Assembly: GCF_003991155.1 (NCBI RefSeq) | Contig: NZ_CP031293.1 | Source of the DNA: Escherichia coli | GTDB lineage: Bacteria > Pseudomonadota > Gammaproteobacteria > Enterobacterales > Enterobacteriaceae | Length of the DNA stretch: 64,000 nucleotides | Direction: 5' to 3' (one strand) | Shown here: positions 1-64,000 of the stretch, in pieces | Layout of the letters: each line of letters starts with the position of its first letter | Numbering within the stretch: position 1 is the stretch's first letter | Made by a program: the position numbers and the translations under genes | Notes under the pieces: generated by a model | What the model was told of the DNA's origin: nothing | Seen by the model: the letters and a program-made list of their open reading frames with translations, nothing else | Database searches by the model: none

Positions 1-1230
1 GGCTTTGGTGGTGAAGTACGGGGTGAAGATGGCTTCAAGCTGATCTGCCGCAATTCCCTTACCGCTGTCGGTAACGCTGATTTTCACACCCGTGCCGCTT
101 TCGCTGGCCGTCACGCTAATCACGCCATGCTGACCAATCGCCTGAATAGCATTGAGATAGAGATTCAACAGGACCTGAGTCAGCCTGTCCGGATCGGCCT
201 GAATTTCCGGTAATGTGTCGTTGGCGGTAAAGCGTAACTGGATCTCCCGGCTGTTTGCATCCTGGCTTACCAGCTGTAATGAGTGGTTAATCAGCGTGTT
301 GAGATCCACCGCCTGCAAAGCCAGATGCGTTGGCTTAACCAGTTCCAGCAACTCGCTTACCACGCGGTTTAAACGGTCGGCTTCTTTCGCCATCACCTGC
401 GCCAATTGATGCGCTTCTCCCCCTGCTGGCGCGCGTTCGGCAAAGTATTTCGCCAGTCCTTTAATCGAGGAAAGTGGGTTACGGATTTCGTGGGCAACGC
501 CTGCCGCAAGATGCCCCAGCGCCACCAGCTTCTCTTTGCGCTTCATTTCATCTTGTAGAAGCTGGCGCGAGCGCAGATAGCGGCGATACCAGAAGAATGA
601 CAATACGCTTGCCAGCAAGACCGTCGCCAGGGCGAAGAGGATAATCAGGGTGTTTCTCTGCTCACGATCTTCGGCACTCACAATATTACTGGCGTCGAAA
701 GCGATGAAAATTGCTTGTGGTGTTGCGGCATACTGCTGCATATGGCGCATCCGGTGCATTCCAGCAGCAAACATCGGTTGAAACTGGCGATAAATTTCCA
801 GAACAGGCTCGCCGTCTGCGCTATCGATCCGCCGCCACGCTTCTTCATCTCCAGGATGTAACTGCTGCATTTCCTGCGGGGAATAAAGCTGTTTTCCCAC
901 CATGCCGGAGTTGCTATGCATCACGATTGTTCCTTGTTCATCCGTGACCGCAAACCAACGTACTCCAGGCTGCCCGGCCATTTCTTCCAGTAAGGCCTGC
1001 TGCTGCGCATGATGCATGCGCATCCCCATGCCGACGCGCGAGCCGGATTCAAGAGCGCGAATAAGTACACTGCCTTTTTCCAGCAGCGTTTGTCTGGCGG
1101 CGGCAGTCTCGCGCCCATAATCGCGAATCACCGTCACCGCAAACAACCCTACCAGCCCAACAATGACCACGGGGAGGATCGCGCTTAACCATTTAGCTAA
1201 GGAGTCTTTAGAACGTTGCATAAAACGCAT
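1..1230 (-). CDS. zraS: Sensor histidine kinase ZraS (3' end truncated by window edge)
   Basis: Reverse frame open from ATG at 1230 to the window edge; N-terminus MRFMQRSKDSLAKWLSAILPVVIVGLVG; H-box LGHLAAGVAHEIRNPL near 480-540; divergent from zraP as in E. coli. Confidence 0.9.
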   Translation of the reverse strand, partial: MRFMQRSKDSLAKWLSAILPVVIVGLVGLFAVTVIRDYGRETAAARQTLLEKGSVLIRALESGSRVGMGMRMHHAQQQALLEEMAGQPGVRWFAVTDEQGTIVMHSNSGMVGKQLYSPQEMQQLHPGDEEAWRRIDSADGEPVLEIYRQFQPMFAAGMHRMRHMQQYAATPQAIFIAFDASNIVSAEDREQRNTLIILFALATVLLASVLSFFWYRRYLRSRQLLQDEMKRKEKLVALGHLAAGVAHEIRNPLSSIKGLAKYFAERAPAGGEAHQLAQVMAKEADRLNRVVSELLELVKPTHLALQAVDLNTLINHSLQLVSQDANSREIQLRFTANDTLPEIQADPDRLTQVLLNLYLNAIQAIGQHGVISVTASESGTGVKISVTDSGKGIAADQLEAIFTPYFTTKA

Positions 1231-1257
1231 CTTCTTTGCCTGCTCATCCCTTTCTGA

Positions 1258-1274
1258 CAGCAGAAATCATGCCA
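1258..1274 (-). promoter_or_regulatory. Putative sigma54 (-24/-12) promoter for zraSR
   Basis: Minus strand reads TGGCATgatttCTGCT, a GG-N10-GC arrangement upstream of the zraS start. Confidence 0.45.
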
Positions 1275-1325
1275 TCTTTTATCAGCGCTTACCCTGCGCT
1301 GTAACACAAAGGCTTAAGTTTCAAT

Positions 1326-1371
1326 GAGTAAAAATGACTCGCTACCCGCAGCAGGCGAGTCATTTTTACTC
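1326..1371. promoter_or_regulatory. ZraR enhancer-binding inverted repeat (two 17-bp arms)
   Basis: GAGTAAAAATGACTCGC and its exact reverse complement GCGAGTCATTTTTACTC separated by 12 bp, in the zraS-zraP intergenic region. Confidence 0.7.
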
Positions 1372-1403
1372 GTTTATCATGCCAGATTACCCGTCATATC
1401 AGC

Positions 1404-1419
1404 GTTTCATCGTTGGCAC
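1404..1419 (+). promoter_or_regulatory. sigma54 promoter of zraP
   Basis: TGGCACggaagaTGCA matches the TGGCAC-N5-TTGCA consensus about 45 bp upstream of the zraP ATG. Confidence 0.7.
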
Positions 1420-1464
1420 GGAAGATGCAATACCCGAAGTAAGACAACCACTGGAGGATTAACC

Positions 1465-1890
1465 ATGAAACGGAACACGAAAATTGCCCTGGTAATGATG
1501 GCGCTTTCAGCAATGGCGATGGGATCGACATCTGCATTTGCTCACGGCGGACACGGTATGTGGCAGCAAAATGCCGCGCCTTTGACCAGCGAACAACAGA
1601 CAGCGTGGCAGAAAATCCATAATGACTTTTACGCTCAAAGCAGCGCACTGCAACAGCAACTGGTGACGAAGCGTTATGAATACAATGCCCTGTTAGCCGC
1701 GAACCCACCGGATAGCAGCAAAATTAACGCGGTCGCCAAAGAGATGGAGAATTTGCGTCAGTCGTTAGATGAGTTACGGGTGAAACGAGATATTGCGATG
1801 GCTGAAGCGGGTATTCCGCGCGGTACCGGAATGGGCATGGGTTACGGTGGTTGCGATGGTGGCGGTCATATGGGTATGGGCCACTGGTAA
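1465..1890 (+). CDS. zraP: Zinc resistance-associated periplasmic protein ZraP
   Basis: ORF in frame with the 1324..1890 track entry; start chosen at MKRNTKIALVMMALSAMAMG (signal peptide) after a GGAGG RBS; Gly/Met/His-rich C-terminus; 141 aa. Confidence 0.92.
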   Translation: MKRNTKIALVMMALSAMAMGSTSAFAHGGHGMWQQNAAPLTSEQQTAWQKIHNDFYAQSSALQQQLVTKRYEYNALLAANPPDSSKINAVAKEMENLRQSLDELRVKRDIAMAEAGIPRGTGMGMGYGGCDGGGHMGMGHW

Positions 1891-1891
1891 A

Positions 1892-2593
1892 TCAGAACGT
1901 TTTCTCGTTGGGTTGCCAGCGACAGAAATCAGAGTTTGCCACCAACAGTAATTGCGAACCTTCGGGCGCTTCCAGCCATGCCACGCTGACATCAACAGAA
2001 GAGCGGCTCTGGCGGCGCTCGATATGCGCTATCGCCTGCGAATCTAAATCAGGTTTAATGGTTTGCCCTTCGCAGGTGGTCACGGTCTGTTCCATCGCAT
2101 GCCAGCGCCCCTGGCGCAGCACGACTCTCCCCTGACGTAAGGCATCGCTAATCTGGCGGATCTGATCAGCACGATAACGGTATAAATCGATTTGGTCGTT
2201 AGAAAGCTGCTGCTTTTCCCCATCGGATTCACGTTGCATAAAGCTCAGATCGCCGCGATCGTCAAAACGCGCGCGAATGTTCACCGGCGGTTTGCTGTAA
2301 ACATTGATATTGATGAGCGTGAGGTTATCGCCCTGCCAGCGATACTCTCGCGTGGTGGTATCGCCACTGCGCCACGGGCTAAACACGGCAAGCAGATGCA
2401 CATTATCGCCGCTGTCTTTTCGCCAGATGCGTACCGCGCCCTGGTCTTCAGCAAATCCACTGGCGGTAAAGGGAGGAAGTGAAGAGTTGTGACTACAGGC
2501 AGTGAGAAACAGAACGCCTGCCAGCATCAATGATCGACGCCAGAAAGACAAAAGGGGTGAAACCACCCCTTCGTTAAAACTGTTCACTGCCAC
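1892..2593 (-). CDS. yjaH: DUF1481-type lipoprotein YjaH
   Basis: 233-aa ORF with a lipoprotein-like N-terminus (LAGVLFLTACS); position between zraP and hupA as in K-12; exact start uncertain by a few codons. Confidence 0.85.
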   Translation of the reverse strand: MAVNSFNEGVVSPLLSFWRRSLMLAGVLFLTACSHNSSLPPFTASGFAEDQGAVRIWRKDSGDNVHLLAVFSPWRSGDTTTREYRWQGDNLTLININVYSKPPVNIRARFDDRGDLSFMQRESDGEKQQLSNDQIDLYRYRADQIRQISDALRQGRVVLRQGRWHAMEQTVTTCEGQTIKPDLDSQAIAHIERRQSRSSVDVSVAWLEAPEGSQLLLVANSDFCRWQPNEKTF

Positions 2594-2599
2594 GCAATC

Positions 2600-2872
2600 T
2601 TACTTAACTGCGTCTTTCAGTGCCTTGCCAGAAACAAATGCCGGTACGTTAGCAGCGGCAATTTTGATTTCTTTACCGGTCTGCGGGTTGCGGCCAGTAC
2701 GCTCAGCGCGGTGGTTCACTTTGAAGGTACCGAAACCAACCAGTTGTACAGCATCGCCTTCTTTCAGAGACTCAGTAATTGCAGCCAGAGTGGACTCCAG
2801 AGCAGCTTTAGCCTGGGTTTTGGACAGTTCTGCTTTCTCTGCAATTACATCAATCAGTTGAGTCTTGTTCAT
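2600..2872 (-). CDS. hupA: DNA-binding protein HU-alpha
   Basis: 90-aa [31 protein letters not shown]...; classic HU sequence. Confidence 0.97.
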
Positions 2873-3058
2873 AAGTTATCCTTACAATGTGTTTATCGCT
2901 TGCTAAGCATCGAGTGCGACGGAAATGCCAGAATAGCACTCTCCTGCATACACGCACCGATAGCCACTTTTTTTCGCCCCCCAAATGTAGACCAGACGGG
3001 GGGCGAAAGGGAAGACTCCAGGTACGACAAATCAGGCGTTAAATCACGTTTTCTGGTC

Positions 3059-3649
3059 TTATTGCTGAAAAATTATACCAATATTGCTCTCACCCGCCTC
3101 ACGCAGGTCTGCCCTAAGGCCTTTTATCAGCTCGATATCGCGTTCTTCGCACTCAGCTAAAAGTCGGAATATTTCCCACTGAATGTCCCATTCTTGCTCT
3201 ACAGCTGGGTTTTCTTTGAGCTCTTCATCGCTCATTTCGCGACCAGCCTGAGTCATTTCCAGCATCGCAACGGTCGTGATGGAGGTCTTACTCACTTCCA
3301 CCGCGTGTTCGAGCGTTTCACCACTCAAACGCGAATGGACCAGTTCACTTAACGCCACGCATGCATCGATTGCCGGATAAACGCCGTACAGATCGAAATC
3401 ATCGGCTGAAGGAATCGCTTCTTCAAATTTCTCCAGTTGGCTGTCGAAATTTACTTTTGCGTCTTTGACGGTCAGCGTTTCCCAGATGAGATCGAGAATG
3501 CGGCGGTAAATCTGCCCATCACCAAAACCAGTTTGCTGACAGAATACGGCGTAATTAGGGTACATGCGTTCGCATAAGCAGGCCATAAAAGTGACGTGCT
3601 GCCAGCTTTCCAGGCGCTCCAGACGCAGATGAATTGGGTTTTGTAACAT
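3059..3649 (-). CDS. yjaG: DUF416 protein YjaG
   Basis: 196-aa ORF; conserved synteny between hupA and nfi. Confidence 0.88.
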   Translation of the reverse strand: MLQNPIHLRLERLESWQHVTFMACLCERMYPNYAVFCQQTGFGDGQIYRRILDLIWETLTVKDAKVNFDSQLEKFEEAIPSADDFDLYGVYPAIDACVALSELVHSRLSGETLEHAVEVSKTSITTVAMLEMTQAGREMSDEELKENPAVEQEWDIQWEIFRLLAECEERDIELIKGLRADLREAGESNIGIIFQQ

Positions 3650-3691
3650 GTTGAGTTCTCAAATACGGAAATTATCCGCAGTTTACCTGAA

Positions 3692-4363
3692 TTAGGGCTG
3701 ATTTGCTGTATAGCGCACGAACGCCGGACGTTCCGAGGCCACCGCGTCCGCCCAGCGCGTTGGCTCCGGCAGACGATAGCCTTTCATGCAGCGTTGTACC
3801 CACGCCAGCGCGCTGTCCACGCTAACCCGATGGCCGGTAGCGATAAACAATGGGTTACAGCGCGCTTTGCTGCGCCAGACCCAGGCCAGCTGCTCGCCTT
3901 TATCCATCAGTGGGGCCAGCGCGCCCGGTTCGCTGGAGAGCGGTTCGAATTTACCGCAGAGCCGTTTTTTCGCCACGCCTATCGTTGGCACATCCACCAA
4001 TAAGCCAAAATGGCTGGCGACACCAAGACGGCGAGGATGCGAGATCCCGTGACCATCGACAAACACTAAATCCGGCTTTTGTGACAGCATCTCCCACGCT
4101 GCCAGCAGCGCAGGATATTCGCGGAAGGAGAGAAAACCTGGAATATAAGGCATGGTGGTGGCGATGCGGGCCACTTTATACTCCACCAGCTCAAGCGAGG
4201 GGTATTTCAGCAGCACCATCGCCGCTCGCGTCACTTCTCCGCCCTGCTCAAATCCGACATCGGCTCCGGCGATCAGATCCGGTGGATCTTTATCGAGTCG
4301 ATCCTCGCGGATCACAGAAGAAGCCAGTTCGATTTGTTGAGCGCGTAATGACGCGAGATCCAT
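3692..4363 (-). CDS. nfi: Endonuclease V
   Basis: 223-aa ORF; synteny downstream of hemE; sequence consistent with E. coli Nfi. Confidence 0.93.
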
Positions 4364-4372
4364 AATCGCTCC

Positions 4373-5437
4373 TTAGCGGTGATACTGTTCAGACAAGCGA
4401 TGCACTGCCTCCACAAACACGCCAGCATGTTCTGGCGGCACATCCTGATGAATGCCGTGACCAAGGTTAAAGACATGACCTTCGCCGTGACCGAAACCGG
4501 CAAGTATAGTCGCAACTTCTTCTTCAATGCGGGCAGGCGGTGCGTACAGCATCGACGGATCCATATTACCCTGCAACGCGACTTTATTGCCCACGCGGCG
4601 GCGCGCATCGGCGATGTCCGTTGTCCAGTCGAGGCCCAGCGCATCGCAACCGGTTTCTGCCATCGCTTCCAGCCACTGTCCGCCACCTTTGGTAAACAGC
4701 GTGACCGGTACGCGGCGACCGTCGTTTTCACGCAGTAAACCATCAACAATTTTATGCATGTAATAGAGCGAGAACTGTTGATAATCGCGCCCGGTAAGCA
4801 CGCCGCCCCAGGTGTCGAAAATCATCACTGCCTGAGCACCGGCTTTAATCTGCGCATTCAGATACAAAGTGACGCTTTTCGCCAGTTTATCGAGTAGCGC
4901 GTGCAGCGCCTGCGGATCGGCATACATCATTTTTTTGATCACGGTGAAGGCTTTGCTGCTGCCGCCTTCCACCATGTAGGTCGCCAGCGTCCACGGGCTG
5001 CCAGAAAAACCAATCAGCGGCACTTCGCCTTTCAGTTCGCGACGAATGGTACGCACCGCGTTCATCACGTAACCCAGCTCATCTTCCGGGTCCGGAATTG
5101 GCAGTTTATCGACGTCGGCTTTGCAGGTGACTGGCGAGGTAAAACGCGGACCTTCTCCGGCTTCAAAATAGAGCCCTAACCCCATCGCGTCCGGCACGGT
5201 GAGGATATCGGAAAAGAGGATCGCCGCATCCAGCGGGTAGCGACGCAGCGGTTGCAAAGTCACTTCGCACGCCAGCTCGGCGTTTTTGCACAGCGACATA
5301 AAATCGCCCGCCTGGGCGCGCGTGGCTTTATATTCCGGTAGATAGCGACCCGCCTGGCGCATCATCCATACTGGAGTGACATCAACGGGCTGGCGCAGCA
5401 GCGCCCGCAGATAACGATCGTTTTTAAGTTCGGTCAT
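4373..5437 (-). CDS. hemE: Uroporphyrinogen decarboxylase
   Basis: 354-aa [39 protein letters not shown] (URO-D signature). Confidence 0.96.
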
Positions 5438-5476
5438 TTTGGCTGTTCCTTAGTGCGTCAGGCGGTCAGTGTATCA

Positions 5477-6250
5477 TCACTCATACTCTGCCCGACACAT
5501 CGCCACTGTATCTTCTATCAGACGGCGCGCTACGGTGCCGGGCGGCGGGAGTAACGGCAAATCGTCATAGCGATACCAGTTCGCCTCAAGCAATTCTTTC
5601 GGGTCGATCACGATCTCGCCGCTGTCATATTCCGCCATAAACGCGGTCATTAAAGACTGAGGAAACGGCCACGGCTGGGAAGTCACGTAACGCAAGTTTT
5701 TAACTTTAATTCCGCTCTCTTCCATCACTTCCCGCGCGACAGCCTGCTCGAGGGTTTCGCCCACTTCGACGAATCCGGCAAGTACCGTATGGACACCGTT
5801 ACGATGGCTGGTATGCTGGGCGAGGAGGATCGAATCATCGCGACGGATGGCAACAATAATGCAGGGGGCGATTTGCGGGTAGTAACGCTCACGGCAATGG
5901 CTGCACAGCATCGCCCATTCGGTTTTACTTGGATACATTTCATGCCCGCAGTAACCACAGTATTTATGCGATCGGTAAAACTCTGCCAGTTGTACGCCTC
6001 GTCCGGCCAGTTGAAACAGCCCAACATCGAGATCAATGACCTGACGTACCGACCCCATATCGTGACGCCGCTGCTGTTGTACTAACCAAACAGGTTCCCC
6101 CTGCCATTCGCCGATTTGTAGTGCGCGCTGACCCACAAGATCGAAATTTGCCGCTTCGCCATATGGCAATTCTCCCTTCGGCAACCATAATTTTTGTTCA
6201 TGGCTGACGACCCACCAGCCGTGATCTAATTTTTCAATTATACGATCCAT
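5477..6250 (-). CDS. nudC: NADH pyrophosphatase (Nudix)
   Basis: 257-aa ORF with zinc-ribbon CGYCGHEM...CSHC and a Nudix box. Confidence 0.94.
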
Positions 6251-6344
6251 AGCTCTTGCACTACCTTTGCATCACTGGCATGTTTAACATGGTTTTTACA
6301 TTTCTCACTGAGCAGTTTTTGAATACAAACTTGCGGAGTCAATC

Positions 6345-6821
6345 ATGCTTAACCAGCTCGATAACCTGACGGAGCGCGTCAGAGGAAGTAACAAACTGGT
6401 TGATCGCTGGCTACATGTACGTAAGCATCTGCTCGTGGCTTACTACAATCTGGTTGGCATTAAGCCTGGCAAAGAATCGTACATGAGGCTAAACGAAAAA
6501 GCCCTTGATGATTTTTGTCAGAGCCTGGTCGATTACTTGTCTGCCGGACATTTCAGTATTTATGAGCGCATTCTTCATAAACTGGAAGGCAATGGGCAAC
6601 TCGCACGCGCCGCGAAGATTTGGCCACAACTCGAAGCCAATACCCAACAGATTATGGATTACTACGATTCCAGCCTGGAAACCGCTATCGATCATGATAA
6701 TTACCTTGAGTTTCAACAGGTTTTATCTGACATCGGCGAGGCGCTGGAAGCGCGCTTTGTGCTGGAAGATAAGCTGATTCTGCTGGTGCTTGACGCCGCC
6801 CGCGTCAAACATCCTGCTTGA
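6345..6821 (+). CDS. rsd: Regulator of sigma D (anti-sigma70)
   Basis: 158-aa ORF MLNQLDNLTERVRGSNKLVDRWLHVRKHLLVAYYNL. Confidence 0.95.
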   Translation: MLNQLDNLTERVRGSNKLVDRWLHVRKHLLVAYYNLVGIKPGKESYMRLNEKALDDFCQSLVDYLSAGHFSIYERILHKLEGNGQLARAAKIWPQLEANTQQIMDYYDSSLETAIDHDNYLEFQQVLSDIGEALEARFVLEDKLILLVLDAARVKHPA

Positions 6822-6854
6822 GTTCTGCGCTGTTAACGCGTAATTTACATTCAA

Positions 6855-6965
6855 CGCCCCGTTTGTGGGGCTAATTTCTTGTCGGAGTGCCTTAACTGGC
6901 TGAGACCGTTTATTCGGGATCCGCGGAACCTGATCAGGCTAATACCTGCGAAGGGAACAAGAGTT
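6855..6965 (+). promoter_or_regulatory. TPP riboswitch (thi-box) in the thiC leader
   Basis: Conserved thi-box elements GGGGCUA...CUGAGA...ACCUGAUC.GGCUAAUACC.GCGAAGGGAACAAG immediately upstream of thiC. Confidence 0.85.
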
Positions 6966-7050
6966 AATCTGCTATCGCATCGCCTTTGCGGCGATCGTCT
7001 CTTGCTTCATCCGTCGTCTGACAAGCCACGTCCTTAACTTTTTGGAATGA

Positions 7051-9576
<2,526 letters not shown>

Positions 9577-9584
<8 letters not shown>

Positions 9585-10332
9585 CCGTGACTTTATGCGT
9601 TATAGCCGCCAAATCCTGCTCGACGATATCGCTCTGGACGGGCAGCAAAAACTGCTCGACAGCCAGGTGCTGATTATTGGTCTTGGCGGGCTGGGTACAC
9701 CTGCTGCGCTATACCTGGCGGGGGCTGGCGTCGGGACGCTGGTACTGGCAGATGACGACGATGTGCATTTAAGCAATCTGCAACGACAAATCCTCTTTAC
9801 CACTGAAGATATCGATCGCCCGAAATCACAGGTCAGCCAACAGCGACTGACACAGTTGAATCCCGACATTCAACTGATGGCATTACAACAACGATTAACG
9901 GGTGAGACGTTAAAAGATGCGGTTGCACAAGCCGATGTGGTGCTCGACTGTACTGACAATATGGCGACTCGCCAGGAGATTAATGCCACCTGCGTGGCAC
10001 TCAACACGCCGCTTATCACCGCCAGCGCGGTCGGATTTGGCGGTCAGTTGATGGTACTGACGCCGCCCTGGGAGCAGGGGTGTTACCGCTGCCTGTGGCC
10101 AGATAACCAGGAGCCAGAACGCAACTGCCGCACGGCGGGCGTGGTTGGCCCGGTGGTCGGGGTTATGGGCACTTTACAGGCACTGGAAGCGATTAAGTTA
10201 TTAAGCGGTATAGAGACGCCTGCGGGAGAACTCCGACTGTTCGACGGTAAATCGAGCCAGTGGCGCAGCCTGGCTTTGCGCCGCGCCAGCGGTTGCCCGG
10301 TATGTGGAGGATGCAATGCAGATCCTGTTTAA
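9577..10332 (+). CDS. thiF: ThiS adenylyltransferase ThiF
   Basis: Start set at [15 protein letters not shown] inside the longer track ORF (9484..); E1-like GLGGLG nucleotide motif and C-terminal CPVCG; 251 aa. Confidence 0.93.
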
Positions 10333-10516
10333 CGATCAACCGATGCAGTGTGTCGCCGGACTAACTGTTCACGAACTGCTGGAGCAACTCGATCAACAAC
10401 AAGCAGGTGCGGCACTGGCGATTAATCAGCAAATCGTCCCGCGGGAACAATGGGCGCAACATATCGTGCAGGATGGCGACCAGATCCTGCTTTTTCAGGT
10501 TATTGCAGGGGGTTGA
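10316..10516 (+). CDS. thiS: Sulfur-carrier protein ThiS
   Basis: 66-aa MQILFNDQ...QVIAGG with C-terminal Gly-Gly; start trimmed from the track ORF. Confidence 0.92.
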
Positions 10517-10517
10517 G

Positions 10518-11288
10518 ATGTTACGTATTGCGGACAAAACGTTTGATTCACATCTGTTTACCGGCACAGGGAAATTCGCCTCTTCACAACTGATGATGGA
10601 GGCGATCCGCGCTTCCGGCAGCCAGCTGGTGACACTGGCGATGAAACGCGTCAACTTGCGCCAGCACAACGACGCTATCCTCGAACCGCTTATCGCGGCG
10701 GGTGTGACCCTGCTGCCAAATACATCCGGGGCGAAAACAGCGGAAGAAGCCATTTTCGCTGCCCATCTGGCTCGTGAAGCGTTAGGCACAAACTGGCTAA
10801 AATTAGAGATTCACCCTGACGCCCGCTGGCTGTTGCCCGATCCCATCGAAACCCTGAAAGCTGCCGAAACGCTGGTACAACAGGGATTTGTCGTGCTGCC
10901 TTACTGCGGGGCCGATCCGGTATTGTGTAAACGTATGGAAGAAGTCGGCTGTGCAGCGGTGATGCCGCTCGGCGCGCCGATTGGCTCGAATCAGGGACTG
11001 GAAACCCGTGCCATGCTGGAGATTATTATCCAGCAAGCCACGGTTCCGGTGGTTGTCGATGCTGGCATCGGCGTTCCCAGCCATGCCGCGCAGGCGCTGG
11101 AAATGGGGGCCGACGCGGTGTTAGTGAATACGGCGATTGCCGTCGCGGACGATCCCGTCAACATGGCGAAGGCATTTCGTCTGGCAGTAGAAGCAGGCCT
11201 GCTGGCACGTCAGTCCGGACCGGGCAGCCGCAGTCATTTTGCTCATGCCACCAGCCCGCTGACCGGATTTCTGGAGGCATCTGCATGA
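10518..11288 (+). CDS. thiG: Thiazole synthase ThiG
   Basis: 256-aa protein starting [20 protein letters not shown]; ATG 1 nt after the thiS stop. Confidence 0.95.
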
Positions 11289-12418
11289 AAACCTTCAGCG
11301 ATCGCTGGCGACAACTGGACTGGGACGACATCCGCCTGCGTATCAACGGCAAAACGGCTGCTGACGTAGAGCGGGCGCTAAATGCCTCGCAACTCACCCG
11401 CGACGACATGATGGCATTGCTATCACCCGCCGCCAGTGGCTATCTGGAACCACTGGCCCAGCGAGCGCAGCGTCTGACCCGTCAGCGATTTGGCAACACA
11501 GTTAGTTTCTACGTCCCGCTTTATCTTTCCAATCTTTGCGCTAACGACTGCACGTACTGCGGATTTTCCATGAGCAATCGCATCAAGCGCAAAACACTGG
11601 ATGAAGCGGATATTGCCAGGGAAAGCGCCGCTATACGGGAGATGGGCTTTGAACATCTGCTTTTAGTCACTGGTGAACATCAGGCGAAAGTGGGGATGGA
11701 TTACTTTCGTCGTCATCTCCCTGCCCTGCGTGAACAGTTCTCTTCACTACAGATGGAAGTGCAACCGCTGGCGGAGGCGGAATATGCCGAGCTAAAACAG
11801 CTGGGTCTCGATGGCGTGATGGTTTATCAGGAGACATATCACGAGGCGACTTATGCCCGCCATCATCTGAAAGGCAAAAAACAGGACTTCTTCTGGCGGC
11901 TGGAAACGCCGGATCGGCTGGGCCGTGCGGGGATTGATAAGATAGGCCTCGGCGCGCTAATTGGCCTTTCCGACAGCTGGCGCGTTGACTGCTATATGGT
12001 TGCAGAACATTTGCTATGGCTGCAACAGCATTACTGGCAAAGCCGCTACTCTGTCTCCTTCCCACGCCTGCGTCCATGTACTGGCGGCATTGAGCCTGCG
12101 TCGATTATGGATGAACGCCAGTTAGTGCAAACCATCTGCGCCTTCCGGCTGCTTGCACCGGAGATTGAACTGTCACTCTCCACGCGGGAATCACCGTGGT
12201 TTCGCGATCGCGTGATTCCGCTGGCAATTAATAACGTCAGCGCTTTTTCGAAAACGCAGCCAGGTGGCTATGCCGACAATCACCCCGAGCTGGAACAGTT
12301 CTCACCACACGACGATCGCAGGCCGGAAGCGGTTGCTGCCGCGTTAACCGCTCAGGGTTTGCAGCCGGTATGGAAAGACTGGGACAGCTATCTGGGACGC
12401 GCCTCGCAAAGGCCATGA
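11285..12418 (+). CDS. thiH: 2-iminoacetate synthase ThiH (radical SAM tyrosine lyase)
   Basis: 377-aa ORF with the radical-SAM motif [10 protein letters not shown]; overlaps the thiG stop (ATGA). Confidence 0.96.
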
Positions 12419-12530
12419 GACAGAATGTAAGAACGTAAATTTATTCCGAGCCGCTACGGAAGATGAAAAACGCAAGGTTGTTGAAAGCGTTGTGTTTTTT
12501 TATGGTAGTGCCGTCAGCAGGAATGTTGTC

Positions 12531-12563
12531 CAGGGCGAAAAGCTTCTTCCTCGTTTCGCCCTG
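12531..12563 (+). terminator. Stem-loop (10-bp stem) downstream of thiH; candidate terminator or island-boundary structure
   Basis: CAGGGCGAAA-13 nt-TTTCGCCCTG perfect inverted repeat followed by CCTTTCTT. Confidence 0.35.
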
Positions 12564-12735
12564 CCTTTCTTAAAATAACGTCTCAGTACGCTATTTCATG
12601 ATTGCCCGCAAAAATATTCATTAATATTTCTATTGTTTTAACAAAGAAGGCACAAGGCTTTAATTGCAAAGCAAGATCGCCGTCAAAACAAGAGTGTGCA
12701 ATAACCGGTTATAATAATTCCACCCTCACCAAAAT

Positions 12736-13386
12736 ATGGTCCAGAACATCATGTCAGCTTACCTAAAAAAAGCGTTATCGATTCATAGTGATGAATTTCG
12801 CCCATACGGAAACGTAATTTCTGCAATAAATGTAGATTCATTGCTTAAATACCTTAAAGAGGAAATTTCTGTACCTGAGGATCAGGTGGCATATGTCAGA
12901 AGCGATGAGCGCTTAAAGCAATACCCCGCCGTGAGCGACATTCAGCGCCAAATCTACGGTGGAATGCCCGTTCAGGCTGGGTACGTTTGTGGGGTAAATA
13001 CCACCCAGGATGGCTTTGAATATCACCAGGGAAGTGAAGTCATTATCGCCGCCAGCGATTTTTTCCTGTTTTTAGGTAAACGAGAGTTGATGCAGGGTGA
13101 CACGTTTAATGGTGAACGTGCAGAGCCGTTTTTCATTCCGGCAAAATCGGTGATTGAACTTTATAGCACAACGCTACATTACTGCCCTATGAGTATCAAT
13201 GCACAACCTTTTAGTGCAGCGATTATTCTTCTTGATGGAACTAATGAAGATATTGATGGCAAGAATAAACCAACAATATTAAGCAAGCGAAATACCTGGT
13301 TTATCGCCCATGAAAGTTTCACTGAGCATCCTTGCCCATTATTAAAAGGGCCGCATCTTTGCGTGAATGATATTATTCATGGGTGA
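12736..13386 (+). CDS. Cupin-like protein of unknown function (ureidoglycolate-lyase-like N-terminal motif; possibly DUF4867-type)
   Basis: 216-aa ORF with no K-12 counterpart at this locus; AT-rich codon usage; motif EFRPYGNVI resembles the AllA-family N-terminus; alternative start at MSAYLKK (12751). Confidence 0.6.
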   Translation: MVQNIMSAYLKKALSIHSDEFRPYGNVISAINVDSLLKYLKEEISVPEDQVAYVRSDERLKQYPAVSDIQRQIYGGMPVQAGYVCGVNTTQDGFEYHQGSEVIIAASDFFLFLGKRELMQGDTFNGERAEPFFIPAKSVIELYSTTLHYCPMSINAQPFSAAIILLDGTNEDIDGKNKPTILSKRNTWFIAHESFTEHPCPLLKGPHLCVNDIIHG

Positions 13387-13390
13387 AAAT

Positions 13391-13410
13391 GGCGAAGATT
13401 TCTCTTCGCC
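13391..13410. terminator. Shared hairpin between convergent island genes
   Basis: GGCGAAGA-TTTC-TCTTCGCC perfect stem-loop in the 30-bp gap between the cupin-like gene stop (13386) and the hydrolase-like gene stop (13417). Confidence 0.5.
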
Positions 13411-13416
13411 TGTTCT

Positions 13417-16071
13417 TTACCCGGCAATTACCGCCACGCTGTCTTTTGTTCGCACGCGTGGTGGCATGGTCAGACCGCAGCGATCCCACTCATTCCCCTG
13501 CCATGCACTCGCAAAATAATAATGATTCGCTGCCGATGGGTAGACCACGACCGCCAGTTCATTACGCTTTTTTAGTAAAGACTGTGGCAAGGTGAAACGA
13601 TATTCCGGCCAGCCCTTTTCGGCAATTAACGTATCGTTAAGCCAGATAGCAACGCTTCCCTGCACTTGCGGTAAATAAAGCTCAATATCGTCGGTAATCG
13701 TCTCCAGCGCAAAGCGTAACTGATAATGTCCCGGACCACACCACGTCTCCATCCCCTGCTGCTCCCACCCTTTTGTTACCTCAACGGGTCGGGAAACGTT
13801 ATCAACCAGCAGTTGCCAGTGCTTATCCAGCACCACCTCGTGGCGACTTTCCACTACCTGCAATGAAAAGCAACGGGCCTGCCAGGGCTCGATTTGTAGC
13901 GGATAACTTCCCGTGAGATGCTCTTCCAGCACTGAAACCTCTCCCGTTGCAAGATGCCACTCCGACAACTGCCCACTGAGGCCCGGAAAATGTAGCCAGC
14001 CGTAGAGCGGGGTATCTCCGTCGTTAAATACGCTGACGTAACGCGATGTTTCATCCTGGGTAATTCGCGTCCAGACGGCAGTTTTCCGGGAGGGATAGTC
14101 AACAAAGGGGTGATCGTTTTTCAGCGTGTCGGCTAACGTGCTGCACTGCGGTTGCGCCTCAATCAGTTTTTGCAGCCTTTCGGTGAGAGAACGATCTTCA
14201 CCTTTTTCCTCGCTATATGCCGCAAGCTCGCCGGCGATCAGAAGCTGGCCACCAGCGGCGACAAAGTGCTCCAGTTGGCTCAGCGTGGCGGCTGATTTCA
14301 CCACCTTAACGTCCGCTAACAGAAGCGCAGGGAAATTCATGCCGTTAATGCGCGTTCCATCAGCCTGGAGCAAATTCTCTTCATCAATAAAGAAATATTC
14401 AAATCCCTGAGCGCTGAGTTGTTTTGCCCAATATTCGCCTGACTGCCCTTCGTTGCCATCCACGCCACAGTGCCAGAAAGTCCGTTTGGGATAGAGTACG
14501 CCAACATCAACGTACGGCTCTCCCTGCTCAAGAAATTCGGCAAGGCGACCAGATTCCTGAGCAAACCCAGCGTGGAAGGCGTACCAGGGCTGGAAGTTAA
14601 CGCCCGGCGCAAAATCAAAACGCGGGTTACTTAATACGTCGTCATTTGCCTCGCCATCCGTCAGCCAGAACGCGTGCATCAAAAATTGCCGCGCACCGAG
14701 GAGGTGATGGCGCAATGCCTGCAACCGGATGTCATGCAGTGAAATTTCCCACTGCCCGGCAGCAAAATGTGTGCATGGCTTCACCCGCGCATAATATTGC
14801 TCAACAATGCACCCTTTACGCCCATGAGCGCGCGCCACAGAGTCGCCAACCTTCGCCGCCATCTGCGGCTCGCTATTTCGCGAATCGACAGCCGTAATAT
14901 CCCGCCAGCCATCGAGAGCAAAGTAATCCATAGCAAAATTACACCGGTTATCTTCGGTGATGATTTTACTGGCGAAATTCCAGCTACTAACGTGACCTAA
15001 TACTTCATGACCACTTAGCTGTATTCCCCGCTGGTGCGCCCATTCTGACAACGTACCAAAAAAGGCCTGCATCGCCTGGCTGGAATAACAGGAAAGCAGC
15101 TCACAGCGCCGACGTGCGGTACGACTGCCAATGTCCATAACTAACGACATCAGGTTTTCTGCCAGGCAGTAAGGTGCCTGTTGCAATGCATCAACAAACC
15201 TTTTTTCATACATTAAGGAGGATTTGACCGCGCCAGTATGTTCATTCCATTGCCAGAAACAGGCGTGTGGCTGGTCGAAAAAGAGATACGCCACCGTCTT
15301 ACCAAAATGATCGCCAAAAGCGCGGGCGTAAGGTTCATAGCCGACACGAATAAAATTTTCTGCCGCTTCGGGCATCAGGTAATTAATCATCCGTGAGGTC
15401 AAGCAACGCGCCGCGGCAAAGAGCGTCACTACCGTTTCCGCACCCCAGGGCAGGTCGCTTCCCGTAAAGGTGACCTCAAATTCCTCTGTGGTTGCTTTGG
15501 TGATGCGGGCCAATGAAGAAACATCAACAATTTCATCTGCATTGCACTCCCCTGATGAAGAGGTGGCATACGCTGCGACAATTTCCCATTCATCCCACGC
15601 CGGTTTACCGCCAGCAAAAATCCACTCCATTCCACACTGCTGTAGCGCCTGCGCATCCGCAGAGCGGATCCCGGAAAGGTGACATGTCAGTACATCTGCA
15701 GACCGGCTGGACTGGCTCCAGAAAAGATGGCGCTCACGCAGCTCATCTCTCCCTTCAACGGTCCTTCCCCCGGCGTGCCCGGAAAGCCAGTTGTAATCAT
15801 CGTAGATGCCCATCATCAGCCCAATATTGGCAGCTTTATCAGCCGTGTAGCGACAGGCTGCCAGCCACTCCTCACTGAGATAACTCTCCAGCGGAAGACT
15901 CAGACGTGCGGCTATCTGAAATGAACCATACCCTCCCGCCTGCAGTTGCCTCAGTTGGCTGTCGATCTGCTTTTTGTCCGGAATGGTATGCCAGAACCAG
16001 TAGGTTGCAGGCAGGTGCCATACATCAGGATTTTTAAAGTTTTGGCGTGCCTGTGCTAACGAATCATTCAT
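13417..16071 (-). CDS. Large cytoplasmic hydrolase-like protein (putative glycoside hydrolase, family unassigned)
   Basis: Track ORF 13417..16104; start chosen at MNDSLAQARQ (ATG at 16071) because of the AGGGGGAAAGCC RBS 6 nt upstream; 884 aa; no signal peptide; C-terminal region looks beta-sandwich/carbohydrate-binding-like; no K-12 homolog recalled. Confidence 0.75.
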   Translation of the reverse strand: MNDSLAQARQNFKNPDVWHLPATYWFWHTIPDKKQIDSQLRQLQAGGYGSFQIAARLSLPLESYLSEEWLAACRYTADKAANIGLMMGIYDDYNWLSGHAGGRTVEGRDELRERHLFWSQSSRSADVLTCHLSGIRSADAQALQQCGMEWIFAGGKPAWDEWEIVAAYATSSSGECNADEIVDVSSLARITKATTEEFEVTFTGSDLPWGAETVVTLFAAARCLTSRMINYLMPEAAENFIRVGYEPYARAFGDHFGKTVAYLFFDQPHACFWQWNEHTGAVKSSLMYEKRFVDALQQAPYCLAENLMSLVMDIGSRTARRRCELLSCYSSQAMQAFFGTLSEWAHQRGIQLSGHEVLGHVSSWNFASKIITEDNRCNFAMDYFALDGWRDITAVDSRNSEPQMAAKVGDSVARAHGRKGCIVEQYYARVKPCTHFAAGQWEISLHDIRLQALRHHLLGARQFLMHAFWLTDGEANDDVLSNPRFDFAPGVNFQPWYAFHAGFAQESGRLAEFLEQGEPYVDVGVLYPKRTFWHCGVDGNEGQSGEYWAKQLSAQGFEYFFIDEENLLQADGTRINGMNFPALLLADVKVVKSAATLSQLEHFVAAGGQLLIAGELAAYSEEKGEDRSLTERLQKLIEAQPQCSTLADTLKNDHPFVDYPSRKTAVWTRITQDETSRYVSVFNDGDTPLYGWLHFPGLSGQLSEWHLATGEVSVLEEHLTGSYPLQIEPWQARCFSLQVVESRHEVVLDKHWQLLVDNVSRPVEVTKGWEQQGMETWCGPGHYQLRFALETITDDIELYLPQVQGSVAIWLNDTLIAEKGWPEYRFTLPQSLLKKRNELAVVVYPSAANHYYFASAWQGNEWDRCGLTMPPRVRTKDSVAVIAG

Positions 16072-17563
16072 GGCTTTCCCCCTTCTTAATCGGCGGAACA
16101 TCACAATGACAAATGTATGTCAAAATGGCATACAGCGCCGCGCCCACCAGCATCGCCACCACTACGCCAATATTTGCTGTCGCAAACACGCTGGTTTTGG
16201 TTTCTGCCGTCAGTAAGAAGCCGACCAGGTGAGCAATCCACGGATCGCCTGAGGTGATGGTTCCCATGCCGATAACCGATGCAACAAACAGCGATAATAA
16301 TGCCGTCCAGCGACCGTTACGCCCGCCAAGCCCCGCGGGCTGCGCCATATCAGTGTTCCAGTGCAAGCGTTTTTGCCGGGCAAAGTCGACAAGCTGGATT
16401 GCGCCCATCGATCCCAATACGACGGATACCGTTGCCAGAAAAGACTGAAAGGTTGCGAGGAACGAGTCAGAAACAAACAATAAGTAGAAGGCACCGAATG
16501 CGATAATGACCGCATTGATAGCAGTGGTGGTTGAACGACTGGCTGGAACGCCCATTGCCAGCAATGCGAGGCCTGAGCTGTAAACACCTGTAATGGCTGC
16601 CGCCAGCAGGGAGATGATGATCACGATTGAAAACGGCACATAGAACCAAAACGGCAGGAACGAGGTTAAGGCCGCAATCGGTTCGGACGCTGCTGCTCCG
16701 CTCAGTTCCGGGTTACTGTCGGCCAGCAGGGCACCTAAAATCAGCAGGATGGAAACCGGAAGCGAAATCCCAAGCGACGTCCAGAAAATCACTTTCCCGG
16801 CAGCGGTTTTGCGCGGCAGGTAACGGGCGAAATCACCGCCATAGTTGAGAAAGCCCAGCCCAACCATCGTCATTGCCATCACCATGCCGCCGATAAACGT
16901 TAAAAATCCGGCATCGGGAGCAGCACCCGCCTGCGACCAGTGAATATGTGGCAGGATCAGGATAATAAAGATGATGCTCATTCCGCCCGTTAACCATGCA
17001 ATATACTTTTCTACCTTCATGATGAGCTGGTGGCCGTAGATGGCAACGGACATAGTCAATACTAAGGTCACCACGAACCAGCCCAACAGGCACCCTAAGG
17101 TAGGGTGACCGTTTTCTGCTGCAAATACGGTTGGCCATAACCGGGCAAAGAGGGCGGCGCCAGTGGTCGAGGACAACGTAATAATGGTGATTTTCCAGCC
17201 CATATTGGAAATATAGGCAAATAAAGTGGGGATCTTATTCCCATGATAACCAAAGGCAAATCGGGTCTGCGTTAAGGTAGGCAGCCCGGTGCGTGGCCCA
17301 CCAACGGCCAGAACCCCCACCAGCGTGCTGGATAAAAAATAGCCCACGACACCGGCAACAATCGCCTGCCAGAGGCTTAACCCCAGTGAGTAAACATAAA
17401 TCCCATAGGTAATACCGAGGATGGATACATTCCATGAAAACCAGATCGGGAAAAGTCCGGCAGGCGAACCATAACGTTCGTTATCACTAACCGGGTTTAC
17501 CCCATTGGTTTCCACCTTCATCGTACCTGAAACATCAGATGGGTTCTGGGCTTGGCTCGTCAT
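16064..17563 (-). CDS. NCS1-family (nucleobase/nucleoside/vitamin:cation symporter) permease
   Basis: Start set at MTSQAQNPSD after a GAGAGGAAAT RBS within the longer track ORF; about 499 aa, highly hydrophobic with multiple predicted TM helices; resembles purine-cytosine/allantoin/hydantoin permeases. Confidence 0.8.
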   Translation of the reverse strand: MTSQAQNPSDVSGTMKVETNGVNPVSDNERYGSPAGLFPIWFSWNVSILGITYGIYVYSLGLSLWQAIVAGVVGYFLSSTLVGVLAVGGPRTGLPTLTQTRFAFGYHGNKIPTLFAYISNMGWKITIITLSSTTGAALFARLWPTVFAAENGHPTLGCLLGWFVVTLVLTMSVAIYGHQLIMKVEKYIAWLTGGMSIIFIILILPHIHWSQAGAAPDAGFLTFIGGMVMAMTMVGLGFLNYGGDFARYLPRKTAAGKVIFWTSLGISLPVSILLILGALLADSNPELSGAAASEPIAALTSFLPFWFYVPFSIVIIISLLAAAITGVYSSGLALLAMGVPASRSTTTAINAVIIAFGAFYLLFVSDSFLATFQSFLATVSVVLGSMGAIQLVDFARQKRLHWNTDMAQPAGLGGRNGRWTALLSLFVASVIGMGTITSGDPWIAHLVGFLLTAETKTSVFATANIGVVVAMLVGAALYAILTYICHCDVPPIKKGESHE

Positions 17564-17564
17564 T

Positions 17565-18782
17565 TTATTTCCTCTCATATTGAGCAAGACGTGATAGTAC
17601 GGCTTCATACTCAGGCATGTTCGATGCGCCTTCCCGCTCGACCGCCAGAGAAGCAAACGCAGAGGCAAATTTTGCTGCACTGAGCAACGGCTGGCCCTGC
17701 GCAATCGCCGCAGCAAACGCACCGTTAAACGCATCCCCCGCACCGGTGGTGTCAATACTTACTGCTTTTAACGCTGGAATATGGGTAAATTGTTCACCGT
17801 CATAAATCAGCGCCCCTTGAGAACCCATCGTAATAATGATGTTTTTTGCCCCCAGGGATTTTATGGTTTGCGCCGCTTCTTTCGCACTCTCGATATCATT
17901 AATCTCGACACCGGACATCAGCGACGCTTCTGTTTCATTCGGTGTCAGATAATCAACATATTGCAGGCATTCTTTTGCCTGGTCAGAATAAGGGGCTGGG
18001 TTAAGGATAGTTTTCACGCCCGACCGATGTGCCATATTTAGTGCCAGCGTGGTTGCTTCAAAGTTATTTTCCAACTGTGTCAAAAATATTTTGGCGTCCG
18101 TCAACTCACCCGCAATACTGGCAACTTCCGCTTCAGTGATATATTGATTGGCGCCAGAATAAATCGCGATCTTGTTTTCACCAGCAGGCTCCGAAACATA
18201 TATTATGGCGCTTCCTGTTTTATGCTCTTCGTCCTGGTAGAGGGTAAAGCTGCGGATATCGGATGAAGAGAGATGATCATGCGCCATCTGGCCGAAATGG
18301 TCGTTGCCAACTTTGCCGACGAAGTGTACCTGGACGGGACATTTGCTGGCTGCCATCGCCTGGTTTGCGCCCTTGCCGCCAGGTCCAATGATGGTATTGC
18401 TGGCAAGAATTGATTCGCCGCTTTTAGGGAAGCGATCAACTTTGGCAATAATATCGACATTAAAAGATCCTAATATACAAACTTTGCTTATCATTATTTT
18501 CCCTTTTTTGTTTGTCATCGAGTTTTTTCGCCAGTTGACCTGATTGAGGAACTTTTCAATAGAGGTACCAACGTTATTAACGGGCTGAGAATGGAAAATC
18601 CGACGCAATATTATTGCTCCGCCGTGACAACGCTCAACACCCCCTTGCTCCGCTAATAAATTTAAATCATTACGGATCGTTTCTTTACTGACAGAGAATA
18701 AGATGGCGAGTTGATTAACCGTAGCCCGCTCATGTTTATTCAAATATGCCAATATTTGACGTTGTCTTTCTTTCCCAAACAT
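17565..18782 (-). CDS. DeoR-type HTH domain fused to a ribokinase/PfkB-family carbohydrate kinase domain
   Basis: 405-aa ORF; N-terminal about 60 aa ERQRQILAYLNKHERATVNQLAILFSVSKETIRNDLNLLAEQGGVERCHGGAI is a DeoR-family HTH; C-terminal about 305 aa carries PfkB motifs GPGGKGANQA and DTTGAGDAFNGAF; GAGGTG RBS; stop 1 nt before the permease ATG. Confidence 0.8.
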   Translation of the reverse strand: MFGKERQRQILAYLNKHERATVNQLAILFSVSKETIRNDLNLLAEQGGVERCHGGAIILRRIFHSQPVNNVGTSIEKFLNQVNWRKNSMTNKKGKIMISKVCILGSFNVDIIAKVDRFPKSGESILASNTIIGPGGKGANQAMAASKCPVQVHFVGKVGNDHFGQMAHDHLSSSDIRSFTLYQDEEHKTGSAIIYVSEPAGENKIAIYSGANQYITEAEVASIAGELTDAKIFLTQLENNFEATTLALNMAHRSGVKTILNPAPYSDQAKECLQYVDYLTPNETEASLMSGVEINDIESAKEAAQTIKSLGAKNIIITMGSQGALIYDGEQFTHIPALKAVSIDTTGAGDAFNGAFAAAIAQGQPLLSAAKFASAFASLAVEREGASNMPEYEAVLSRLAQYERK

Positions 18783-18987
18783 GATTTCACCTCACGTAAC
18801 ATTTATATCTTTTGTAATTTTCTGATTCCATGAATCCTTTCACACTACCATCACGAAAACAAAAACAAACGGGAATTTTTGGAGGAAAGGTTTTTTTATT
18901 CAATGGGATAGTGAGAGGGGAATGTTGTTTTGAAAAAACACTCCCGAAAAATGCGTGGGAAAGCGCTTTCAATCGTAAACGGAATGC

Positions 18988-19019
18988 AAAAAAAAGCCAG
19001 TCAGTGTGACCTGACTGGC
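18988..19019 (-). terminator. rpoC rho-independent terminator
   Basis: GCCAGTCAG-GTCACA-CTGACTGGC hairpin followed by a T8 run on the minus strand, 20 nt downstream of the rpoC stop. Confidence 0.85.
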
Positions 19020-19039
19020 TTATTTCTTAAGAAGAGCGA

Positions 19040-22000
19040 TTACTCGTTATCAGAACCGCCCAGACCTGCGTTCAGCAGTTCTGCCAGGCTGGCAGATGCG
19101 TCTTCTGCAGTCACCTGCGGTGCAGCCGGAGCTTCACCCGCAGCACGGCGACGCATACGATCCTGGTGGTACGCGTAACCGGTACCTGCCGGGATCAGAC
19201 GACCCACGATAACGTTCTCTTTCAGGCCGCGCAGTTCGTCGCGTTTGCCCGCAACGGCTGCTTCGGTCAGCACGCGAGTGGTCTCCTGGAACGATGCCGC
19301 GGAGATGAAGGACTCGGTTGCCAGAGACGCTTTGGTGATACCCAGCAGATCGCGGGAGTAAGTTGCACCCACTTTGCCGTTCGCTTCCAGTTCGCGGTTT
19401 GCGATCTTGACGCGAGAGTATTCAACCTGTTCACCTTCCAGGAAGTCGGAGCTGCCCGCGTTAACGATGGTAGCTTTACGCAGCATCTGACGAACGATAA
19501 CTTCGATGTGTTTATCGTTAATCTTAACGCCCTGCAGACGGTATACGTCCTGTACTTCGTTAACGATGTAACGAGTCACAGCATGAACACCACGCAGACG
19601 CAGAATGTCGTGCGGCGCTTCCGGACCGTCGGAAATTACGTCACCACGTTCTACACGTTCACCTTCGAACACGTTGAGTTGACGCCATTTCGGAATCATC
19701 TCTTCGTACGGATCGCTACCGTCTACCGGGGTGATAACCAGACGACGTTTACCTTTGGTTTCTTTACCGAAGGAAACGATACCGCTGATTTCAGCCAGGA
19801 TTGCCGGCTCTTTCGGACGACGTGCTTCGAACAGGTCCGCAACGCGCGGCAGACCACCGGTGATGTCCTTGGTACCGCCGGATTCCTGCGGAATACGCGC
19901 CAGGGTGTCACCAGAGCTGATCTGTACGCCATCTTCCAGCTGAACAATCGCTTTACCCGGCAGGAAGTACTGCGCAGGCATATCGGTACCCGGGATCAGA
20001 ACATCGTTACCCTGAGCATCAACGATTTTCAGCGCCGGACGCAGATCTTTACCACCTGCGGTACGTTCTGCGGAATCCAGAACCACCAGCGAAGACAGAC
20101 CGGTCAATTCGTCGGTCTGACGAGTAATGGTCTGGCCGTCGATCATGTCAGTAAAGCGTACAAAACCGCTTACTTCGGTGATAACCGGCATGGTGTGCGG
20201 GTCCCAGTTTGCAACGGTTTCGCCGCCAGCAACCTGTTCGCCATCGCCTTTCGCCAGTACCGCACCGTAAGGTACTTTGTAGCTTTCTTTGGTACGACCG
20301 AATTCGTCGATCAGTTTCAGTTCGGTGTTACGGGAAGTGATAACCAGTTTACCGCTGGAGTTCACAACCGACTTCACGTTGCTGAGCTTGATGCTACCTT
20401 TGTTTTTCACCTGGATGCTGGATTCAGCAGCCGCACGAGATGCCGCACCACCGATGTGGAACGTACGCATGGTCAGCTGTGTACCCGGTTCACCGATGGA
20501 CTGTGCCGCGATAACACCGATTGCTTCACCTTTGTTGATGAGGTGGCCACGCGCCAGGTCACGACCGTAGCAGTGCGCACATACACCAAAGTCGGTGTCA
20601 CAAGATACAACAGAACGTACTTTAACCGCGTCGACAGAGTTCTCTTCCAGCAGGTCACACCACTGTTCGTGCAGCAGCGTGTTGCGCGGAACGAGGATAT
20701 CAGCAGTACCCGGCTTCAGAACGTCTTCAGCAGTTACACGACCCAATACGCGATCGCGCAGCGGCTCTTTAACGTCACCACCCTCGATAACCGGAGTCAT
20801 CATGATACCTTCATGGGTACCACAATCGTCTTCGGTAACCACCAGGTCCTGCGCCACGTCAACCAGACGACGAGTCAGGTAACCGGAGTTCGCAGTTTTC
20901 AGTGCGGTATCCGCCAGACCTTTACGAGCACCGTGGGTGGAGATGAAGTACTGGAGTACGTTCAGACCTTCACGGAAGTTCGCGGTGATTGGCGTTTCGA
21001 TGATGGAGCCATCCGGCTTCGCCATCAGACCACGCATACCAGCAAGCTGACGAATCTGTGCCGCAGAACCACGCGCACCGGAGTCGGCCATCATGTAGAT
21101 GCTGTTGAAGGAAACCTGCTTCTCTTCCTGACCGTCACGGTTAATAACGGTTTCAGTTTGCAGGTTATCCATCATCGCTTTGGATACACGATCGTTCGCC
21201 GCAGCCCAGATATCGATAACTTTGTTGTAGCGTTCGCCCGCAGTTACCAGACCAGACTGGAACTGCTCCTGAATTTCAGCAACTTCTGCTTCTGCCTCGG
21301 AGATGATTTCGTGTTTCTTCTCCGGGATGACCATGTCATCGATACCAACAGATGCACCAGAACGCGCTGCATAGGCGAAGCCGGTGTACATGATCTGGTC
21401 CGCAAAAATAACGGTCGGTTTCAGACCGAGAATGCGGTAGCAGGTGTTCAGCATTTTGGAGATTGCTTTCTTACCCAGCGCCTGGTTGACGATGGAGTAA
21501 GGCAGACCTTTCGGTACAATCATCCACAGAATGGCACGGCCAACGGTCGTATCTTTCAGGCTGGTTTTCGCTACTAATTCACCGTTAGCATCTTTTTCAT
21601 ACTCGGTGATACGCACTTTAACGCGCGCATGCAGAGAAGCCAGACCAGAGCGATACAGACGTTCTGCTTCTTTCGGGCCAGTCAGCACCATGCCTTCGCC
21701 TTTGGCGTTAACACAGTCGCGGGTCATGTAGTACAGACCCAGTACAACGTCCTGAGACGGAACGATGATTGGTTCGCCGTTCGCCGGGGACAGGATGTTG
21801 TTGGTAGACATCATCAGCGCACGCGCTTCCAGCTGGGCTTCCAGCGTCAGCGGTACGTGAACAGCCATCTGGTCACCATCGAAGTCGGCGTTATATGCCG
21901 CACAAACCAGCGGGTGCAGCTGGATAGCTTTACCTTCGATCAGTACCGGTTCAAATGCCTGGATACCCAGACGGTGCAGAGTCGGTGCACGGTTCAGCAG

Positions 22001-23263
22001 TACCGGGTGTTCGCGGATAACTTCGTCCAGGATATCCCAAACGACAGCTTCTTCGCGCTCAACCATTTTCTTCGCAGCTTTAATGGTGGTAGCAAGACCA
22101 CGCAGTTCCAGCTTGCCGTAGATGAACGGTTTGAACAGTTCCAGTGCCATTTTCTTCGGCAGACCGCACTGATGCAGACGCAGGTATGGACCTACGGTGA
22201 TTACAGAACGACCGGAGTAGTCAACACGCTTACCGAGCAGGTTCTGACGGAAACGACCCTGTTTACCTTTGATCATGTCGGCCAAAGATTTCAGAGGACG
22301 CTTGTTAGAACCAGTGATCGCACGACCGCGACGACCGTTATCCAGCAGGGCGTCTACCGCTTCCTGCAGCATACGTTTTTCGTTACGTACGATGATATCT
22401 GGCGCAGCCAGATCCAGCAGACGTTTCAGACGGTTGTTACGGTTAATGACGCGACGATACAGATCGTTCAGGTCAGAAGTCGCGAAACGACCACCATCCA
22501 GCGGAACCAGCGGACGCAGATCTGGCGGCAGTACCGGCAGAACGGTCAGGATCATCCACTCTGGTTTGTTACCAGACTGAACGAACGCTTCCAGCAGTTT
22601 GATACGCTTGGTCAGCTTTTTACGCTTGGTTTCGGAGTTGGTTTCGTTCAGCTCTTCACGCAGCTGTTCGCACTCTTGCTCCAGATCCATGCTCTTCAGC
22701 AGGGCCTGGATTGCTTCCGCACCCATCTTCGCGTCGAATTCGTCACCGAACTCTTCCAGCGCGTCCAGATACTGCTCTTCAGTCAGGATCTGCTGACGCT
22801 CCAGGTTGGTCATACCGCCTTCGATAACCACATAGGATTCGAAGTACAGTACGCGTTCGATATCGCGCAGCGGCATATCGAGCAGCAGGCCGATACGGGA
22901 CGGCAGCGATTTCAGGAACCAGATGTGCGCAGTCGGGGAAGCCAGTTCGATGTGGCCCATACGCTCACGGCGTACTTTAGTCTGGGTCACTTCAACACCG
23001 CACTTCTCACAGATGACGCCACGGTGTTTCAGGCGCTTGTACTTACCGCACAGGCACTCGTAATCTTTTACCGGCCCAAAGATACGGGCGCAGAAAAGGC
23101 CGTCACGTTCTGGTTTGAACGTACGGTAGTTGATGGTTTCCGGCTTTTTAACTTCACCGAAAGACCATGAACGGATCATGTCTGGCGAAGCCAGAGCAAT
23201 TTTGATCGCATCAAACTCTTCGGTTTTAGTCTGCGCTTTCAGAAACTTTAATAAATCTTTCAC
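19040..23263 (-). CDS. rpoC: RNA polymerase beta' subunit
   Basis: 1407-aa [36 protein letters not shown]...; NADFDGD catalytic motif. Confidence 0.99.
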
Positions 23264-23339
23264 GGATTTGCTCCCGTCGGAGTTAGCACAATCCGCTGCC
23301 GGGTTTTACCCCGACAGCAGTGACCTGTTTGAGCGAGAA

Positions 23340-26300
23340 TTACTCGTCTTCCAGTTCGATGTTGATACCCAGCGAACGAATCTCTTTCAACAATACGTTG
23401 AAGGATTCTGGCATGCCCGGCTCCATCTGATGGTTGCCGTCCACGATGTTTTTATACATCTTAGTACGACCGTTCACGTCATCAGACTTAACGGTGAGCA
23501 TTTCCTGCAGGGTGTATGCTGCGCCGTATGCTTCCAGCGCCCACACTTCCATCTCCCCGAAACGCTGACCACCGAACTGTGCCTTACCACCCAGCGGCTG
23601 CTGAGTAACCAGGCTGTAAGAACCGGTGGAACGCGCGTGCATCTTGTCGTCGACCAGGTGGTTCAGTTTCAGCATGTACATGTAACCAACGGTTACCGGA
23701 CGCTCGAACTGTTCACCAGTGCGGCCGTCGTACAGGCGGATCTGACCAGAAGTCGGCAGGTCGCCAAGTTTCAGCAGCTCTTTAATTTCTGCTTCTTTCG
23801 CACCGTCGAAGACCGGCGTTGCGATTGGCATACCTTTGCGCAGGTTTTCAGCCAGACGCATAACTTCTTCATCGCTGAAGGTACTCAGGTCAACTTTCTG
23901 ACGAACGTCAGCGCCCAGATCGTACGCACGCTGGATGAATTCGCGCAGTTTCGCGACTTCTTGCTGCTGTTTCAGCATGGCGTTGATCTTGTCGCCGATA
24001 CCTTTCGCAGCCATACCCAGGTGGGTTTCGAGGATCTGACCAATGTTCATACGAGACGGTACGCCCAGCGGGTTCAGTACGATGTCTACCGGCGTACCGT
24101 TTTCATCGTAAGGCATATCTTCGATCGGGTTGATCTTAGAAATTACACCCTTGTTACCATGACGACCTGCCATCTTGTCACCAGGCTGGATACGGCGTTT
24201 AACCGCCAGATATACCTTAACAATCTTCAGCACGCCCGGTGCCAGATCGTCGCCCTGGGTGATTTTGCGGCGTTTCGCTTCGAGTTTCTTCTCGAACTCG
24301 TGTTTCAGTTCGTCATACTGCTCAGCCAGCTGTTCCAGCTGATTTTGTTTCTCTTCGTCGGTCAGGCCCAGCTCCAGCCAGCGATCGCGCGGCAGTTTGT
24401 CGAGCTTCTCAGCTTCAACGCCACCGGCTACCAGCACAGCACGGATACGGCTGAACAGACCCGCTTCGAGGATTTGCAGTTCTTCAGACAGGTCTTTCTT
24501 CGCCTGTTTGAGCTGCATTTCTTCGATTTCCAGCGCACGTTTGTCTTTTTCTACGCCATCGCGAGTAAAGACCTGAACGTCGATAACCGTACCGGATACA
24601 CCGTTTGGTACGCGCAGAGAAGAGTCTTTAACGTCAGACGCTTTCTCACCGAAGATCGCACGCAGCAGTTTTTCTTCTGGGGTCAGCTGAGTTTCACCTT
24701 TCGGCGTTACCTTACCAACCAGAATGTCGCCACCGGTCACTTCCGCACCAATGTAAACGATACCGGATTCATCCAGTTTGGAGAGAGCAGCTTCACCCAC
24801 GTTCGGGATGTCAGCGGTGATCTCTTCCGGCCCCAGCTTGGTATCACGGGACACACACGCCAGTTCCTGAATATGGATGGTGGTGAAACGGTCTTCCTGA
24901 ACAACACGCTCGGATACGAGGATGGAGTCTTCGAAGTTGTAACCATTCCACGGCATGAACGCTACGCGCATGTTCTGACCAAGCGCCAGTTCACCGAGGT
25001 CGGTGGACGGACCGTCTGCCAGCACGTCGCCACGTTCTACCGGTTCACCCAGAGACACACACGGCATCTGGTTGATACAGGTGTTCTGGTTAGAACGGGT
25101 GTACTTGGTCAGGTTGTAGATGTCGATACCTGCTTCACCCGGATACATCTCGTCTTCGTTAACTTTGATAACGATACGGGAAGCATCCACGTACTGAACG
25201 ACACCACCACGTTTAGCAACCGCAGTTACACCGGAGTCAACGGCAACAGCACGTTCCATACCCGTACCAACCAGCGGCTTATCAGCACGCAGAGTCGGAA
25301 CGGCCTGACGTTGCATGTTCGCCCCCATCAATGCACGGTTGGCGTCATCGTGTTCCAGGAACGGGATCAGGGACGCACCGACGGATACCACCTGCTGGGT
25401 GGATACGTCCATGTAGTCAACCTGGTCACGGCTGAACAAGCTGGATTCGCCTTTGCTACGGCAAGTTACCAGGTCTTCTACGAAGTGGCCTTCTTCATCC
25501 AGGTTGGAGTTCGCCTGGGCGATAACGTAGTTGCCTTCTTCGATAGCAGACAGGTAGTGAATTTCGTCAGTTACAACACCGTCGGTCACTTTACGATACG
25601 GAGTCTCAAGGAAGCCGTATTCGTTAGTCTGCGCGTATACAGACAGGGAGTTGATCAGACCGATGTTCGGACCTTCAGGGGTTTCGATTGGACATACGCG
25701 ACCGTAGTGAGTCGGGTGTACGTCTCGAACTTCGAAGCCTGCACGTTCACGGGTCAGACCACCCGGGCCGAGTGCGGAGATACGACGTTTGTGCGTAATC
25801 TCAGACAGCGGGTTGTTCTGGTCCATAAACTGAGACAGCTGGCTGGAACCGAAGAACTCTTTCACTGCTGCGGAAATCGGCTTGGCGTTGATCATATCCT
25901 GAGGCATCAGGGTATCCAGATCGCCCAGAGACAAACGCTCTTTCACCGCACGCTCTACACGTACCAGGCCAACGCGGAACTGGTTTTCCGCCATTTCGCC
26001 AACGGAACGGATACGACGGTTGCCGAGGTGGTCGATATCATCGACTTCGCCTTTACCGTTACGGATATCGATGAGCTTTTTCATAACATCAATGATGTCG
26101 TCTTTGCTCAGGATACCGGAACCTTCGATTTCTTCGCGCAGCAGAGAACGGTTGAACTTCATACGACCAACCGCAGACAGGTCATAGCGGTCTTCGGAGA
26201 AGAACAGGTTCTCGAACAGGCTTTCAGCTGCTTCACGAGTCGGCGGCTCGCCAGGGCGCATCATGCGGTAGATTTCTACCAGTGCGCTCAGACGGTCGTT

Positions 26301-27368
26301 AGTTGGGTCGACACGTAAGGTTTCAGAGATATATGGGCCGTGATCCAGATCGTTGGTGAACAGCGTTTCGATACGCTTGTGACCAGACTGGCTCAGCTTA
26401 GCCAGCAGATCCAGGCTCAGCTCCATGTTCGCAGCACAGATCAGCTCGCCGGTAGACTCATCAATATAGTCTTTAGCAACCACTTTACCTGCGATGTACT
26501 CAACCGGGACTTCGATCAGTTTGACGTCGTCTTTTTCCAGCTGGCGAATGTGGCGCGCAGTGATACGGCGGCCTTTTTCTACGTACACTTTACCGTTAGC
26601 TTCGATGTCAAAAGATGCGGTTTCACCACGCAGGCGTTCCGGCACCAGTTCCATCTGCAGCTTGTTATCACGGATTTCAAAGATAACTTTTTCAAAGAAC
26701 AGGTCGAGGATCTGCTCTGTGGTGTAGTTCAGGGCGCGCAGAATGATGGTCGCAGGCAGTTTACGGCGACGGTCGATACGTACGAACAGGTTGTCCTTCG
26801 GATCGAATTCGAAGTCCAGCCAGGAACCACGGTAAGGGATGATGCGCGCGTTATACAGCACTTTACCCGAAGAGTGGGTTTTACCTTTGTCGGAGTCAAA
26901 GAAGACGCCCGGACTACGGTGCAGCTGGGAAACGATAACACGCTCAGTACCGTTGATAACAAAGGTACCGTTGTCTGTCATGAGCGGAATTTCGCCCATG
27001 TAGACTTCTTGTTCTTTAATGTCTTTTACGGTGCCTTCCGGCGCTTCGCGCTCATAGATCACCAGACGCAGTTTAACGCGCAGCGGTGCGGAATAGGTCA
27101 CGCCACGGATTTGACATTCCTGGACGTCAAACACCGGTTCGCCAAGGCGGTAGCTGACGTATTGCAGCTCGGAATTACCGCTGTAGCTCTGAATCGGGAA
27201 TACGGAACGGAAAGCAGCTTCCAGACCATACTGCCCTTCAGGATCTTGCTCGATAAATTTCTGAAACGAGTCAAGCTGGATAGAAAGGAGATAAGGTACA
27301 TCCAGAACTTGTGGACGTTTACCAAAATCCTTACGAATACGTTTTTTCTCGGTATAGGAGTAAACCAT
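23340..27368 (-). CDS. rpoB: RNA polymerase beta subunit
   Basis: Start set at [28 protein letters not shown] (1342 aa) within the track ORF; rifampicin clusters (D516, H526, S531, P564) are wild type. Confidence 0.99.
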
Positions 27369-27617
27369 AGGGTTCCTCAGCTCGCTGACAAGTCGACCCA
27401 TCTGTCCATTGAGCGGACAGTTTGTGCAACACTATTTTGTTGACCGGAAAATGGAACACTTTCCGCAATGCCTGTTGCTATCACGCTTAAACCATTTCAT
27501 TGCGATTTACACAGAACGGACGTCCTGTCGCAGTATATTAAGTCGTCGATAGAAACAAGCATTGAAAGGCACAGCAGTAGTCAAACAGTGTGAAACGCTA
27601 CTGGCGCCTTACAGCGC

Positions 27618-27648
27618 AAAAAGGCTGGTGACTAAAAAGTCACCAGCC
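27618..27648 (-). terminator. rplL-rpoB intergenic attenuator/terminator
   Basis: GGCTGGTGACT-TTTT-AGTCACCAGCC hairpin followed by a T-run on the minus strand, downstream of rplL. Confidence 0.8.
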
Positions 27649-27687
27649 ATCAGCCTGATTTCTCAGGCTGCAACCGGAAGGGTTGGC

Positions 27688-28053
<366 letters not shown>

Positions 28054-28119
28054 TTAAATTGTTCCTGAATATCAGAATAAGTTTATACGTAAGCGAATGC
28101 GTTAAAAAGATAACTGCGA

Positions 28120-28617
28120 TTAAGCAGCTTCTTTCGCATCGCGTACAGCAGCCAGAGTACGAACCAGTTTGCCAGCCGAAGCTTCTTTCATGGTTGCCAT
28201 CAGGCGTGCAATTGCTTCTTCGTAGGTCGGCAGAGTTGCCAGGCGGTCGATCTGAGACGCCGGGATCAGCTCACCTTCAAAGGCAGCGGCTTTGACCTCA
28301 AATTTTGCATTCGCTTTCGCGAACTCTTTGAACAGACGAGCAGCAGCGCCCGGGTGTTCCATAGAGTATGCAATCAGGGTCGGACCAACAAACGCGTCTT
28401 TCAGGCACTCGAACGGAGTACCTTCAACAGCACGGCGCAGCAGGGTGTTACGAACAACACGCATGTATACGCCAGCTTCGCGACCTGCTTTACGCAGTTC
28501 AGTCATTTTATCTACAGTTACGCCACGGGAATCCGCAACTACTGCAGACAGCGCGCCTTTGGCTACTTCGCTGACTTCAGCAACAATCGCTTGTTTGTCT
28601 TGAAGATTTAAAGCCAT
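28120..28617 (-). CDS. rplJ: 50S ribosomal protein L10
   Basis: 165-aa [38 protein letters not shown]. Confidence 0.99.
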
Positions 28618-28908
28618 TAGCTTTGCTCCTGGATGTTTGCCAGAGAAAATCTCTGGAACTCACTTCACTCCTCCAAACGGAGAGAGCGTCTTAATTACGG
28701 TGAGCAGAAACAAGCCAGAATATAAAAGAATAATCTTAGCGTTCTGTCACCGTCTACGCAGGGGATTAAGTTTCTTGCGAAACTCCTGCGGTCTTCGACG
28801 GAGGCCTGGATAGGCCAGGCTCCAACGAACAAATCTTTTTAGCTGCTAACTTTCGTTAGCATACGTGGGGGTAAGATTGTAGACAAAATCACCGCCCACG
28901 TAAAGGCA
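28618..28908 (-). promoter_or_regulatory. rplJ leader (L10-(L12)4 translational autoregulation site; internal promoter region)
   Basis: Long structured leader between rplA and rplJ; assignment by position and established knowledge of the rplJL operon. Confidence 0.6.
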
Positions 28909-30108
<1,200 letters not shown>

Positions 30109-30203
30109 TTACGGGCAAGGCCCATAAAAACAAAAGGCGCGAAATTGTATTCCAATCTCGCGCCTTGTGCAACGATTAAATCGCCGCTTTTTTGATCGCT
30201 GGG

Positions 30204-30749
30204 TTAGGCTTTTTCAACCTGGCTGAAGTCCAGCTCTACCGGGGTCGCACGACCGAAGATAGAAACAGACACTTTCAGACGAGATTTCTCGTAATCCACT
30301 TCTTCAACAACACCGTTGAAGTCAGCGAACGGACCATCATTAACACGGACCATTTCACCCGGTTCAAACAGCGTTTTCGGACGCGGCTTATCACCAACCT
30401 GCTGCAGGCGGTTCATAATCGCATCGACTTCTTTATCGCTGATTGGTGCAGGACGATCGGAAGTACCGCCGATGAAGCCCATCACACGCGGTACGCTGCG
30501 CACCAGGTGCCAGCTCGCGTCGTTCATCACCATCTGAACGAGGACGTAGCCAGGGAAGAATTTACGTTCGCTTTTGCGACGCTGACCGCCACGGATTTCA
30601 ACCACTTCTTCGGTTGGTACCATGACTTCACCAAACAAATCTTCCATGTTGTGTAATTTGATATGCTCACGCAGCGACGTTGCTACGCGGCCTTCAAAAC
30701 CGGAAAACGCCTGAACGACGTACCAGCGCTTTTTAGGAGCTTCAGACAT
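30204..30749 (-). CDS. nusG: Transcription termination/antitermination factor NusG
   Basis: 181-aa [45 protein letters not shown]. Confidence 0.99.
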
Positions 30750-30750
30750 C

Positions 30751-31134
30751 TCAGAACCTCAGGCCAGTGATAAAGGATACCAGGCGAACCAGAATACCAT
30801 CCAGTCCCCACAGGATCAGTGACATTACTGCGGTAACCGCAGCCACAATCAGCGTGGTGTGCAATGTTTCCTGGCGAGTCGGCCAAATGACCTTACGGAC
30901 TTCGGTACGCGCTTCACGGGCAAAAGCAACGGTAGCTTTACCTTTTGTCGTTAACAGCGCGACACCACCCGCTGCAGCAATCAGAATTACTACGGCCAGC
31001 GCACGCAGCGGCAGCATAATGTCGCGATAAAGATAGTTGCCGACAATCGCCACCAGGAGCAATGCCACCACAACGACCCACTTCATCGCTTCCAGGCCGC
31101 GCCCGCTTCCTTGAGCTTCGGTATTCGCACTCAT
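30751..31134 (-). CDS. secE: Protein translocase subunit SecE
   Basis: 127-aa ORF with three TM segments, immediately upstream of nusG. Confidence 0.97.
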
Positions 31135-31303
31135 AAACCAACCTGTCAGAAGTTTTCTACAAACATTTTCACCCCGCGATCGCGAGGCAAACCAAATCGA
31201 AACGCGTATTAGCTTTTCGGATTATACGCCCTCAACAGAGCCTGTCTCAGCAATGATTATGACAAAGAAAATCACTGATGAGCCAGGTTCTGGTACGAAA
31301 GCG

Positions 31304-31330
31304 TGCAAAAAGGGCATCAAATGATGCCCT
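31304..31330 (-). terminator. tufB terminator
   Basis: AGGGCATCA-AA-TGATGCCCT hairpin followed by a T-run on the minus strand, about 35 nt after the tufB stop. Confidence 0.75.
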
Positions 31331-31363
31331 TTTAGTGCGCATTGCGTCAAATGTTATCGGCAA

Positions 31364-32584
<1,221 letters not shown>

Positions 32585-32662
32585 TCACCACATCAACCAG
32601 GCAACATGCCCGACTTGTTGAATGCAATAAACAGAAGGAAAAAACAGGGAGGAGAAAAGAAG

Positions 32663-32738
32663 TGGTGCTGATAGGCAGATTCGAACTGCCGACCTCACCC
32701 TTACCAAGGGTGCGCTCTACCAACTGAGCTATATCAGC
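32663..32738 (-). tRNA. thrT: tRNA-Thr (GGU)
   Basis: Minus-strand cloverleaf GCUGAUAUAGCUCAGUUGGUAGAGCGCACCCUUGGUAAGGGUGAGGUCGGCAGUUCGAAUCUGCCUAUCAGCACCA. Confidence 0.95.
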
Positions 32739-32744
32739 ACATCT

Positions 32745-32819
<75 letters not shown>

Positions 32820-32935
32820 ATCCTGGAACTCGGCTACCTGATTTTCATTCTGCACTGAATATCGAGAGAAGCTCTCTTTATTCGAGCCGGTAAGCGAACT
32901 TATCGTCTCGGGCTACGCCATCGCGTGGCCGAAAT

Positions 32936-33020
<85 letters not shown>

Positions 33021-33028
33021 GGACTTGA

Positions 33029-33104
<76 letters not shown>

Positions 33105-33118
33105 ATCAAGTAGCGCGC

Positions 33119-33147
33119 ATTCTATGGAGACATGCGAGTTCATGCAA
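33119..33147 (-). promoter_or_regulatory. thrU-tyrU-glyT-thrT-tufB operon promoter
   Basis: Minus strand TTGCAT-17 bp-TAGAAT followed by a GC-rich discriminator (GCGCGC), just upstream of thrU; AT-rich UP-like region further upstream. Confidence 0.75.
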
Positions 33148-33465
33148 CTAAAAAATTGCATAATTTGTTTTATTGGTCACATTTTATGCGACACGATGAA
33201 GAAACAGCCGAATGGAGGGCAGATTAGCACACTTTTTCAACATCATTGTGCTCAACAATGCGCTCCTGCTAAACCATAATTCTTTTTATCAGATGGAATA
33301 TCTGTCACATTGCTTTTCAACGATAGCTTCCTGGGAGAGATTTTTTCTTATTATTCCTCCCCATCTGGTGTTACCCTCCTGCCCATTAACCCATTCAACA
33401 GAACTGTGACGCGCCATGGCAAATATCGCTTTGCCGATAGAGCTATGACCGCCAGAAACATGCTT

Positions 33466-34416
33466 ATGAGTATAAAAGAGCAAACGTTAATGACGCCTTA
33501 CCTACAGTTTGACCGCAACCAGTGGGCAGCTCTGCGTGATTCCGTACCTATGACGTTATCGGAAGATGAGATCGCCCGTCTCAAAGGTATTAATGAAGAT
33601 CTCTCGTTAGAAGAAGTTGCCGAGATCTATTTACCTCTGTCACGTTTGCTGAACTTCTATATAAGCTCGAATCTGCGCCGTCAGGCAGTTCTGGAACAGT
33701 TTCTTGGTACCAACGGGCAACGCATTCCTTACATTATCAGTATTGCTGGTAGTGTCGCGGTGGGGAAAAGTACAACCGCCCGTGTATTGCAGGCGCTATT
33801 AAGCCGTTGGCCGGAACATCGTCGTGTTGAACTGATCACGACTGATGGCTTCCTTCACCCTAATCAGGTACTGAAAGAACGTGGTCTGATGAAGAAGAAA
33901 GGCTTCCCGGAATCGTATGATATGCATCGCCTGGTGAAGTTTGTTTCCGATCTCAAATCCGGCGTGCCAAACGTTACAGCACCTGTTTACTCGCATCTTA
34001 TTTATGATGTGATCCCGGATGGAGATAAAACGGTTGTTCAGCCTGATATTTTAATTCTTGAAGGGTTAAATGTCTTACAGAGCGGAATGGATTATCCACA
34101 CGATCCACATCATGTATTTGTTTCTGATTTTGTCGATTTTTCGATATATGTTGATGCACCGGAAGACTTACTTCAGACGTGGTATATCAACCGTTTTCTG
34201 AAATTCCGGGAAGGGGCTTTTACAGACCCGGATTCCTATTTTCATAACTACGCGAAATTAACTAAAGAAGAAGCGATTAATACTGCCATGACGTTGTGGA
34301 AAGAGATCAACTGGCTGAACTTAAAGCAAAATATTCTACCTACTCGCGAGCGCGCCAGTTTAATCCTGACGAAAAGTGCTAATCATGCGGTAGAAGAGGT
34401 CAGACTACGCAAATAA
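33466..34416 (+). CDS. coaA: Pantothenate kinase
   Basis: Start set at [24 protein letters not shown] (316 aa) within the longer track ORF; P-loop [12 protein letters not shown]. Confidence 0.96.
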
Positions 34417-34444
34417 TTTTCAGGGGAGCTAATGCTCCCCTATC

Positions 34445-35410
34445 TTATTTTTCCGCACTACGCAGGGATATTTCACCGCCCATCCAGGGTTTTATTATTC
34501 CATCCTGCTCAAGCAATAAAGCGCCCTGTTTGTCTATTCCGCGTGAAATGCCAAATATTTCTTTATCACCAATGATAAGTTTCACTGGGCGATTAATAAA
34601 ATTATCCAGCTTTTCCCAGCGCGAAAGATAAGGTGCCAATCCTTCTTGTTCGAAGAGTTCCAGCGCCGCGCGTAATTCACGTATTAGCATGGCCGCCAAC
34701 GTATTACGATCGAGATTGATCCCCGCTTCCTGCAGCGTGATCCACCCCTGATTAACGACACTCTCTTCAACACGACGCATTGCCATGTTGATCCCGGCTC
34801 CAATGACTATTTGCGCCGCATCGCCGGTTTTACCAGTCAGCTCCACAAGAATGCCTGCCAGCTTGCGATCCTGCAGATAGAGGTCATTAGGCCATTTAAC
34901 ACGAACTTTATCTGCACCCAGCTTGCGTAATACTTCCGCCATCACGATACCGATAACCAGACTTAAACCAATCGCCGCCGCCGGGCCTTGTTCCAGACGC
35001 CAGAACATCGACAAATATAAGTTTGCGCCAAAAGGCGAAAACCATTTCCGACCCCGGCGACCACGGCCAGCCTGCTGGTATTCTGCAACACAGGCATCGC
35101 CCGATTTAAGCTCTCCGATACGATCAAGAAGGTACTGATTCGTGGAGTCAATAACGGGTAGCACAGTTACACTACCGCCATCCAGCTGACCCAATATCTG
35201 TTCAGCATTAAGTAACTGGATAGGCTCAGGCAGGCTGTATCCTTTACCCGGAACGGTAAAGACATCAACGCCCCAGTCACGCAGTGTCTGAATGTGTTTA
35301 TTAATAGCCGCCCGGCTCATTCCTAACGTTTCACCCAACTGCTCACCAGAGTGAAATTCGCCATTCGCTAACAGCGCGATTAATTTCAGCGGAACGGTAT
35401 TATCCTTCAT
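34445..35410 (-). CDS. birA: Bifunctional biotin-[acetyl-CoA-carboxylase] ligase / biotin operon repressor
   Basis: 321-aa [53 protein letters not shown]. Confidence 0.97.
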
Positions 35411-36435
35411 GAAATCGTCTCCACTGCGCTAACTTCACCTGATGCACCAATAAAGCGAACTTCAGGCTCAAGCCAGACATTAAATTTTTCACCCACTTTT
35501 TGTCTTACATGATGTGCCAGTTGCACCACATCTTCGCTTTTTGCATTGTCTTCATTAATAAGGACTAACGCCTGTTGACGGTGCACCGCAGCCCCACCCA
35601 TTTGCATCCCTTTTAGCTGGCACTGATCGATAAGCCAACCTGCTGCCAGTTTTACTGAACCATCCGCCTGGGGATAATTTGGTGCTGTTGGAAATTGTGC
35701 CAGTAATGCTTTAGCCGTTTCGGCAGATACAACAGGGTTTTTGAAGAAACTACCGGCATTGCCATTCACTTTTGGATCAGGGAGTTTGGTGGTGCGCATA
35801 TGACACACCGCATTAAATACTTGCTGTGGCGTTACGGTTGTAGGATCCAGACGAGTTAAGTCACCATACGTTAGTACAGGTTGCCACTCTTTTGGCAGAC
35901 GCAGACCTACGGCTACAATGGCGAAGCGGTCCTGGTATTCATGTTTAAAAACACTGTCGCGATAGCCAAAACGGCACTCTTTGGCAGTTAAGCGCACTTG
36001 CTTGCCTGTCGCCAGTTCAACACAGTCAACATAAGCGCAAACTCGCTGTAATTCTACGCCATAAGCACCAATATTCTGGATAGGTGATGAGCCGACACAA
36101 CCAGGAATTAATGCCAGATTTTCCAGACCAGGCATACCTTCCTGCAAAGTGTATTTTACCAGGCGATGCCAGTTTTCTCCGGCTCCTACATGTAAATACC
36201 ACGCATCAGGTTCATCATGAATTTCGATACCTTTGATCCGGTTGATGATCACCGTACCGCGATAGTCTTCCAGAAAAAGTACATTACTTCCTTCACCCAG
36301 AATAAGAACGGATTGTCCTTTTGCGGTTGCATGCTGCCAGGCATTGAGTAGTTGTTGTTCGTCTTCGGCACATACAATGTGCTGAGCATTATGATCAATG
36401 CCAAATGTGTTCCAGGGTTTTAAGGAGTGGTTCAT
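35407..36435 (-). CDS. murB: UDP-N-acetylenolpyruvoylglucosamine reductase
   Basis: 342-aa [37 protein letters not shown]; overlaps the birA start by 4 nt. Confidence 0.97.
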
Positions 36436-36525
36436 AGCTGCTTTCCTGATGCAAAAACGAGGCTAGTTTACCGTATCTGTGGGGGGATGGCTTGTAGTTA
36501 TGACGACAGGGAGTGTTTGTAGAAA

Positions 36526-36556
36526 CGCAAAAAGGCCCAGTCTTCCGACTGGGCCT
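36526..36556 (-). terminator. rrnB operon terminator (single hairpin)
   Basis: AGGCCCAGTC-GGAA-GACTGGGCCT hairpin followed by TTTTTGCGTTT on the minus strand, 14 nt downstream of the 5S 3' end. Confidence 0.8.
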
Positions 36557-36569
36557 TCTGCTTAATTTG

Positions 36570-36689
36570 ATGCCTGGCAGTTCCCTACTCTCGCATGGGG
36601 AGACCCCACACTACCATCGGCGCTACGGCGTTTCACTTCTGAGTTCGGCATGGGGTCAGGTGGGACCACCGCGCTAAGGCCGCCAGGCA
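36570..36689 (-). rRNA. rrfB: 5S ribosomal RNA
   Basis: 120-nt match to E. coli 5S (UGCCUGGCGGCC...AACUGCCAGGCAU) on the minus strand. Confidence 0.97.
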
Positions 36690-36781
36690 AATTCTGTTTA
36701 TCAGACCGCTTCTGCGTTCTGATTTAATCTGTATCAGGCTGAAAATCTTCTCTCAATCCGCCAAAACACCTTCGGCGTTGT

Positions 36782-39687
<2,906 letters not shown>

Positions 39688-39879
39688 TCACAACCCGAAG
39701 ATGTTTCTTTCGATTCGTCATCGTGTTGCGAAAATTTGAGAGACTCACGAACAACTTTCGTTGTTCAGTGTTTCAATTTTCAGCTTGATCCAGATTTTTA
39801 AAGAGCAAATATCTCAAACGTCACCCGAAGATGAGTTTTGAGATATTAAGGCAGGTGACTTTCACTCACAAACCAGCAA

Positions 39880-39955
39880 GTGGCGTCCCCTAGGGGATTC
39901 GAACCCCTGTTACCGCCGTGAAAGGGCGGTGTCCTGGGCCTCTAGACGAAGGGGA
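39880..39955 (-). tRNA. gltT: tRNA-Glu (UUC) in the 16S-23S spacer
   Basis: Minus-strand GUCCCCUUCGUCUAGAGGCCCAGGACACCGCCCUUUCACGGCGGUAACAGGGGUUCGAAUCCCCUAGGGGACGCCA. Confidence 0.96.
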
Positions 39956-40040
39956 CGTGTCAGTCTGCTTCGCAAGACGCCTTGCTTTTCACTTTCTATC
40001 AGACAATCTGTGTGAGCACTGCAAAGTACGCTTCTTTAAG

Positions 40041-41582
<1,542 letters not shown>

Positions 41583-41764
41583 TAAAAGTTTGATGCTCAA
41601 AGAATTAAACTTCGTAATGAATTACGTGTTCACTCTTGAGACTTGGTATTCATTTTTCGTCTTGCGACGTTAAGAATCCGTATCTTCGAGTGCCCACACA
41701 GATTGTCTGATAAATTGTTAAAGAGCAGTGCCGCTTCGCTTTTTCTCAGCGGCGCGGGGTGTGC

Positions 41765-41793
41765 ATAATACACTTTCCCGCCACAGAGTCAAG
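41765..41793 (-). promoter_or_regulatory. rrnB P2 promoter
   Basis: Minus strand TTGACT-17 bp-TATTAT followed by GCACACCCCGCGCC. Confidence 0.8.
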
Positions 41794-41883
41794 CATTTTT
41801 TTTGCTTTTCTCTGTTGAGATTCTCAGGAGAACCCCGCTGACCCGGCGGCGTGTTTGCCGTTGTTCCGTGTCAGTGGTGGCGC

Positions 41884-41935
41884 ATTATAGGGAGTTATTC
41901 CGGCCTGACAAGAGGAAATTTAAAATAATTTTCTG
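41884..41935 (-). promoter_or_regulatory. rrnB P1 promoter with A/T-rich UP element
   Basis: Minus strand TTGTCAGGCCGGAATAACTCCCTATAATGCGCCACC preceded by AGAAAATTATTTTAAATTTCCTC (UP element). Confidence 0.85.
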
Positions 41936-41956
41936 ACCGCGCAACATTCAACCAAA

Positions 41957-42814
41957 TCAGTCTAAAACTGCCAGTTTTTCGAGCGTTTCGAAGCCGTAAC
42001 GCTGTAAAACGGGCAATAATTGTTCAGCTTCTGGCGTCATTGCCATACAAAAGGCAATATTCGCATCGGCAGATTTTGCATCCGGGGCTTCATGCTCTAG
42101 CAACCAGGCCGTTCGGCGAGCAATCGCTGCGCCAGAATCCACCAGCCGGGTTCCCTCTGGCAGCACCTGTAACAGTTCTTCTTGTAGTAGAGGGAAATGG
42201 GTACACCCCAGTACAACGGTATCTGGCGGCTCTTTCATTCTTAACCACGGACGCAAGATACGTTTTAGCGCATCCAGAGAAACATCTTCGCCATGCAGCT
42301 TCGCTTCAGCCAACTCAACCATCTCTGCCGAGCCCAGCATTTCTATCTGGCATTCATTAGCGAAACGCGCGATCAGCTCATGAGTATAAGAACGTTTAAC
42401 TGTTCCGCGGGTTGCCAGTAATCCGACAATGCCATTTGCCGTCAGACGTGCAGCAGGTTTAATCGCCGGCACGACACCAACAACCGGGAAGTCGAACTTT
42501 TCGCGTAATGCAGGAAGTGAAACGGTACTGGCAGTGTTGCAAGCGACCACAGCCAGCGCAAGGGGATAGCGTTCTTGCACCGCGGTGACAATTGCCACCA
42601 CTCGCTCAACAATAAACGCTTCGCTTTTTTCGCCATACGGGAAAGCGACGTTATCGAAAGCATAAATGTAATGGAGATCCGGTAAGAGATGCCGGATCTC
42701 GTCATAGACCGACAACCCACCGACGCCGGAGTCAAACACCAGCACGGTGGGACGTGGTTCAGAAGGTGTAGCTGCCAGACAAGGTGTATTCCCGTCCTGC
42801 AGTTTGGTAGCCAT
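41957..42814 (-). CDS. murI: Glutamate racemase
   Basis: Track ORF of 289 aa; start set at MATKLQDGN (285 aa); [11 protein letters not shown] motif. Confidence 0.95.
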
Positions 42815-44603
42815 AGACTGTCTCATAATCTTTGTCGAACAGGTTGGCTATTTTACCACGAACTGTCAGGTGAGAGGTGACCGGATACGCAACCGCAAGA
42901 TCCCACAAGCTCACACCGCCCATTTTAACGGTTTGATAAGGATAAGATGAGTAATCCTTATCATAGCGAGTGCCTAAATACTGATAAGTAATACCCCAGT
43001 CGAAGTCATACAATTGCCAGTCGAGCTGGTATTTCACCTGCTGTTTAGCACGGCGTAACAACGGCACGTCGGTAATCGCATTACGCGCATCGACATAATC
43101 ATAACTCACAGTATGCGTCAGTGGTCCGGTATCAAAATTGGCGGTCGCCTCGACGCCCTTAATCCGCGCTTTCCCTTCGTTGTAATATTTCAGGGTGTGA
43201 TCATCATAATCGATCAAATCACTGACATCGTTACGATATCCGGAAATACGCCAGTTCACCCCAGCGGTTAAGCCTTCAAACGCGCCTTCCCACTGTTTGC
43301 TTTTCTCAGGATTCAGATTCGGATTTCCGTAGAAACCATACAGTTGTCCAAGATTAGGTGCCTTGTACGACGTGCCATAAGAAGCGATAAAACGATAGCC
43401 TTCGATGAATTCCCAACCGGCACTCGTTTGCCAGGTTCCATGACGACCAAACTGTGAGTTATCGTCGCTGCGGGCTGCGCCTTCAAACGTAAAATCGCCG
43501 ACTTGTTGCAATCCGGTCAGATAGATACCAGTGTTACGTTGATCATACCCATCCTCAACATAACCAGTACCCGGCGTCGTAGTCTGTTTCTGCCAGTCAA
43601 CGCCCGCACCAATATTACCGTGGCCAACGGTAACGTTATTTGCCCACTGGACGGTGTACTGCTTCATCTCATCCAGCGTCGCGGACGAATCATAACGACC
43701 ATAATGGGGATCGTAGTTGTAATCTTTGCTATGGCTATAGCTGGTAATGAGTTGTGATTTAATCAGTTCACCGTTATAGCGCAGCCCGGCGTCCCAACTT
43801 TGGCTATAGAGTTTACGGGTATCGAGCAACGGTGAGCCGGGAGAATAATACGCGTCATAATTGGTACGGTTATCATAGCCATAGCCGCGCACAAAGCCGC
43901 TCCAGGCATCAGTAAAGTTATGCTCCAGCGCGCCATAAAGCGTTTTACTTAAAAAACCATCGTTATCTGTCTGCGCTTGCGTTCCGGTATTCCCATAGGC
44001 AACAACATCATAACCATGAGTATGGGCATAATCGCCCAACAGCGTTACCCGTGTCTTATCCCCCAGTTGTTGCTGCGTGGAGACATCATAGTTCTGATAA
44101 CTATTGCTTCCCCACCCTGCTGAAATTTCCGTTCCGGGTTCATCGCGCGTCGTGATGATATTCACCACCCCGCCTATTGCATCGGAACCATAAACAGCGG
44201 AGCGCGGTCCACGGATATATTCAATACGCTGGACAAGCGCAATAGGGAACTGGCTAAGGTCGGCAGAACCACTCACTCCCGCCAGATTCAGGCGGACGCC
44301 ATCAATTAACACCAACACATGACTGGCATTTGTACCGCGAATAAAAATAGATGAGAGCTGACCTGAACCGCCGTTTTGGGTGATATCGACGCCCGGAAGA
44401 CGGCGCAGCACATCATTGACCGAGGTCGACTGCCAGCGGTCGATATCCTGACGCGTCACAACGGTGGTTGGTGCAAGCACAGTGCTGCGCGGCTGTTCAA
44501 AACGGTTAGCGGTAACGACGAGAGTATCCGGGCTGGTATCCTGTGCCCAAGCAGAAAAGGCTGTGACAGAACACGCCGTCAGCAGCGAAGCTTTTTTAAT
44601 CAT
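42759..44603 (-). CDS. btuB: TonB-dependent vitamin B12 outer-membrane transporter
   Basis: Start set at [35 protein letters not shown] (614 aa) within the track ORF; TonB box DTLVVTA; C-terminal ...TLSGSYTF; 3' end overlaps the murI start. Confidence 0.97.
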
Positions 44604-44845
44604 TGTAAAGCATCCACAATAGAAGAAGGATGCCGCAGGTTTCATCAATATTACGCGATGATGAGAACCAGATGCGACGTTAGCCGGCAGGTCTTCGGGC
44701 TTGGAGGGGTATCTAAGATACTAAGAGATGATGACTTCCCACCGGATGGCAGTGTCCGCATAACGCAATCATCGCACCTTTCCTTACCGCTGCGCGTCAG
44801 CTCCAGATTCGCACTGGATTCCCTATTAACTCACAGGACCGGCAA
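44604..44845 (-). promoter_or_regulatory. Cobalamin (AdoCbl) riboswitch in the btuB leader
   Basis: About 240-nt leader upstream of the btuB ATG containing the conserved B12-box-like core (GCCACUG region) on the minus strand. Confidence 0.8.
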
Positions 44846-44971
44846 GTGGATGCTACAGGTTGTAACAAGTTACTGTCCAGACGTAGCTCACAAATAGGAA
44901 TTCATCAAGATCTGGACATCTGATGAGCAATCCCTACAATCGCCGCGTACTTTAATTTTTCAGGATACATC

Positions 44972-46072
44972 ATGACCCCCGAACACCTTCCAACAGAACA
45001 GTATGAAGCGCAGTTAGCCGAAAAAGTGGTACGTTTGCAAAGTATGATGGCACCGTTTTCTGACCTGGTTCCGGAAGTGTTTCGCTCGCCGGTCAGTCAT
45101 TACCGGATGCGTGCGGAGTTCCGCATCTGGCACGATGGCGATGACCTGTATCACATCATTTTCGATCAACAAACCAAAAGCCGCATCCGCGTGGATAGCT
45201 TCCCCGCCGCCAGTGAACTTATCAACCAGTTGATGACGGCGATGATTGCGGGTGTGCGTAATAATCCCGTTCTGCGCCACAAGTTGTTCCAGATTGATTA
45301 CCTCACCACGCTGAGTAATCAGGCGGTGGTTTCCCTGCTGTACCATAAGAAGCTGGATGATGAGTGGCGTCAGGAAGCGGAAGCCCTGCGCGATGCACTG
45401 CGAGCGCAGAATCTGAATGTGCATCTGATTGGTCGGGCAACGAAAACCAAAATCGAGCTGGATCAAGATTACATCGATGAACGTCTGCCGGTCGCAGGGA
45501 AAGAGATGATCTACCGTCAGGTAGAAAACAGCTTTACCCAGCCGAACGCGGCGATGAATATTCAGATGCTGGAATGGGCGCTGGACGTAACCAAAGGCTC
45601 AAAAGGCGATTTACTGGAGCTGTACTGCGGCAACGGTAACTTTTCATTAGCACTGGCGCGCAATTTTGATCGGGTATTAGCCACCGAAATCGCTAAGCCG
45701 TCGGTCGCTGCCGCGCAATACAACATTGCCGCTAACCATATTGATAACGTACAAATTATTCGTATGGCGGCAGAAGAATTTACTCAGGCGATGAATGGCG
45801 TACGCGAGTTTAACCGCCTGCAAGGGATCGATTTAAAGAGTTATCAGTGCGAAACCATTTTTGTCGACCCACCACGCAGCGGTCTGGACGGTGAAACCGA
45901 GAAAATGGTGCAGGCGTATCCACGTATTCTGTATATCTCCTGCAATCCGGAAACGTTATGCAAGAATCTGGAAACATTAAGTCAGACGCACAAGGTCGAA
46001 CGTCTGGCTCTGTTTGATCAGTTCCCCTACACGCACCATATGGAGTGCGGCGTATTACTGACCGCGAAGTAA
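44972..46072 (+). CDS. trmA: tRNA (uracil54-C5)-methyltransferase
   Basis: 366-aa [32 protein letters not shown]. Confidence 0.96.
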
Positions 46073-46111
46073 AACCCATGCCGGATGCATCAGCATCCGG
46101 CATGATACCGA

Positions 46112-46471
46112 TTACTCAGCAACTTCCTGCTTACGGTTACGCATCTTCGCGCCAATCCAGAACACCATAATGACGGACAGTACTGCCGGGAAGAAGTTAG
46201 AGCCGATATCCGGATATTCCGCACGAACTACCGTGCTGTACAGCAGTACGCCGAGAATAAAACAGGCAGCTGCCAGACCCGGCAAGCCTACCGGCATAGT
46301 GCGATTAAGATAACGTTGATGCAGGCAGTAAACCGTCAGCACCAGGGAAATAATCGGGAATACAGAAAATGGCACAATGGAGCTAAACAGCGCTGCGAAA
46401 GTACCATTAATCGATAAGCCAGCAACTAACGCCAGCAGCAGCGTACCTCTATCTTGATTTGCTTGTTTCAT
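46112..46471 (-). CDS. yijD: DUF1422 inner-membrane protein YijD
   Basis: 119-aa hydrophobic ORF directly downstream of fabR. Confidence 0.9.
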
Positions 46472-47118
46472 TACTCGTCCTTCACATTTCCCGGAATAAT
46501 TGCGGTTTTCTCTTGTTCACGGCGATACCAGTAATAAGCCCCTTTCGAAATCATTCGCAGTTGCAGTACCAGTCGCTCTTCTAATTGCCGACGTTGTTCG
46601 ACGCCGACGTCCAACGCCTCAGCACCCGCACTGAAGACAATTGTCACCATTGCTTCGGCTTGCGCTTCAGTAAACGCACGCGGCATATGGTTTTCGAGTT
46701 CCAGATAGTCCGCAAGTTCCGCAATGAAGTGCTGAATTTCACGCGCAACGGCGGCACGAAACGCAGCGGAGGTACCGGAGCGTTCCCGCAATAATAACCG
46801 GAAGGCGTTAGGATTATTACCGATGAACTCCATAAATGTGGAGACCGAGGTGCGGATCACACTCCCGCCTTTGGCGATACGCTGACGCGCCTGGCGCATG
46901 AGTTGGCGTAGCATTAAACCGCTCTCATCAACCATGGTCAGACCCAGTTCGTCTACGTCGCGGAAATGCCGATAAAAAGAGGTGGGAGCAATGCCCGCTT
47001 CACGCGCCACTTCACGCAAACTCAGGCTGGCGAAGCTGCGTTCAGCACTTAATTGGCTAAATGCGGCTTCCACCAGCGAACGGCGGGTTTTTTCTTTTTG
47101 TTGCGCTCTTACGCCCAT
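46471..47118 (-). CDS. fabR: TetR-family repressor of unsaturated fatty acid biosynthesis FabR
   Basis: Track ORF of 247 aa; start set at [20 protein letters not shown] (215 aa); start could be further upstream at MFILWYS. Confidence 0.9.
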
Positions 47119-47452
47119 CACGATGTCTGAATCCTTGCCAAAAGTACTGCTGGCACTATACCAGAGAATGAACATACTGGATTGCTCCAGTGTTGTGAAT
47201 GAACGGTAACGCAATAAAACATATTTACTGCAATTCTTTGGCCGGTTCTTTTACGTACAACGGAAACCTGCCGCTTAAACGGAGAGTATCGTCGATAAAA
47301 ATCCAATAAAACGTTCAGGTCAAAAGTAAGAAACAGACAAAGCAAAGGCCGCTCACGCTATAGCCAGATAAATGACGGGGATCAATTGGCTTACCCGCGA
47401 TAAAATGTTACCATTCTGTTGCTTTTATGTATAAGAACAGGTAAGCCCTACC

Positions 47453-48853
47453 ATGCCACATTCCTACGATTACGATGCCATAGTAATAGGTTCCGGCCCC
47501 GGCGGCGAAGGCGCTGCAATGGGCCTGGTTAAGCAAGGTGCGCGCGTCGCAGTTATCGAGCGTTATCAAAATGTTGGCGGCGGTTGCACCCACTGGGGCA
47601 CCATCCCGTCGAAAGCTCTCCGTCACGCCGTCAGCCGCATTATAGAATTTAATCAAAACCCACTATACAGCGACCATTCCCGACTGCTCCGCTCTTCTTT
47701 TGCCGATATCCTTAACCATGCCGATAACGTGATTAACCAACAAACGCGCATGCGTCAGGGATTTTACGAACGTAATCACTGTGAAATATTGCAGGGGAAC
47801 GCTCGCTTTGTTGACGAGCATACGTTGGCGCTGGATTGCCCGGACGGCAGCGTTGAAACACTAACCGCTGAAAAATTTGTTATTGCCTGCGGCTCTCGTC
47901 CATATCATCCAACAGATGTTGATTTCACCCATCCACGCATTTACGACAGCGACTCAATTCTTAGCATGCACCACGAACCGCGCCATGTACTTATCTATGG
48001 TGCTGGAGTGATCGGCTGTGAATATGCGTCGATCTTCCGCGGTATGGATGTAAAAGTGGATCTGATCAACACCCGCGATCGGCTGTTGGCGTTTCTCGAT
48101 CAAGAGATGTCAGATTCTCTCTCCTATCACTTCTGGAACAGTGGCGTAGTGATTCGTCACAACGAAGAGTACGAGAAGATCGAAGGCTGTGACGACGGTG
48201 TGATCATGCATCTGAAGTCGGGTAAAAAACTGAAAGCTGACTGCCTGCTCTATGCCAACGGTCGCACCGGTAATACTGATTCGCTGGCGTTACAGAACAT
48301 TGGGCTGGAAACTGACAGTCGCGGACAGCTGAAGGTCAACAGCATGTATCAGACCGCACAGCCGCACGTTTACGCGGTGGGCGACGTGATTGGTTATCCG
48401 AGCCTGGCGTCGGCAGCCTATGACCAGGGGCGCATTGCCGCGCAGGCGCTGGTGAAAGGTGAAGCCAACGCACATCTGATTGAAGATATCCCTACCGGCA
48501 TTTACACCATCCCGGAAATCAGCTCTGTGGGCAAAACCGAACAGCAGCTAACCGCGATGAAAGTGCCATATGAAGTGGGCCGCGCCCAGTTTAAACATCT
48601 GGCACGTGCACAAATCGTCGGCATGAACGTGGGCACGCTGAAAATTTTGTTCCATCGGGAAACAAAAGAGATTCTGGGTATTCACTGCTTTGGCGAGCGC
48701 GCTGCCGAAATTATTCATATCGGTCAGGCGATTATGGAACAGAAAGGTGGCGGCAATACTATTGAGTACTTCGTCAACACCACCTTTAACTACCCGACGA
48801 TGGCGGAAGCCTATCGGGTAGCTGCGCTAAATGGCTTAAACCGCCTGTTTTAA
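47453..48853 (+). CDS. sthA: Soluble pyridine nucleotide transhydrogenase
   Basis: 466-aa [32 protein letters not shown] with an FAD/NAD Rossmann motif. Confidence 0.97.
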
Positions 48854-49753
48854 CACTTTATCGAAATGGCCATCCATTCTTGCGCGGATGGCCTCTGCCA
48901 GCTGCTCATAGCGGCTGCGCAGCGGTGAGCCAGGACGATAAACCAGGCCAATAGTGCGGCGAGGTTCCGGCTTAATACACGGCAAATAAACAACCCCATC
49001 GCGTTTGCGCTCCGGCGGCACAGCCAGCGCAGGCAGTAAAGTGATTCCGCTACCTGCCGCCACCATGTTGCGCAGCGTCTCCAGGCTGGTCGCGCGGAAG
49101 TGTGTATCTTCATCCGCCCCGGCTTCAAAACAGAACCCCATTGCCTGATCGCGCAAACAGTGACCATCTTCCAGCATCAGCAGTTTTTCTCCTGCCAGAT
49201 CGGCCATCGGTACGCATTCGCGGTTCGCCCACGGGTGATCTTCATAGATAGCCAGCAACATTGGCTCATCAAACAACGGCACTTCAATGAATGCTTCGCT
49301 CTCTTTCACCAGCGCGAGGATCACGCAATCGAGCTTGCCGCTGTCCAGTTGCGCCAGTAACTGGTGGGTCTGTGCTTCATGCAGATACATTTCCAGCTTT
49401 GGAAAGGTCTGGTGCAGCATCGGGATAATATGCGGTAGCAGGTACGGTCCAACCGTGGGAATCAAACCAATATGCAGCGGTCCGGACATCGTCTCGCCCT
49501 GCTGGCTTGCCATCTCTTTAAGGACTTTCACCTCACGCAGCACGGTACGCGCCTGATCCACCAGCAGCATTCCCGCCTGGGTGAATAACACTTTACGGCT
49601 GGTCCGCTCCAGCAACATCACGCCCAGCTCATCTTCCAGCTTACGAATTTGCCCGCTAAGCGTCGGCTGGCTAACGTGGCAGGAGTCTGCCGCACGCCGA
49701 AAATGGCGGTGTTCAGCCAATGCCACCAGGTACTCAAGATCACGAATATTCAT
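48836..49753 (-). CDS. oxyR: LysR-family oxidative-stress regulator OxyR
   Basis: Start set at [44 protein letters not shown] (305 aa); convergent 18-bp overlap with sthA. Confidence 0.97.
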
Positions 49754-49848
49754 TATCCATCCTCCATTGCCACGATAGTTCGCGGCGATAGGTAGCATAG
49801 CAACGAACGATTATCCCTATCAAGCATTCTGACTGATAATTGCTCACA

Positions 49849-49958
49849 GAAACGGAGCGGCACCTCTTTTAACCCTTGAAGTCACTGCCCGTTTCGAGAG
49901 TTTCTCAACTCGAATAACTAAAGCCAACGTGAACTTTTGCGGATCTCCAGGATCCGCT
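49849..49958 (+). ncRNA. oxyS: OxyS small regulatory RNA
   Basis: GAAACGGAGCGGCACCUCUUUUAACCCUUGAAGUCACUGCCCGUUUCGAGAGUUUCUCAACUCGAAUAACUAAAGCCAACGUGAACUUUUGCGGAUCUCCAGGAUCCGC plus a U-run; divergent from oxyR. Confidence 0.93.
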
Positions 49959-50004
49959 TTTTTTTATTCTACAGGCCCACAGCAAGAGAGCCTGATAGTA
50001 ACAG

Positions 50005-51288
50005 TTACTCAATCCGATCTTTGACAATAAAGAAGTAACACAGCGCCCCGGTGAACGTCACACAGGCCGCGATAACCAGCGCCAGATTAAACGAGTGCGT
50101 GGTATCCACTACCCAACCGGTTACGATCGGAGCAAAGGAAGCAAAAACAAAACTGCCAAAGTTTTGAATCCCGGCGATGGAAGCCACTTTTGTTTCTGAC
50201 ACCATCACCTGCACCAGTCCCCATGCAGATGTTCCCGCGAAATGCACGCAGAACAGCGCCATTGAGATAAACGCTACAGCCTGGGCTGGCGAGGAGGATT
50301 GCACGACCAGCAACGTGCCTAATGCCGACATCATCAAACCGCAGACAATAGCCGTTTTACGCGTCTTCGCCAGGTCGTAGCCTTTTTTCGCCAGCCGATC
50401 GACAACAATACCGTTAACCCACATCCCGACCGCCGCCGCGAGGAAAGGAATCGCCGCCACCCAACCGGTTTTCGCCAGACTGAAGCCTTGCTCGGCTTGT
50501 AAATAACCGGGTAACCACGCGATGTAGAGCCAACCGGTATAATTGACGCCAGAGAAACCTAAAATCATCCCCCAGGTTGTCCGATGCTTAAACAGCGCCA
50601 GCCACTCGCTAAATTGTAATTGTGGACGCGGTTTAACCGGCGCGGAGAGATAGGTCCGTTCTTCGTCGGTCAGGACAAACTGCGCCCGGTTGCGATACCA
50701 CGCGTACCAACAGATCCCAACCAGAATCCCCGCCACGCCGATGATGACGAACATTGCCCGCCAGCCCCATGCCAGCTGCATCAATACAAGAGCAGGAGGC
50801 GCAATAGCCTGACCGATAACGGTAGATGAGTTAAAAATCCCCAGCGCCGTGCCGCGTTCTTTTTGCGCATACCAGTCGGTGATCGACTTTACTCCCGCAG
50901 GCATAAATGGCGCTTCGCCAATACCCAGACCGATACGCATTAAAATAAAGTGGCTAAAAGAATTAACCATTCCTGTTAATGCCTGCATTAATGACCAGAA
51001 TATTAAGCCTGCGCCTAAAACTATTCGTGGGCCAAAGCGGTCTAGCAAAATACCGGAAGGGAGTTGTGAAAAACCATAAGACAGAGAAAATGCAGAAAGC
51101 AAAACGCCAAATTCTGTCGCCGATAATCCTAACTCGCCACGAATCGCTTCGCCTGCCACGCTCAATGACGAACGGTCGAGGAAATTAACGATCCCCGCCA
51201 TAAATAATAAAACCAGCGTTACTGTCTGAATACGACGAATCCGTTGCGGTTTATTACCCGCAACACTGGTTGACACATCAACGTCCAT
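50005..51288 (-). CDS. MFS transporter, anion:cation symporter type (sugar-acid permease-like)
   Basis: 427-aa hydrophobic ORF; N-terminal LFMAGIVNFLDRSSLSVAGEAI and 12-TM organisation typical of hexuronate/glucarate/galactonate permeases; no K-12 gene at this position. Confidence 0.8.
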   Translation of the reverse strand: MDVDVSTSVAGNKPQRIRRIQTVTLVLLFMAGIVNFLDRSSLSVAGEAIRGELGLSATEFGVLLSAFSLSYGFSQLPSGILLDRFGPRIVLGAGLIFWSLMQALTGMVNSFSHFILMRIGLGIGEAPFMPAGVKSITDWYAQKERGTALGIFNSSTVIGQAIAPPALVLMQLAWGWRAMFVIIGVAGILVGICWYAWYRNRAQFVLTDEERTYLSAPVKPRPQLQFSEWLALFKHRTTWGMILGFSGVNYTGWLYIAWLPGYLQAEQGFSLAKTGWVAAIPFLAAAVGMWVNGIVVDRLAKKGYDLAKTRKTAIVCGLMMSALGTLLVVQSSSPAQAVAFISMALFCVHFAGTSAWGLVQVMVSETKVASIAGIQNFGSFVFASFAPIVTGWVVDTTHSFNLALVIAACVTFTGALCYFFIVKDRIE

Positions 51289-51354
51289 TTTTAGCTCCTT
51301 GAGCGGAATTAATCGATTTGATGACTATTCAGAAAATAATTAAGCGAACTGTTA

Positions 51355-52569
51355 TTACCAGTTCCACAATGTGCCATCTTCCAGTCGTGCGACGGGGAGA
51401 TACGCCGGGTCATACGGATATTTCGCCGCCAGTTTCTCATCGAAAGAAATACCCAGCCCCGGTTCATCGCCTGGGTGCATATAACCTTCATCGAAGCGCC
51501 AGCTATGCGGGAAGACTTCAAGCATTTGTTCGGAATAGCCCATGTACTCCTGAACGCCAAAGTTTGGCACCCAGAGGTCAAAATGCAGCGCCGCCGCATG
51601 ACAAACAGGCGATAAATCTGAAGGACCATGCGAACCGGTACGTACCTGATAAAGCGATGCAAAATCGGCAATCCGTCGCATCCCGGTAATGCCGCCTGCA
51701 TGGGTAATCGTCGTGCGAATATAGTCAATCAGCTGCTCTTCGATTAACTGCTTGCAGTCCCAGATACTGTTAAACACTTCACCGACCGCAATCGGCGTCA
51801 CAGTATGCTGGCGAATCAGACGAAAACATTCCTGGTTCTCAGCAGGCGTCGGATCTTCCATCCAGAACAGGCGGTAATCCTCAATGCTCTTCCCAAAGCG
51901 CGCCGCTTCGATAGGAGTCAGGCGATGGTGCATGTCATGCAACAGATGTTCGTTAAAACCGAACTTATTACGCACCGCTTCAAATAACTTCGGTGTAAAA
52001 TCGAGATACTTTTCTGAAGACCACAACTGCTCTTCCGGCCACAGGCCTTTGGTTGCCGGTTCATACGCCAGTCCTTTGCCCTTCGCCAGGCCATAAGTGG
52101 TTTGCATACCCGGTACACCGCACTGCACACGAATCGCCTTAAAGCCCATCTGCTGGTGCTTTGCATAGTCTTCAAGGACTTCATCAATCGTGCGCCCGGT
52201 GGTGTGGCAATAAACCATCACGCCTTCACGAGAAGCACCACCAAGCAGTTGATACAATGGCATATTTGCCGCTTTGGCTTTGATATCCCACAACGCCATA
52301 TCAATGGCAGAAATGGCCGACATCGTGACGGGGCCACGTCGCCAGTAAGCACCTTTATAAAAGAATTGCCAGATATCTTCGATACGGCTGGCATCGCGGC
52401 CAATTAATTGTGGACAAAGATGATCTTTCAGATAAGAAGCGACCGACAATTCGCGACCATTTAATGTGGCATCTCCCAATCCACAAAGTCCGCTTGCAGT
52501 GGTTATTTTAAGCGTAACGAAATTACGTCCTGGGCAAGTAACAAAAACATCTGCAGCAATAATTTTCAT
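51355..52569 (-). CDS. Enolase-superfamily dehydratase, RspA/D-mannonate dehydratase (ManD) subgroup-like
   Basis: Start set at [24 protein letters not shown] (404 aa) after an AGGAGATTGCAATA RBS within the 424-aa track ORF; strongly RspA-like along its length. Confidence 0.85.
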
Positions 52570-53054
52570 TATTGCAATCTCCTGTGTTGTAAATAGACGC
52601 TTCAAACTTAATTTTACGCCTACTACCATACAAGAGAGAAAGAGCGATTATTCAACCGTGATCACATTAAAAATAAAAATTTCCGCCGAGGAGAAAAAAC
52701 ACCCTCAAAAACCACCTGAATAATTAACCATCATCTTTAAAACAACACGTTAAATAATCACATAACAAACTCCATTAATCATTAAAAATGAGCACAGCAA
52801 TAGAAATTAATTATATTCAATTAATTAAAATATGTATTGATTGATGTATTGAAAATATGATTTTCATGGGGAGAGTGAAGGTAAAGAAGATGCAAGAATA
52901 AAAAGGAATATGACAAATAATAGTTCTGGTTGGGCGTTAAATTTAAGGTCACCAGAATGCTGACAAATTTCTGCCTGAGGCAGTCCGCCTACGTAGTGTC
53001 GCTACTTTATAGGCGTGGTAAGCTCCCCATTTTCAGGGGAGCAATATAAACCAA

Positions 53055-54428
53055 TTACTCTAACCGAGCCTGCGCAAAAGCAATCGCCTGCGCCACCTGC
53101 TGCGGTGAGACGCCGCCTTTTGCCGCACGCTTGTCGAGGCACGATTGTAGCGACAGAATCGGATAGACATCTTCGCCAATCACCTGGCTGAATTTCTGCA
53201 ACTCACTGAGCGGCAGATCTTCCAGCGGTTTGCCCTGACGAATGGCTTCCACCACCGCTTCACCCACAATATGGTGCGCCTCGCGGAACGGTACGCCTTT
53301 CGCCACCAGGTAATCCGCCAGTTCAGTGGCGTTGGCGTAACCCTGCTGAGCCGCTTCCTGGCAACGCGGACGTTTCACCTGAATGCCATCCAGCACCAGC
53401 GCCGCCATATGCAGGCAGTCCAGCCAGGTATCGAGCGCGTCGAACAGACCTTCTTTGTCTTCCTGCATATCTTTGTTGTAAGCCAGCGGCAAACCTTTCA
53501 GCGTCATCATCATGCCGGTTAACGCACCCTGCACCCGGCCGCATTTACCGCGAATCAGCTCCAGCGCATCCGGGTTTTTCTTCTGCGGCATTAATGATGA
53601 ACCGGAAGTCACACGGTCAGAAAGCTCCACAAACCCCGCTTCGCCGGTGTTAAAGAAAATCAGATCTTCAGCAAAACGCGACAGATGCACCATGCCGATA
53701 GCGGCAGCAGAAAGCAGTTCCAGCACGTGGTCACGGTCAGAAACGCTGTCGAGACTGTTACGGGTCGCTGAAGCAAAGCCCAGCCAGCCAGCTAACTGTT
53801 CACGGTCGATTTCATAAGCCGTTCCCGCCAGCGCGCCACAGCCTAACGGACTGACATCCAGACGCTTAAGCGCATCCTGCAAGCGGCTTTCATCACGCGC
53901 CAGCATCTCCACGTAAGCCAGGCACCAGTGCGCGAACGTCACCGGTTGAGCACGTTGCAGGTGGGTGTAACCTGGCATTACCGCGTCCTGATTGTTCTGC
54001 GCGGTCTCGACCAGAGCGGATTGTAACTGCCGGTTAGCCGTCAGCAACTCGCTAACGGTATCTTTGCACCACAGTTTCAGGTCAGTCGCTACCTGATCAT
54101 TACGGCTACGCCCGGTATGCAGCTTTTTGCCTAACTGACCCACTTTGTCGATCAGTTTGCTTTCCACCCAGCTATGGATATCTTCGGCGTCGCTTTCAAG
54201 GATTTGTTGTGGCCTGGCGCGAACATCTTCCAGCAGCACGTTCAGCGCCTCTTCCAGTTGCGCCTGCTCTTCTGCGGTTAACACGCCGACCGTTACCAGG
54301 GCTTTGGACCAGGCCACAGAGCCAACAATATCCTGCTCCGCCAGACGGTAATCAAAGCGCAGTGAGTCGTTGAATTGTTTGAACCGTTGATCTGCTGCCT
54401 GGGTAAAACGCCCGCCCCAAAGTGCCAT
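53055..54428 (-). CDS. argH: Argininosuccinate lyase
   Basis: 457-aa [40 protein letters not shown]. Confidence 0.98.
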
Positions 54429-54488
54429 AACTCTGTTTCCTTATTTTGAAATTCAATGCCGGAAAGCTGCGCCTCCGGCTAACAAAAC

Positions 54489-55265
54489 TTAAGCTAAAAT
54501 CCGCGTACCCATCGGCATACCGTTAAACAGTGCCGGAAGCTGTTCCGCATGACGCCAGGAGGCGATATCTACCGGACGGCCCAGCGTGCGCGCAGCATCC
54601 AGCGCCGCGTTCACTTTCACTATCATGCCGTCAGTAATAATGCCCTGCTCAATCAGTTGTTCTGCTTTCGCGGCGGTCATTTCGGCAATGCGTTGCCCTT
54701 TGCCGTCGAGAATGCCACTGACGTCGGAGAGCAAAATCAGATCCGCGCCCAGCGTTGCCGCCAGCGCCGTTGCCGCCTGATCGGCATTGACGTTCATCAG
54801 TTGCCCTTCGTCTGTTACGCCAATGGAGCTGACCACCGGCAGATAACCGTTCTCCAGCAAGGAGTTGATAAGCTTAGGCGAACCTGGCTGCGCCAGTCCA
54901 ACATGGCCTAACTCTTCATCAAGCTGGGTCACTTTGACGCTGTCGCCGTCACCGAGAAACAAACCTACGGCCGCAATCTGATGTTTCTTCGCCCATGCCA
55001 GCAGGGTTTTATTTGCCGTTCCCGCCAGTGCTCCGGTGATAATGTTTATCTGATCCGCTGGCGTCACCCGCAGGCCGTTTTTCTTTTTCACCGGCAGATT
55101 CAGCCCTTTCATCAGCTCATCCACCACGCAACCGCCGCCGTGCACAATCACCAGCGGACGCTGATGTGACACACGATAATTCACCAGTGCACTAAACAGA
55201 CGTTCCAGCGCCTCTTCACTATCCAGCAGTACGCCGCCCAGTTTGATAATTAATGGATTCATCAT
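54489..55265 (-). CDS. argB: Acetylglutamate kinase
   Basis: Start set at [26 protein letters not shown] (258 aa) within the track ORF. Confidence 0.97.
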
Positions 55266-55272
55266 TGCACCC

Positions 55273-56277
55273 TTAAATAAGAGACTGCGTTTCCGCATAG
55301 CCGAAACGAATATTGGCGCACTGTACCGCTTGTGCCGCCGCGCCTTTCAGTAAGTTGTCTTCGGTCGCCACAATAATCAGATGCTCGCCCTGAACGGCAA
55401 ACCCGATATCGCAAAATGGCAGCCCAACGACATTTTTCAGCGCCGGAACGCCTTTGTCATACAGCCGCACCAGCGGTTTATGGGCATACGCCTGCTGTAA
55501 CACTTGCGCGACTTGCGCCTGGGTCACACCCGATTTCAGGCGGCAGGTAATAGTTTCGAGAATGCCGCGCGGGAAATTGCCCAGATGTGGGGTGAAGATA
55601 ACGTCAGCACCGAGGTGTGTGGCGATCTCTGGTTGATGGCGATGGGTAAAGACGCCATACGGTTGCAGGCTAACTTCACAAAAACTATTTGAAATCGCTG
55701 CCTTACGTCCTGCACCGCTCACGCCGCTGGTAGCGTTGATTACCGGCCACTGATTGAGGTCAAGAATATCGGCATCAATCAACGGTTTCAGCGCCAGCTG
55801 TGCCGCCGTCGGATAACAGCCTGGCACGGCAATCAAGTTCGCTTCTTTTAATTTATTACCGCACCACTCCGCCAGACCGTAGGCTGCCTGTTCCAGCAGT
55901 TCCGGATACTGATGGGTAAAGCCGTAATATTTTTCATAGAAGGTGGCGTCGTTAACACGAAACGCGCCGGAAAGGTCGAACACCACGCAGCCGGCTTCAA
56001 GAAATTGCGGCGCTAAATCGTGGCTAACTTCATGGGCGGTGGCGAGAAACACCACGTCCACCCCTGGGCTAAACTCGCTGATATCCGACATCGGCTGCAA
56101 CGGCAGATCAACGATGCCTTTTAGCTGCGGATGCAAATCGGAGATTAACTTTCCCGCATCATTGCTTTGCGCTGAAACAGTCAAAGCGGTTATGTTCATA
56201 TGCGGATGGCGATTTACATAGGTCACTAGCTCTGCGCCAGCGTAGCCGCTGGCACCCACAATCAGCGTATTCAACAT
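55273..56277 (-). CDS. argC: N-acetyl-gamma-glutamyl-phosphate reductase
   Basis: 334-aa [41 protein letters not shown]. Confidence 0.98.
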
Positions 56278-56369
56278 CGGGGCTATTCACCTTCTTATGT
56301 CTGGTTGCCAGGTTAAACGTAAAACATTCACCTTACGGCTGGTGGGTTTTATTACGCTCAACGTTAGTG

Positions 56370-56410
56370 TATTTTTATTCATAAATACTGCATGAATATT
56401 GATACTATCA
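56370..56410. promoter_or_regulatory. ArgR operator (ARG boxes) in the divergent argCBH / argE control region
   Basis: TTATTCATAAATACTGCATGAATATTGATA contains tandem TGAAT/ATTCA half-sites between the divergent arg genes. Confidence 0.55.
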
Positions 56411-56430
56411 TGACCAGAGGTGTGTCAACA

Positions 56431-57582
56431 ATGAAAAACAAATTACCGCCATTTATCGAGATTTACCGTGCTCTGATTGCCACACCTTCAATAAGCGCCA
56501 CGGAAGAGGCACTCGATCAAAGCAATGCAGATTTAATCACTCTGCTGGCGGACTGGTTTAAAGATTTAGGCTTCAATGTGGAAGTGCAGCCTGTGCCAGG
56601 AACTCGCAACAAATTTAATATGCTGGCAAGTACCGGACAGGGGGCTGGCGGTTTGTTGCTGGCGGGGCATACCGATACGGTGCCATTTGATGACGGACGC
56701 TGGACGCGCGATCCGTTTACACTGACGGAGCATGACGGCAAGCTTTACGGCTTAGGCACCGCCGACATGAAAGGCTTTTTTGCGTTTATCCTTGATGCGC
56801 TACGCGATGTCGACGTCACGAAGCTTGCAAAACCGCTCTACATTCTGGCGACTGCCGATGAAGAAACCAGTATGGCCGGAGCGCGTTATTTTGCCGAAAC
56901 TACCGCCCTGCGCCCGGATTGCGCCATCATTGGCGAACCGACGTCACTACAACCGGTACGCGCACATAAAGGTCATATCTCTAACGCCATCCGTATTCAG
57001 GGCCAGTCGGGCCACTCCAGCGATCCGGCACGCGGAGTTAACGCTATCGAACTGATGCACGACGCCATCGGGCATATTTTGCAATTGCGCGATAAGCTGA
57101 AAGAACGTTATCACTACGAAGCGTTTACCGTGCCATACCCCACGCTCAACCTCGGGCATATTCACGGTGGCGACGCTTCTAACCGTATTTGTGCTTGCTG
57201 TGAGTTGCATATGGATATTCGTCCGCTGCCGGGCATGACACTCAATGAACTTAATGGCCTACTCAACGATGCGCTGGCTCCGGTGAGCGAACGCTGGCCG
57301 GGTCGTCTGACGGTCGACGAGCTGCATCCGCCGATCCCTGGCTATGAATGCCCGCCAAATCATCAACTGGTTGAAGTAGTTGAGAAATTGCTCGGAGCAA
57401 AGACCGAAGTGGTGAATTACTGTACCGAAGCGCCGTTTATTCAAACGTTATGCCCGACGCTGGTTCTGGGGCCTGGCTCAATTAATCAGGCTCATCAACC
57501 TGATGAATATCTGGAAACACGGTTTATCAAGCCCACCCGCGAACTGATAACCCAGGTAATTCACCATTTTTGCTGGCATTAA
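56431..57582 (+). CDS. argE: Acetylornithine deacetylase
   Basis: Start set at [23 protein letters not shown] (383 aa) within the track ORF. Confidence 0.97.
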
Positions 57583-57617
57583 AAAAGCAAATCAGGCTGA
57601 TGACAAAGCCATGCAAG

Positions 57618-57690
57618 CGCACGGACAGTCCCCTCGCCCCTTCGGGGAGAGGGTTAGGGTGAGGGGAAAACCGTGCCCATACTGACCCGT
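57618..57690. repeat. GC-rich imperfect palindromic intergenic repeat (Box C / REP-like)
   Basis: GCACGGACAGTCCCCTCGCCCCTTCGGGGAGAGGGTTAGGGTGAGGGGAAAACCGTGCC: nested inverted repeats (CACGG...CCGTG; CCCCTTCGGGG) just after the argE stop. Confidence 0.4.
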
Positions 57691-57993
57691 AAGCGAGTTT
57701 GTCAGCAATCTCAAATGATGCCCAAATGGTAACTACAACTCATAACTCTTTGGTGTTACTTGAGGCGATTTTTTAACATTTCCATAAGTTACGCTTATTT
57801 AAAGCGTCGTGAATTTAATGGCGTAAATTCCTGCTATTTATTCGTTTGCTGAAGCGATTTCGCAGCATTTGACGTCATCGCTTTTACGTGGCTTTATAAA
57901 AGACGACGAAAAGCAAAGCCCGAGCATATTCGCGCCAATGCGACGTGAAGGATACAGGGCTATCAAACGATAAGATGGGGTGTCTGGGGTAAT

Positions 57994-60645
57994 ATGAACG
58001 AACAATATTCCGCATTGCGTAGTAATGTCAGTATGCTCGGCAAAGTGCTGGGAGAAACCATCAAGGATGCGTTGGGAGAACACATTCTTGAACGCGTAGA
58101 AACTATCCGTAAGTTGTCCAAATCTTCACGCGCTGGCAATGATGCTAACCGCCAGGAGTTGCTCACCACCTTACAAAATTTGTCGAACGACGAGCTGCTG
58201 CCCGTTGCGCGTGCGTTTAGTCAATTCCTGAACCTGGCCAACACCGCCGAGCAATACCACAGCATTTCGCCGAAAGGCGAAGCTGCCAGCAACCCGGAAG
58301 TGATCGCCCGCACCCTGCGTAAACTGAAAAACCAGCCGGAACTGAGCGAAGACACCATCAAAAAAGCAGTGGAATCGCTGTCGCTGGAACTGGTCCTCAC
58401 GGCTCACCCAACCGAAATTACCCGTCGTACACTGATCCACAAAATGGTGGAAGTGAACGCCTGTTTAAAACAGCTCGATAACAAAGATATCGCTGACTAC
58501 GAACACAACCAGCTGATGCGTCGCCTGCGCCAGTTGATCGCCCAGTCATGGCATACAGATGAAATCCGTAAGCTGCGTCCAAGCCCGGTAGATGAAGCCA
58601 AATGGGGCTTTGCCGTAGTAGAAAACAGCCTGTGGCAAGGCGTACCGAATTACTTGCGCGAACTGAACGAACAACTGGAAGAGAATCTCGGCTACAAACT
58701 GCCCGTCGAATTTGTTCCGGTCCGTTTTACCTCGTGGATGGGCGGTGACCGCGACGGCAACCCGAACGTCACTGCCGATATCACCCGCCACGTCCTGCTG
58801 CTCAGTCGCTGGAAAGCCACCGATCTGTTCCTGAAAGATATTCAGGTGCTGGTTTCTGAACTGTCGATGGTTGAAGCGACCCCTGAACTGCTGGCGCTGG
58901 TTGGTGAAGAGGGTGCCGCAGAACCGTATCGCTATCTGATGAAAAACCTGCGTTCTCGCCTGATGGCGACACAGGCATGGCTGGAAGCGCGCCTGAAAGG
59001 CGAAGAACTGCCAAAACCAGAAGGTCTGCTGACACAAAACGAAGAACTGTGGGAACCGCTCTACGCTTGCTACCAGTCCCTTCAGGCGTGTGGCATGGGT
59101 ATTATCGCCAATGGCGATCTGCTCGACACCCTGCGCCGCGTGAAATGTTTCGGTGTACCGCTGGTCCGTATTGATATCCGTCAGGAGAGCACCCGTCATA
59201 CCGAAGCGCTGGGCGAACTGACCCGCTACCTCGGTATCGGCGACTATGAAAGCTGGTCAGAGGCCGACAAACAGGCGTTCCTGATCCGCGAACTGAACTC
59301 CAAACGCCCTCTTCTGCCGCGTAACTGGCAACCGAGCGCCGAAACGCGCGAAGTGCTCGATACCTGCCAGGTAATTGCTGAAGCACCGCAAGGTTCCATT
59401 GCCGCCTACGTAATCTCGATGGCAAAAACGCCGTCCGACGTACTGGCTGTACACCTGCTGCTGAAAGAAGCGGGTATTGGATTTGCGATGCCGGTTGCAC
59501 CGCTGTTTGAAACCCTCGATGACCTGAACAACGCCAACGATGTCATGACCCAGCTGCTCAATATCGACTGGTATCGCGGCCTGATTCAGGGCAAACAGAT
59601 GGTGATGATTGGCTATTCCGACTCAGCAAAAGATGCGGGCGTGATGGCAGCTTCCTGGGCGCAATATCAGGCACAGGATGCATTAATCAAAACCTGCGAA
59701 AAAGCGGGTATTGAGCTGACGTTGTTCCACGGTCGCGGCGGTTCCATTGGTCGCGGCGGCGCACCTGCTCATGCGGCGCTGCTGTCACAACCGCCAGGAA
59801 GCCTGAAAGGTGGCCTGCGCGTGACTGAACAGGGCGAGATGATCCGCTTTAAATATGGTCTGCCAGAAATCACCGTCAGCAGCCTGTCGCTGTACACCGG
59901 GGCGATTCTGGAAGCCAACCTGCTGCCACCGCCTGAGCCGAAAGAGAGCTGGCGTCGCATTATGGATGAACTGTCAGTCATCTCCTGCGATCTCTACCGT
60001 GGCTACGTACGTGAAAACAAAGATTTTGTGCCTTACTTCCGCTCCGCTACGCCGGAACAGGAACTGGGCAAACTGCCGTTGGGTTCACGTCCGGCGAAAC
60101 GTCGCCCAACCGGCGGCGTCGAGTCACTGCGCGCCATTCCGTGGATTTTTGCCTGGACACAAAACCGCCTGATGCTCCCCGCCTGGCTGGGTGCAGGTAC
60201 GGCGCTGCAAAAAGTGGTCGAAGATGGCAAACAGAGCGAGCTGGAAGCCATGTGCCGCGATTGGCCATTCTTCTCGACGCGTCTCGGCATGCTGGAGATG
60301 GTCTTCGCCAAAGCAGACCTGTGGCTGGCGGAATACTATGACCAACGCCTGGTCGACAAAGCACTGTGGCCGTTAGGTAAAGAGTTACGCAATCTGCAAG
60401 AAGAAGACATCAAAGTAGTGCTGGCGATTGCCAACGATTCTCACCTGATGGCCGATCTGCCGTGGATTGCAGAGTCTATTCAGCTACGGAATATTTACAC
60501 CGACCCGCTGAACGTATTGCAGGCCGAGTTGCTGCACCGCTCCCGCCAGGCAGAAAAAGAAGGCCAGGAACCGGATCCTCGCGTCGAGCAGGCGTTAATG
60601 GTCACTATTGCCGGGATTGCGGCAGGTATGCGTAATACCGGCTAA
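57994..60645 (+). CDS. ppc: Phosphoenolpyruvate carboxylase
   Basis: 883-aa [46 protein letters not shown]...; C-terminal ...MRNTG. Confidence 0.99.
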
Positions 60646-60662
60646 TCTTCCTCTCCTGCAAA

Positions 60663-60692
60663 CCCTCGTGCTTTTGCGCGAGGGTTTTCTGA
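60663..60692 (+). terminator. ppc rho-independent terminator
   Basis: CCCTCGTGC-TTTT-GCGCGAGGG hairpin followed by TTTTCT, 18 nt after the ppc stop. Confidence 0.75.
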
Positions 60693-60827
60693 AATACTTC
60701 TGTTCTAACACCCTCGTTTTCAATATATTTCTGTCTGCATTTTATTCAAATTCTGGATATCCCTTCAGATATCCTTAAGGAATTGTCGGTACATTCGGCG
60801 ATATTTTTTTCAAGACAGGTTCTTACT

Positions 60828-62561
60828 ATGCATTCCACAGAAGTCCAGGCTAAACCCCTTTTTAGCTGGAAAGCCCTGGGTTGGGCACTGCTCTACTTTT
60901 GGTTTTTCTCTACTCTGCTACAGGCCATTATTTACATCAGTGGTTATAGTGGCACTAACGGCATTCGCGACTCGCTGTTATTCAGTTCGCTGTGGTTGAT
61001 CCCGGTATTCCTCTTTCCGAAGCGGATCAAAATTATTGCCGCAGTGATCGGCGTGGTGCTATGGGCGGCCTCTCTGGCGGCGCTGTGCTACTACGTCATC
61101 TACGGTCAGGAGTTCTCGCAGAGCGTTCTGTTTGTGATGTTTGAAACCAACACCAACGAAGCCAGCGAGTATTTAAGCCAGTATTTCAGCCTGAAAATTG
61201 TGCTTATCGCGCTGGCCTATACGGCGGTGGCAGTTCTGCTGTGGACACGCCTGCGCCCGGTCTATATTCCAAAGCCGTGGCGTTATGTTGTCTCTTTTGC
61301 CCTGCTTTATGGCTTGATTCTGCATCCGATCGCCATGAATACGTTTATCAAAAACAAGCCGTTTGAGAAAACGTTGGATAACCTGGCATCGCGTATGGAG
61401 CCTGCCGCACCGTGGCAATTCCTGACCGGCTATTATCAGTATCGTCAGCAACTAAACTCGCTAACAAAGCTACTGAATGAAAATAATGCATTGCCGCCAC
61501 TGGCTAATTTCAAAGATGAATCGGGTAACGAACCGCGCACCTTAGTGCTGGTGATTGGCGAGTCGACCCAGCGTGGACGCATGAGTCTGTACGGTTATCC
61601 GCGTGAAACCACGCCGGAGCTGGATGCGCTGCATAAAACCGATCCGAATCTGACCGTGTTTAATAACGTGGTGACGTCTCGTCCATACACCATTGAAATC
61701 CTGCAACAGGCGCTGACCTTTGCCAATGAAAAGAACCCGGATCTGTATCTGACGCAACCGTCGCTAATGAACATGATGAAACAGGCGGGGTATAAAACCT
61801 TCTGGATCACCAACCAGCAGACGATGACCGCCCGCAATACCATGCTGACGGTATTTTCGCGCCAGACCGACAAGCAGTACTACATGAACCAGCAACGTAC
61901 GCAGAGTGCGCGTGAATACGACACCAACGTGCTGAAGCCGTTCCAGGAAGTGCTGAAGGACCCGGCACCGAAGAAACTGATCATCGTTCATCTGCTGGGT
62001 ACGCATATCAAATACAAATACCGCTACCCGGAAAATCAGGGCAAGTTTGATGGCAATACCGATCATGTTCCGCCTGGATTAAGCGCAGAAGAGCTGGAGT
62101 CATATAATGATTATGACAATGCTAACCTGTATAACGATCATGTGGTTGCCAGCCTGATTAAAGACTTTAAAGCGGCAGACCCGAACGGATTCCTGGTTTA
62201 CTTCTCTGACCACGGTGAAGAGGTTTACGACACGCCGCCGCATAAAACCCAGGGGCGTAATGAGGACAACCCGACGCGTCATATGTACACCATTCCGTTC
62301 CTGCTGTGGACGTCAGAAAAATGGCAAGCGACTCATCCGCGTGATTTCTCGCAGGATGTTGATCGTAAATACAGCCTTGCGGAACTGATCCACACCTGGT
62401 CAGATTTGGCGGGCTTATCTTACGACGGTTACGATCCAACCCGTTCAGTGGTGAATCCGCAGTTCAAAGAAACTACCCGCTGGATTGGTAACCCGTACAA
62501 GAAAAACGCGCTGATCGATTACGACACTCTGCCGTATGGCGATCAGGTGGGTAATCAGTAA
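60828..62561 (+). CDS. eptC: Phosphoethanolamine transferase EptC (YijP)
   Basis: Start set at MHSTEVQAKPLFSW (577 aa); N-terminal TM segments plus a sulfatase-like periplasmic domain. Confidence 0.93.
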   Translation: MHSTEVQAKPLFSWKALGWALLYFWFFSTLLQAIIYISGYSGTNGIRDSLLFSSLWLIPVFLFPKRIKIIAAVIGVVLWAASLAALCYYVIYGQEFSQSVLFVMFETNTNEASEYLSQYFSLKIVLIALAYTAVAVLLWTRLRPVYIPKPWRYVVSFALLYGLILHPIAMNTFIKNKPFEKTLDNLASRMEPAAPWQFLTGYYQYRQQLNSLTKLLNENNALPPLANFKDESGNEPRTLVLVIGESTQRGRMSLYGYPRETTPELDALHKTDPNLTVFNNVVTSRPYTIEILQQALTFANEKNPDLYLTQPSLMNMMKQAGYKTFWITNQQTMTARNTMLTVFSRQTDKQYYMNQQRTQSAREYDTNVLKPFQEVLKDPAPKKLIIVHLLGTHIKYKYRYPENQGKFDGNTDHVPPGLSAEELESYNDYDNANLYNDHVVASLIKDFKAADPNGFLVYFSDHGEEVYDTPPHKTQGRNEDNPTRHMYTIPFLLWTSEKWQATHPRDFSQDVDRKYSLAELIHTWSDLAGLSYDGYDPTRSVVNPQFKETTRWIGNPYKKNALIDYDTLPYGDQVGNQ

Positions 62562-62709
62562 ATGACCTATGTATCGCGTCTGGCGCTATTTGCCGGATGC
62601 GATACTGGCACAATGTTTACATCGAACTCCCCTCAGGCCACACTTTTCAGGTGGCCTTTTTTCATAATGCCAGTTACTGTTTTCCCGTCTACATACCTAA
62701 GGGAATAAC

Positions 62710-63561
62710 ATGTATCACGACGTCAGCTATCTGCTCTCCCGCCTGATCAACGGCCCGCTGTCCCTGCGCCAGATTTACTTTGCCAGCAGTAACGGCCCGG
62801 TGCCCGATCTTGCGTATCAGGTCGATTTTCCACGTCTGGAAATTGTGCTGGAAGGTGAGTTTGTTGATACCGGCGCTGGAGCAACGTTAGTTCCCGGCGA
62901 TGTGCTGTACGTTGCCGCTGGTGGCTGGAATTTCCCACAATGGAAAACACCCGCTACCACCTTTAGCGTGCTGTTTGGCAAACAGCAACTCGGCTTCAGC
63001 GTCGTGCAATGGGATGGCAAACAATATCAAAATCTGGCGAAGCAACACGTCGCCCGACGCGGCCCGCGCATTGGTTCTTTTCTGCTACAAACGCTCAATG
63101 AAATGCAAATGCAGTCGCAGGAGCAGCAAACGGCCAGACTTATCGTCGCCAGCCTGCTTAGCCACTGCCGCGATTTGCTCGGCAGCCAAATACAGACCGC
63201 CTCACGCAGCCAGGCTCTATTCGAAGCTATTCGTGATTATATCGACGAACGCTATGCCTCCGCACTTACCCGCGAATCTGTCGCACAGGCGTTCTATATT
63301 TCGCCAAATTACCTCTCGCACCTGTTTCAAAAAACGGGGGCCATTGGTTTTAACGAATACCTGAATCACACGCGACTGGAGCACGCTAAGACATTATTGA
63401 AAGGTTATGACCTGAAGGTAAAAGAAGTGGCGCACGCCTGCGGCTTTGTCGACAGCAACTACTTCTGCCGTCTGTTTCGTAAAAATACCGAACGCTCACC
63501 GTCGGAATATCGTCGGCAGTACCACAGCCAACTGACAGAAAAACCGACTACTCCAGAATAA
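62710..63561 (+). CDS. yijO: AraC-family transcriptional regulator YijO
   Basis: 283-aa ORF with a C-terminal AraC-type HTH (...YLSHLFQKTGAIGFNEYLNHTRLEHAKTLL...). Confidence 0.9.
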   Translation: MYHDVSYLLSRLINGPLSLRQIYFASSNGPVPDLAYQVDFPRLEIVLEGEFVDTGAGATLVPGDVLYVAAGGWNFPQWKTPATTFSVLFGKQQLGFSVVQWDGKQYQNLAKQHVARRGPRIGSFLLQTLNEMQMQSQEQQTARLIVASLLSHCRDLLGSQIQTASRSQALFEAIRDYIDERYASALTRESVAQAFYISPNYLSHLFQKTGAIGFNEYLNHTRLEHAKTLLKGYDLKVKEVAHACGFVDSNYFCRLFRKNTERSPSEYRRQYHSQLTEKPTTPE

Positions 63562-63889
63562 GATGGGTTTGCTGCGGCGCAGAAAGCACTTTGCGTACCG
63601 CGCTCATCACCCGCTGCGGCTCACGCAGGAAAGCGTAGATGCTGCATTGCACATAGCGGCAATGTTCAAATCGCTCAGCACCGGCAAGCTCGATATCCGT
63701 AATTAACAGCGCAACATCCGCCCGACGGATATCCTCGTCCGCTAAACGATTCTCCGTCCCCAGCGCGCCCTGAGTTTCAATGCTGACTCCCCACTTCTCT
63801 AACTGGCACAACTTTTCCAGCCGTTCCGCCGCCATATAAGTATGCGCCACGCCGCTTACGCAGGCGGTTACTGCCACCAGATATGCCAT
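63548..63889 (-). CDS. frwD: PTS fructose-like EIIB component
   Basis: 113-aa ORF MAYLVAVTACVSGVAHTYMAAERLEKL; convergent 14-bp overlap with yijO. Confidence 0.92.
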   Translation of the reverse strand: MAYLVAVTACVSGVAHTYMAAERLEKLCQLEKWGVSIETQGALGTENRLADEDIRRADVALLITDIELAGAERFEHCRYVQCSIYAFLREPQRVMSAVRKVLSAPQQTHLILE

Positions 63890-63890
63890 T

Positions 63891-64000
63891 TTAACCTCCC
63901 ACGGTAACCTGAAATCCGGCCCGTTCTGCCATTTCGCGCATCGTTGTCACATCGGCTGACGACGGCGCAGACACCTCTTTCATCGACCATGTTTTCCCCA
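63891..64000 (-). CDS. pflC: Pyruvate formate-lyase 2 activating enzyme, C-terminal fragment (5' end beyond window)
   Basis: Minus-strand frame ends ...MREMAERAGFQVTVGG* 1 nt before the frwD ATG; identity from synteny only. Confidence 0.6.
   Translation of the reverse strand, partial: GKTWSMKEVSAPSSADVTTMREMAERAGFQVTVGG

What the first reader, a model, noticed from the sequence alone, without database searches (positions are those of the whole stretch)
1231..1464. Compact divergent sigma54 control region for zraP and zraSR with a perfect 17-bp inverted-repeat enhancer
Two -24/-12-type promoters face outward and flank a perfect inverted repeat (two 17-bp arms, 12-bp spacer) that fits the known ZraR-dependent activation of zraP and zraSR. 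The architecture is fully intact, suggesting the envelope-stress zinc response is functional in this strain.
Basis: partly seen in the sequence, partly recalled or inferred. Interest (0 to 1): 0.15.

Follow-up and report, generated by a model that had tools for sequence, protein, structure and literature searches.

The report
Known zraP–zraSR sigma-54 control region
This is the already well-characterised E. coli switch region between the zraP and zraSR genes, where the regulator ZraR binds and turns on two outward-facing sigma-54 promoters. It is correctly described and ordinary.

Summary
Window 1231-1464 is exactly the 234-bp zraS/zraP intergenic region of E. coli. It holds a perfect inverted repeat (1326-1342 / 1355-1371, 12-bp spacer), the longest in the whole 64-kb window. 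Two outward-facing -24/-12 motifs flank it: TGGCACGGAAGATGCA (1414-1429, +) and TGGCATGATTTCTGCT (1274-1259, -).

Promoters and repeat are base-for-base identical to K-12. In K-12, these exact motifs lie under sigma-54 ChIP-seq peaks. The strongest ZraR ChIP-exo peak maps to window 1335-1367, inside the repeat.

In 16 taxa from five genera, both promoters and two 15-bp cores (GRGTAAAAATGACYC / GRGTCATTTTTACTC) are conserved. The 16-bp spacer between the cores keeps its length but not its sequence. Each "arm" therefore looks like one dyad-symmetric ZraR dimer site (GAGT-N7-ACTC). The perfect 17-nt pairing is seen only in some Escherichia sequences.

Caveats on "fully intact, hence functional":
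- zraR and the 3' end of zraS lie outside the window.
- The strain carries a rare 3-bp deletion in the zraS leader.
- Its ZraS sensor domain is only 63% identical to the studied K-12 allele.

Interest is low.

The parts
1..1230 (-). zraS (sensor histidine kinase), first 410 codons. The gene runs off the window's left end, and zraR lies wholly outside the window.
   Evidence: Translation aligns with K-12 ZraS and is identical to ZraS of NZ_CP029747. RefSeq annotation.
1231..1248 (-). Predicted zraSR mRNA leader, 18 nt here and 21 nt in K-12. It carries a 3-bp (AGA/TCT) deletion directly before the ATG.
   Evidence: The transcription start is inferred from the -24 G at 1272 and the -12 C at 1260. 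The deletion is shown. The exact allele is in 45 genomes against 4,177 with the K-12 form.
1259..1275 (-). PzraSR, a sigma-54 -24/-12 promoter: ATGGCATGATTTCTGCT (GG at 1273-1272, GC at 1261-1260).
   Evidence: Pattern match. Verbatim motif of sigma-54 ChIP-seq peak OS39 in K-12. The 16-nt core is identical in 13 of 16 taxa and differs by a single substitution in the other three. The Salmonella variant TGGCATGATCTCTGCT was shown to bind sigma-54 by ChIP-chip.
1290..1310 (.). Two short semi-conserved boxes between PzraSR and the enhancer (about TANCCCTG at 1290-1297 and ACACAA at 1305-1310). Function unknown.
   Evidence: Anchored cross-genus alignment. ACACAA is invariant in Escherichia and in five of the six Citrobacter sequences, and it degrades in C. 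rodentium, Salmonella, Kosakonia and [Enterobacter] lignolyticus.
1326..1342 (.). Left arm of the inverted repeat, taken as ZraR dimer site 1. The conserved 15-bp core is GAGTAAAAATGACTC (1326-1340), with internal dyad GAGT-N7-ACTC centred at 1333.
   Evidence: The core GRGTAAAAAYGACYC is present in all 16 taxa. ZraR ChIP-exo peak_9 covers 1335-1367.
1343..1354 (.). Spacer of the repeat. The sequence is free and the length is fixed.
   Evidence: The cores are separated by exactly 16 bp in all 16 taxa, with no sequence conservation. Within E. coli, substitutions concentrate in the spacer and the outer flanks, and the arms are almost invariant.
1355..1371 (.). Right arm of the inverted repeat, taken as ZraR dimer site 2. 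The conserved 15-bp core is GAGTCATTTTTACTC (1357-1371), centred at 1364, which is 31 bp (about 3 helical turns) from site 1.
   Evidence: E2348/69 and several other genera have GGGT at the inner end, so the repeat is imperfect there.
1413..1429 (+). PzraP, a sigma-54 -24/-12 promoter: TTGGCACGGAAGATGCA (GG at 1415-1416, GC at 1427-1428). Predicted start near 1440.
   Evidence: Verbatim motif of sigma-54 ChIP-seq peak OS38. Nearly invariant in 16 taxa. The same core sequence was shown to bind sigma-54 in Salmonella.
1440..1464 (+). Predicted 25-nt zraP leader with Shine-Dalgarno GGAGG (1453-1457).
   Evidence: Read from the sequence. The 25-nt distance agrees with the distance column for zraP in PMC4591121.
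1465..1890 (+). zraP (periplasmic Zn-binding chaperone and modulator of ZraS), 141 aa.
   Evidence: Two amino-acid differences from K-12. Carries Pfam PF13801.

Best explanation
The region is the shared, bidirectional enhancer-promoter module of the ZraPSR envelope-stress/zinc system.

Mechanism, as established for K-12 and the NtrC family:
1. Periplasmic Zn2+ or Pb2+, or envelope stress, activates the kinase ZraS, which phosphorylates the NtrC-family activator ZraR.
2. ZraR dimers bind the two mirror-image sites through their C-terminal Fis-type helix-turn-helix domains. Each site is GAGT-N7-ACTC. The centres are at 1333 and 1364, 31 bp or about three helical turns apart, so both lie on one face of the DNA.
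3. The bound dimers assemble into an ATPase ring.
4. By DNA looping the ring contacts sigma-54 RNA polymerase held in closed complexes at PzraP (start near 1440; sites at about -76 and -107) and PzraSR (start near 1248; sites at about -85 and -116). ATP hydrolysis then drives open-complex formation.

One enhancer thus drives both the effector/feedback gene zraP and autoregulation of zraSR.

Shown here: the sequence elements, their statistical oddity, their identity to K-12, their coincidence with published sigma-54 and ZraR occupancy, and their cross-genus conservation with fixed spacing.

Inferred: dimer-per-site stoichiometry, looping, same-face phasing, and activity in this particular strain.
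For: - Identity to K-12. The region is identical across both promoters and the enhancer; the only difference is a 3-bp indel next to the zraS ATG.
- Sigma-54 occupancy. The ChIP-seq peak motifs TTGGCACGGAAGATGCA and ATGGCATGATTTCTGCT are verbatim at 1413-1429 (+) and 1275-1259 (-).
- ZraR occupancy. ChIP-exo peak_9 (S/N 73) maps to 1335-1367. In genomic SELEX, 81 of 86 clones came from this spacer.
- Regulation. A zraR knockout lowers zraP by log2 12.7 and zraS by log2 3.2 under ZnCl2.
- Statistics. It is the longest perfect inverted repeat in the window and exceeds all 30 shuffles. Two of the window's three matches to TGGCAY-N6-TGCW fall in this spacer.
- Phylogenetic footprint. In 16 taxa (Escherichia spp., Citrobacter spp., Salmonella, Kosakonia, [Enterobacter] lignolyticus) the cores and both promoters are conserved. 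The cores are always 16 bp apart. The left-core centre to PzraS -24 distance is 59.5-60.5 bp. The right-core centre to PzraP -24 distance is 50.5-51.5 bp in Escherichia and 62.5 bp elsewhere, a difference of 11 bp or one helical turn.
- Alternatives absent. There is no sigma-70-like promoter and no terminator-like site in 1100-2000.
- Trans factors. In a genome 100% identical over window 1-5600, zraS (458 aa) and zraR (441 aa) are intact, and the ZraR C-terminal DNA-binding segment is identical to K-12.
Against: Nothing contradicts it. The gaps are these:
- The original DNase I footprint paper (Leonhartsberger et al. 2001, J Mol Biol 307:93) is not in the held library. The base-level site assignment therefore rests on the 33-bp ChIP-exo peak plus conservation.
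- A 2016 Salmonella review lists the ZraR enhancer sequence as 'not known'.
- A second ChIP-exo peak (S/N 34) lies at the zraP start codon (1455-1480) and is not explained by the two sites.
- zraR is not in the window.
- The effects of the rare 3-bp leader deletion and of the divergent ZraS sensor allele are untested.
Confidence: 0.95

Rival explanations
1. The repeat is mainly the operator of a different or additional regulator, for example another envelope-stress response regulator, or a structural cruciform. On this reading ZraR acts elsewhere in the spacer.
For: - Each core contains GTAAA, the half-site word of CpxR boxes (my own knowledge, not tested here).
- A baeR knockout changes zraP expression in the mSystems data set, which shows cross-talk.
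- The repeat folds stably as single-stranded DNA (-18.8 kcal/mol, z = -8).
- Extra semi-conserved boxes exist at 1290-1310.
Against: - The ZraR ChIP-exo peak sits inside the repeat, and SELEX with pure ZraR selects this spacer.
- The GTAAA words are inverted, not direct repeats as CpxR needs.
- The baeR effect is most simply indirect.
- No other element in the spacer has comparable conservation apart from the two promoters.
Confidence: 0.03
2. The repeat acts as an RNA hairpin: a terminator, attenuator or small RNA.
For: It has a 17-21 bp stem potential. There is one weak Rfam match to a plant miRNA hairpin model (21.8 bits against a gathering score of 44, E = 0.34).
Against: - It lies upstream of both predicted transcription starts (1248 leftward, 1440 rightward), so neither transcript contains it.
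- It has no T-tail and no terminator-like call.
- The Rfam match is below threshold and biologically irrelevant.
- Conservation follows a protein-site pattern. The cores are fixed and the inner arm positions 16-17 are free, and no compensatory stem changes were seen.
Confidence: 0.01
3. It is a chance palindrome plus chance GG-N10-GC matches.
For: Loose sigma-54 patterns are common. TGGCAC-N5-TTGCA with up to 2 mismatches gives 32 matches against 25 expected.
Against: - The repeat exceeds all shuffles and every other repeat in the window.
- The stricter motif is enriched and both copies are correctly placed and oriented.
- The elements are conserved across five genera.
- Occupancy has been shown experimentally in K-12.
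Confidence: 0.005

Closest known systems
E. coli K-12 zraP-zraSR (hydHG) intergenic region, the ZraR/HydG upstream activating sequence (Leonhartsberger et al. 2001; RegulonDB)
   Same: The sequence is identical over both sigma-54 promoters and the whole enhancer, with the same genes on both sides. From memory, the 2001 paper describes HydG binding 'two inverted repeats separated by a 14-bp spacer'.
   Different: - A 3-bp deletion in the zraS leader, found in 45 of about 5,100 genomes.
- A ZraS periplasmic domain of the other allele class, 63% identical.
- Two substitutions in ZraP.
NtrC enhancer of glnAp2 (E. coli / Salmonella)
   Same: Two dyad-symmetric dimer sites about three helical turns apart lie upstream of a sigma-54 promoter. 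They nucleate an oligomer of a phosphorylated NtrC-family response regulator that acts by looping (family knowledge; PMC4987338).
   Different: The site sequence is different. The ZraR sites are closer to the promoters (about -76 to -116), and one pair serves two divergent sigma-54 promoters.
NorR enhancer in the norR-norVW intergenic region
   Same: It is an NtrC-family activator with sites in a divergent spacer. Its core is GT-(N7)-AC (PMC2831303), the same frame as the ZraR core GAGT-N7-ACTC.
   Different: NorR needs three sites plus IHF, and only norVW is sigma-54-dependent. ZraR has two sites and both flanking promoters are sigma-54 type.

Membership tests
sigma-54 (-24/-12) promoter | GG and GC doublets exactly 10 bp apart within a TGGCAC-N5-TTGCW-like context | tested here: met
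   PzraP is TGGCACGGAAGATGCA, 1 mismatch. PzraSR is TGGCATGATTTCTGCT, 3 mismatches to the strict consensus but matching TGGCAY-N6-TGCW.
sigma-54 (-24/-12) promoter | Placed and oriented to drive the adjacent gene (short leader, correct strand) | tested here: met
   Predicted starts are 1440 (25 nt before the zraP ATG) and 1248 (18 nt before the zraS ATG), and both face outward.
sigma-54 (-24/-12) promoter | Occupancy by sigma-54 holoenzyme | not testable with these tools
   Shown for identical sequences in K-12 by ChIP-seq (OS38, OS39) and by gSELEX. Shown for the Salmonella orthologues by ChIP-chip. Not measured in this strain.
sigma-54 (-24/-12) promoter | Evolutionary conservation of the -24/-12 elements | tested here: met
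   Both motifs are nearly invariant in 16 taxa of five genera, while the flanks diverge.
ZraR (NtrC-family bEBP) enhancer / UAS | Dyad-symmetric binding sites roughly 70-150 bp upstream of the sigma-54 start | tested here: met
   Two GAGT-N7-ACTC cores are centred at 1333 and 1364. That places them at -107/-76 for zraP and -85/-116 for zraS.
ZraR (NtrC-family bEBP) enhancer / UAS | Bound by ZraR | not testable with these tools
   K-12 ChIP-exo peak_9 maps to window 1335-1367 on identical sequence. gSELEX. The DNase I footprint paper is not held.
ZraR (NtrC-family bEBP) enhancer / UAS | Cognate zraR and zraS genes present and intact | tested here: inconclusive
   zraR is outside the window and zraS is cut at codon 410. 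Both are intact in NZ_CP029747, which is 100% identical over window 1-5600.
ZraR (NtrC-family bEBP) enhancer / UAS | Sites and their spacing conserved wherever zraP and zraS are divergent neighbours | tested here: met
   The cores are present and exactly 16 bp apart in all 16 taxa examined.

The most novel reading that the evidence does not exclude
The spacer may hold more than the textbook parts.

1. The semi-conserved boxes at 1290-1297 and 1305-1310, present only on the zraSR side, could bind a further factor such as a bending protein or a second regulator. That would tune autoregulation separately from zraP.
2. The conserved distances, together with an Escherichia-specific deletion of 11 bp (one helical turn) on the zraP side, suggest a strict face-of-helix requirement for this unusually close, shared enhancer.

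Neither point is documented in the papers I could read.
Probability: 0.15. Interest if true: 0.25.

Novelty: already known. Interest (0 to 1): 0.07.

Why it matters
It matters little for discovery. The locus is a textbook example of a two-component, sigma-54-dependent, autoregulated stress circuit, and this copy matches the studied one.

The practical value is as a positive control, because the first-stage reader identified promoters and enhancer correctly from raw sequence.

Three small additions came out of the check:
- A cross-genus ZraR site consensus, GRGTAAAAATGACYC-N16-GRGTCATTTTTACTC, with fixed spacing.
- The point that the 'perfect 17-nt' pairing is lineage-specific rather than functional.
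- The adjacent ZraS sensor-domain dimorphism. Results from K-12 may not transfer to the 77% of E. coli genomes that carry the other sensor allele.

Tried and rejected
- Footprint paper. I tried to read Leonhartsberger et al. 2001 by PubMed id, but it is not held. Literal searches for the arm sequence and for HydG + zraP + inverted repeats found nothing. Other ZraR papers gave no base-level site.
- Loose promoter pattern. TGGCAC-N5-TTGCA with up to 2 mismatches is uninformative (32 found, 25 expected). I replaced it with TGGCAY-N6-TGCW.
- Sigma-70 promoter and terminator scan of 1100-2000: nothing found.
- Rfam scan of 1000-2000: only a sub-threshold plant miRNA hairpin match, dismissed.
- Compensatory change in the internal dyad. 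The A/T to G/C change at core positions 2 and 14 looked compensatory at first. Across 16 taxa it is as often asymmetric as symmetric, so I treat those positions as degenerate R/Y, not as covarying.
- IHF sites. I looked by eye for WATCAR-N4-TTR between the enhancer and the promoters. Only 1-2-mismatch matches turned up (TATCAGCG at 1280 and 1397), and they are not conserved outside Escherichia. No claim is made.
- A third ZraR site under ChIP-exo peak_8 (1455-1480). By eye the best match to the core is only about 10 of 15, and the region is constrained by the ribosome-binding site and start codon. Unresolved.
- Other ZraR-like cores in the window: none with fewer than 3 mismatches.
- PDB search for either ZraS periplasmic-domain allele: no structure. 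The only hit was a weak DcuS-like one for the K-12 allele.
- Literature on the ZraS allele dimorphism: none found in the held library.

Full report
**What is in the sequence.** Window 1-6000 is the E. coli stretch zraS (- strand, start codon at 1230, cut by the window's left end), zraP (+, 1465-1890), yjaH, hupA, yjaG, nfi, hemE and nudC. The finding's coordinates, 1231-1464, are exactly the 234-bp spacer between the two divergent start codons. A 501-bp query around the spacer matches 5,420 of 5,426 complete E. coli genomes, almost always once per genome, with zraS and zraP annotated under the match. Window 1-5600 is 100% identical to NZ_CP029747, strain 2016C-3878.

**Checking the observation.** The repeat is real. 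GAGTAAAAATGACTCGC (1326-1342) and GCGAGTCATTTTTACTC (1355-1371) are perfect reverse complements separated by 12 nt. My scan for perfect inverted repeats with spacers of up to 40 nt ranks it first in the 64-kb window; the runner-up has 12-nt arms. The longest arm in 30 dinucleotide-preserving shuffles was 14 nt.

The promoter-like elements are also real. TGGCAY-N6-TGCW occurs three times in the window against 0.93 expected, and two of those are in this spacer, facing outward: 1414-1429 (+) TGGCACGGAAGATGCA and 1274-1259 (-) TGGCATGATTTCTGCT. A looser consensus search is not informative, with 32 matches against 25 expected. If the second G is taken as -24 and the C as -12, the predicted starts are about 1440 for zraP (25-nt leader) and about 1248 for zraS (18-nt leader).

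**Comparison with the experimentally studied allele.** The spacer is identical to K-12 MG1655 except for a 3-bp (TCT/AGA) deletion directly next to the zraS ATG.

- Bonocora et al. list sigma-54 ChIP-seq peaks OS38 (zraP) and OS39 (zraS) with the motifs TTGGCACGGAAGATGCA and ATGGCATGATTTCTGCT (PMC4591121). These are verbatim at window 1413-1429 (+) and 1275-1259 (-). Their distance values of 25 and 21 fit the leaders inferred here, with the 3-bp indel accounting for 18 against 21.
- The ZraR ChIP-exo data of Choudhary et al. give peak_9 (S/N 72.97) at NC_000913.3 4201786-4201818 (PMC7657598 supplement). Extracting that sequence and locating it in the window gives 1335-1367, inside the repeat.
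- In the same data set a zraR knockout lowers zraP by log2 12.7 and zraS by log2 3.2 under ZnCl2.
- Genomic SELEX with purified ZraR recovered this spacer as the single high-affinity target, in 81 of 86 clones (PMC8249747).
- RpoN holoenzyme SELEX also hits the spacer (PMC8743547).
- In Salmonella, TGGCACGGAAGATGCAAG and TGGCATGATCTCTGCTTA bind sigma-54 and respond to a promiscuous activator (PMC3844500).

**Phylogenetic footprint.** I collected the spacer from 16 taxa. They are Escherichia coli lineages, E. whittamii, E. albertii and a cryptic Escherichia sp.; five Citrobacter from the genome scan; and Salmonella enterica, Kosakonia, [Enterobacter] lignolyticus and C. rodentium through ZraP homologues.

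- Alignment shows four conserved blocks in otherwise divergent sequence: the two promoters and two 15-bp cores, GRGTAAAAATGACYC and GRGTCATTTTTACTC.
- The cores are exactly 16 bp apart in every taxon, while the intervening sequence is free.
E2348/69 and several other genera carry GGGT at the inner end of the right core. The 'perfect 17-nt' pairing is therefore an accident of some Escherichia lineages, not the functional unit.
- Each core is itself a dyad (GAGT-N7-ACTC, often CGAGT-N7-ACTCG). This is what a dimeric helix-turn-helix protein needs. It shares the GT-(N7)-AC frame of the related activator NorR (PMC2831303).
- The core centres (1333 and 1364) are 31 bp apart, about three helical turns.
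- From memory, the 2001 footprint paper describes 'two inverted repeats separated by a 14-bp spacer'. That fits 17-bp dyads at 1325-1341 and 1356-1372. I could not read that paper.

**Geometry.** The distance from the left core centre to the PzraSR GG is 59.5-60.5 bp in all taxa. The distance from the right core centre to the PzraP GG is 50.5-51.5 bp in Escherichia and 62.5 bp in all other genera. Escherichia has therefore lost 11 bp, one helical turn, on the zraP side. This is consistent with a face-of-helix constraint on a close enhancer, but that is an inference.

**Mechanism.** The best explanation is the known one. Phospho-ZraR dimers occupy the two sites and assemble into an AAA+ ring. 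By looping, the ring remodels sigma-54 closed complexes at either flanking promoter, giving Zn/Pb- and envelope-stress-dependent expression of zraP and autoregulation of zraSR (PMC4987338; PMC7657598).

The rivals fare poorly.
- RNA hairpin or terminator. The element lies upstream of both starts and has no T-tail. No terminator or sigma-70 promoter is called. It matches Rfam only below threshold.
- A different regulator. This is not excluded as an addition, but ZraR occupancy is direct.
- Chance. This is excluded.

**Limits of the 'intact, hence functional' claim.** The cis elements are intact. However, zraR and the last 48 codons of zraS are outside the window. They are intact in the identical proxy genome, where ZraR has four substitutions relative to K-12 and an identical C-terminal DNA-binding segment.

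The 3-bp leader deletion is rare. The exact 61-bp window sequence occurs in 45 genomes, against 4,177 with the exact K-12 form. Its effect on zraS translation is unknown.

More striking is the periplasmic sensor domain of ZraS. It is only 63% identical to the K-12 allele and has a 7-residue length difference, while the next 200 cytoplasmic residues are 99.5% identical. Among complete genomes, 4,183 carry the window-type allele and 1,236 the K-12 type, with no intermediates. The K-12 type also occurs in E. whittamii and E. albertii. Both types are about 69-75% identical to the Citrobacter domains. I found no solved structure of either domain and no paper on the dimorphism.

**Verdict.** Interest is low. 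The only loose ends in the spacer itself are two semi-conserved boxes on the zraSR side (1290-1297 and 1305-1310) and a second ZraR ChIP-exo peak over the zraP start codon (1455-1480).

Noticed in passing
window 640-1110 (- strand; ZraS residues ~35-197): The ZraS periplasmic sensor domain is dimorphic in E. coli. The window's allele is at least 95% identical (DNA) in 4,183 complete genomes. The other 1,236, including K-12, are only 60-80% identical over half the query, with no intermediates. At protein level the two types are 63% identical with a 7-aa indel, while the adjacent cytoplasmic 200 aa are 99.5% identical. The K-12 type is also found in E. whittamii and E. albertii. Both types are about as far from each other as from Citrobacter. 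This suggests an old trans-species polymorphism or introgression. The experimentally studied K-12 allele is the minority one.
   Followed up: partly
window 1230/1231 (zraS leader, directly 5' of the ATG): There is a 3-bp deletion (AAG)3 to (AAG)2 relative to K-12 and to every other E. coli sampled, shortening the predicted leader from 21 to 18 nt. The exact allele occurs in only 45 of about 5,100 genomes, against 4,177 with the K-12 form. Its effect on translation is unknown.
   Followed up: partly
window 1290-1297 and 1305-1310: Two short boxes (TANCCCTG and ACACAA) lie between PzraSR and the enhancer. They are conserved in Escherichia and most Citrobacter and decay in more distant genera. 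No known site was recognised.
   Followed up: partly
window 1455-1480: A second published ZraR ChIP-exo peak in K-12 (peak_8, S/N 34) maps over the zraP ribosome-binding site and start codon, downstream of PzraP. It could be cross-linking to the looped polymerase complex or a weak third site.
   Followed up: no
window ~1372-1412 versus L008-L012 and L017-L020: Escherichia lacks 11 bp (one helical turn) between the right ZraR core and PzraP that Citrobacter, Salmonella, Kosakonia and [Enterobacter] lignolyticus all have. The distance is 50.5-51.5 bp against 62.5 bp, while the zraS-side distance stays at 59.5-60.5 bp.
   Followed up: yes
window 1376-1384 (- strand): A second TGGCATGAT word abuts the right core. 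It duplicates the -24 half of PzraSR (direct repeat D5) but has no -12 GC. The word is not conserved even within Escherichia: it changes in E. whittamii, E. albertii and the SCPM strain, and it is absent from other genera. Probably chance.
   Followed up: partly
window 1334-1462 (+): Some RefSeq genomes annotate a 44-aa 'hypothetical protein' inside the spacer, overlapping the enhancer and PzraP (hits H16 and H34). It corresponds to the window's 42-aa ORF and is probably a spurious gene call.
   Followed up: no
window 24229-24244 (- strand): This is the only other exact match in the window to TGGCAY-N6-TGCW (TGGCACCGGGCGTGCT). Its context was not examined.
   Followed up: no

What the first reader, a model, noticed from the sequence alone, without database searches (positions are those of the whole stretch)
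12419..19039. Accessory island between thiH and rpoC: cupin-like gene plus a DeoR::ribokinase / NCS1 permease / 884-aa hydrolase operon
In K-12 order (recalled) the only gene between rpoC and thiH is the small htrC/yjaZ. Here that interval is about 6.6 kb and holds four genes with no K-12 counterpart: a plus-strand cupin-like ORF, and on the minus strand three translationally coupled genes (1-nt and 6-nt junctions) encoding a DeoR-HTH::PfkB kinase fusion, an NCS1-family permease and a large cytoplasmic hydrolase-like protein. The combination of importer, intracellular hydrolase and small-molecule kinase with a built-in regulator looks like a self-contained uptake and catabolism or salvage module for a small glycoside or riboside-like compound. 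NCS1 carriers typically move nucleobases, nucleosides, hydantoins or vitamins. Adjacency to the thiamine operon is noted, but any thiamine-precursor role is pure speculation. No integrase, transposase or flanking direct repeats were seen.
Basis: partly seen in the sequence, partly recalled or inferred. Interest (0 to 1): 0.75.

Follow-up and report, generated by a model that had tools for sequence, protein, structure and literature searches.

The report
Riboside uptake-and-cleavage operon, uncharacterised glycosidase
Between thiH and rpoC this E. coli strain carries a rare four-gene module (importer, large uncharacterised glycosidase, regulator-fused ribokinase, small cupin) that most likely imports a small ribose-containing compound, cleaves it and phosphorylates the ribose; the substrate is unknown and no member of the glycosidase family has been studied.

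Summary
Window 12577-19036 replaces the K-12 yjaZ segment and holds four genes:
- a DUF4867 cupin (+ strand)
- a DeoR-HTH::ribokinase fusion (- strand)
- an NCS1 permease (- strand)
- an 884-aa cytoplasmic protein (- strand)

The three minus-strand genes form a tightly coupled operon. The segment is present in 49 of 5426 complete E. coli genomes.

It is not a mobile island. The same genes sit at the same site in E. whittamii, another Escherichia species, Salmonella and Superficieibacter. Their divergence from the window matches that of the flanking thi genes within Escherichia.

The 884-aa protein models confidently (pLDDT 92.9) as a glycoside hydrolase. Its nearest fold is GH106 alpha-L-rhamnosidase, but it falls outside the Pfam family. 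All relatives found are uncharacterised.

Across phyla this hydrolase is paired with an NCS1 permease and often with a ribokinase-like kinase and a FucU/RbsD-type mutarotase. In Serratia, DUF4867 lies in the same operon. In Rhizobiales the hydrolase sits inside nicotinate-degradation operons.

Best reading: an uptake, hydrolysis and ribose-phosphorylation module for a small riboside, possibly a pyridine (vitamin B3) riboside. The substrate is inferred, not shown. A thiamine link is not supported.

The parts
12531..12563 (+). thiCEFSGH terminator hairpin (CAGGGCGAAA...TTTCGCCCTG). It is the last feature shared with K-12 before the left boundary.
   Evidence: Inverted repeat I3. Homology to K-12 and EC958 ends at 12575/6.
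12577..19036 (.). Strain-specific segment (6460 bp) that replaces the yjaZ segment of K-12.
   Evidence: BLAST boundaries. Present whole in 49/5426 E. coli genomes at >=99.9% identity, always chromosomal.
12751..13386 (+). DUF4867 cupin, 211 aa (alternative start 12736 gives 216 aa). The metal ligands E-x-H-x3-E (residues 90-96) and H143 are conserved.
   Evidence: Pfam PF16161 E 7e-54. PDB 9gyy SqvD E 7.5e-34, with ligand columns conserved. Co-operonic with the other three genes in Serratia fonticola L102.
13391..13410 (.). GC-rich hairpin between the convergent cupin and hydrolase genes; a likely bidirectional terminator.
   Evidence: Terminator-like site GGCGAAGATTTCTCTTCGCC.
13417..16071 (-). 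884-aa cytoplasmic glycoside-hydrolase-fold protein, a distant relative of GH106. It is the core enzyme of the module.
   Evidence: - AF2 model pLDDT 92.9.
- Foldseek: 6q2f E 7e-40 and 5mqm E 8e-35.
- Pfam GH106 only E 0.026; no NCBIfam family and no PDB sequence hit.
- No hydrophobic N-terminus.
- 71 columns conserved in >=97% of 64 homologues, including D91, E113, D266, H355, E356, D374, D396, D410, E424, D486 and E564.
16064..17563 (-). NCS1-family permease, 499 aa, with 11 hydrophobic segments found. Its stop overlaps the hydrolase start by 8 nt.
   Evidence: TIGR00800 E 2e-25. PF02133 on the Salmonella orthologue. Hydropathy and junction sequence. An NCS1 gene lies directly upstream of the hydrolase in 33 of 38 non-alphaproteobacterial loci.
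17565..18782 (-). DeoR-type HTH (about residues 1-70) fused to a ribokinase (about residues 98-400), 405 aa. First gene of the operon; its stop is 1 nt before the permease start.
   Evidence: - TIGR02152 313.5 bits, above the 299.65 cut-off; N-terminal matches to GlpR, AgaR and SrlR.
- PF08220 + PF00294 on orthologues.
- Aligns to E. coli RbsK 1gqt at E 5e-53, with GSxNxD, GGKGANQ, QLE and GAGD motifs present.
18783..18990 (-). Operon control region. It contains:
- TTCCGTTT boxes at 18984-18977 and 18875-18867
- a conserved block TGTGAAAGGATTCATGGAATC at 18844-18824, holding the palindrome GATTC-ATG-GAATC and a CRP-like half-site
- a candidate -10 TATAAA at 18807-18802
- a Shine-Dalgarno GAGGTG at 18793-18788
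   Evidence: Sequence. Block conserved in E. coli, E. whittamii, Salmonella and enteric contig L009. The palindrome is unique in the window. A TTCC(C)GTTT box occurs in 6 of 7 promoters of fusion genes, against 0/2000 shuffles; the pattern was chosen post hoc. Promoter and CRP assignments are inference only.
18994..19021 (-). rpoC terminator hairpin (11-bp stem followed by a T-run). It lies inside the strain-specific segment and differs from the K-12 rpoC terminator.
   Evidence: Terminator scan and inverted repeat I5. Shared with E. whittamii and L009. K-12 homology stops at 19037.

Best explanation
A self-contained catabolic or scavenging module for a small ribose-containing glycoside (a 'riboside'). 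Proposed steps, all inferred unless stated otherwise:
1. The NCS1 permease imports the compound.
2. The 884-aa cytoplasmic GH106-like glycosidase cleaves the glycosidic bond and releases free ribose plus a small, probably nitrogen-heterocyclic, aglycone.
3. The DUF4867 cupin helps convert the released ribose into the ring form or anomer that the kinase uses. This is the same job done by the FucU/RbsD-type mutarotase found at that operon position in actinobacteria.
4. The ribokinase domain of the first gene product makes ribose 5-phosphate for the pentose-phosphate pathway.
5. That same protein's DeoR-type HTH binds TTCC(C)GTTT-type boxes in its own promoter, so the enzyme domain doubles as the ligand sensor (ribose and/or ATP). 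Induction would then be by the product.

The most plausible substrate class, held with low confidence, is a pyridine (vitamin B3) riboside such as nicotinamide riboside or nicotinate riboside.

In E. coli the locus is an old, syntenic, frequently lost segment rather than a mobile element.
For: SHOWN
- Family assignments: ribokinase above the curated cut-off with sugar- and ATP-site motifs conserved; NCS1; glycoside-hydrolase fold at pLDDT 92.9, with GH106, GH42 and GH140 as top fold matches; DUF4867 with an intact 2His-2Glu site.
- Operon coupling: a 1-nt gap and an 8-nt overlap, each gene with a Shine-Dalgarno sequence.
- The hydrolase has no signal peptide, so it is taken to be cytoplasmic.
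- Conserved neighbourhoods in 80 genomes. Among 38 loci from Enterobacterales, Succinivibrionaceae, Actinomycetota, Bacillota and one Chloroflexi MAG, the hydrolase has an NCS1 gene directly upstream in 33, a PfkB kinase in 17-18 (count depends on the method), a LacI regulator in 22-23, and a FucU/RbsD-type gene beside it in 11. The kinases tested have ribokinase as their best NCBIfam model.
- In five Bacillota loci the order is hydrolase, isochorismatase-family amidase, ADP-ribosylglycohydrolase; three of them also carry a PfkB kinase downstream and four an NCS1 gene.
- Serratia fonticola has fusion-NCS1-hydrolase-DUF4867 as one co-directional operon at an unrelated genomic site.
- Pyridine link: in about 30 Rhizobiales loci the hydrolase lies directly after nicA/nicB-like genes. 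A divergent neighbour matches 6-hydroxynicotinate 3-monooxygenase, PDB 5eow, at E 1e-179. A PotD-like ABC importer, an isochorismatase-family amidase and a MarR regulator follow.
- The conserved residues are shared between the enteric/actinobacterial and rhizobial groups.
- The same fusion regulator-kinase heads other operons, including ABC transporter + ADP-ribosylglycohydrolase in Salmonella bongori. It carries a shared upstream box.
- Ancient locus: the same site is occupied in Salmonella, E. whittamii, Escherichia sp. MOD1 and Superficieibacter. Island genes are 90-95% identical to Escherichia relatives, like thiG/thiH at 92-95%.

INFERRED
- Substrate class, direction of flux, role of DUF4867, operator, and product induction.
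Against: - No enzyme of this hydrolase family has been assayed, and the literature search found nothing on it.
- The nearest solved folds are alpha-L-rhamnosidases, not ribosidases.
- The actinobacterial mutarotase-like neighbour scores better against L-fucose mutarotase than against ribose pyranase.
- Rhizobial loci have no adjacent ribokinase and carry a second, GH63-like hydrolase, so their substrate may differ.
- N-ribosides are normally cleaved by nucleoside hydrolases or phosphorylases, not by TIM-barrel glycosidases (established knowledge).
- Catalytic residues could not be mapped onto GH106. The profile aligns only over the N- and C-terminal parts.
- The operator box was defined post hoc from seven sequences.
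- In IAI39 and CE10 the permease is frameshifted, so the module is not under selection everywhere.
Confidence: 0.6

Rival explanations
1. The module handles a non-ribose glycoside of a small heterocycle, for example an L-rhamnoside, L-arabinoside or other 6-deoxy or pentose glycoside. The ribokinase-like domain acts mainly as a sensor, or phosphorylates a different sugar.
For: The best fold matches are GH106 alpha-L-rhamnosidases, then GH42 (including an alpha-L-arabinopyranosidase) and GH140 apiosidase. The mutarotase-like neighbour in actinobacteria matches L-fucose mutarotase best, at 83-97 bits against 31 bits for ribose pyranase. The fusion protein also heads DHDPS/DUF386/MFS operons that do not look riboside-specific.
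Against: The kinase passes the curated ribokinase equivalog threshold and keeps the ribose-contacting motifs of E. coli RbsK. Kinases next to the hydrolase in Bifidobacterium, Streptomyces and Sulfobacillus also have ribokinase as their best model. No rhamnose, fucose or arabinose catabolic genes are adjacent in any of the 80 loci. Identity to GH106 is only 13-17% and the Pfam model is not matched.
Confidence: 0.2
2. A thiamine-precursor (HMP or thiazole-riboside-like) salvage module, functionally tied to the adjacent thiCEFSGH operon.
For: The position is next to thiH in Escherichia, Salmonella and Superficieibacter. The permease has a weak match to the predicted HMP transporter CytX (TIGR02358, E 1.5e-10, 41 bits against a 310-bit cut-off). 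The PfkB superfamily includes HMP kinases (weak hits).
Against: No TPP or other riboswitch lies in the segment. The kinase is a ribokinase, not a ThiD-type kinase. The same module lies at an unrelated site in Serratia and in non-thi contexts in Bifidobacterium, Streptomyces, Sulfobacillus and Rhizobiales. The rpoC-thiH gap also hosts unrelated cargo: yjaZ, or a PTS/GH4 module.
Confidence: 0.03
3. A recently acquired horizontal 'genomic island' whose genes are a chance assemblage, with the cupin unrelated to the operon.
For: It is present in under 1% of complete E. coli genomes. GC content is lower (0.39-0.47) at both ends of the segment. The cupin is on the opposite strand.
Against: No integrase, transposase, tRNA or boundary repeats. 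The same site is occupied in several genera, with divergence tracking the flanking thi genes within Escherichia. Gene partnerships recur across phyla. The cupin is co-operonic in Serratia.
Confidence: 0.1

Closest known systems
GH106 alpha-L-rhamnosidases (BT0986 of Bacteroides thetaiotaomicron, PDB 5mqm; RHA-P of Novosphingobium, PDB 6q2f)
   Different: - Identity is only 13-17%, and the Pfam GH106 model is not matched (E 0.026 over about 100 residues).
- The central catalytic region does not align by sequence.
- This protein appears cytoplasmic (no signal sequence; inferred) and about 150-250 residues shorter.
- It is partnered with an NCS1 carrier and a ribokinase rather than with polysaccharide-utilisation genes.
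Ribose utilisation systems (RUS) of Bacteroidetes (Glowacki et al., bioRxiv 10.1101/574913)
   Same: [quoted passage not shown] The partner families listed there (ADP-ribosylglycohydrolase, DHDPS, LacI, MFS, unassigned GH) are the ones found here next to the hydrolase or next to the fusion kinase.
   Different: RUS are SusC/SusD-type outer-membrane systems with a surface enzyme (RusGH) and a periplasmic one (RusNH). RusGH (BT2807) is a 539-aa lipoprotein, a different protein. Here the importer is an NCS1 carrier, the hydrolase is cytoplasmic, and the regulator is fused to the kinase.
E. coli rbsDACBKR ribose operon (established knowledge)
   Same: Both have a ribokinase with the same active-site motifs, and both provide a ring-form or anomer converter (RbsD there; DUF4867 or a FucU-like protein here, inferred).
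   Different: That operon imports free ribose by an ABC system, has no hydrolase, and uses a separate LacI-type repressor. Here a glycoside is imported and cleaved, and the regulator is a DeoR-HTH fused to the kinase.
DUF4867 proteins SftX/SqvD of sulfoquinovose pathways (PMC11968277; PDB 9gyy)
   Same: Same Pfam family, with the 2His-2Glu metal site conserved. That paper also proposes a mutarotase or ring-isomerase role next to sugar kinases and isomerases.
   Different: No sulfoglycolysis genes are present here. The family has no demonstrated activity, and the paper's assays on sulfoquinovose and sulfofructose were negative.
nic (nicotinate degradation) clusters, as in Pseudomonas putida (NicAB, NicC; established knowledge plus the PDB 5eow label)
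   Same: In Rhizobiales the homologous hydrolase is inside an operon with a NicA-like 2Fe-2S subunit, a NicB-like Mo + cytochrome c subunit, and a NicC orthologue at E 1e-179.
   Different: The E. coli module has no nic genes. The link to pyridines is by homology of the hydrolase only (30-37% identity).

Membership tests
GH106 (alpha-L-rhamnosidase) | Significant match to the family sequence model (Pfam PF17132) | tested here: not met
   E 0.026, 13.4 bits, residues 19-120 only. A minority of homologues carry a precomputed PF17132 hit.
GH106 (alpha-L-rhamnosidase) | Shared fold and domain architecture with solved members | tested here: met
GH106 (alpha-L-rhamnosidase) | Conserved catalytic carboxylates and Ca2+ site; alpha-L-rhamnosidase activity | not testable with these tools
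   The central region does not align by sequence and model coordinates could not be superposed. The family has its own conserved acidic set: D91, E113, D266, E356, D374, D396, D410, E424, D486, E564.
Ribokinase (PfkB superfamily) | Score above the curated equivalog threshold | tested here: met
   TIGR02152 313.5 bits against a cut-off of 299.65.
Ribokinase (PfkB superfamily) | Ribose- and ATP-site motifs of E. coli RbsK (N14/D16, GGKGANQ, E143, GAGD with D255) | tested here: met
   Alignment to 1gqt. Motifs found at GSFNVD 105, GGKGANQ 135, QLEN 236 and GAGDAF 347.
DeoR family transcription regulators | N-terminal HTH_DeoR domain | tested here: met
   Residues 1-75 match GlpR, AgaR and SrlR N-termini. 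PF08220 is present on orthologues.
DeoR family transcription regulators | C-terminal DeoR sugar-phosphate sensor domain (PF00455) | tested here: not met
   The C-terminal part is a PfkB ribokinase instead. A canonical DeoR with PF00455 is seen for comparison in L098.
NCS1 transporters | Match to family models and about 12 transmembrane segments | tested here: met
   TIGR00800 E 2e-25, though its 89 bits are below the subfamily cut-off of 353. PF02133 on orthologues. 11 hydrophobic segments by hydropathy. Substrate not testable.
DUF4867 (cupin) | Pfam PF16161 match and the 2His-2Glu metal site seen in PDB 9gyy | tested here: met
   E 7e-54. E-Y-H-x-x-S-E and TTLH columns conserved. Site definition from PMC11968277.
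Mobile genomic island | Integrase or transposase, tRNA or att-type direct repeats at the borders | tested here: not met
   Only the four genes are present. No tRNA. No boundary repeats.
Bacteroidetes RUS | SusC/SusD pair with ribokinases and ribose induction | tested here: not met
   No SusC/D genes; the importer is NCS1. Ribose induction is not testable here.

The most novel reading that the evidence does not exclude
The 884-aa protein founds an unrecognised glycoside-hydrolase family, a distant sister of GH106, whose members are cytoplasmic ribosidases acting on pyridinium (vitamin B3) ribosides such as nicotinamide riboside or nicotinate riboside. In gut bacteria (Escherichia, Salmonella, Bifidobacterium, Succinatimonas) the enzyme would feed ribose to a ribokinase. 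In Rhizobiales it would feed nicotinate into the nic pathway. DUF4867 would then be a ribose ring-form or anomer isomerase, giving that orphan family its first function. The DeoR-HTH::ribokinase would be a product-sensing enzyme-regulator shared by several riboside modules.
Probability: 0.2. Interest if true: 0.75.

Novelty: new variant of a known kind. Interest (0 to 1): 0.55.

Why it matters
The module type (importer, hydrolase, kinase, regulator) is ordinary. Three of its parts are not understood:
- a glycosidase family with hundreds of members in the searches run here, spread across several phyla and with no studied member;
- the orphan DUF4867 cupin;
- a regulator whose sensor domain is an active-looking ribokinase.

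The comparative data give concrete, cheap experiments:
- ribose-release assays on a short list of ribosides;
- a promoter fusion;
- complementation of an rbsD mutant by the DUF4867 gene.

If the pyridine-riboside idea holds, it would reveal a new route by which gut and rhizosphere bacteria consume vitamin B3 ribosides. That bears on NAD-precursor availability to hosts and plants.

The rpoC-thiH gap is also a clean example of a multi-state cargo site in E. coli that carries no mobility genes.

Tried and rejected
- **Sequence searches of the 884-aa protein.** Pfam, NCBIfam and PDB sequences gave nothing usable. Only structure prediction and profile searches placed it.
- **Riboswitch or leader search.** Rfam was run at a permissive E-value on the segment and at gathering threshold on 8 related loci. 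Only a chance Thr-leader-like hit on the rpoC terminator (25.7 bits against a 55-bit gathering score) and two group II intron matches in a Bacillota MAG were found.
- **Literature searches.** Queries for ribofuranosidase, for nicotinamide or nicotinate riboside hydrolases with ribokinase, permease or GH, and for GH106 + ribokinase found no paper on this family. A Salmonella host-specificity paper that mentions ribokinase is not about this locus.
- **Bt RusGH.** Considered as a possible homologue and rejected. It is a 539-aa surface lipoprotein.
- **Operator palindrome upstream of the cupin gene.** Not present there.
- **Sigma-70 scan.** Found no consensus promoter in 18783-18990 on the minus strand. 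The -10 and CRP-like assignments are by eye only.
- **Isochorismatase-family neighbour.** Could not be assigned to nicotinamidase or to maleamate amidohydrolase; PDB matches are weak, E 1e-4 to 1e-10.
- **Extra gene families near group-A loci.** One recurrent 241-aa ORF has no NCBIfam family, and the Succinatimonas neighbours look unrelated.

Full report
**1. The observation**

Between the thiH stop (12418, + strand) and the rpoC stop (19040, - strand) the window has four long ORFs and no others of substance. An identical annotated genome, E. coli 2016C-3878, names them as follows:
- DUF4867 family protein, 12751-13386 (+)
- hypothetical protein, 884 aa, 13417-16071 (-)
- purine-cytosine permease family protein, 499 aa, 16064-17563 (-)
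- rbsK 'ribokinase', 405 aa, 17565-18782 (-)

K-12-type genomes have only yjaZ in this gap. EC958 has nothing.

BLAST places the strain-specific segment at 12577-19036, which is 6460 bp. The left edge follows the thi operon terminator hairpin at 12531-12563. The right edge is 3 nt from the rpoC stop.

The three minus-strand genes are tightly packed. A 1-nt gap separates the kinase and the permease. The permease and the hydrolase share an 8-nt ATGAATGA overlap. Each gene has a Shine-Dalgarno sequence.

No tRNA gene and no boundary direct repeat is present. The only genes annotated in the segment are the four above, none an integrase or transposase.

**2. Distribution and origin**

The segment occurs in 49 of 5426 complete E. 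coli genomes. It is always chromosomal, always complete and always at least 99.9% identical. IAI39 and CE10 are among the carriers.

In IAI39 and four other listed genomes, including CE10, a 1-bp difference leaves extra or split permease annotations. Inspected in IAI39, the permease is split into two ORFs.

The rpoC-thiH gap has at least four states in E. coli:
- yjaZ;
- empty;
- this module;
- a PTS-IIABC, 6-phospho-beta-glucosidase (a pseudogene), GntR and SIS module.

The same four genes lie at the same site in Salmonella enterica, where the hydrolase is 89% identical, and in E. whittamii and Escherichia sp. MOD1-EC7003. The three-gene operon lies at this site, beside thiH, in Superficieibacter electus. 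In an enteric metagenome contig it lies between rpoC and thiH alongside the PTS/GH4 module.

Nucleotide identity of the island genes to the two other Escherichia species is 90-95%. That matches thiG/thiH at 92-95%. Against Salmonella the island genes (85-90%) are more conserved than thiG/thiH (78-81%).

Together with the absence of mobility features, this points to an old syntenic locus that most E. coli lineages have lost. It does not look like a recently acquired island. This conclusion is an inference, and recombination through the conserved flanks is not excluded.

**3. The kinase-regulator**

Residues from about 98 to 400 pass the curated ribokinase equivalog model (TIGR02152, 313.5 bits against a cut-off of 299.65). 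They align to E. coli RbsK (PDB 1gqt, E 5e-53). The ribose-site and catalytic motifs are present: GSxNxD, GGKGANQ, QLE and GAGD.

Residues 1 to about 75 are a DeoR-type helix-turn-helix. The usual DeoR C-terminal sensor domain is absent.

The fusion is widespread in Enterobacterales. It is also the first gene of other operons:
- ABC transporter plus ADP-ribosylglycohydrolase in Salmonella bongori;
- DHDPS-family protein, DUF386 and MFS carrier in Dickeya and Rahnella.

**4. The control region**

The E. coli, E. whittamii, Salmonella and L009 promoters share a conserved block, TGTGAAAGGATTCATGGAATC, at window 18844-18824. It contains a palindrome that is unique in the window.

A TTCC(C)GTTT box lies about 85-100 nt upstream of the start codon in five of seven fusion-gene promoters from four operon types. 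A sixth promoter, from Serratia, has its only copy about 206 nt upstream. None of 2000 shuffles reached six of seven, but the pattern was defined post hoc from these sequences.

I infer that the HTH autoregulates through these boxes and that the kinase domain is the sensor. Because the same regulator serves different hydrolases, the likely signal is the common product, ribose, or the adenylate state.

By eye there is also a -10 candidate at 18807-18802, and the CRP-like half-site would be centred near -41.5. The consensus scan did not call a promoter here.

**5. The hydrolase**

Sequence libraries give nothing beyond a marginal GH106 N-terminal match.

A model built on an alignment of 103 sequences is confident (pLDDT 92.9, pTM 0.85).
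- The best Foldseek matches are the two solved GH106 alpha-L-rhamnosidases (E 7e-40 and 8e-35, 13-14% identity), followed by GH42 enzymes.
- A family profile detects GH106 structures only over the first barrel strands and over the C-terminal alpha/beta and GH2-like sugar-binding domains.

The protein has no hydrophobic N-terminus, so it is taken to be cytoplasmic.

The exhaustive search found 91 representative clusters at E <= 1e-30, roughly the first 45 of them strong near-full-length matches, and a much larger set of remote relatives at 25-30% identity. Every AlphaFold-database relative is labelled uncharacterised or only generically.

Seventy-one positions are conserved in at least 97% of 64 homologues from all clades. 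They include eleven acidic residues and seven arginines.

The protein is therefore a glycoside-hydrolase-fold enzyme outside the current GH106 sequence family. Its activity is not known.

**6. Conserved neighbourhoods**

A scan of one genome per species returned 80 loci. Their ORFs were clustered and probed.

In the 38 loci from Enterobacterales, Succinivibrionaceae, Actinomycetota, Bacillota and one Chloroflexi MAG:
- an NCS1 gene lies immediately upstream of the hydrolase, often overlapping it, in 33;
- a PfkB kinase is present in 17-18, depending on the counting method (cluster membership, probe hits);
- a LacI regulator is present in 22-23;
- a FucU/RbsD-family mutarotase gene lies beside the hydrolase in 11.

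The Bifidobacterium, Streptomyces and Sulfobacillus kinases all have ribokinase as their best NCBIfam model, although below its cut-off.

In Succinatimonas the unit is just the permease plus the hydrolase.

In five Bacillota loci the hydrolase is followed by an isochorismatase-family amidase and an ADP-ribosylglycohydrolase. Three of the five also carry a PfkB kinase downstream.

In about 40 Alphaproteobacteria the hydrolase is 30-37% identical to the window protein and sits in a different operon. The order there is: NicA-like 2Fe-2S subunit, NicB-like Mo + cytochrome c subunit, hydrolase, GH63-like hydrolase, PotD-like ABC importer, isochorismatase-family amidase, MarR regulator. A divergent gene matches 6-hydroxynicotinate 3-monooxygenase (PDB 5eow) at E 1e-179.

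**7. The cupin**

DUF4867 has no demonstrated function. The only structural study proposes a mutarotase or ring-isomerase role next to sugar kinases and isomerases, and its assays on sulfosugars were negative (PMC11968277).

The window protein keeps the 2His-2Glu metal site.

In Serratia fonticola the four genes form one co-directional operon at an unrelated chromosomal site, in the order fusion kinase, NCS1, hydrolase, DUF4867. Their amino-acid identities to the window proteins are 64%, 76%, 55% and 46%.

DUF4867 thus occupies the operon position that a FucU/RbsD-type gene holds in actinobacteria. I infer a functionally analogous role: supplying the ribokinase with the right ring form or anomer of the released sugar. 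This is suggestive, not shown.

**8. Mechanism and substrate**

What is shown:
- the family identities;
- the operon structure;
- a cytoplasmic hydrolase paired with a small-solute carrier;
- the repeated association with ribokinase-type kinases and mutarotase-type genes;
- the association with nicotinate catabolism in Rhizobiales.

What is inferred is the pathway itself: import of a small riboside, hydrolysis to ribose plus aglycone, ring or anomer conversion, phosphorylation to ribose 5-phosphate, and regulation by the kinase-HTH fusion.

A pyridine riboside (nicotinamide or nicotinate riboside) is the single best substrate guess, for these reasons:
- the link to nic operons;
- the isochorismatase-family amidases and ADP-ribosylglycohydrolases nearby in Bacillota;
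- carriers of types known to move cationic vitamins and amines (established knowledge of the NCS1 and PotD families);
- N-glycosyl pyridinium compounds are good glycosidase substrates (established knowledge).

I put that specific guess at only about 20%.

Points against the model:
- the nearest folds are L-rhamnosidases;
- the actinobacterial mutarotase scores better as FucU;
- rhizobial loci lack a ribokinase and add a second hydrolase;
- no enzyme of this family has been assayed.

**9. Comparison with known systems**

The closest functional analogue is the Bacteroidetes ribose-utilisation system. It couples ribokinases and a permease to highly variable hydrolases, including ADP-ribosylglycohydrolases, DHDPS-family proteins and unassigned glycoside hydrolases (bioRxiv 10.1101/574913). 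However, it is a SusC/D system, and its RusGH is a different protein.

The closest structural relatives are GH106 enzymes. Membership fails on the sequence model and could not be tested for catalytic residues.

The thiamine idea is not supported.

**10. Verdict**

This is a real, correctly described feature.

It is a new variant of a familiar kind of catabolic module. It is built around an uncharacterised glycosidase family, an orphan cupin and an enzyme-regulator fusion.

Interest is moderate and the hypotheses are easy to test. Interest would be higher if the vitamin-B3-riboside reading proves true.

Noticed in passing
window 12419-19039; loci L002, L003, L100: The rpoC-thiH gap is a multi-state cargo site in E. 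coli with no mobility genes. The states are yjaZ (K-12 type), empty (EC958), the riboside module, or a PTS-IIABC / 6-phospho-beta-glucosidase (internal stop) / GntR / SIS module (strain F637). Enteric contig L009 carries both of the last two modules side by side.
   Followed up: partly
L101 (E. coli IAI39) 3788-5287; hits H69-H71, H73, H74: In IAI39 the NCS1 permease is annotated as two ORFs. A 1-bp length difference and extra permease/hypothetical-protein annotations are also seen in CE10, AR_0013, N32 and one further genome. The module is probably inactivated in that lineage.
   Followed up: partly
window 18994-19021 versus L002/L003: Island-bearing strains use a different rpoC terminator hairpin (AAGCCAGTCAG...CTGACTGGCTT) from K-12 and EC958. 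The hairpin is shared with E. whittamii and L009. The end of the essential rpoBC operon therefore lies inside the variable segment.
   Followed up: partly
L004-L008 (Salmonella enterica) about 4706-5289: Salmonella has about 320 extra bases between the rpoC stop and the operon promoter. In some contigs an opposite-strand ORF of 150-173 aa with no Pfam hit is called there.
   Followed up: no
L097 (Salmonella bongori), L098 (Dickeya), L099 (Rahnella): Paralogous DeoR-HTH::ribokinase fusions head other operons: ABC transporter + ADP-ribosylglycohydrolase, or DHDPS-family + DUF386 + MFS. The Dickeya and Rahnella promoters share the TTCCGTTT box; S. bongori has only a variant. Several 'riboside-type' modules may share one kind of regulator-kinase.
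   Followed up: partly
L062 (Rhizobium leguminosarum plasmid pRLN4) 2831-18255 and about 30 other Rhizobiales loci: Nicotinate-degradation operons (nicA/nicB-like genes with a divergent NicC orthologue) contain two uncharacterised glycosidases (a GH106-like and a GH63-like protein) and a PotD-like ABC importer. This hints that rhizobia catabolise a glycosylated form of nicotinate.
   Followed up: partly
window 18940-19028 (+): Weak Rfam match to the Thr operon leader (25.7 bits against a gathering score of 55). It coincides with the rpoC terminator hairpin and is judged a chance match.
   Followed up: yes
window 12250-13500 and 17750-19000: GC content falls to 0.39-0.47 at both ends of the segment (the cupin gene, the HTH-encoding 5' part of the fusion gene, and the control region). 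The hydrolase and permease genes are at about 0.50-0.55, close to the flanks.
   Followed up: no
L035 5135-5237 and 14460-14693: Group II intron matches in the Bacillota MAG locus that carries a homologous module. Unrelated to the finding.
   Followed up: no

What the first reader, a model, noticed from the sequence alone, without database searches (positions are those of the whole stretch)
12467..12563. Structured non-coding boundary downstream of thiH
Two stem-loops lie in the 317-bp gap between thiH and the cupin-like gene: a weak hairpin followed by a T7-8 run (about 12467-12501; AACGC...GCGTT then GTGTTTTTTT), a likely thiH terminator, and a perfect 10-bp inverted repeat with a 13-nt loop (12531-12563). 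The second structure sits where the conserved backbone meets the island and could mark the recombination joint or a protein-binding site.
Basis: seen in the sequence. Interest (0 to 1): 0.25.

Follow-up and report, generated by a model that had tools for sequence, protein, structure and literature searches.

The report
Unannotated small RNA gene after thiH
The two hairpins after the thiamine gene thiH are real, but rather than an island scar they are a terminator with a promoter nested inside it and the end hairpin of a conserved, abundant, still unnamed ~57-base RNA.

Summary
Both stem-loops exist at the stated coordinates. They lie in single-copy backbone DNA found in 5420 of 5426 complete E. 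coli genomes, so they are not REP elements.

Comparison with 60 distinct Enterobacteriaceae sequences changes the interpretation. Hairpin 1 is a terminator-like hairpin with a U7 tail, and a conserved sigma-70-type promoter sits inside it: TTG in the loop, a 17-nt spacer, TAnnnT, and a G six nt further on. The predicted start is G12513. From there come a 5'-terminal hairpin (12513-12530) and hairpin 2 (12531-12563). Both stems covary, and the wobble pairs fit only the + strand.

Published K-12 data agree. A 5' end maps to the positions equivalent to 12512-12514. A strong "orphan" Term-seq 3' end maps to the equivalent of 12569. It is strongest in LB stationary phase and weakest in minimal medium, the opposite of what thi mRNA should show.

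This implies a ~57-nt RNA that is absent from the MG1655 annotation, from Rfam and from the sRNA lists I checked. Conservation stops where this transcription unit ends. I found no sign of site-specific recombination. The RNA's function is unknown.

The parts
11285..12418 (+). thiH, last gene of thiCEFSGH; stop codon ends at 12418
   Evidence: ORF list; RefSeq annotation of the 100%-identical strain 2016C-3878
12444..12461 (+). Small 3'-UTR hairpin UUCCG...CGGAA, which contains the nearly invariant C-G-.-A (12457, 12458, 12460); role unknown
   Evidence: Fold; nearly invariant columns C8, G9, A11 of alignment A3
12466..12501 (+). Hairpin 1: A tract 12466-12470, stem-loop 12471-12494, U7 12495-12501. 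Candidate intrinsic terminator of the thi operon, weak in E. coli
   Evidence: Stem covaries (6 of 6 pairs with double changes). Terminator-like in 25 of 60 relatives. No 3' end reported here in K-12 Term-seq
12478..12483 (+). -35 element TTGTTG, inside the loop of hairpin 1
   Evidence: T and G of TTG invariant in 60 sequences; hexamer list
12501..12506 (+). -10 element TATGGT; its first T is the last T of the U tract
   Evidence: T52 and A53 nearly invariant, T57 invariant; spacer to the -35 is 17 nt in 55 of 60
12513..12569 (+). Predicted ~57-nt RNA: GUCAGCAGGAAUGUUGUCCAGGGCGAAAAGCUUCUUCCUCGUUUCGCCCUGCCUUUC
   Evidence: 5' end: K-12 TSS entry RVS_(III)-4188664 (4188662-4188664, U00096.2), equivalent to window 12512-12514. 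3' end: K-12 Term-seq 4190584(-), equivalent to window 12569, in 3 conditions. Fold -19.3 kcal/mol. The covariance model finds one + strand copy per locus
12513..12530 (+). Hairpin A, 5'-terminal, with a GGAA loop; imperfect in E. coli (one U-U)
   Evidence: 89.5% of cells paired and 5 of 7 pairs with compensatory changes; GGA in the loop in 40 of 60
12531..12563 (+).
   Evidence: 97.4% of cells paired; 6 of 9 pairs with compensatory changes; A-U to G-C 44:16 with no mismatch. Loop 79% pyrimidine, UUCC in 55 of 60
12564..12575 (+). Tail CCUUUC^UUAAAA: the mapped 3' end falls after C12569. The end of conservation shared by three E. coli haplotypes falls at 12573-12575
12576..19035 (.). Variable segment (the 'island'): DUF4867 gene (+), 895-aa protein with no Pfam match (-), cytosine/purine-type permease (-), DeoR-HTH/PfkB kinase (-), and its own rpoC terminator (18990-19025). 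It takes the place of sroH and yjaZ of K-12

Best explanation
The interval belongs to a compact, conserved unit that follows thiH: a terminator, a promoter and a small RNA.

Hairpin 1 with its U7 tract is the inferred intrinsic terminator of the thi operon. It is weak in E. coli.

A sigma-70-type promoter is nested in that terminator. The -35 (TTGTTG) lies in the hairpin loop, the U tract forms most of the 17-nt spacer, and the -10 (TATGGT) begins at the last T.

Transcription starts at about G12513. It yields an RNA of about 57 nt made of a 5'-terminal hairpin (12513-12530) and hairpin 2 (12531-12563), ending at CCUUUC (12569).

In Escherichia, hairpin 2 followed by CCUUUCUU most likely acts as a modest intrinsic terminator. 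It may also serve as a block to 3' exonucleases. With base-paired ends on both sides the RNA would be stable, which would explain its abundance.

Homology between strains and genera ends 4-6 nt after the RNA's 3' end because the selected unit ends there. Whatever lies between it and rpoC is free to be exchanged: sroH-yjaZ, nothing, the four-gene island, or diguanylate cyclase and PTS genes in other genera.

Shown: the structures, the covariation, the conserved promoter geometry, and the mapped 5' and 3' ends in K-12. Inferred: that the 5' end is a primary start, and the mode of 3'-end formation.

Function is not known. My best guess (about 0.4) is a trans-acting small RNA whose conserved C/U-rich apical loop (UUCCUC, resembling the anti-Shine-Dalgarno sequence) pairs with purine-rich, ribosome-binding-site-like sequences. 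It may be induced in stationary phase.
For: Conserved promoter geometry in 60 distinct sequences:
- T and G of TTG are invariant, T-A of the -10 nearly invariant and its last T invariant, and the G at +1 is invariant.
- The spacer is 17 nt in 55 of 60, and six nt separate the -10 from the G in 56 of 60.
- These motifs persist in the 35 of 60 relatives whose hairpin 1 is not terminator-like.

Mapped RNA ends in K-12:
- A 5' end lies exactly at the predicted +1.
- A Term-seq 3' end lies 6 nt after hairpin 2 in all three conditions, with scores 130,816 (LB OD 0.4), 527,736 (LB OD 2.0) and 74,886 (M63). These are comparable to SroH (441,000-576,000).
- The score is lowest in minimal medium without added thiamine, where the thi operon should be most active.

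RNA structure:
- Pair counts: hairpin 2 is 97.4% paired with 6 of 9 compensatory pairs; hairpin A is 89.5% paired with 5 of 7. Slid controls give 28-44%.
- RNAalifold predicts both hairpins independently.
- G.U wobble fits the + strand in 30 cells, against 4 A.C cells.

Copy number and occurrence:
- The covariance model finds one copy per locus, always on the + strand just after thiH, in 66 of 80 species.
- The 57 nt are identical in 4953 of 5420 E. coli genomes.

Boundary and independence:
- Three E. coli haplotypes diverge at the same point, just after the RNA.
- The downstream diguanylate cyclase genes have their own -10-like boxes, and the unit persists where that gene is absent.
Against: - The K-12 5' end is 'Class III' in Romero et al. 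It is a leading edge of transcription but is not enriched by TAP treatment, so a processed 5' end is not excluded.
- The E. coli promoter matches the consensus in only 7 of 12 positions, and the consensus scan missed it.
- In most genera hairpin 2 is not followed by a U-rich tract. There it cannot be a canonical terminator, and the RNA may continue as a leader.
- The experimental data come from K-12, not from this strain.
- No target, binding protein or phenotype is known.
- I could not view the primary dRNA-seq tracks.
Confidence: 0.68

Rival explanations
1. There is no separate gene. Both hairpins are tandem terminators or stabilisers in a ~150-nt thiH 3' UTR. The ~57-nt species is then a stable decay or processing fragment of thi mRNA, cut at about 12513 and protected by hairpin 2.
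For: The 5' end is not TAP-enriched (Class III). No 3' end is reported at hairpin 1, so thi transcripts may well run on to hairpin 2. The E. coli promoter is weak by consensus.
Against: The invariant TTG / 17 nt / TAnnnT / 6 nt / G geometry across genera has no obvious RNA-level explanation. The 3'-end signal is 7-fold higher in LB stationary phase than in minimal medium. In both media most thi transcripts already stop at the TPP riboswitch, where the orphan 3' end at 4196185 scores about 1.9 million. A fully paired 5' end can itself reduce TAP and ligation efficiency.
Confidence: 0.15
2. The unit is a relic, or a still-working cis-acting leader, of the gene that follows it in most genera (a dCache-GGDEF diguanylate cyclase). 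In E. coli, which lost that gene, the RNA is an abundant by-product with no function of its own.
For: In about half of the relatives a 510-520-aa dCache_1-GGDEF gene follows on the same strand 100-230 nt downstream. Most genera lack a U tract after hairpin 2. Forty of 60 have a GGA motif in the loop of hairpin A. From my own knowledge, CsrA binds such motifs and regulates other E. coli diguanylate cyclase mRNAs.
Against: The unit is kept, loop sequence included, in lineages where the cyclase is absent (Escherichia, Trabulsiella, Cedecea, Franconibacter). The cyclase genes have their own -10-like boxes 30-50 nt before the ATG. The sequence between hairpin 2 and the cyclase gene is not conserved.
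Confidence: 0.12
3. One reading: hairpin 2 marks the recombination joint of the island, or is a DNA site bound by a protein.
For: It lies 12 nt from the homology break. Three haplotypes break at the same point. Two rare IS insertions show the neighbourhood can be hit.
Against: The hairpin lies wholly in backbone shared by all haplotypes and by other genera. No direct or inverted repeats flank the island, and no integrase or transposase is present. The stems covary with strand-specific G.U pairs, which a symmetric DNA operator would not allow. A mapped RNA 3' end coincides with it. It is single-copy and not REP.
Confidence: 0.04
4. The region encodes a 36-aa protein (ATG 12463 to TAA 12573, MKNARLLKALCFFMVVPSAGMLSRAKSFFLVSPCLS), whose stop codon coincides with the homology break.
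For: The ORF is open in Escherichia and ends 2 nt before the break.
Against: Frame, start and stop are not conserved outside Escherichia. Loop-length differences are not multiples of three. The ATG follows directly on GGAAG, with no spacing for a ribosome-binding site. Nothing is annotated here in MG1655.
Confidence: 0.02

Closest known systems
3'-UTR sRNAs that have their own promoter and share the mRNA's terminator (the class that includes DapZ and MicL; from my own knowledge)
   Same: A small RNA gene sits at the 3' end of a biosynthetic operon on the same strand, with its own promoter downstream of or overlapping the end of the upstream gene. If thi transcripts read through hairpin 1, mRNA and sRNA share the 3' end at hairpin 2.
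   Different: The promoter lies after the stop codon and inside a terminator hairpin. The RNA is very short (~57 nt). It lacks the long U tail typical of Hfq-dependent sRNAs. No Hfq or ProQ association and no target is known.
SroH (Rfam RF00372), the annotated sRNA of the thiH-yjaZ spacer in K-12
   Same: Same intergenic region and same strand as thiH. It is abundant and of unknown function.
   Different: It is a different sequence, lying about 100 nt further downstream with its own TAP-enriched start. It is absent from this window, from about 30% of E. coli genomes and from ten other genera tested. The RNA described here is present in nearly all of them.
Intrinsic (Rho-independent) terminators, including bidirectional ones flanked by A and U tracts
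   Same: Hairpin 1: a stem directly followed by U7 and preceded by A5. Hairpin 2: a G+C-rich 10-bp stem with a mapped 3' end 6 nt downstream.
   Different: Both loops are unusually large (12-13 nt). The loop of hairpin 1 is large because it holds the -35 element. The loop of hairpin 2 is conserved in sequence, which terminators do not need. In most genera hairpin 2 has no U tract.
REP / BIME extragenic palindromes
   Same: An imperfect or perfect palindrome in an intergenic region between convergent genes.
   Different: It is single-copy in every genome, does not match the REP consensus, and has a conserved loop.
RNA genes used as island integration sites (tRNA and tmRNA att sites)
   Same: Variable DNA begins immediately after the 3' end of a small structured RNA gene.
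   Different: No integrase, no duplicated 3' segment and no flanking repeats. The other end of the variable segment is the rpoC stop codon, and the segment carries its own rpoC terminator. This points to replacement by homologous recombination in the flanking genes.

Membership tests
Intrinsic terminator (hairpin 1) | Stable stem-loop immediately followed by a U-rich tract | tested here: met
   Core stem 12471-12494, -8.0 kcal/mol, then U7. The homologues in Salmonella and Enterobacter fold at -15 to -16 kcal/mol
Intrinsic terminator (hairpin 1) | RNA 3' ends map to the U tract in vivo | tested here: not met
   No 3' end at 41906xx(-) in any of three conditions in Adams et al. 2021, Supplementary file 1. 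The table is thresholded and comes from K-12, so a weak terminator is not excluded
Intrinsic terminator (hairpin 2) | G+C-rich stem followed by a U-rich tract | tested here: inconclusive
   Perfect 10-bp stem. The tail CCUUUCUU has 5 U in 8 in Escherichia, but the tails in most other genera are C-rich with few U
Intrinsic terminator (hairpin 2) | RNA 3' ends map just downstream in vivo | tested here: met
   Term-seq 3' end at 4190584(-), equivalent to window 12569, in all three conditions. No entry beginning 41903-41906 turned up in the Rho-termination table (Supplementary file 2), which was searched by those coordinate prefixes only
Sigma-70-type promoter | -35 and -10 hexamers 16-18 nt apart, with the start 5-9 nt after the -10 | tested here: met
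   TTGTTG, 17 nt, TATGGT, 6 nt, G. The key bases are invariant or nearly so in 60 sequences. The E. coli version matches only 7 of 12 consensus positions
Sigma-70-type promoter | A primary (triphosphate) 5' end at the predicted start | tested here: inconclusive
   A 5' end lies at exactly the predicted position, but it is Class III: a leading edge that is not TAP-enriched
Structured small RNA | Base pairs maintained by compensatory substitutions on one strand | tested here: met
Structured small RNA | A discrete transcript of the predicted size seen directly (Northern blot) | not testable with these tools
   Only separate 5'-end and 3'-end maps are available. They come from two different studies, both in K-12
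REP element | Many dispersed copies per genome | tested here: not met
   One place per genome in 5420 genomes; one copy in the window with up to 3 mismatches allowed
SroH (RF00372) or any other Rfam family | Match to the covariance model | tested here: not met
   No match at E up to 1 in window 11800-13400. SroH scores 201 bits in K-12, about 100 nt downstream of the element
Site-specific integration (att) site | Flanking direct repeats and a nearby recombinase gene | tested here: not met
   No repeats link the two island ends; the island genes are metabolic or transport genes
Small protein gene | Reading frame, start and stop conserved among relatives | tested here: not met
   The ORF is conserved only within Escherichia
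CsrA-binding RNA | Two or more GGA motifs, at least one in a hairpin loop | tested here: not met
   There is one GGA, in the loop of hairpin A, in 40 of 60 sequences; I saw no second GGA when reading the E. coli RNA sequence. Binding itself was not tested

The most novel reading that the evidence does not exclude
The element is a genuine, independently transcribed small regulatory RNA gene that has escaped annotation in E. coli K-12. It is conserved across many Enterobacteriaceae genera. Its promoter is built into the thi-operon terminator, so terminator and promoter share the same bases. It is up-regulated in stationary phase. It acts in trans through an anti-Shine-Dalgarno-like C/U-rich loop.
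Probability: 0.4. Interest if true: 0.6.

Novelty: new member of a known kind. Interest (0 to 1): 0.5.

Why it matters
E. coli K-12 is the most thoroughly searched genome for small RNAs. Even so, this RNA is as abundant at its 3' end as SroH, and its two helices show clear covariation in about 60 species. It is missing from the MG1655 annotation, from Rfam 15 and from the sRNA lists I could check, and it appears only as an 'orphan' 3' end.

The layout is also instructive. The -35 sits in a terminator loop and the U tract serves as promoter spacer, so one 40-bp stretch both ends one transcription unit and starts the next.

For genome comparison, the result shows that a sharp backbone/island boundary can simply mark the end of an unannotated selected element. 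It need not be a recombination site.

Tried and rejected
- REP or repeat family: rejected, the element is single-copy.
- Known RNA family: none in Rfam. SroH is a separate RNA further downstream in K-12.
- Small ORF ending at the break: rejected, it is not conserved.
- Minus-strand RNA or symmetric DNA operator: rejected on the wobble asymmetry, 30 G.U against 4 A.C. The covariance model also gave only weak minus-strand matches (E of 0.5 or more), and nothing promoter-like is conserved to the right of hairpin 2.
- Island att site: no flanking repeats and no recombinase.
- Loop-loop pairing between GGAA (hairpin A) and UUCC (hairpin 2): possible in E. coli, but not conserved in Kosakonia, Cedecea or Buttiauxella, so I dropped it.
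- Loop complement GAGGAAGAAGC as a cis target in the window: nothing notable.
- Literature:
  - No paper held both sroH and thiH in its main text, and a sequence search found nothing.
  - Two TSS supplements, Kim 2012 and Ettwiller 2016, gave no hit for this position.
  - Maes 2016 has no supplement held, and Thomason 2015 is not held.
  - The RNA is not listed in Bar 2021 or Rau 2015.
  - One early search on 'sroH' alone returned only dental-health papers.

Full report
WHAT THE SEQUENCE SHOWS

The window is E. coli and is 100% identical over the tested stretch to strain 2016C-3878. thiH, the last gene of thiCEFSGH, ends at 12418.

The minimum-energy fold uses a different register, CGCAA.GUU / AAG.CGUUGUG (12471-12494), which ends directly at the U7 tract (12495-12501). 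That 42-nt segment folds at -14.6 kcal/mol with z = -4.8. Without the U tract the core is -8.0 kcal/mol.

Hairpin 2 is a perfect 10-bp stem with a 13-nt loop at 12531-12563. It folds at -15.0 kcal/mol, z = -2.9, and is unique in the window even when three mismatches are allowed. The simple terminator scan missed both hairpins because their loops exceed its limit.

WHERE HOMOLOGY ENDS

The 157 nt after the thiH stop codon are present once in 5420 of 5426 complete E. coli genomes at 95-100% identity. This is backbone DNA, not REP.

Against K-12 the window is identical through 12575 and unrelated afterwards. Homology resumes at the rpoC stop codon.

The segment in between (12576 to about 19035) carries these features:
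- a DUF4867 gene;
- an 895-aa protein with no Pfam match;
- a cytosine/purine-type permease;
- a DeoR-HTH/PfkB kinase;
- its own rpoC terminator.

It replaces sroH, yjaZ and the K-12 rpoC terminator. Forty-nine of 5426 genomes carry it, as do Escherichia whittamii and Escherichia sp. MOD1-EC7003.

Among E. coli genomes, 3718 have the K-12 arrangement. Most of the rest have a 240-bp thiH-rpoC gap with neither sroH nor yjaZ. All three haplotypes diverge at the same place, just after CCTTTCTTAA (12573-12575).

COMPARISON WITH OTHER GENERA

I fetched thiH loci from 80 species of Enterobacteriaceae. Hairpin 2 turned out to be conserved about 113 nt after the thiH stop codon in many genera. These include Citrobacter, Enterobacter, Lelliottia, Leclercia, Klebsiella, Raoultella, Salmonella, Kosakonia, Cedecea and Buttiauxella. 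In several of them the loop is identical as well, although the rest of the spacer has diverged.

In an alignment of 60 distinct sequences (A3) the fixed columns are not those of a hairpin. They are:
- the T and G of a TTG (window 12478 and 12480), both invariant;
- T and A (12501, 12502; 90% or more) and an invariant T (12506), forming TAnnnT;
- an invariant G (12513).

The TTG hexamer and the TAnnnT hexamer are 17 nt apart in 55 of 60 sequences. Six nt separate TAnnnT from the G in 56 of 60. This is the geometry of a sigma-70-type promoter with its start at the G.

The -35 lies in the loop of hairpin 1, which explains why that loop is 12-13 nt long. The U tract supplies most of the spacer, and the -10 begins at the last T.

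By my criteria hairpin 1 is terminator-like in only 25 of the 60 sequences. The promoter motifs are kept in all of them. The promoter is therefore the more conserved of the two overlapping signals.

THE RNA

Downstream of the predicted start lie two adjacent hairpins: hairpin A (12513-12530) and hairpin 2.

- Pair counts: hairpin 2 is paired in 97.4% of cells, with compensatory double changes at 6 of 9 pairs. One pair switches from A-U to G-C 44:16 without a single mismatch. Hairpin A is paired in 89.5% of cells, with 5 of 7 pairs compensatory. Sliding the partners by 1-3 columns drops pairing to 28-44%.
- RNAalifold predicted both hairpins without being told.
- Wobble pairs are G.U on the + strand in 30 cells, against 4 A.C cells. 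This argues for a + strand RNA and against either a minus-strand RNA or a symmetric DNA operator.
- A covariance model built from the alignment finds exactly one + strand copy per locus, always just after thiH, in 66 of 80 species. It finds nothing else in the window or in 650 kb of loci.
- The loop of hairpin 2 is 79% pyrimidine, with UUCC in 55 of 60 sequences and CUUCCUC in 40 of 60. The loop of hairpin A carries GGA in 40 of 60.
- The E. coli 57-mer folds at -19.3 kcal/mol with both ends base-paired or nearly so. It is identical in 4953 of 5420 E. coli genomes.

EXPERIMENTAL SUPPORT FROM K-12

Coordinates convert as MG1655 (NC_000913.3) = 4203153 minus the window coordinate. This rests on thiH at 4190735-4191868(-) and an indel-free alignment. 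U00096.2 coordinates are lower by 1977, as the sroH coordinates show.

3' end. Adams et al. 2021 (PMC7815308, Supplementary file 1) list an 'orphan' Term-seq 3' end at 4190584(-). Its flanking sequence reads ...CCAGGGCGAAAAGCTTCTTCCTCGTTTCGCCCTGCCTTTC. This is window 12569, 6 nt after hairpin 2. It appears in all three conditions:

| Condition | Score |
|---|---|
| LB, OD 0.4 | 130,816 |
| LB, OD 2.0 | 527,736 |
| M63 glucose | 74,886 |

For comparison, the SroH 3' end scores 441,000-576,000 and OxyS 47,193 in the same tables.

The search of the Adams supplements by coordinate prefix (41903-41906) returned hits only in Supplementary file 1, at these two 3' ends. So no 3' end is listed at hairpin 1. 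The same prefix search found no entry for this stretch in the Rho-termination table (Supplementary file 2).

The signal is highest in rich medium at stationary phase and lowest in minimal medium. That is the opposite of what thi mRNA should show. In all conditions the TPP riboswitch upstream of thiC already yields a premature 3' end scoring about 1.9 million.

5' end. Romero et al. 2014 (PMC4681348, supplementary table) list an E. coli start site RVS_(III)-4188664 spanning 4188662-4188664. This equals window 12512-12514, exactly the predicted +1. Class III means a leading edge of transcription in global RNA-seq without TAP enrichment. The position is therefore confirmed, but the triphosphate status is not. 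SroH has its own Class I start in the same table.

WHAT IT IS NOT

- It is not in Rfam.
- It is not SroH, which lies about 100 nt further on in K-12. SroH is missing from this window and from ten other genera tested.
- It is not a protein gene. The 36-codon ORF from 12463 to 12573, which ends 2 nt before the break, exists only in Escherichia, and frame, start and stop differ elsewhere.
- It is not an integration site. No repeats link the island ends and there is no recombinase.
- It is not annotated in NC_000913.3.
- It is not in the sRNA tables of Romero 2014, Rau 2015 or Bar 2021, and a sequence search of the paper library found nothing.

RELATION TO DOWNSTREAM GENES

In about half of the relatives the next gene on the same strand is a dCache_1-GGDEF diguanylate cyclase of about 513 aa. 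It is followed by cellobiose-type PTS IIB and IIA genes. In other relatives the PTS genes follow directly.

The cyclase genes have their own -10-like boxes 30-50 nt before the ATG. The spacer after hairpin 2 is not conserved. The unit also survives where the cyclase is absent. I therefore favour an independent small RNA over a leader, but a leader or relic origin remains a live rival.

MECHANISM, WITH SHOWN AND INFERRED STEPS

Shown:
- three hairpins, two of them with strong covariation;
- the conserved promoter geometry;
- a 5' end and a 3' end in K-12 at the predicted positions;
- single-copy, near-universal presence;
- a conservation boundary a few nt after the 3' end.

Inferred:
- the 5' end is a primary start (about 0.8);
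- in Escherichia, hairpin 2 plus CCUUUCUU terminates transcription (about 0.6), rather than merely halting 3' exonucleases after termination further downstream;
- hairpin 1 still terminates part of thi transcription in E. coli. It is weak (-8 kcal/mol, against -16 in relatives) and gives no listed 3' end, so thi mRNA may largely end at hairpin 2 as well;
- the C/U-rich loop is the functional surface (about 0.4).

Many homologues have a -10 ending in CT and a C just upstream of it. Together with the stationary-phase peak, this hints at RpoS dependence. I did not test this.

VERDICT

It is half wrong: hairpin 2 is the 3' hairpin of a conserved small RNA, not a recombination joint or DNA-binding site.

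The kind of object is familiar, a small structured RNA gene at an operon's 3' end. This member appears to be undescribed, and the promoter-inside-terminator arrangement is neat. Interest is moderate (0.5).

Noticed in passing
window 12576-19035: A four-gene segment lies between the small RNA and rpoC: DUF4867; an 895-aa protein with no Pfam match; a cytosine/purine/thiamine-type permease; and a 405-aa fusion of a DeoR HTH domain with a PfkB kinase domain. It has its own rpoC terminator at 18990-19025. It replaces sroH and yjaZ, occurs in 49 of 5426 E. coli genomes, and is also found in E. whittamii and Escherichia sp. MOD1-EC7003. G+C dips to 42-45% at both ends.
   Followed up: partly
L085 (strain E22) 548-641; about 1650 E. 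coli genomes: A third haplotype has only about 240 bp between thiH and rpoC, with no sroH and no yjaZ. This agrees with the published loss of sroH in phylogroups B2 and D (PMC3318445). It diverges from the other two haplotypes at the same point, after CCTTTCTTAA.
   Followed up: partly
L003 (strain ET82) 4093-5400; H122 (strain 504838): Two rare insertions disrupt the unit. In ET82 an IS3-family element sits between the -10 box and the predicted start (after the equivalent of window 12510). In strain 504838 the 57-nt RNA matches as two separate places, split after RNA position 17, next to an annotated IS1 element. These strains would be natural knock-outs.
   Followed up: no
window 12463-12573 (+): A 36-codon ORF (MKNARLLKALCFFMVVPSAGMLSRAKSFFLVSPCLS) spans all three hairpins and stops 2 nt before the homology break. 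It is conserved only within Escherichia, so this is probably coincidence.
   Followed up: yes
L012, L015, L021-L023 and others, 100-230 nt after the element: In many genera a membrane dCache_1-GGDEF diguanylate cyclase gene (about 513 aa) follows the element, then cellobiose-type PTS IIB and IIA genes. The PTS genes are preceded by a conserved TGTAACCGGTTTCAG motif, which may be an operator. E. coli lacks all of these at this locus.
   Followed up: partly
window 12444-12461: A small hairpin (UUCCG...CGGAA) in the thiH 3' UTR contains three nearly invariant bases (C12457, G12458, A12460), roughly 20 nt upstream of the -35. It could be a regulator site or an UP-like element for the nested promoter.
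   Followed up: no
window about 6873-6973 (+): The TPP riboswitch upstream of thiC is annotated at these positions in the identical strain. In K-12 Term-seq its premature 3' end (4196185, minus strand) is one of the strongest orphan 3' ends in all three media.
   Followed up: no
Two of the matches to the thiH-downstream segment are on records labelled as plasmids. I did not examine them.
   Followed up: no
PMC4844966 main text: thiH is listed among mRNAs whose stability and level fall in a csrA51 mutant. Together with the GGA motif in the loop of hairpin A, this is a weak hint of a link to CsrA.
   Followed up: no

What the first reader, a model, noticed from the sequence alone, without database searches (positions are those of the whole stretch)
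12736..13410. Cupin-like ORF convergent with the island operon, sharing a bidirectional hairpin
The 216-aa ORF is AT-rich, lacks a strong RBS at either candidate start, and carries an N-terminal motif (FRPYGNVI) reminiscent of ureidoglycolate-lyase-type cupins. It ends 30 bp from the stop of the 884-aa gene, and the gap is occupied by a perfect 8-bp stem hairpin (GGCGAAGA/TCTTCGCC) that could terminate both convergent transcripts. Whether it belongs functionally to the same module is open.
Basis: partly seen in the sequence, partly recalled or inferred. Interest (0 to 1): 0.4.

Follow-up and report, generated by a model that had tools for sequence, protein, structure and literature searches.

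The report
Orphan cupin gene joins sugar-salvage island
The ORF is a real gene for a metal-binding cupin protein of the still-unexplained DUF4867 family, and comparison with other bacteria shows it is an optional fourth member of a small horizontally acquired permease, glycosidase and ribokinase module; this is ordinary in kind but gives a testable clue to the family's function.

Summary
An ORF at 12736-13386 (+) is AT-rich (42% GC), has no Shine-Dalgarno sequence, and ends 30 bp from a convergent 884-aa gene. The gap holds a perfect 8-bp/4-nt-loop hairpin (13391-13410).

It lies in a 6.46-kb island (12576-19036) between thiH and rpoC, present in 49 of 5426 complete E. coli genomes. The other genes are a DeoR-HTH::ribokinase, a divergent NCS1 permease and a cytoplasmic GH106-like glycosidase.

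The open question is answered. In Serratia fonticola and two unassigned metagenome lineages, DUF4867 is the last gene of the same operon, co-directional and translationally coupled. In Escherichia and Salmonella it is inverted. It is optional: only 2 of 80 other species carrying the glycosidase have it.

The hairpin stem is invariant in five taxa. It fits a terminator well on the + strand and only marginally on the − strand.

The biochemical role is unknown. My best guess is a sugar ring or anomer isomerase feeding the ribokinase.

The parts
12576..19036 (.). 6.46-kb accessory island between thiH and rpoC. It carries four genes and is present in 49 of 5426 complete E. coli genomes. Other strains have yjaZ/htrC or an empty site here.
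   Evidence: Alignment with an empty-site strain (L002) breaks at 12575 and resumes at 19037.
12531..12563 (+). Core-genome hairpin downstream of thiH (CAGGGCGAAA/TTTCGCCCTG). It probably acts as the thi-operon terminator and insulates the DUF4867 gene from thiH read-through.
   Evidence: Inverted repeat I1. It lies in the part shared with empty-site strains.
12659..12689 (+). Conserved upstream block (CTTTAATTGCAAAGCAAGATCGCCGTCAAAA), containing the small palindrome TTGC-AAA-GCAA. It is a candidate regulator or activator site for the DUF4867 promoter.
   Evidence: It is mostly invariant in E. coli, Escherichia sp. MOD1, E. whittamii and Salmonella (core TTTAATTGCAAAGCAAG invariant), while the flanks diverge and carry indels. 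It is largely conserved in L092.
12710..12715 (+). -10-like hexamer TATAAT with no good -35. It is the putative own promoter of the inverted DUF4867 gene.
   Evidence: Read from the sequence. It is TATAAT in three Escherichia, CAAAAT in Salmonella and TAAAAT in L092. The consensus scan did not call it. This is an inference.
12736..12750 (+). Five-codon N-terminal extension of the mechanical ORF, probably not translated.
   Evidence: ATG 12736 is not conserved in the orthologues. RefSeq starts the gene at 12751.
12751..13386 (+). DUF4867-family cupin gene, 211 aa (WP_015674803.1). Predicted 2His-2Glu metal site at E90, H92, E96 and H143.
13391..13410 (.). Perfect 8-bp stem, 4-nt loop hairpin in the 30-nt gap between the two convergent stop codons. 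It is a candidate shared intrinsic terminator.
   Evidence: All 16 stem positions are invariant in 5 taxa, while 4 of the 14 other gap positions vary.
13417..16071 (-). 884-aa cytoplasmic GH106-like glycosidase of an uncharacterised family; last gene of the operon.
   Evidence: No Pfam or NCBIfam hit. AlphaFold model pLDDT 88.6. Best PDB folds are the GH106 rhamnosidases 6q2f and 5mqm, E 2.6e-39 and 1.6e-35 at 13-14% identity, followed by GH42 enzymes. 437 homologues were found.
16064..17563 (-). 499-aa divergent NCS1-family permease. Its end overlaps the glycosidase start by 8 nt.
   Evidence: PF02133, E 5.8e-27. TIGR00800 scores 88.8 bits, far below its 353 cut-off. The orthologue is called as 499 aa in Salmonella.
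17565..18782 (-). 405-aa fusion of a DeoR-type HTH domain (residues 6-59) with a ribokinase (residues 100-395); first gene of the operon.
   Evidence: PF08220 plus PF00294. TIGR02152 ribokinase equivalog scores 313.5 against a cut-off of 299.65. Best PDB hits are all ribokinases, E 1.5e-54.
18783..19036 (-). Operon upstream region. It includes about 90 nt just before the start codon that are nearly identical in Escherichia, Salmonella and L092. It also includes the island's own hairpin after rpoC (18990-19025).

Best explanation
What is shown. The ORF, with its true start at ATG 12751 (211 aa), encodes a DUF4867-family cupin with an intact 2His-2Glu metal site. It is an optional, lineage-specific fourth component of a horizontally acquired module. 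The other three parts are a DeoR-HTH::ribokinase fusion, a divergent NCS1 permease and a cytoplasmic GH106-like glycosidase.

Inferred pathway. The permease imports a ribose-containing glycoside of unknown identity. The glycosidase releases the sugar. The kinase domain makes ribose 5-phosphate, and its HTH domain controls the operon. DUF4867 acts on the released sugar.

Inferred role of DUF4867. Most likely it is a metal-dependent ring-opening, anomer or pyranose-furanose isomerase that hands the kinase the form it accepts, a role analogous to RbsD in the rbs operon.

Inferred history. In the ancestral arrangement DUF4867 was the translationally coupled last gene of the operon. In the Escherichia/Salmonella version it has been inverted. 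There it has lost its Shine-Dalgarno sequence and become AT-rich. It has gained its own upstream region with a conserved block. It now faces the glycosidase gene across a 30-nt gap.

Inferred hairpin function. The conserved hairpin in that gap ends the DUF4867 transcript. Less efficiently, it may also end the operon transcript.
For: Family membership.
- Pfam DUF4867 at 183 bits against a 28.7 cut-off.
- The EYHxxSE and TTLH ligand columns are invariant.
- The gene is under purifying selection, dN/dS 0.13-0.22. It is intact and at least 99.8% identical in all 49 E. coli carriers.

Module membership.
- The same four genes, convergent with a 30-nt gap, occur in Salmonella, E. whittamii, Escherichia sp. 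MOD1 and L092.
- In Serratia fonticola L005, in L008/L009 and in L094/L095, DUF4867 directly follows the GH106-like gene on the same strand. The junction is an 11-nt gap or a 4- or 8-nt overlap, with a GGAG-type SD. These loci sit in different genomic neighbourhoods.
- These DUF4867 proteins form one clade of 8 among 153 family representatives (NJ bootstrap 68.5%). Relatives outside the clade sit in other sugar contexts: PTS, ribulose-phosphate epimerase, RpiB, SIS, PFK.

Kinase identity. It passes the ribokinase equivalog cut-off, and its best PDB hits are ribokinases with the GGKGANQA and DTTGAGD motifs conserved.

Proposed role. PMC11968277 finds DUF4867 genes mostly beside sugar kinases and isomerases and reports kinase-DUF4867 fusions. 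It proposes a mutarotase or ring-isomerase role.

Hairpin.
Against: - No activity has ever been shown for any DUF4867 protein. PMC11968277 tested mutarotation of sulfoquinovose and sulfofructose, ligand binding by nanoDSF, and kinase activity, all with negative results.
- The module works without DUF4867 in most lineages. Only 2 of 80 species loci with the glycosidase carry it, and Superficieibacter has the other three genes alone.
- The substrate is unknown. The GH106-like fold does not reveal specificity, and NCS1 substrates are not known to include simple glycosides.
- No operator motif shared by the two upstream regions was found, so co-regulation is unproven.
- The missing SD and low GC could mean weak expression.
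- The - strand U-tract is only 4 U, and the scan did not call it.
- Clade support is moderate, so independent recruitment of DUF4867 cannot be excluded.
Confidence: 0.6

Rival explanations
1. DUF4867 is a lyase or hydrolase like its distant relative ureidoglycolate lyase (AllA). It would act on the aglycone or on a ureido or hemiaminal product of the imported compound rather than on the sugar. This would fit an NCS1 permease, whose family carries allantoin, hydantoins and pyrimidines.
Against: There is no HMMER-level similarity to AllA or to the Pfam lyase family at E <= 10. AllA ranks 48th, behind dozens of unrelated cupins. DUF4867 genes elsewhere sit with sugar kinases, isomerases and PTS components, not with ureide genes (PMC11968277). 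The permease is very far from characterised NCS1 members (88.8 bits against a 353 cut-off).
Confidence: 0.12
2. DUF4867 is a metal-dependent aldose-ketose isomerase or epimerase, like the cupin-type phosphoglucose and lyxose isomerases. It would convert the sugar released by the glycosidase into the kinase's true substrate.
For: Cupin-type phosphoglucose isomerases (1x7n, 1j3p) and the epimerase SnoN are among the top non-family Foldseek hits. A His/Glu metal site of this kind is typical of cupin sugar isomerases (my own knowledge). The family associates with ketose metabolism (PMC11968277).
Against: Those fold matches are weak (E about 1e-5, TM 0.33-0.40) and no better than many other cupins. 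The kinase looks like a plain ribokinase, which needs no prior isomerisation. In the sulfoglycolysis clusters a separate isomerase already exists (PMC11968277).
Confidence: 0.15
3. The gene is an unrelated neighbour or a decaying passenger. Adjacency in E. coli would be an accident of island assembly, and the hairpin merely the operon's terminator.
For: The gene differs from the operon in composition (42% against 52-53% GC for the glycosidase and permease genes) and has no SD. It is on the opposite strand. It is absent from most modules with the glycosidase and from Superficieibacter. Its dN/dS is the highest of the four genes.
Against: It is coupled co-directionally to the glycosidase gene in three further lineages at other genomic sites. 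dN/dS of 0.13-0.22 is well below 1. Its dS is similar to that of the operon genes, so it has travelled with the island. The metal ligands are invariant. Superficieibacter has a different terminator after the glycosidase gene, so this hairpin is specific to the convergent layout.
Confidence: 0.06

Closest known systems
SftX / SqvB (also written SqvD), the DUF4867 proteins of sulfoquinovose (sulfo-SFT) gene clusters; crystal structure 9GYY/9GYZ from Bacillus megaterium (PMC11968277)
   Different: The cluster is different: GH106-like glycosidase, NCS1 permease and ribokinase, rather than GH31 sulfoquinovosidase, isomerase and transaldolase. The host is a Gammaproteobacterium. The gene is inverted, with its own upstream region. 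This context was not among the context classes named in the main text of that paper (supplementary tables not checked).
Ureidoglycolate lyase AllA (PF04115; 1YQC, 2BDR)
   Same: Cupin fold. It is reported as the closest characterised structural relative of DUF4867.
RbsD (D-ribose pyranase) and FucU-type mutarotases
   Same: The proposed role is the same: a small accessory enzyme in a sugar uptake and kinase operon that supplies the kinase with the correct ring form. Like DUF4867, it is dispensable.
   Different: The fold is unrelated and RbsD uses no metal. The analogy is functional only and is untested.
GH106 alpha-L-rhamnosidases (BT_0986, 5MQM; Novosphingobium rhamnosidase, 6Q2F), for the neighbouring 884-aa gene
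   Same: Best structural match over the whole multidomain architecture (Foldseek E 1e-35 to 1e-39).
   Different: Identity is 13-14% and TM only about 0.5. The E. coli protein does not match the Pfam GH106 model. It is cytoplasmic, and it is paired with an NCS1 permease and a ribokinase rather than rhamnose genes.
Bidirectional intrinsic terminators between convergent genes
   Same: A GC-rich hairpin in a short gap between two stop codons, flanked by an A-tract on one side and a T-rich tract on the other.
   Different: Both U-tracts are short or interrupted (UGUUCUUU and AUUUUC). No termination data exist.

Membership tests
DUF4867 (Pfam PF16161 / InterPro IPR032358) | Match to the family HMM above the curated cut-off | tested here: met
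   183.1 bits against a cut-off of 28.7, E 5.9e-54, covering profile positions 3-186 of 201.
DUF4867 (Pfam PF16161 / InterPro IPR032358) | Cupin beta-barrel fold like the only solved member (9GYY) | tested here: met
DUF4867 (Pfam PF16161 / InterPro IPR032358) | 2His-2Glu metal site (Glu97, His99, Glu103, His150 of B. megaterium SqvB, PMC11968277) | tested here: met
   The aligned residues are E90, H92, E96 and H143 in 211-aa numbering. They are invariant in all 11 aligned homologues.
DUF4867 (Pfam PF16161 / InterPro IPR032358) | Actual metal binding and homodimer formation | not testable with these tools
   This needs purified protein (ICP, SEC-MALLS).
Ureidoglycolate lyase (AllA, PF04115) | Sequence match to the family model or to solved members | tested here: not met
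   No Pfam hit other than DUF4867 at E <= 10, apart from a chance DUF2949 match. A profile of 11 DUF4867 sequences finds only 9gyy in the PDB at E <= 10.
Ureidoglycolate lyase (AllA, PF04115) | Closest structural neighbour | tested here: inconclusive
Intrinsic terminator, bidirectional | Stable GC-rich stem-loop directly after the stop codon(s) | tested here: met
   8 bp with 5 G-C pairs and a 4-nt loop, -11.6 and -12.5 kcal/mol. Context z-scores are -5.0 and -5.7.
Intrinsic terminator, bidirectional | U-rich tract after the stem on the + strand (DUF4867 transcript) | tested here: met
   The scan calls the site, with the tail TGTTCTTTAC.
Intrinsic terminator, bidirectional | U-rich tract after the stem on the - strand (operon transcript) | tested here: inconclusive
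   The tail is ATTTTCACCC, with only 4 U. The scan did not call it. The A-tract is 4 of 5 conserved across taxa.
Intrinsic terminator, bidirectional | Transcript 3' ends at the hairpin in vivo | not testable with these tools
   This needs Term-seq or 3' RACE.
Four-gene module (HTH-ribokinase / NCS1 / GH106-like / DUF4867) | DUF4867 adjacent to the 3' end of the GH106-like gene in independent lineages and genomic sites | tested here: met
   Convergent layout: E. coli, Salmonella L003/L004, L010, L011, L092. Co-directional and coupled layout: L005, L008, L009, L094, L095.
Four-gene module (HTH-ribokinase / NCS1 / GH106-like / DUF4867) | Co-regulation through a shared operator or co-induction | tested here: inconclusive
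   No convincing motif is shared by the two upstream regions. No expression data are available.
GH106 (for the 884-aa neighbour) | Match to Pfam PF17132 | tested here: not met
   The E. coli protein matches no Pfam family. Only 'faint' precomputed PF17132 hits appear in some homologues.
GH106 (for the 884-aa neighbour) | Overall fold | tested here: met
   Foldseek E 2.6e-39 (6q2f) and 1.6e-35 (5mqm), TM about 0.5.
Ribokinase (for the kinase domain) | NCBIfam equivalog TIGR02152 above its cut-off | tested here: met
   313.5 bits against 299.65. The second ribokinase model, NF008353, is below its cut-off (277.8 against 341).

The most novel reading that the evidence does not exclude
The island would encode an undescribed salvage pathway for a ribose-containing glycoside. 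A divergent NCS1 transporter imports the compound. A new GH106-like glycosidase family, widespread in Actinobacteria, Bifidobacterium, Succinivibrionaceae and rhizobia, cleaves it. DUF4867 then acts as a dedicated metal-dependent ribose ring or anomer isomerase that feeds a regulator-fused ribokinase. That would give the first biochemical function for the DUF4867 family (about 1100 clusters at 50% identity), and in a genetically tractable E. coli background.
Probability: 0.25. Interest if true: 0.6.

Novelty: new member of a known kind. Interest (0 to 1): 0.38.

Why it matters
DUF4867 is a family of roughly 1100 50%-identity clusters. It has a crystal structure but no known activity. The 2025 structural paper tested several hypotheses on sulfosugars without success.

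This island places a DUF4867 member next to a bona fide ribokinase and a glycosidase in natural E. coli isolates. That points to a simple, commercially available candidate substrate, D-ribose and its ring forms. It also offers a genetic system (IAI39, CE10) in which to test the idea.

The analysis also flags a conserved, uncharacterised NCS1-plus-GH106-like gene pair that spans several phyla.

Otherwise the finding is ordinary. It is a small accessory island in a minor E. coli lineage, with a typical convergent-gene hairpin.

Tried and rejected
1. Shared operator. I searched for a motif common to the DUF4867 upstream region and the operon upstream region using k-mers and 12-mers with up to 2 mismatches. 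A DeoR-like TGTT...AACA palindrome occurs upstream of the E. coli operon and upstream of the Salmonella DUF4867 gene, but it is not conserved across taxa. Rejected as evidence of co-regulation.

2. Rfam scan of 12300-19200 at E <= 1. The only match was a chance Thr_leader hit (25.7 bits against 55) on the rpoC terminator. There is no known RNA element.

3. Sequence link to AllA. No match by Pfam at E <= 10 or by a family-profile search of the PDB.

4. Repeated element. The hairpin could have been a REP-like repeat, but it occurs only once in the window.

5. The 216-aa start. Rejected in favour of 211 aa.

6. Literature. Searches for the module (GH106/ribokinase/permease; NCS1/ribokinase/riboside) and for the thiH-rpoC island found nothing relevant.

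7. Rhizobium context of the glycosidase. It sits with a molybdenum oxidoreductase, XdhC, a GH63-like gene and an ABC transporter. This gave no clue to the substrate.

8. Look-up of the E. albertii protein P0002 found no contig on record.

Full report
**Where the window comes from**

The window is an E. coli chromosome. The 12300-19300 stretch searched is 100% identical to strain 2016C-3878, and 12500-13500 also to IAI39 and CE10. It covers zraSR-hupA-hemE-thiCEFSGH on one side and rpoC/rpoB on the other.

Between thiH and rpoC lies a 6461-bp insert, 12576-19036. It replaces 79 bp found in "empty-site" strains. In most strains the site holds yjaZ/htrC instead. Only 49 of 5426 complete genomes carry the insert. 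All 49 have the whole insert, and their DUF4867 gene is intact and at least 99.8% identical.

**The observation**

- The ORF is at 12736-13386 (216 aa) and contains FRPYGNVI.
- The gap to the convergent stop codon is 30 nt. The perfect 8-bp/4-nt-loop hairpin is at 13391-13410.
- The hairpin is not a chance feature. No shuffle of the local 56 nt folds as well (z -5.0 and -5.7). The motif is unique in the window.
- The gene is 42.3% GC (GC3 38.7%). The adjacent glycosidase and permease genes are 52-53%.
- There is no Shine-Dalgarno pairing: 0 and -2.2 kcal/mol, against -6.0 to -10.8 for the three operon genes.

One correction is needed. ATG 12736 is not conserved in orthologues, while ACATCATG around 12751 is invariant. 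RefSeq uses 12751. The product is therefore 211 aa.

**What the gene is**

It is an unambiguous DUF4867 member.
- Pfam gives 183 bits.
- The only related solved structure is the B. megaterium DUF4867 protein 9GYY/9GYZ (E 7e-34).
- The four metal ligands reported for that structure are Glu97, His99, Glu103 and His150 (PMC11968277). They align to E90, H92, E96 and H143, and are invariant in 11 homologues down to 35% identity.
- dN/dS against four orthologues is 0.13-0.22, so the gene is under purifying selection. That is weaker than for its neighbours at 0.03-0.12.

That paper, and one from 2026, still list DUF4867 as having unknown function. The 2025 authors tested mutarotation, ligand binding and kinase activity on sulfosugars, all with negative results.

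**The neighbours**

The convergent operon has three tightly packed genes.
- The first is a DeoR-HTH domain fused to a kinase. The kinase passes the ribokinase equivalog cut-off, and its best PDB matches are all ribokinases, with the sugar and catalytic motifs conserved.
- The second is a very divergent NCS1 permease.
- The third is an 884-aa protein with no family hit. Its confident model (pLDDT 88.6) is most like the GH106 alpha-L-rhamnosidases, at 13-14% identity, and then GH42 enzymes. It has no signal peptide, by reading of the sequence.

**Does the cupin belong to the module?**

Yes, as an optional part.

From the cupin side:
- The closest relatives in a 5.8-billion-protein collection are 81-90% identical. 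They come from E. albertii, Escherichia sp. MOD1, an unnamed enterobacterium (L092) and Salmonella serovar Westminster.
- The next closest are 43-46% identical, from Serratia fonticola and metagenomes.
- The loci examined for the 81-89% relatives (Salmonella, L092, Escherichia sp. MOD1) and E. whittamii have the same four genes, with the same convergent layout and 30-nt gap, at the same thiH-rpoC site. The E. albertii locus could not be retrieved.
- In Serratia (L005), in L008/L009, and in a further lineage found by exhaustive profile search (P0136; L094/L095), the order is glycosidase then DUF4867 (preceded by kinase and permease in L005 and L008; the L009, L094 and L095 contigs start within the glycosidase gene). 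They are on one strand and at other chromosomal places. The junction is an 11-nt gap or a 4- or 8-nt overlap, with a good SD.
- These proteins form a clade of 8 among 153 family representatives (NJ bootstrap 68.5%).
- Relatives just outside that clade sit in unrelated sugar clusters.

From the glycosidase side, I examined 80 species loci carrying a homologue.
- 32 have a permease at least 55% identical, and in 27 of these it lies directly upstream on the same strand.
- 19 have a PfkB kinase.
- Only 2 have DUF4867, and both are Escherichia.
- Actinobacteria use PfkB + LacI + NCS1 + glycosidase.
- Superficieibacter has the three enterobacterial genes without the cupin.

So the permease-glycosidase pair is the core. 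The kinase is frequent. DUF4867 is an add-on restricted to Gammaproteobacteria (Serratia and two unassigned metagenome lineages besides Escherichia/Salmonella), and it was later inverted in the Escherichia/Salmonella form.

After inversion the gene became AT-rich. It is 41-42% GC, against 52-53% in the co-directional forms. It also lost its SD. It acquired an upstream region with a mostly invariant roughly 30-nt block (12659-12689) and a TATAAT at 12710-12715 that lacks a -35. Those promoter assignments are inference.

**The hairpin**

All 16 stem positions are identical in five taxa whose island genes differ at dS 0.25-0.78. By contrast, 4 of the 14 other gap positions vary. This argues for selection on the stem, although no compensatory change is available to prove pairing.

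On the + strand it meets the terminator consensus. On the - strand only four U follow the stem, and the scan does not call it. Superficieibacter, which lacks the cupin, has a different terminator after the glycosidase gene. The conserved hairpin is therefore specific to the convergent layout.

I consider it a terminator for the cupin transcript and a weaker one for the operon. This is untested.

**Mechanism**

Shown: family, fold, ligand conservation, purifying selection, and module linkage.

Inferred: the module imports a ribose-bearing glycoside, cleaves it in the cytoplasm and phosphorylates the ribose. DUF4867 acts on the freed sugar, most likely as a ring or anomer isomerase serving the kinase.

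That role matches three published points: the family's general association with sugar kinases and isomerases, the existence of kinase-DUF4867 fusions, and the proposal in PMC11968277. I give the specific role about 0.3. I give membership in the DUF4867 family and in the module about 0.9.

Rivals are a lyase acting on the aglycone, an aldose-ketose isomerase, and an unrelated passenger gene. The last is largely refuted.

**Verdict**

This is a new member of a known but functionally unassigned family, in a gene context not named in the main text of the published family survey. It is of moderate interest, mainly because it yields a concrete hypothesis, testable in E. coli, for an open DUF.

Noticed in passing
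window 11285-12418 (thiH) versus 12751-18782 (island genes); L003, L092: Between E. coli and Salmonella the island genes have dS 0.41-0.64, whereas flanking thiH is saturated (dS above 3 or not computable). The island is much younger than the species split yet sits at the same thiH-rpoC site in both genera. This implies horizontal exchange into a shared hotspot, perhaps by flank recombination.
   Followed up: partly
window 12576-19036: The thiH-rpoC interval has three alleles in E. coli: yjaZ/htrC (most strains), an empty site of about 240 bp, and this island (49 genomes). The island brings its own hairpin after rpoC (18990-19025), which differs from the one in empty-site strains.
   Followed up: partly
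window 16064-17563; L001 17565-19064: RefSeq for IAI39 splits the permease into a 'hypothetical protein' and a 'cytosine permease'. Yet the IAI39 DNA translates to the same uninterrupted ORF as the window (100% over 563 codons). Strain 2016C-3878 has one 'purine-cytosine permease family protein'. This looks like an annotation artefact rather than a frameshift.
   Followed up: partly
L013-L089 (genome loci): Across phyla the NCS1 permease is more conserved (57-73% identity to E. coli) than the glycosidase it accompanies (35-47%). The pair also occurs alone, for example in Succinatimonas. Rhizobial homologues of the glycosidase have no NCS1 and sit with a molybdenum oxidoreductase, XdhC, a GH63-like gene and an ABC transporter.
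   Followed up: partly
L092 7829-8456; L012 5690-6317: The unnamed enterobacterium L092 has two extra genes, PTS IIB and PTS IIA (101 and 105 aa), between thiH and the DUF4867 gene. Superficieibacter, which lacks DUF4867, has two ORFs of the same sizes just beyond the glycosidase gene.
   Followed up: no
window 12701-12712 and 18959-18970: Two perfect 12-bp palindromes were seen. ATAACCGGTTAT overlaps the putative -10 of the DUF4867 gene. In E. whittamii it reads ATATCAGGATAT, so both arms have changed in a complementary way. GAAAGCGCTTTC lies upstream of the operon and is partly conserved in other taxa. Both are possible protein-binding sites; neither was tested.
   Followed up: partly
window 18783-18875: About 90 nt directly upstream of the kinase start codon are almost identical in Escherichia, Salmonella and L092, while the DNA further upstream diverges. 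The motifs TTCCGTTTAC and TTCCCGTTTGT recur there, and TTCCGTTT also appears upstream of the Serratia-type operons. This is a candidate promoter, operator or leader. It has no Rfam match.
   Followed up: partly
window 17565-18782 and 12751-13386: The two genes at the island's edges, the kinase (46% GC) and DUF4867 (42% GC), are AT-richer than the two inner genes (52-53% GC), as are both upstream regions (38-40% GC). This pattern is often associated with xenogeneic silencing. That is inference only.
   Followed up: no

What the first reader, a model, noticed from the sequence alone, without database searches (positions are those of the whole stretch)
12736..18782. Compositional mosaic within island A
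By eye, the cupin-like gene and the DeoR::kinase gene are AT-rich (many AAA/AAT/ATT codons, roughly 40 percent GC in sampled stretches), whereas the permease and the 884-aa gene are near or above the E. coli average. This suggests the island was assembled from parts with different histories, or that the regulator gene is under different constraints.
Basis: seen in the sequence. Interest (0 to 1): 0.25.

Follow-up and report, generated by a model that had tools for sequence, protein, structure and literature searches.

The report
Uneven GC in a sugar-salvage island
A rare four-gene E. coli island really does contain two AT-rich genes next to two genes of average composition, but the same pattern is inherited across related bacteria and looks stable, so it does not show that the island was recently stitched together.

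Summary
GC/GC3 is DUF4867 cupin 0.423/0.387, DeoR-HTH::ribokinase 0.460/0.456, NCS1 permease 0.525/0.594 and the 884-aa protein 0.528/0.553 (chi-square p=6e-8). The E. coli background GC3 is 0.550 +/- 0.064.

The island spans window 12576-19036. It replaces yjaZ-sroH between thiH and rpoC in 49 of 5426 complete E. coli genomes.

The GC break lies at a boundary between evolutionary modules:
- The operator plus DeoR::PfkB "head" precedes three different cargo sets in Enterobacterales.
- The permease-hydrolase pair is conserved across Actinobacteria, Succinivibrionaceae and Bacillota.
- DUF4867 is optional.

The contrast is nevertheless not a fresh donor signature:
- It recurs in Salmonella, Superficieibacter, an unnamed enterobacterium and Serratia, although synonymous sites are saturated.
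- It recurs in paralogous operons and in the native K-12 rbs operon.
- The permease-hydrolase pair tracks host GC elsewhere (GC3 0.28-0.98).
- The AT-rich genes show balanced GC/AT substitution flux.
- The island genes give the same tree among enterics.

The likeliest cause is weaker GC-favouring constraint on the two genes nearest the promoters, possibly reinforced by regulatory or silencing DNA; this is inferred.

This is an ordinary phenomenon. The by-product is a conserved, uncharacterised gene set with a GH106-like hydrolase that probably salvages a ribose-containing glycoside.

The parts
12576..19036 (.). Accessory island (6.46 kb, GC 0.493) that replaces the 1.0-kb yjaZ-sroH segment of K-12 between thiH and rpoC
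   Evidence: BLASTN against K-12 shows homology ending at window 12575 and resuming at 19037. The island interior is present in 49 of 5426 complete E. coli genomes, all >=99.9% identical and chromosomal. No integrase, IS element or flanking direct repeats were found.
12576..12750 (+). AT-rich non-coding left edge (GC 0.366), presumed promoter region of the DUF4867 gene
   Evidence: Composition. The promoter role is inferred from position only.
12751..13386 (+). DUF4867 cupin gene (211 aa), the most AT-rich gene (GC 0.423, GC3 0.387)
   Evidence: PF16161 E=5e-54. Matches PDB 9gyy (B. megaterium DUF4867 protein SqvB) at E=7.5e-34, with the EYHxxSE and TTLH motifs identical. Composition.
13391..13410 (.). 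GC-rich hairpin between the convergent DUF4867 and 884-aa genes, a probable bidirectional terminator
   Evidence: Terminator-like site GGCGAAGATTTCTCTTCGCC. Function is inferred.
13417..16071 (-). 884-aa cytoplasmic GH106-like glycoside hydrolase candidate (GC 0.528, GC3 0.553)
   Evidence: No Pfam or NCBIfam hit. A profile of the family matches the C-terminal half of GH106 rhamnosidases 6q2f and 5mwk. The AlphaFold model has pLDDT 92; the best Foldseek matches are 6q2f at 1.6e-40 and BT_0986 at 8e-36, followed by GH42 enzymes.
16064..17563 (-). NCS1-family permease (499 aa; GC 0.525, GC3 0.594). Its stop overlaps the 884-aa gene start by 8 nt.
   Evidence: PF02133 E=3e-27. It is 62-72% identical to permeases adjacent to GH884 homologues in Actinobacteria and Succinivibrionaceae.
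17565..18782 (-). DeoR-HTH::PfkB ribokinase fusion gene (405 aa; GC 0.460, GC3 0.456), first gene of the operon, 1 nt from the permease start
   Evidence: PF08220 covers residues 6-59 and PF00294 covers residues 100-389. TIGR02152 ribokinase scores 313.5 bits against a cutoff of 299.65.
18486..18782 (-). HTH plus linker part (codons 1-99) of the regulator-kinase gene, its most AT-rich part (GC 0.397, GC3 0.408)
   Evidence: The block-wise GC3 gradient is seen in four lineages.
18828..18875 (-). Conserved operator/promoter motif TTCCCGTTTGTTTTTGTTTTCGTGATGGTAGTGTGAAAGGATTCATGG upstream of the operon
   Evidence: The core is invariant in E. coli, E. whittamii, Salmonella, L002, Superficieibacter and Serratia. 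Related TTCCGTTT/TTTGTTT repeats lie upstream of the paralogous head genes. Operator function is inferred.
18994..19021 (-). rpoC intrinsic terminator hairpin followed by a T-run, inside the island's right edge (edge GC 0.370)
   Evidence: Conserved in L002 and Superficieibacter.
11285..12418 (+). thiH, left core flank (GC3 0.593)
19040..23263 (-). rpoC, right core flank (GC3 0.575)

Best explanation
**What it is.** The segment is a small chromosomal accessory island with two convergent transcription units. One is a tightly coupled operon: deoR-HTH::ribokinase, NCS1 permease, and an 884-aa GH106-like hydrolase. The other is a stand-alone DUF4867 cupin gene.

**Likely function (inferred).** The permease imports a ribose-containing glycoside. 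The hydrolase cleaves it in the cytoplasm. The kinase domain phosphorylates the released pentose. The kinase's fused HTH autoregulates the operon at the conserved upstream operator. DUF4867 may act as a ring or anomer isomerase, as RbsD does for ribose.

**The GC mosaic.** It is real and has a simple layout. The two genes nearest the promoters, at the two island edges, are AT-rich. The permease and hydrolase in the interior have host-typical composition. The break coincides with a boundary between evolutionary modules: a portable operator-plus-regulator-kinase head, a permease-hydrolase pair shared between phyla, and an optional cupin. The island is therefore modular in deep time.

**Why this is not a recent splice.** The contrast is an inherited, stationary property, not the unameliorated signature of joined DNAs from different donors. 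The AT-rich genes sit at the AT-biased mutational equilibrium. Their synonymous sites appear less constrained. The permease and hydrolase are held above that equilibrium, as core genes are. Selection for AT-rich regulatory or silencing DNA near the promoters may contribute; this was not tested.
For: **Shown**
- The heterogeneity is significant and falls into two classes.
- A single GC3 change-point falls at codons 464, 377, 415, 417 and 442 in E. coli, Salmonella, L002, Superficieibacter and Serratia. The gene boundary is at codon 405-407; permutation p<=0.01.
- The ribokinase gene has lower GC3 than its transporter and enzyme partners in 10 of 10 lineages and in all three cargo types. This holds although dS between the lineages is above 1.5-2.
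- GC3 of the permease-hydrolase pair runs from 0.28-0.36 in Succinatimonas to 0.98 in Actinomadura, so the pair tracks the host.
- The three operon genes give the same NJ topology among enterics.
- E. coli-Salmonella dS is 0.42-0.65 for all four island genes, against 0.90-2.6 for the flanks. E. coli-E. whittamii dS is 0.23-0.27 for the island and 0.25-0.32 for the flanks. The four genes have therefore travelled together.
- Polarised synonymous changes give a flux-equilibrium GC3 of 0.43 for the ribokinase gene (current 0.457) and 0.37 for DUF4867 (current 0.389). For NCS1 the values are 0.49 vs 0.595, and for the 884-aa gene 0.45 vs 0.553.
- In the E. coli-Salmonella comparison, dS is higher in the AT-rich genes (0.65 and 0.60) than in the other two (0.42 and 0.46). 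Their codon adaptation index (CAI) is lower.
- The native K-12 rbs operon has the same ranking: rbsC 0.618, rbsK 0.448, rbsD 0.493, rbsR 0.505.

**Modularity**.

**Operator conservation**.

**Function context**
- A ribokinase lies next to the pair in Actinobacteria. In Bacillota the order is NCS1, GH, isochorismatase-family protein, ADP-ribosylglycohydrolase, ribokinase.
- The hydrolase fold is GH106-like.
- DUF4867 is a cupin metalloprotein proposed to be a mutarotase or ring isomerase (PMC11968277).
Against: - Generic class effects in the E. coli background are small: membrane proteins +0.018 GC3 (not significant) and short genes -0.018. 'Different constraints' therefore has to be specific to this family, and its cause is not identified.
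- The flux test rests on 20-75 changes per gene and has wide bootstrap intervals, for example 0.29-0.58 for the ribokinase gene. Parsimony with a single outgroup is biased.
- The trees are NJ only.
- Serratia DUF4867 is much less AT-shifted (0.58 vs 0.64 for its partners) than the E. coli and Salmonella copies (0.36-0.39 vs 0.55-0.59). This could reflect either position or a separate history.
- The ribokinase gene in E. coli lies only at the 10th percentile of the background, which is not extreme.
- Substrate, operator function and H-NS involvement are all untested.
Confidence: 0.55

Rival explanations
1. Relic of separate donors. The regulator-kinase and DUF4867 genes came from AT-rich genomes and the permease-hydrolase pair from GC-richer ones. 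The GC contrast is what remains because amelioration is incomplete.
For: - The break coincides with module boundaries.
- The nearest relatives of the permease-hydrolase pair outside Gammaproteobacteria are high-GC Actinobacteria.
- After Serratia, the next relatives of DUF4867 are Paenibacillus.
- The kinase domain is only 29-34% identical to the kinases in the actinobacterial clusters, whereas the permease is 62-72% identical.
- The closest sister pair, in Succinivibrionaceae, has no adjacent kinase.
Against: - The same contrast persists in five lineages with saturated dS.
- The pair takes on the host's GC everywhere else.
- The interior genes sit at the E. coli average, not above it.
- The AT-rich genes show no net AT-to-GC flux.
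- The enteric gene trees are congruent.
- The native rbs operon shows an equal spread.
Confidence: 0.15
2. AT-richness near the promoters is selected for regulation or silencing. The island edges and the first part of each transcription unit are kept AT-rich as binding DNA for H-NS-type silencers or for the operon's own regulator.
For: - Both non-coding edges are about 37% GC.
- GC3 rises along the regulator-kinase gene in E. coli, Salmonella, Dickeya and Aeromonas.
- DUF4867 is strongly AT-shifted where it is a stand-alone edge gene (E. coli, Salmonella). It is only mildly shifted where it is the last gene of the operon (Serratia).
Against: - DUF386, in mid-operon, is the most AT-rich gene of every DHDPS-type operon examined.
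- Erwinia shows no 5' gradient.
- The kinase domain is also below its partners.
- There are no binding or expression data.
Confidence: 0.2
3. Amino-acid composition alone. The proteins use different amino acids, and that dictates the GC3 differences.
For: GC3 expected from amino-acid content and background codon usage differs between the genes: NCS1 0.587, 884-aa 0.560, ribokinase 0.535, DUF4867 0.528.
Against: This accounts for at most about 0.06 of a 0.14-0.21 gap. Synonymous deficits of -0.142 and -0.080 remain.
Confidence: 0.04
4. Sampling noise. There is no real heterogeneity among the four genes.
For: None beyond the small size of DUF4867 (211 codons).
Against: Chi-square p=6e-8. The change-point permutation gives p<=0.005 in this window. 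The pattern is replicated in independent lineages.
Confidence: 0.01

Closest known systems
E. coli rbsDACBKR ribose operon
   Same: It combines a transporter, a PfkB ribokinase, a small ring isomerase (RbsD pyranase) and a regulator. It shows the same GC3 ranking: permease 0.618 against kinase 0.448, pyranase 0.493 and regulator 0.505.
   Different: - The island kinase domain is only 35% identical to RbsK.
- Regulator and kinase are fused, with a DeoR HTH instead of the LacI-type RbsR.
- The transporter is NCS1, not ABC.
- The island has an extra 884-aa hydrolase, which implies a glycoside substrate, not free ribose.
Bacteroides ribose utilization systems (RUS; bioRxiv 10.1101/574913, found)
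   Same: A conserved ribokinase core is combined with variable hydrolases and transporters to obtain ribose from different sources. This is a modular head-plus-cargo organisation.
   Different: Different phylum, regulators and transporter types, and no sequence relationship was tested. I read only the abstract of that paper.
GH106 alpha-L-rhamnosidases (BT_0986, PDB 5mqm/5mwk; Novosphingobium rhamnosidase, 6q2f)
   Same: They are the best structural matches to the 884-aa protein (Foldseek E 1e-40 to 1e-35). The C-terminal half also matches by sequence profile at E 1e-23.
   Different: - About 13% identity, with TM-score only 0.5-0.57.
- Pfam PF17132 does not hit the E. coli protein.
- The genomic partners (ribokinase, NCS1) do not suggest rhamnosides.
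- Catalytic residues were not compared.
DUF4867 proteins SftX/SqvB of sulfoquinovose pathways (PMC11968277; PDB 9gyy)
   Same: Same Pfam family. The match to 9gyy has E=7.5e-34, and the residues at the HxxxE and downstream His motifs are identical. They are likewise accessory, non-essential-looking members of a sugar catabolic cluster.
   Different: The pathway context here contains no sulfoglycolysis genes. The function of the family is still unresolved in that paper.
Amelioration model of horizontally acquired DNA (Lawrence and Ochman; from my own knowledge)
   Different: Here the atypical composition does not fade across lineages with saturated synonymous divergence. It shows no directional flux either. 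The model's central prediction is not met.
Canonical DeoR-family repressors (HTH_DeoR plus DeoRC sensor domain)
   Same: N-terminal HTH_DeoR domain. The direct-repeat-like upstream motif is conserved with the gene.
   Different: The DeoRC effector domain is replaced by a complete PfkB kinase domain. The sensor would then be the enzyme itself; this is inferred.

Membership tests
Compositional mosaic caused by recent assembly from different donors | Statistically significant compositional heterogeneity among adjacent genes | tested here: met
   Chi-square 36.3, p=6e-8, with two classes.
Compositional mosaic caused by recent assembly from different donors | Gene trees of the parts are incongruent among close relatives | tested here: not met
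   NJ trees of the ribokinase, NCS1 and 884-aa proteins give the same enteric topology. All four genes have similar dS between E. coli and Salmonella and between E. coli and E. whittamii.
Compositional mosaic caused by recent assembly from different donors | The atypical parts are ameliorating towards host composition (directional substitution flux) | tested here: not met
   GC-to-AT vs AT-to-GC counts are 20:20 for the ribokinase gene and 10:11 for DUF4867. Flux-equilibrium GC3 is 0.43 and 0.37, close to the current 0.457 and 0.389. Confidence intervals are wide.
Compositional mosaic caused by recent assembly from different donors | The pattern is specific to this island, not shared by orthologous clusters elsewhere | tested here: not met
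   The same contrast and the same change-point occur in Salmonella, L002, Superficieibacter and Serratia.
Classical integrative genomic island | Presence/absence polymorphism at a fixed chromosomal site | tested here: met
   Present in 49 of 5426 E. coli genomes, always between thiH and rpoC. K-12 has yjaZ-sroH at that site.
Classical integrative genomic island | Integrase or IS element, tRNA target, flanking direct repeats | tested here: not met
   Only four genes are annotated and none is a mobility gene. No flanking repeats were found. No RNA gene is present.
Ribokinase (PfkB family, TIGR02152 equivalog) | HMM score above the curated cutoff | tested here: met
   TIGR02152 scores 313.5 bits against a cutoff of 299.65. 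The second ribokinase model, NF008353, scores 277.8 against a cutoff of 341 and is not met.
Ribokinase (PfkB family, TIGR02152 equivalog) | ATP-dependent phosphorylation of D-ribose | not testable with these tools
   This needs an enzyme assay. Paralogues at about 60% identity head DHDPS-DUF386-MFS operons, where the substrate may be another pentose.
DeoR-family transcription regulators | N-terminal HTH_DeoR domain | tested here: met
   PF08220 E=1e-17 over residues 6-59.
DeoR-family transcription regulators | C-terminal DeoRC sugar-phosphate sensor domain | tested here: not met
   No PF00455 hit. Residues 100-389 are PfkB.
NCS1 nucleobase:cation symporters | Pfam PF02133 above gathering score | tested here: met
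   95.8 bits against 23.5. The TIGR00800 subfamily cutoff is not reached (89.4 against 353.1).
Glycoside hydrolase family 106 | Sequence-profile membership (PF17132) | tested here: not met
   No Pfam hit for the E. coli protein. Some homologues have a precomputed PF17132 entry, marked faint for the Serratia copy.
Glycoside hydrolase family 106 | Shared overall fold with solved GH106 enzymes | tested here: met
   Foldseek E=1.6e-40 for 6q2f and 8e-36 for 5mqm, with a model of pLDDT 92.
Glycoside hydrolase family 106 | Conserved catalytic residues and rhamnosidase activity | not tested
   No residue-level superposition was done. Activity needs biochemistry.
DUF4867 (PF16161) cupin metalloproteins | Pfam score above cutoff and homology to the solved structure | tested here: met
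   183 bits against 28.7. Matches 9gyy at E=7.5e-34, with the EYHxxSE and TTLH motifs aligned to identical residues.

The most novel reading that the evidence does not exclude
The permease plus 884-aa hydrolase pair, often accompanied by a ribokinase, would be an uncharacterised pathway for salvaging a ribosylated heterocycle or other pentosyl glycoside. It is shared by Actinobacteria, Succinivibrionaceae, Bacillota and a few Enterobacterales. The hydrolase would found a new glycoside hydrolase family related to GH106. The DeoR-HTH::PfkB fusions would be portable 'enzyme-as-sensor' regulator-kinase heads that have been plugged in front of at least three different pentose-releasing cargo sets.
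Probability: 0.35. Interest if true: 0.5.

Novelty: new member of a known kind. Interest (0 to 1): 0.22.

Why it matters
The main value is as a caution. A clear, statistically solid GC mosaic inside a small island would usually be read as evidence of patchwork origin. Here, comparison with related bacteria shows the pattern is inherited, stationary and matched by a native operon. Composition alone therefore cannot date or prove assembly.

There is also a lead for enzymology. The work delimits a conserved, unstudied gene set: an NCS1 permease, a confidently modelled GH106-like hydrolase with no Pfam family, a ribokinase and a DUF4867 cupin.

Finally, it documents a regulator-kinase fusion with a conserved operator that recurs in front of different cargo genes.

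Tried and rejected
- **Mobility signatures.** No integrase, IS element, tRNA or flanking repeats were found. The island probably moves by homologous recombination in the rpoC and thiH flanks; this is inferred.
- **Rfam.** The only hit was a sub-threshold Thr_leader match (25.7 bits, gathering score 55). It is the rpoC terminator hairpin.
- **Generic gene-class explanation.** Hydrophobicity does not correlate with GC3 in 185 background genes (r=0.05). Membrane-like proteins are only +0.018 and short genes only -0.018. I rejected this as a sufficient cause.
- **Amino-acid composition alone.** It explains no more than about 0.06 of the gap.
- **Non-orthologous displacement of the kinase.** It is plausible: 29-34% identity against 62-72% for the permease, and the Succinivibrionaceae sister pair has no kinase. 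It is not proven. Distances for the kinase correlate with those of its partners (r=0.79-0.91), and the island kinase is equally distant (35%) from K-12 RbsK.
- **Literature.** Searches for this cluster and for DeoR-ribokinase fusions found nothing specific.
- **Promoter scan.** It gave no more sites than shuffled sequence (11 against 8.1 +/- 2.7), so I assign no promoter.
- **Possible CRP half-site.** TGTGA-N6-TCATG lies within the conserved motif. I noted it by eye and did not test it.

Full report
**Setting**

The window is E. coli. The finding lies between thiH (11285-12418, +) and rpoC (19040-23263, -).

RefSeq annotation of an identical genome lists four genes:
- a DUF4867 protein (12751-13386, +);
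- a hypothetical 884-aa protein (13417-16071, -);
- a purine-cytosine (NCS1) permease (16064-17563, -);
- 'ribokinase' (17565-18782, -).

Pfam shows that the last protein is a fusion of a DeoR-type HTH (residues 6-59) with a complete PfkB kinase domain (residues 100-389). It passes the TIGR02152 ribokinase cutoff.

Comparison with K-12 places the island borders at 12576 and 19036. The 6.46-kb segment replaces the 1.0-kb yjaZ-sroH segment.

The island interior is found in 49 of 5426 complete E. coli genomes. All copies are at least 99.9% identical, all are chromosomal and all are complete. One carrier is IAI39.

There are no mobility genes, tRNA genes or flanking repeats.

**The observation**

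Per-gene GC/GC3:

| Gene | GC | GC3 |
|---|---|---|
| DUF4867 | 0.423 | 0.387 |
| Regulator-kinase | 0.460 | 0.456 |
| NCS1 permease | 0.525 | 0.594 |
| 884-aa protein | 0.528 | 0.553 |
| thiH | 0.555 | 0.593 |
| rpoC | 0.539 | 0.575 |

- Heterogeneity of GC3 among the four genes gives chi-square 36.3 (p=6e-8). The genes fall into two internally homogeneous classes.
- The background was 185 ORFs from the window and from 200 kb of the same strain fetched (GC3 0.550 +/- 0.064). DUF4867 lies at the 2nd percentile and the regulator-kinase at the 10th. The other two genes are average.
- The 0.138 step between the adjacent regulator-kinase and permease genes is reached by 1 of 66 operon-like neighbour pairs.
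- Amino-acid content accounts for up to about 0.06 of the gap. Synonymous deficits of -0.142 (DUF4867) and -0.080 (regulator-kinase) remain. Within the regulator-kinase, the HTH and linker part has a deficit of -0.127 and the kinase part -0.065.
- The non-coding island edges are about 37% GC. The HTH part is 39.7% and the kinase part 48.0%.

The observation therefore stands, with two corrections. 'About 40%' applies only to DUF4867 and the 5' quarter of the regulator gene. The interior genes are average, not above average.

**The same island elsewhere**

- **Salmonella enterica** carries the four genes at the same site and in the same arrangement. The 884-aa protein is 89% identical.
- **An unnamed enterobacterial metagenome contig (L002) and Superficieibacter electus (L004/L013)** carry the three-gene operon next to rpoC. 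In place of DUF4867 they have a PTS/GH4/GntR/SIS cluster.
- **Serratia fonticola** has all four genes co-directional at an unrelated site.
- **E. whittamii, an Escherichia cryptic-clade strain and E. albertii** also carry the island.

GC3 in each lineage:

| Lineage | Regulator-kinase | Permease | Hydrolase |
|---|---|---|---|
| E. coli | 0.456 | 0.594 | 0.553 |
| Salmonella | 0.387 | 0.588 | 0.546 |
| L002 | 0.379 | 0.571 | 0.489 |
| Superficieibacter | 0.375 | 0.542 | 0.479 |
| Serratia | 0.515 | 0.643 | 0.644 |

An unsupervised single change-point in the GC3 series of the operon falls at codons 464, 377, 415, 417 and 442. The gene boundary is at codon 405-407. Permutation gives p<=0.01 in every case.

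Synonymous divergence between these lineages is saturated (dS above 1.5-2), except for E. coli-Salmonella and within Escherichia.

**Do the genes share a history?**

Among enterics they do.
- NJ trees of the regulator-kinase, permease and hydrolase all give (Serratia,((L002,Superficieibacter),(Salmonella,Escherichia))).
- E. coli-Salmonella dS is 0.65, 0.42, 0.46 and 0.60 for the four genes. The flanking core genes give 0.90-2.6 (rsd, thiC, thiE, thiF, thiG, thiH). The island was therefore exchanged between the two genera after they split, and as a unit.
- E. coli-E. whittamii dS is 0.23-0.27 for the island and 0.25-0.32 for the flanks. This is consistent with long residence in Escherichia.

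At greater depth the parts separate.
- A scan of one genome per species found 57 loci with a homologue of the hydrolase.
- In 43 of these loci a permease that is 61-72% identical lies immediately upstream of the hydrolase homologue (35-37% in Bacillota). They include Streptomyces, Bifidobacterium, Aeromicrobium, Mycetocola, Amycolatopsis and Succinivibrionaceae.
- The two proteins' trees agree on an Enterobacterales clade sister to Succinivibrionaceae, within an Actinobacteria-rich tree.
- In Succinatimonas the pair stands alone among housekeeping genes. In Bifidobacterium it follows a plain ribokinase and a LacI-type regulator.
- The kinases in those clusters lack an HTH. They are 29-34% identical to the island's kinase domain, which is 35% identical to K-12 RbsK.
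- Fusions about 60% identical to the island's are common in Enterobacterales and Aeromonas. There they head DHDPS-DUF386-MFS operons (Rahnella, Dickeya, Erwinia, Aeromonas) or an ABC transporter plus ADP-ribosylglycohydrolase operon (S. bongori).
- A 48-nt motif upstream of the island operon (18828-18875) has a core that is invariant in all six island-type lineages. Related TTCCGTTT/TTTGTTT repeats lie upstream of the paralogous heads.

The island is therefore built from three modules: a portable operator-plus-regulator-kinase head, a permease-hydrolase pair shared between phyla, and an optional cupin. The compositional break lies at the head/cargo joint.

**Is the composition a donor relic?**

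Five results argue against it.
1. The contrast persists in lineages whose synonymous sites have turned over completely.
2. The permease-hydrolase pair adopts host composition wherever it lives. GC3 is 0.28-0.36 in Succinatimonas (39% GC) and 0.98 in Actinomadura (74% GC). Amelioration therefore does operate on this timescale.
3. The head gene is below its transporter and enzyme partners in 10 of 10 lineages and in all three cargo types. The small accessory gene DUF386 is the lowest in each DHDPS-type operon.
4. Synonymous changes on the E. coli and E. whittamii branches were polarised with Salmonella. The counts of GC-to-AT against AT-to-GC changes are below.

   | Gene | GC-to-AT : AT-to-GC |
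   |---|---|
   | Regulator-kinase | 20:20 |
   | DUF4867 | 10:11 |
   | Permease | 38:23 |
   | Hydrolase | 45:29 |
   | thiH | 23:13 |
   | thiG | 20:4 |
   | thiF | 14:3 |
   | rpoC | 31:15 |

   The implied equilibrium GC3 is 0.43 and 0.37 for the two AT-rich genes, against current values of 0.457 and 0.389. It lies below the current value for all the other genes. The AT-rich genes are therefore stationary, not climbing towards host GC. The intervals are wide.
5. The native K-12 rbs operon has the same ranking and an equal spread: rbsC 0.618, rbsA/B 0.57, rbsR 0.505, rbsD 0.493, rbsK 0.448. In addition, a core gene in this window (35407-36435, MurB by its N-terminus, from my own knowledge) has GC3 0.376.

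**What maintains the contrast?**

This is not settled.
- Generic class effects are weak in the background.
- In the E. coli-Salmonella comparison the AT-rich genes have higher dS and lower CAI. This fits weaker GC-favouring constraint at their synonymous sites.
- The layout also fits selection for AT-rich regulatory or silencing DNA. The edges are AT-rich. GC3 rises along the head gene. DUF4867 is strongly AT-shifted only where it is a stand-alone edge gene. No binding data exist, and mid-operon DUF386 and Erwinia are counter-examples.

**Function (inferred)**

- The 884-aa protein has no Pfam family. Its AlphaFold model is confident (pLDDT 92). It most resembles GH106 rhamnosidases and then GH42 enzymes.
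- It has no called signal peptide. Its gene overlaps the permease gene by 8 nt, and the permease start lies 1 nt after the kinase stop.
- A ribokinase accompanies the pair in Actinobacteria and Bacillota. In one Bacillota locus the order is NCS1, GH, isochorismatase-family protein, ADP-ribosylglycohydrolase, ribokinase.
- DUF4867 is a cupin metalloprotein of unresolved function, proposed to be a mutarotase or ring isomerase (PMC11968277). The island protein matches the solved structure 9gyy at E=7.5e-34, and the residues at the metal-site motifs are identical.

The most economical reading has four steps: uptake of a ribose-containing glycoside, cytoplasmic cleavage, phosphorylation of the pentose, and autoregulation by the kinase-HTH fusion.

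**Verdict**

The mosaic is real and coincides with true module boundaries. It is an inherited, apparently stationary feature of a co-travelling gene set, not evidence that this island was recently assembled. As a compositional finding it is ordinary. The conserved permease-hydrolase-kinase gene set and the portable regulator-kinase head are modestly interesting leads.

Noticed in passing
window 35407-36435 (-): A core gene has GC3 0.376, lower than any island gene. Its N-terminus [15 protein letters not shown] identifies it as MurB from my own knowledge. Low GC3 alone does not mark foreign DNA in this genome.
   Followed up: partly
L073 (K-12 rbsDACBKR, 352-6220): The native ribose operon shows the same within-operon GC3 ranking as the island: rbsC 0.618, rbsA/B 0.57, rbsR 0.505, rbsD 0.493, rbsK 0.448.
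   Followed up: yes
window 12576-19036; L002 10885-16458; L004 10938-16513; L068 1078-2078: The rpoC-thiH gap holds different cargo in different bacteria. K-12 has yjaZ plus sroH. This strain has the four-gene island. L002 and Superficieibacter have the island operon plus a PTS/GH4/GntR/SIS cluster.
   Followed up: partly
window 12751-18782 vs L005 5290-11321: E. coli-Salmonella synonymous divergence of the island genes (0.42-0.65) is about half that of the flanking thi and rsd genes (0.90-2.6). This implies exchange of the island between the genera after they split. thiH dS of 2.57 is unusually high.
   Followed up: partly
L029 5652-12517: A Bacillota relative has the order NCS1, GH884-like, isochorismatase-family protein, ADP-ribosylglycohydrolase, ribokinase. 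The S. bongori DeoR::ribokinase operon (L010 7001-13904) also encodes an ADP-ribosylglycohydrolase. Both hint at a ribosylated heterocycle as substrate.
   Followed up: no
window 18828-18875 (-): Within the conserved upstream motif, TGTGAAAGGATTCATGG resembles a CRP-type TGTGA-N6-TCACA site. I noted it by eye and did not test it.
   Followed up: no
window 18940-19028: A weak Rfam Thr_leader hit (25.7 bits, gathering score 55, E=0.15) coincides with the rpoC terminator hairpin at 18994-19021. It is not a leader.
   Followed up: yes
L043 7926-12874 (Rhizobium lusitanum): Rhizobial homologues of the 884-aa protein lack the NCS1 partner. They sit next to an MGH1-like/GH63-like hydrolase and ABC transporter genes, so the family is used in other contexts too.
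   Followed up: no
L009 9256-9909; L074 9401-9778; L075 9255-9746; L076 9221-9703: The small DUF386 gene is the most AT-rich gene in every DHDPS-DUF386-MFS operon headed by the paralogous regulator-kinase. This parallels DUF4867 in the island.
   Followed up: partly
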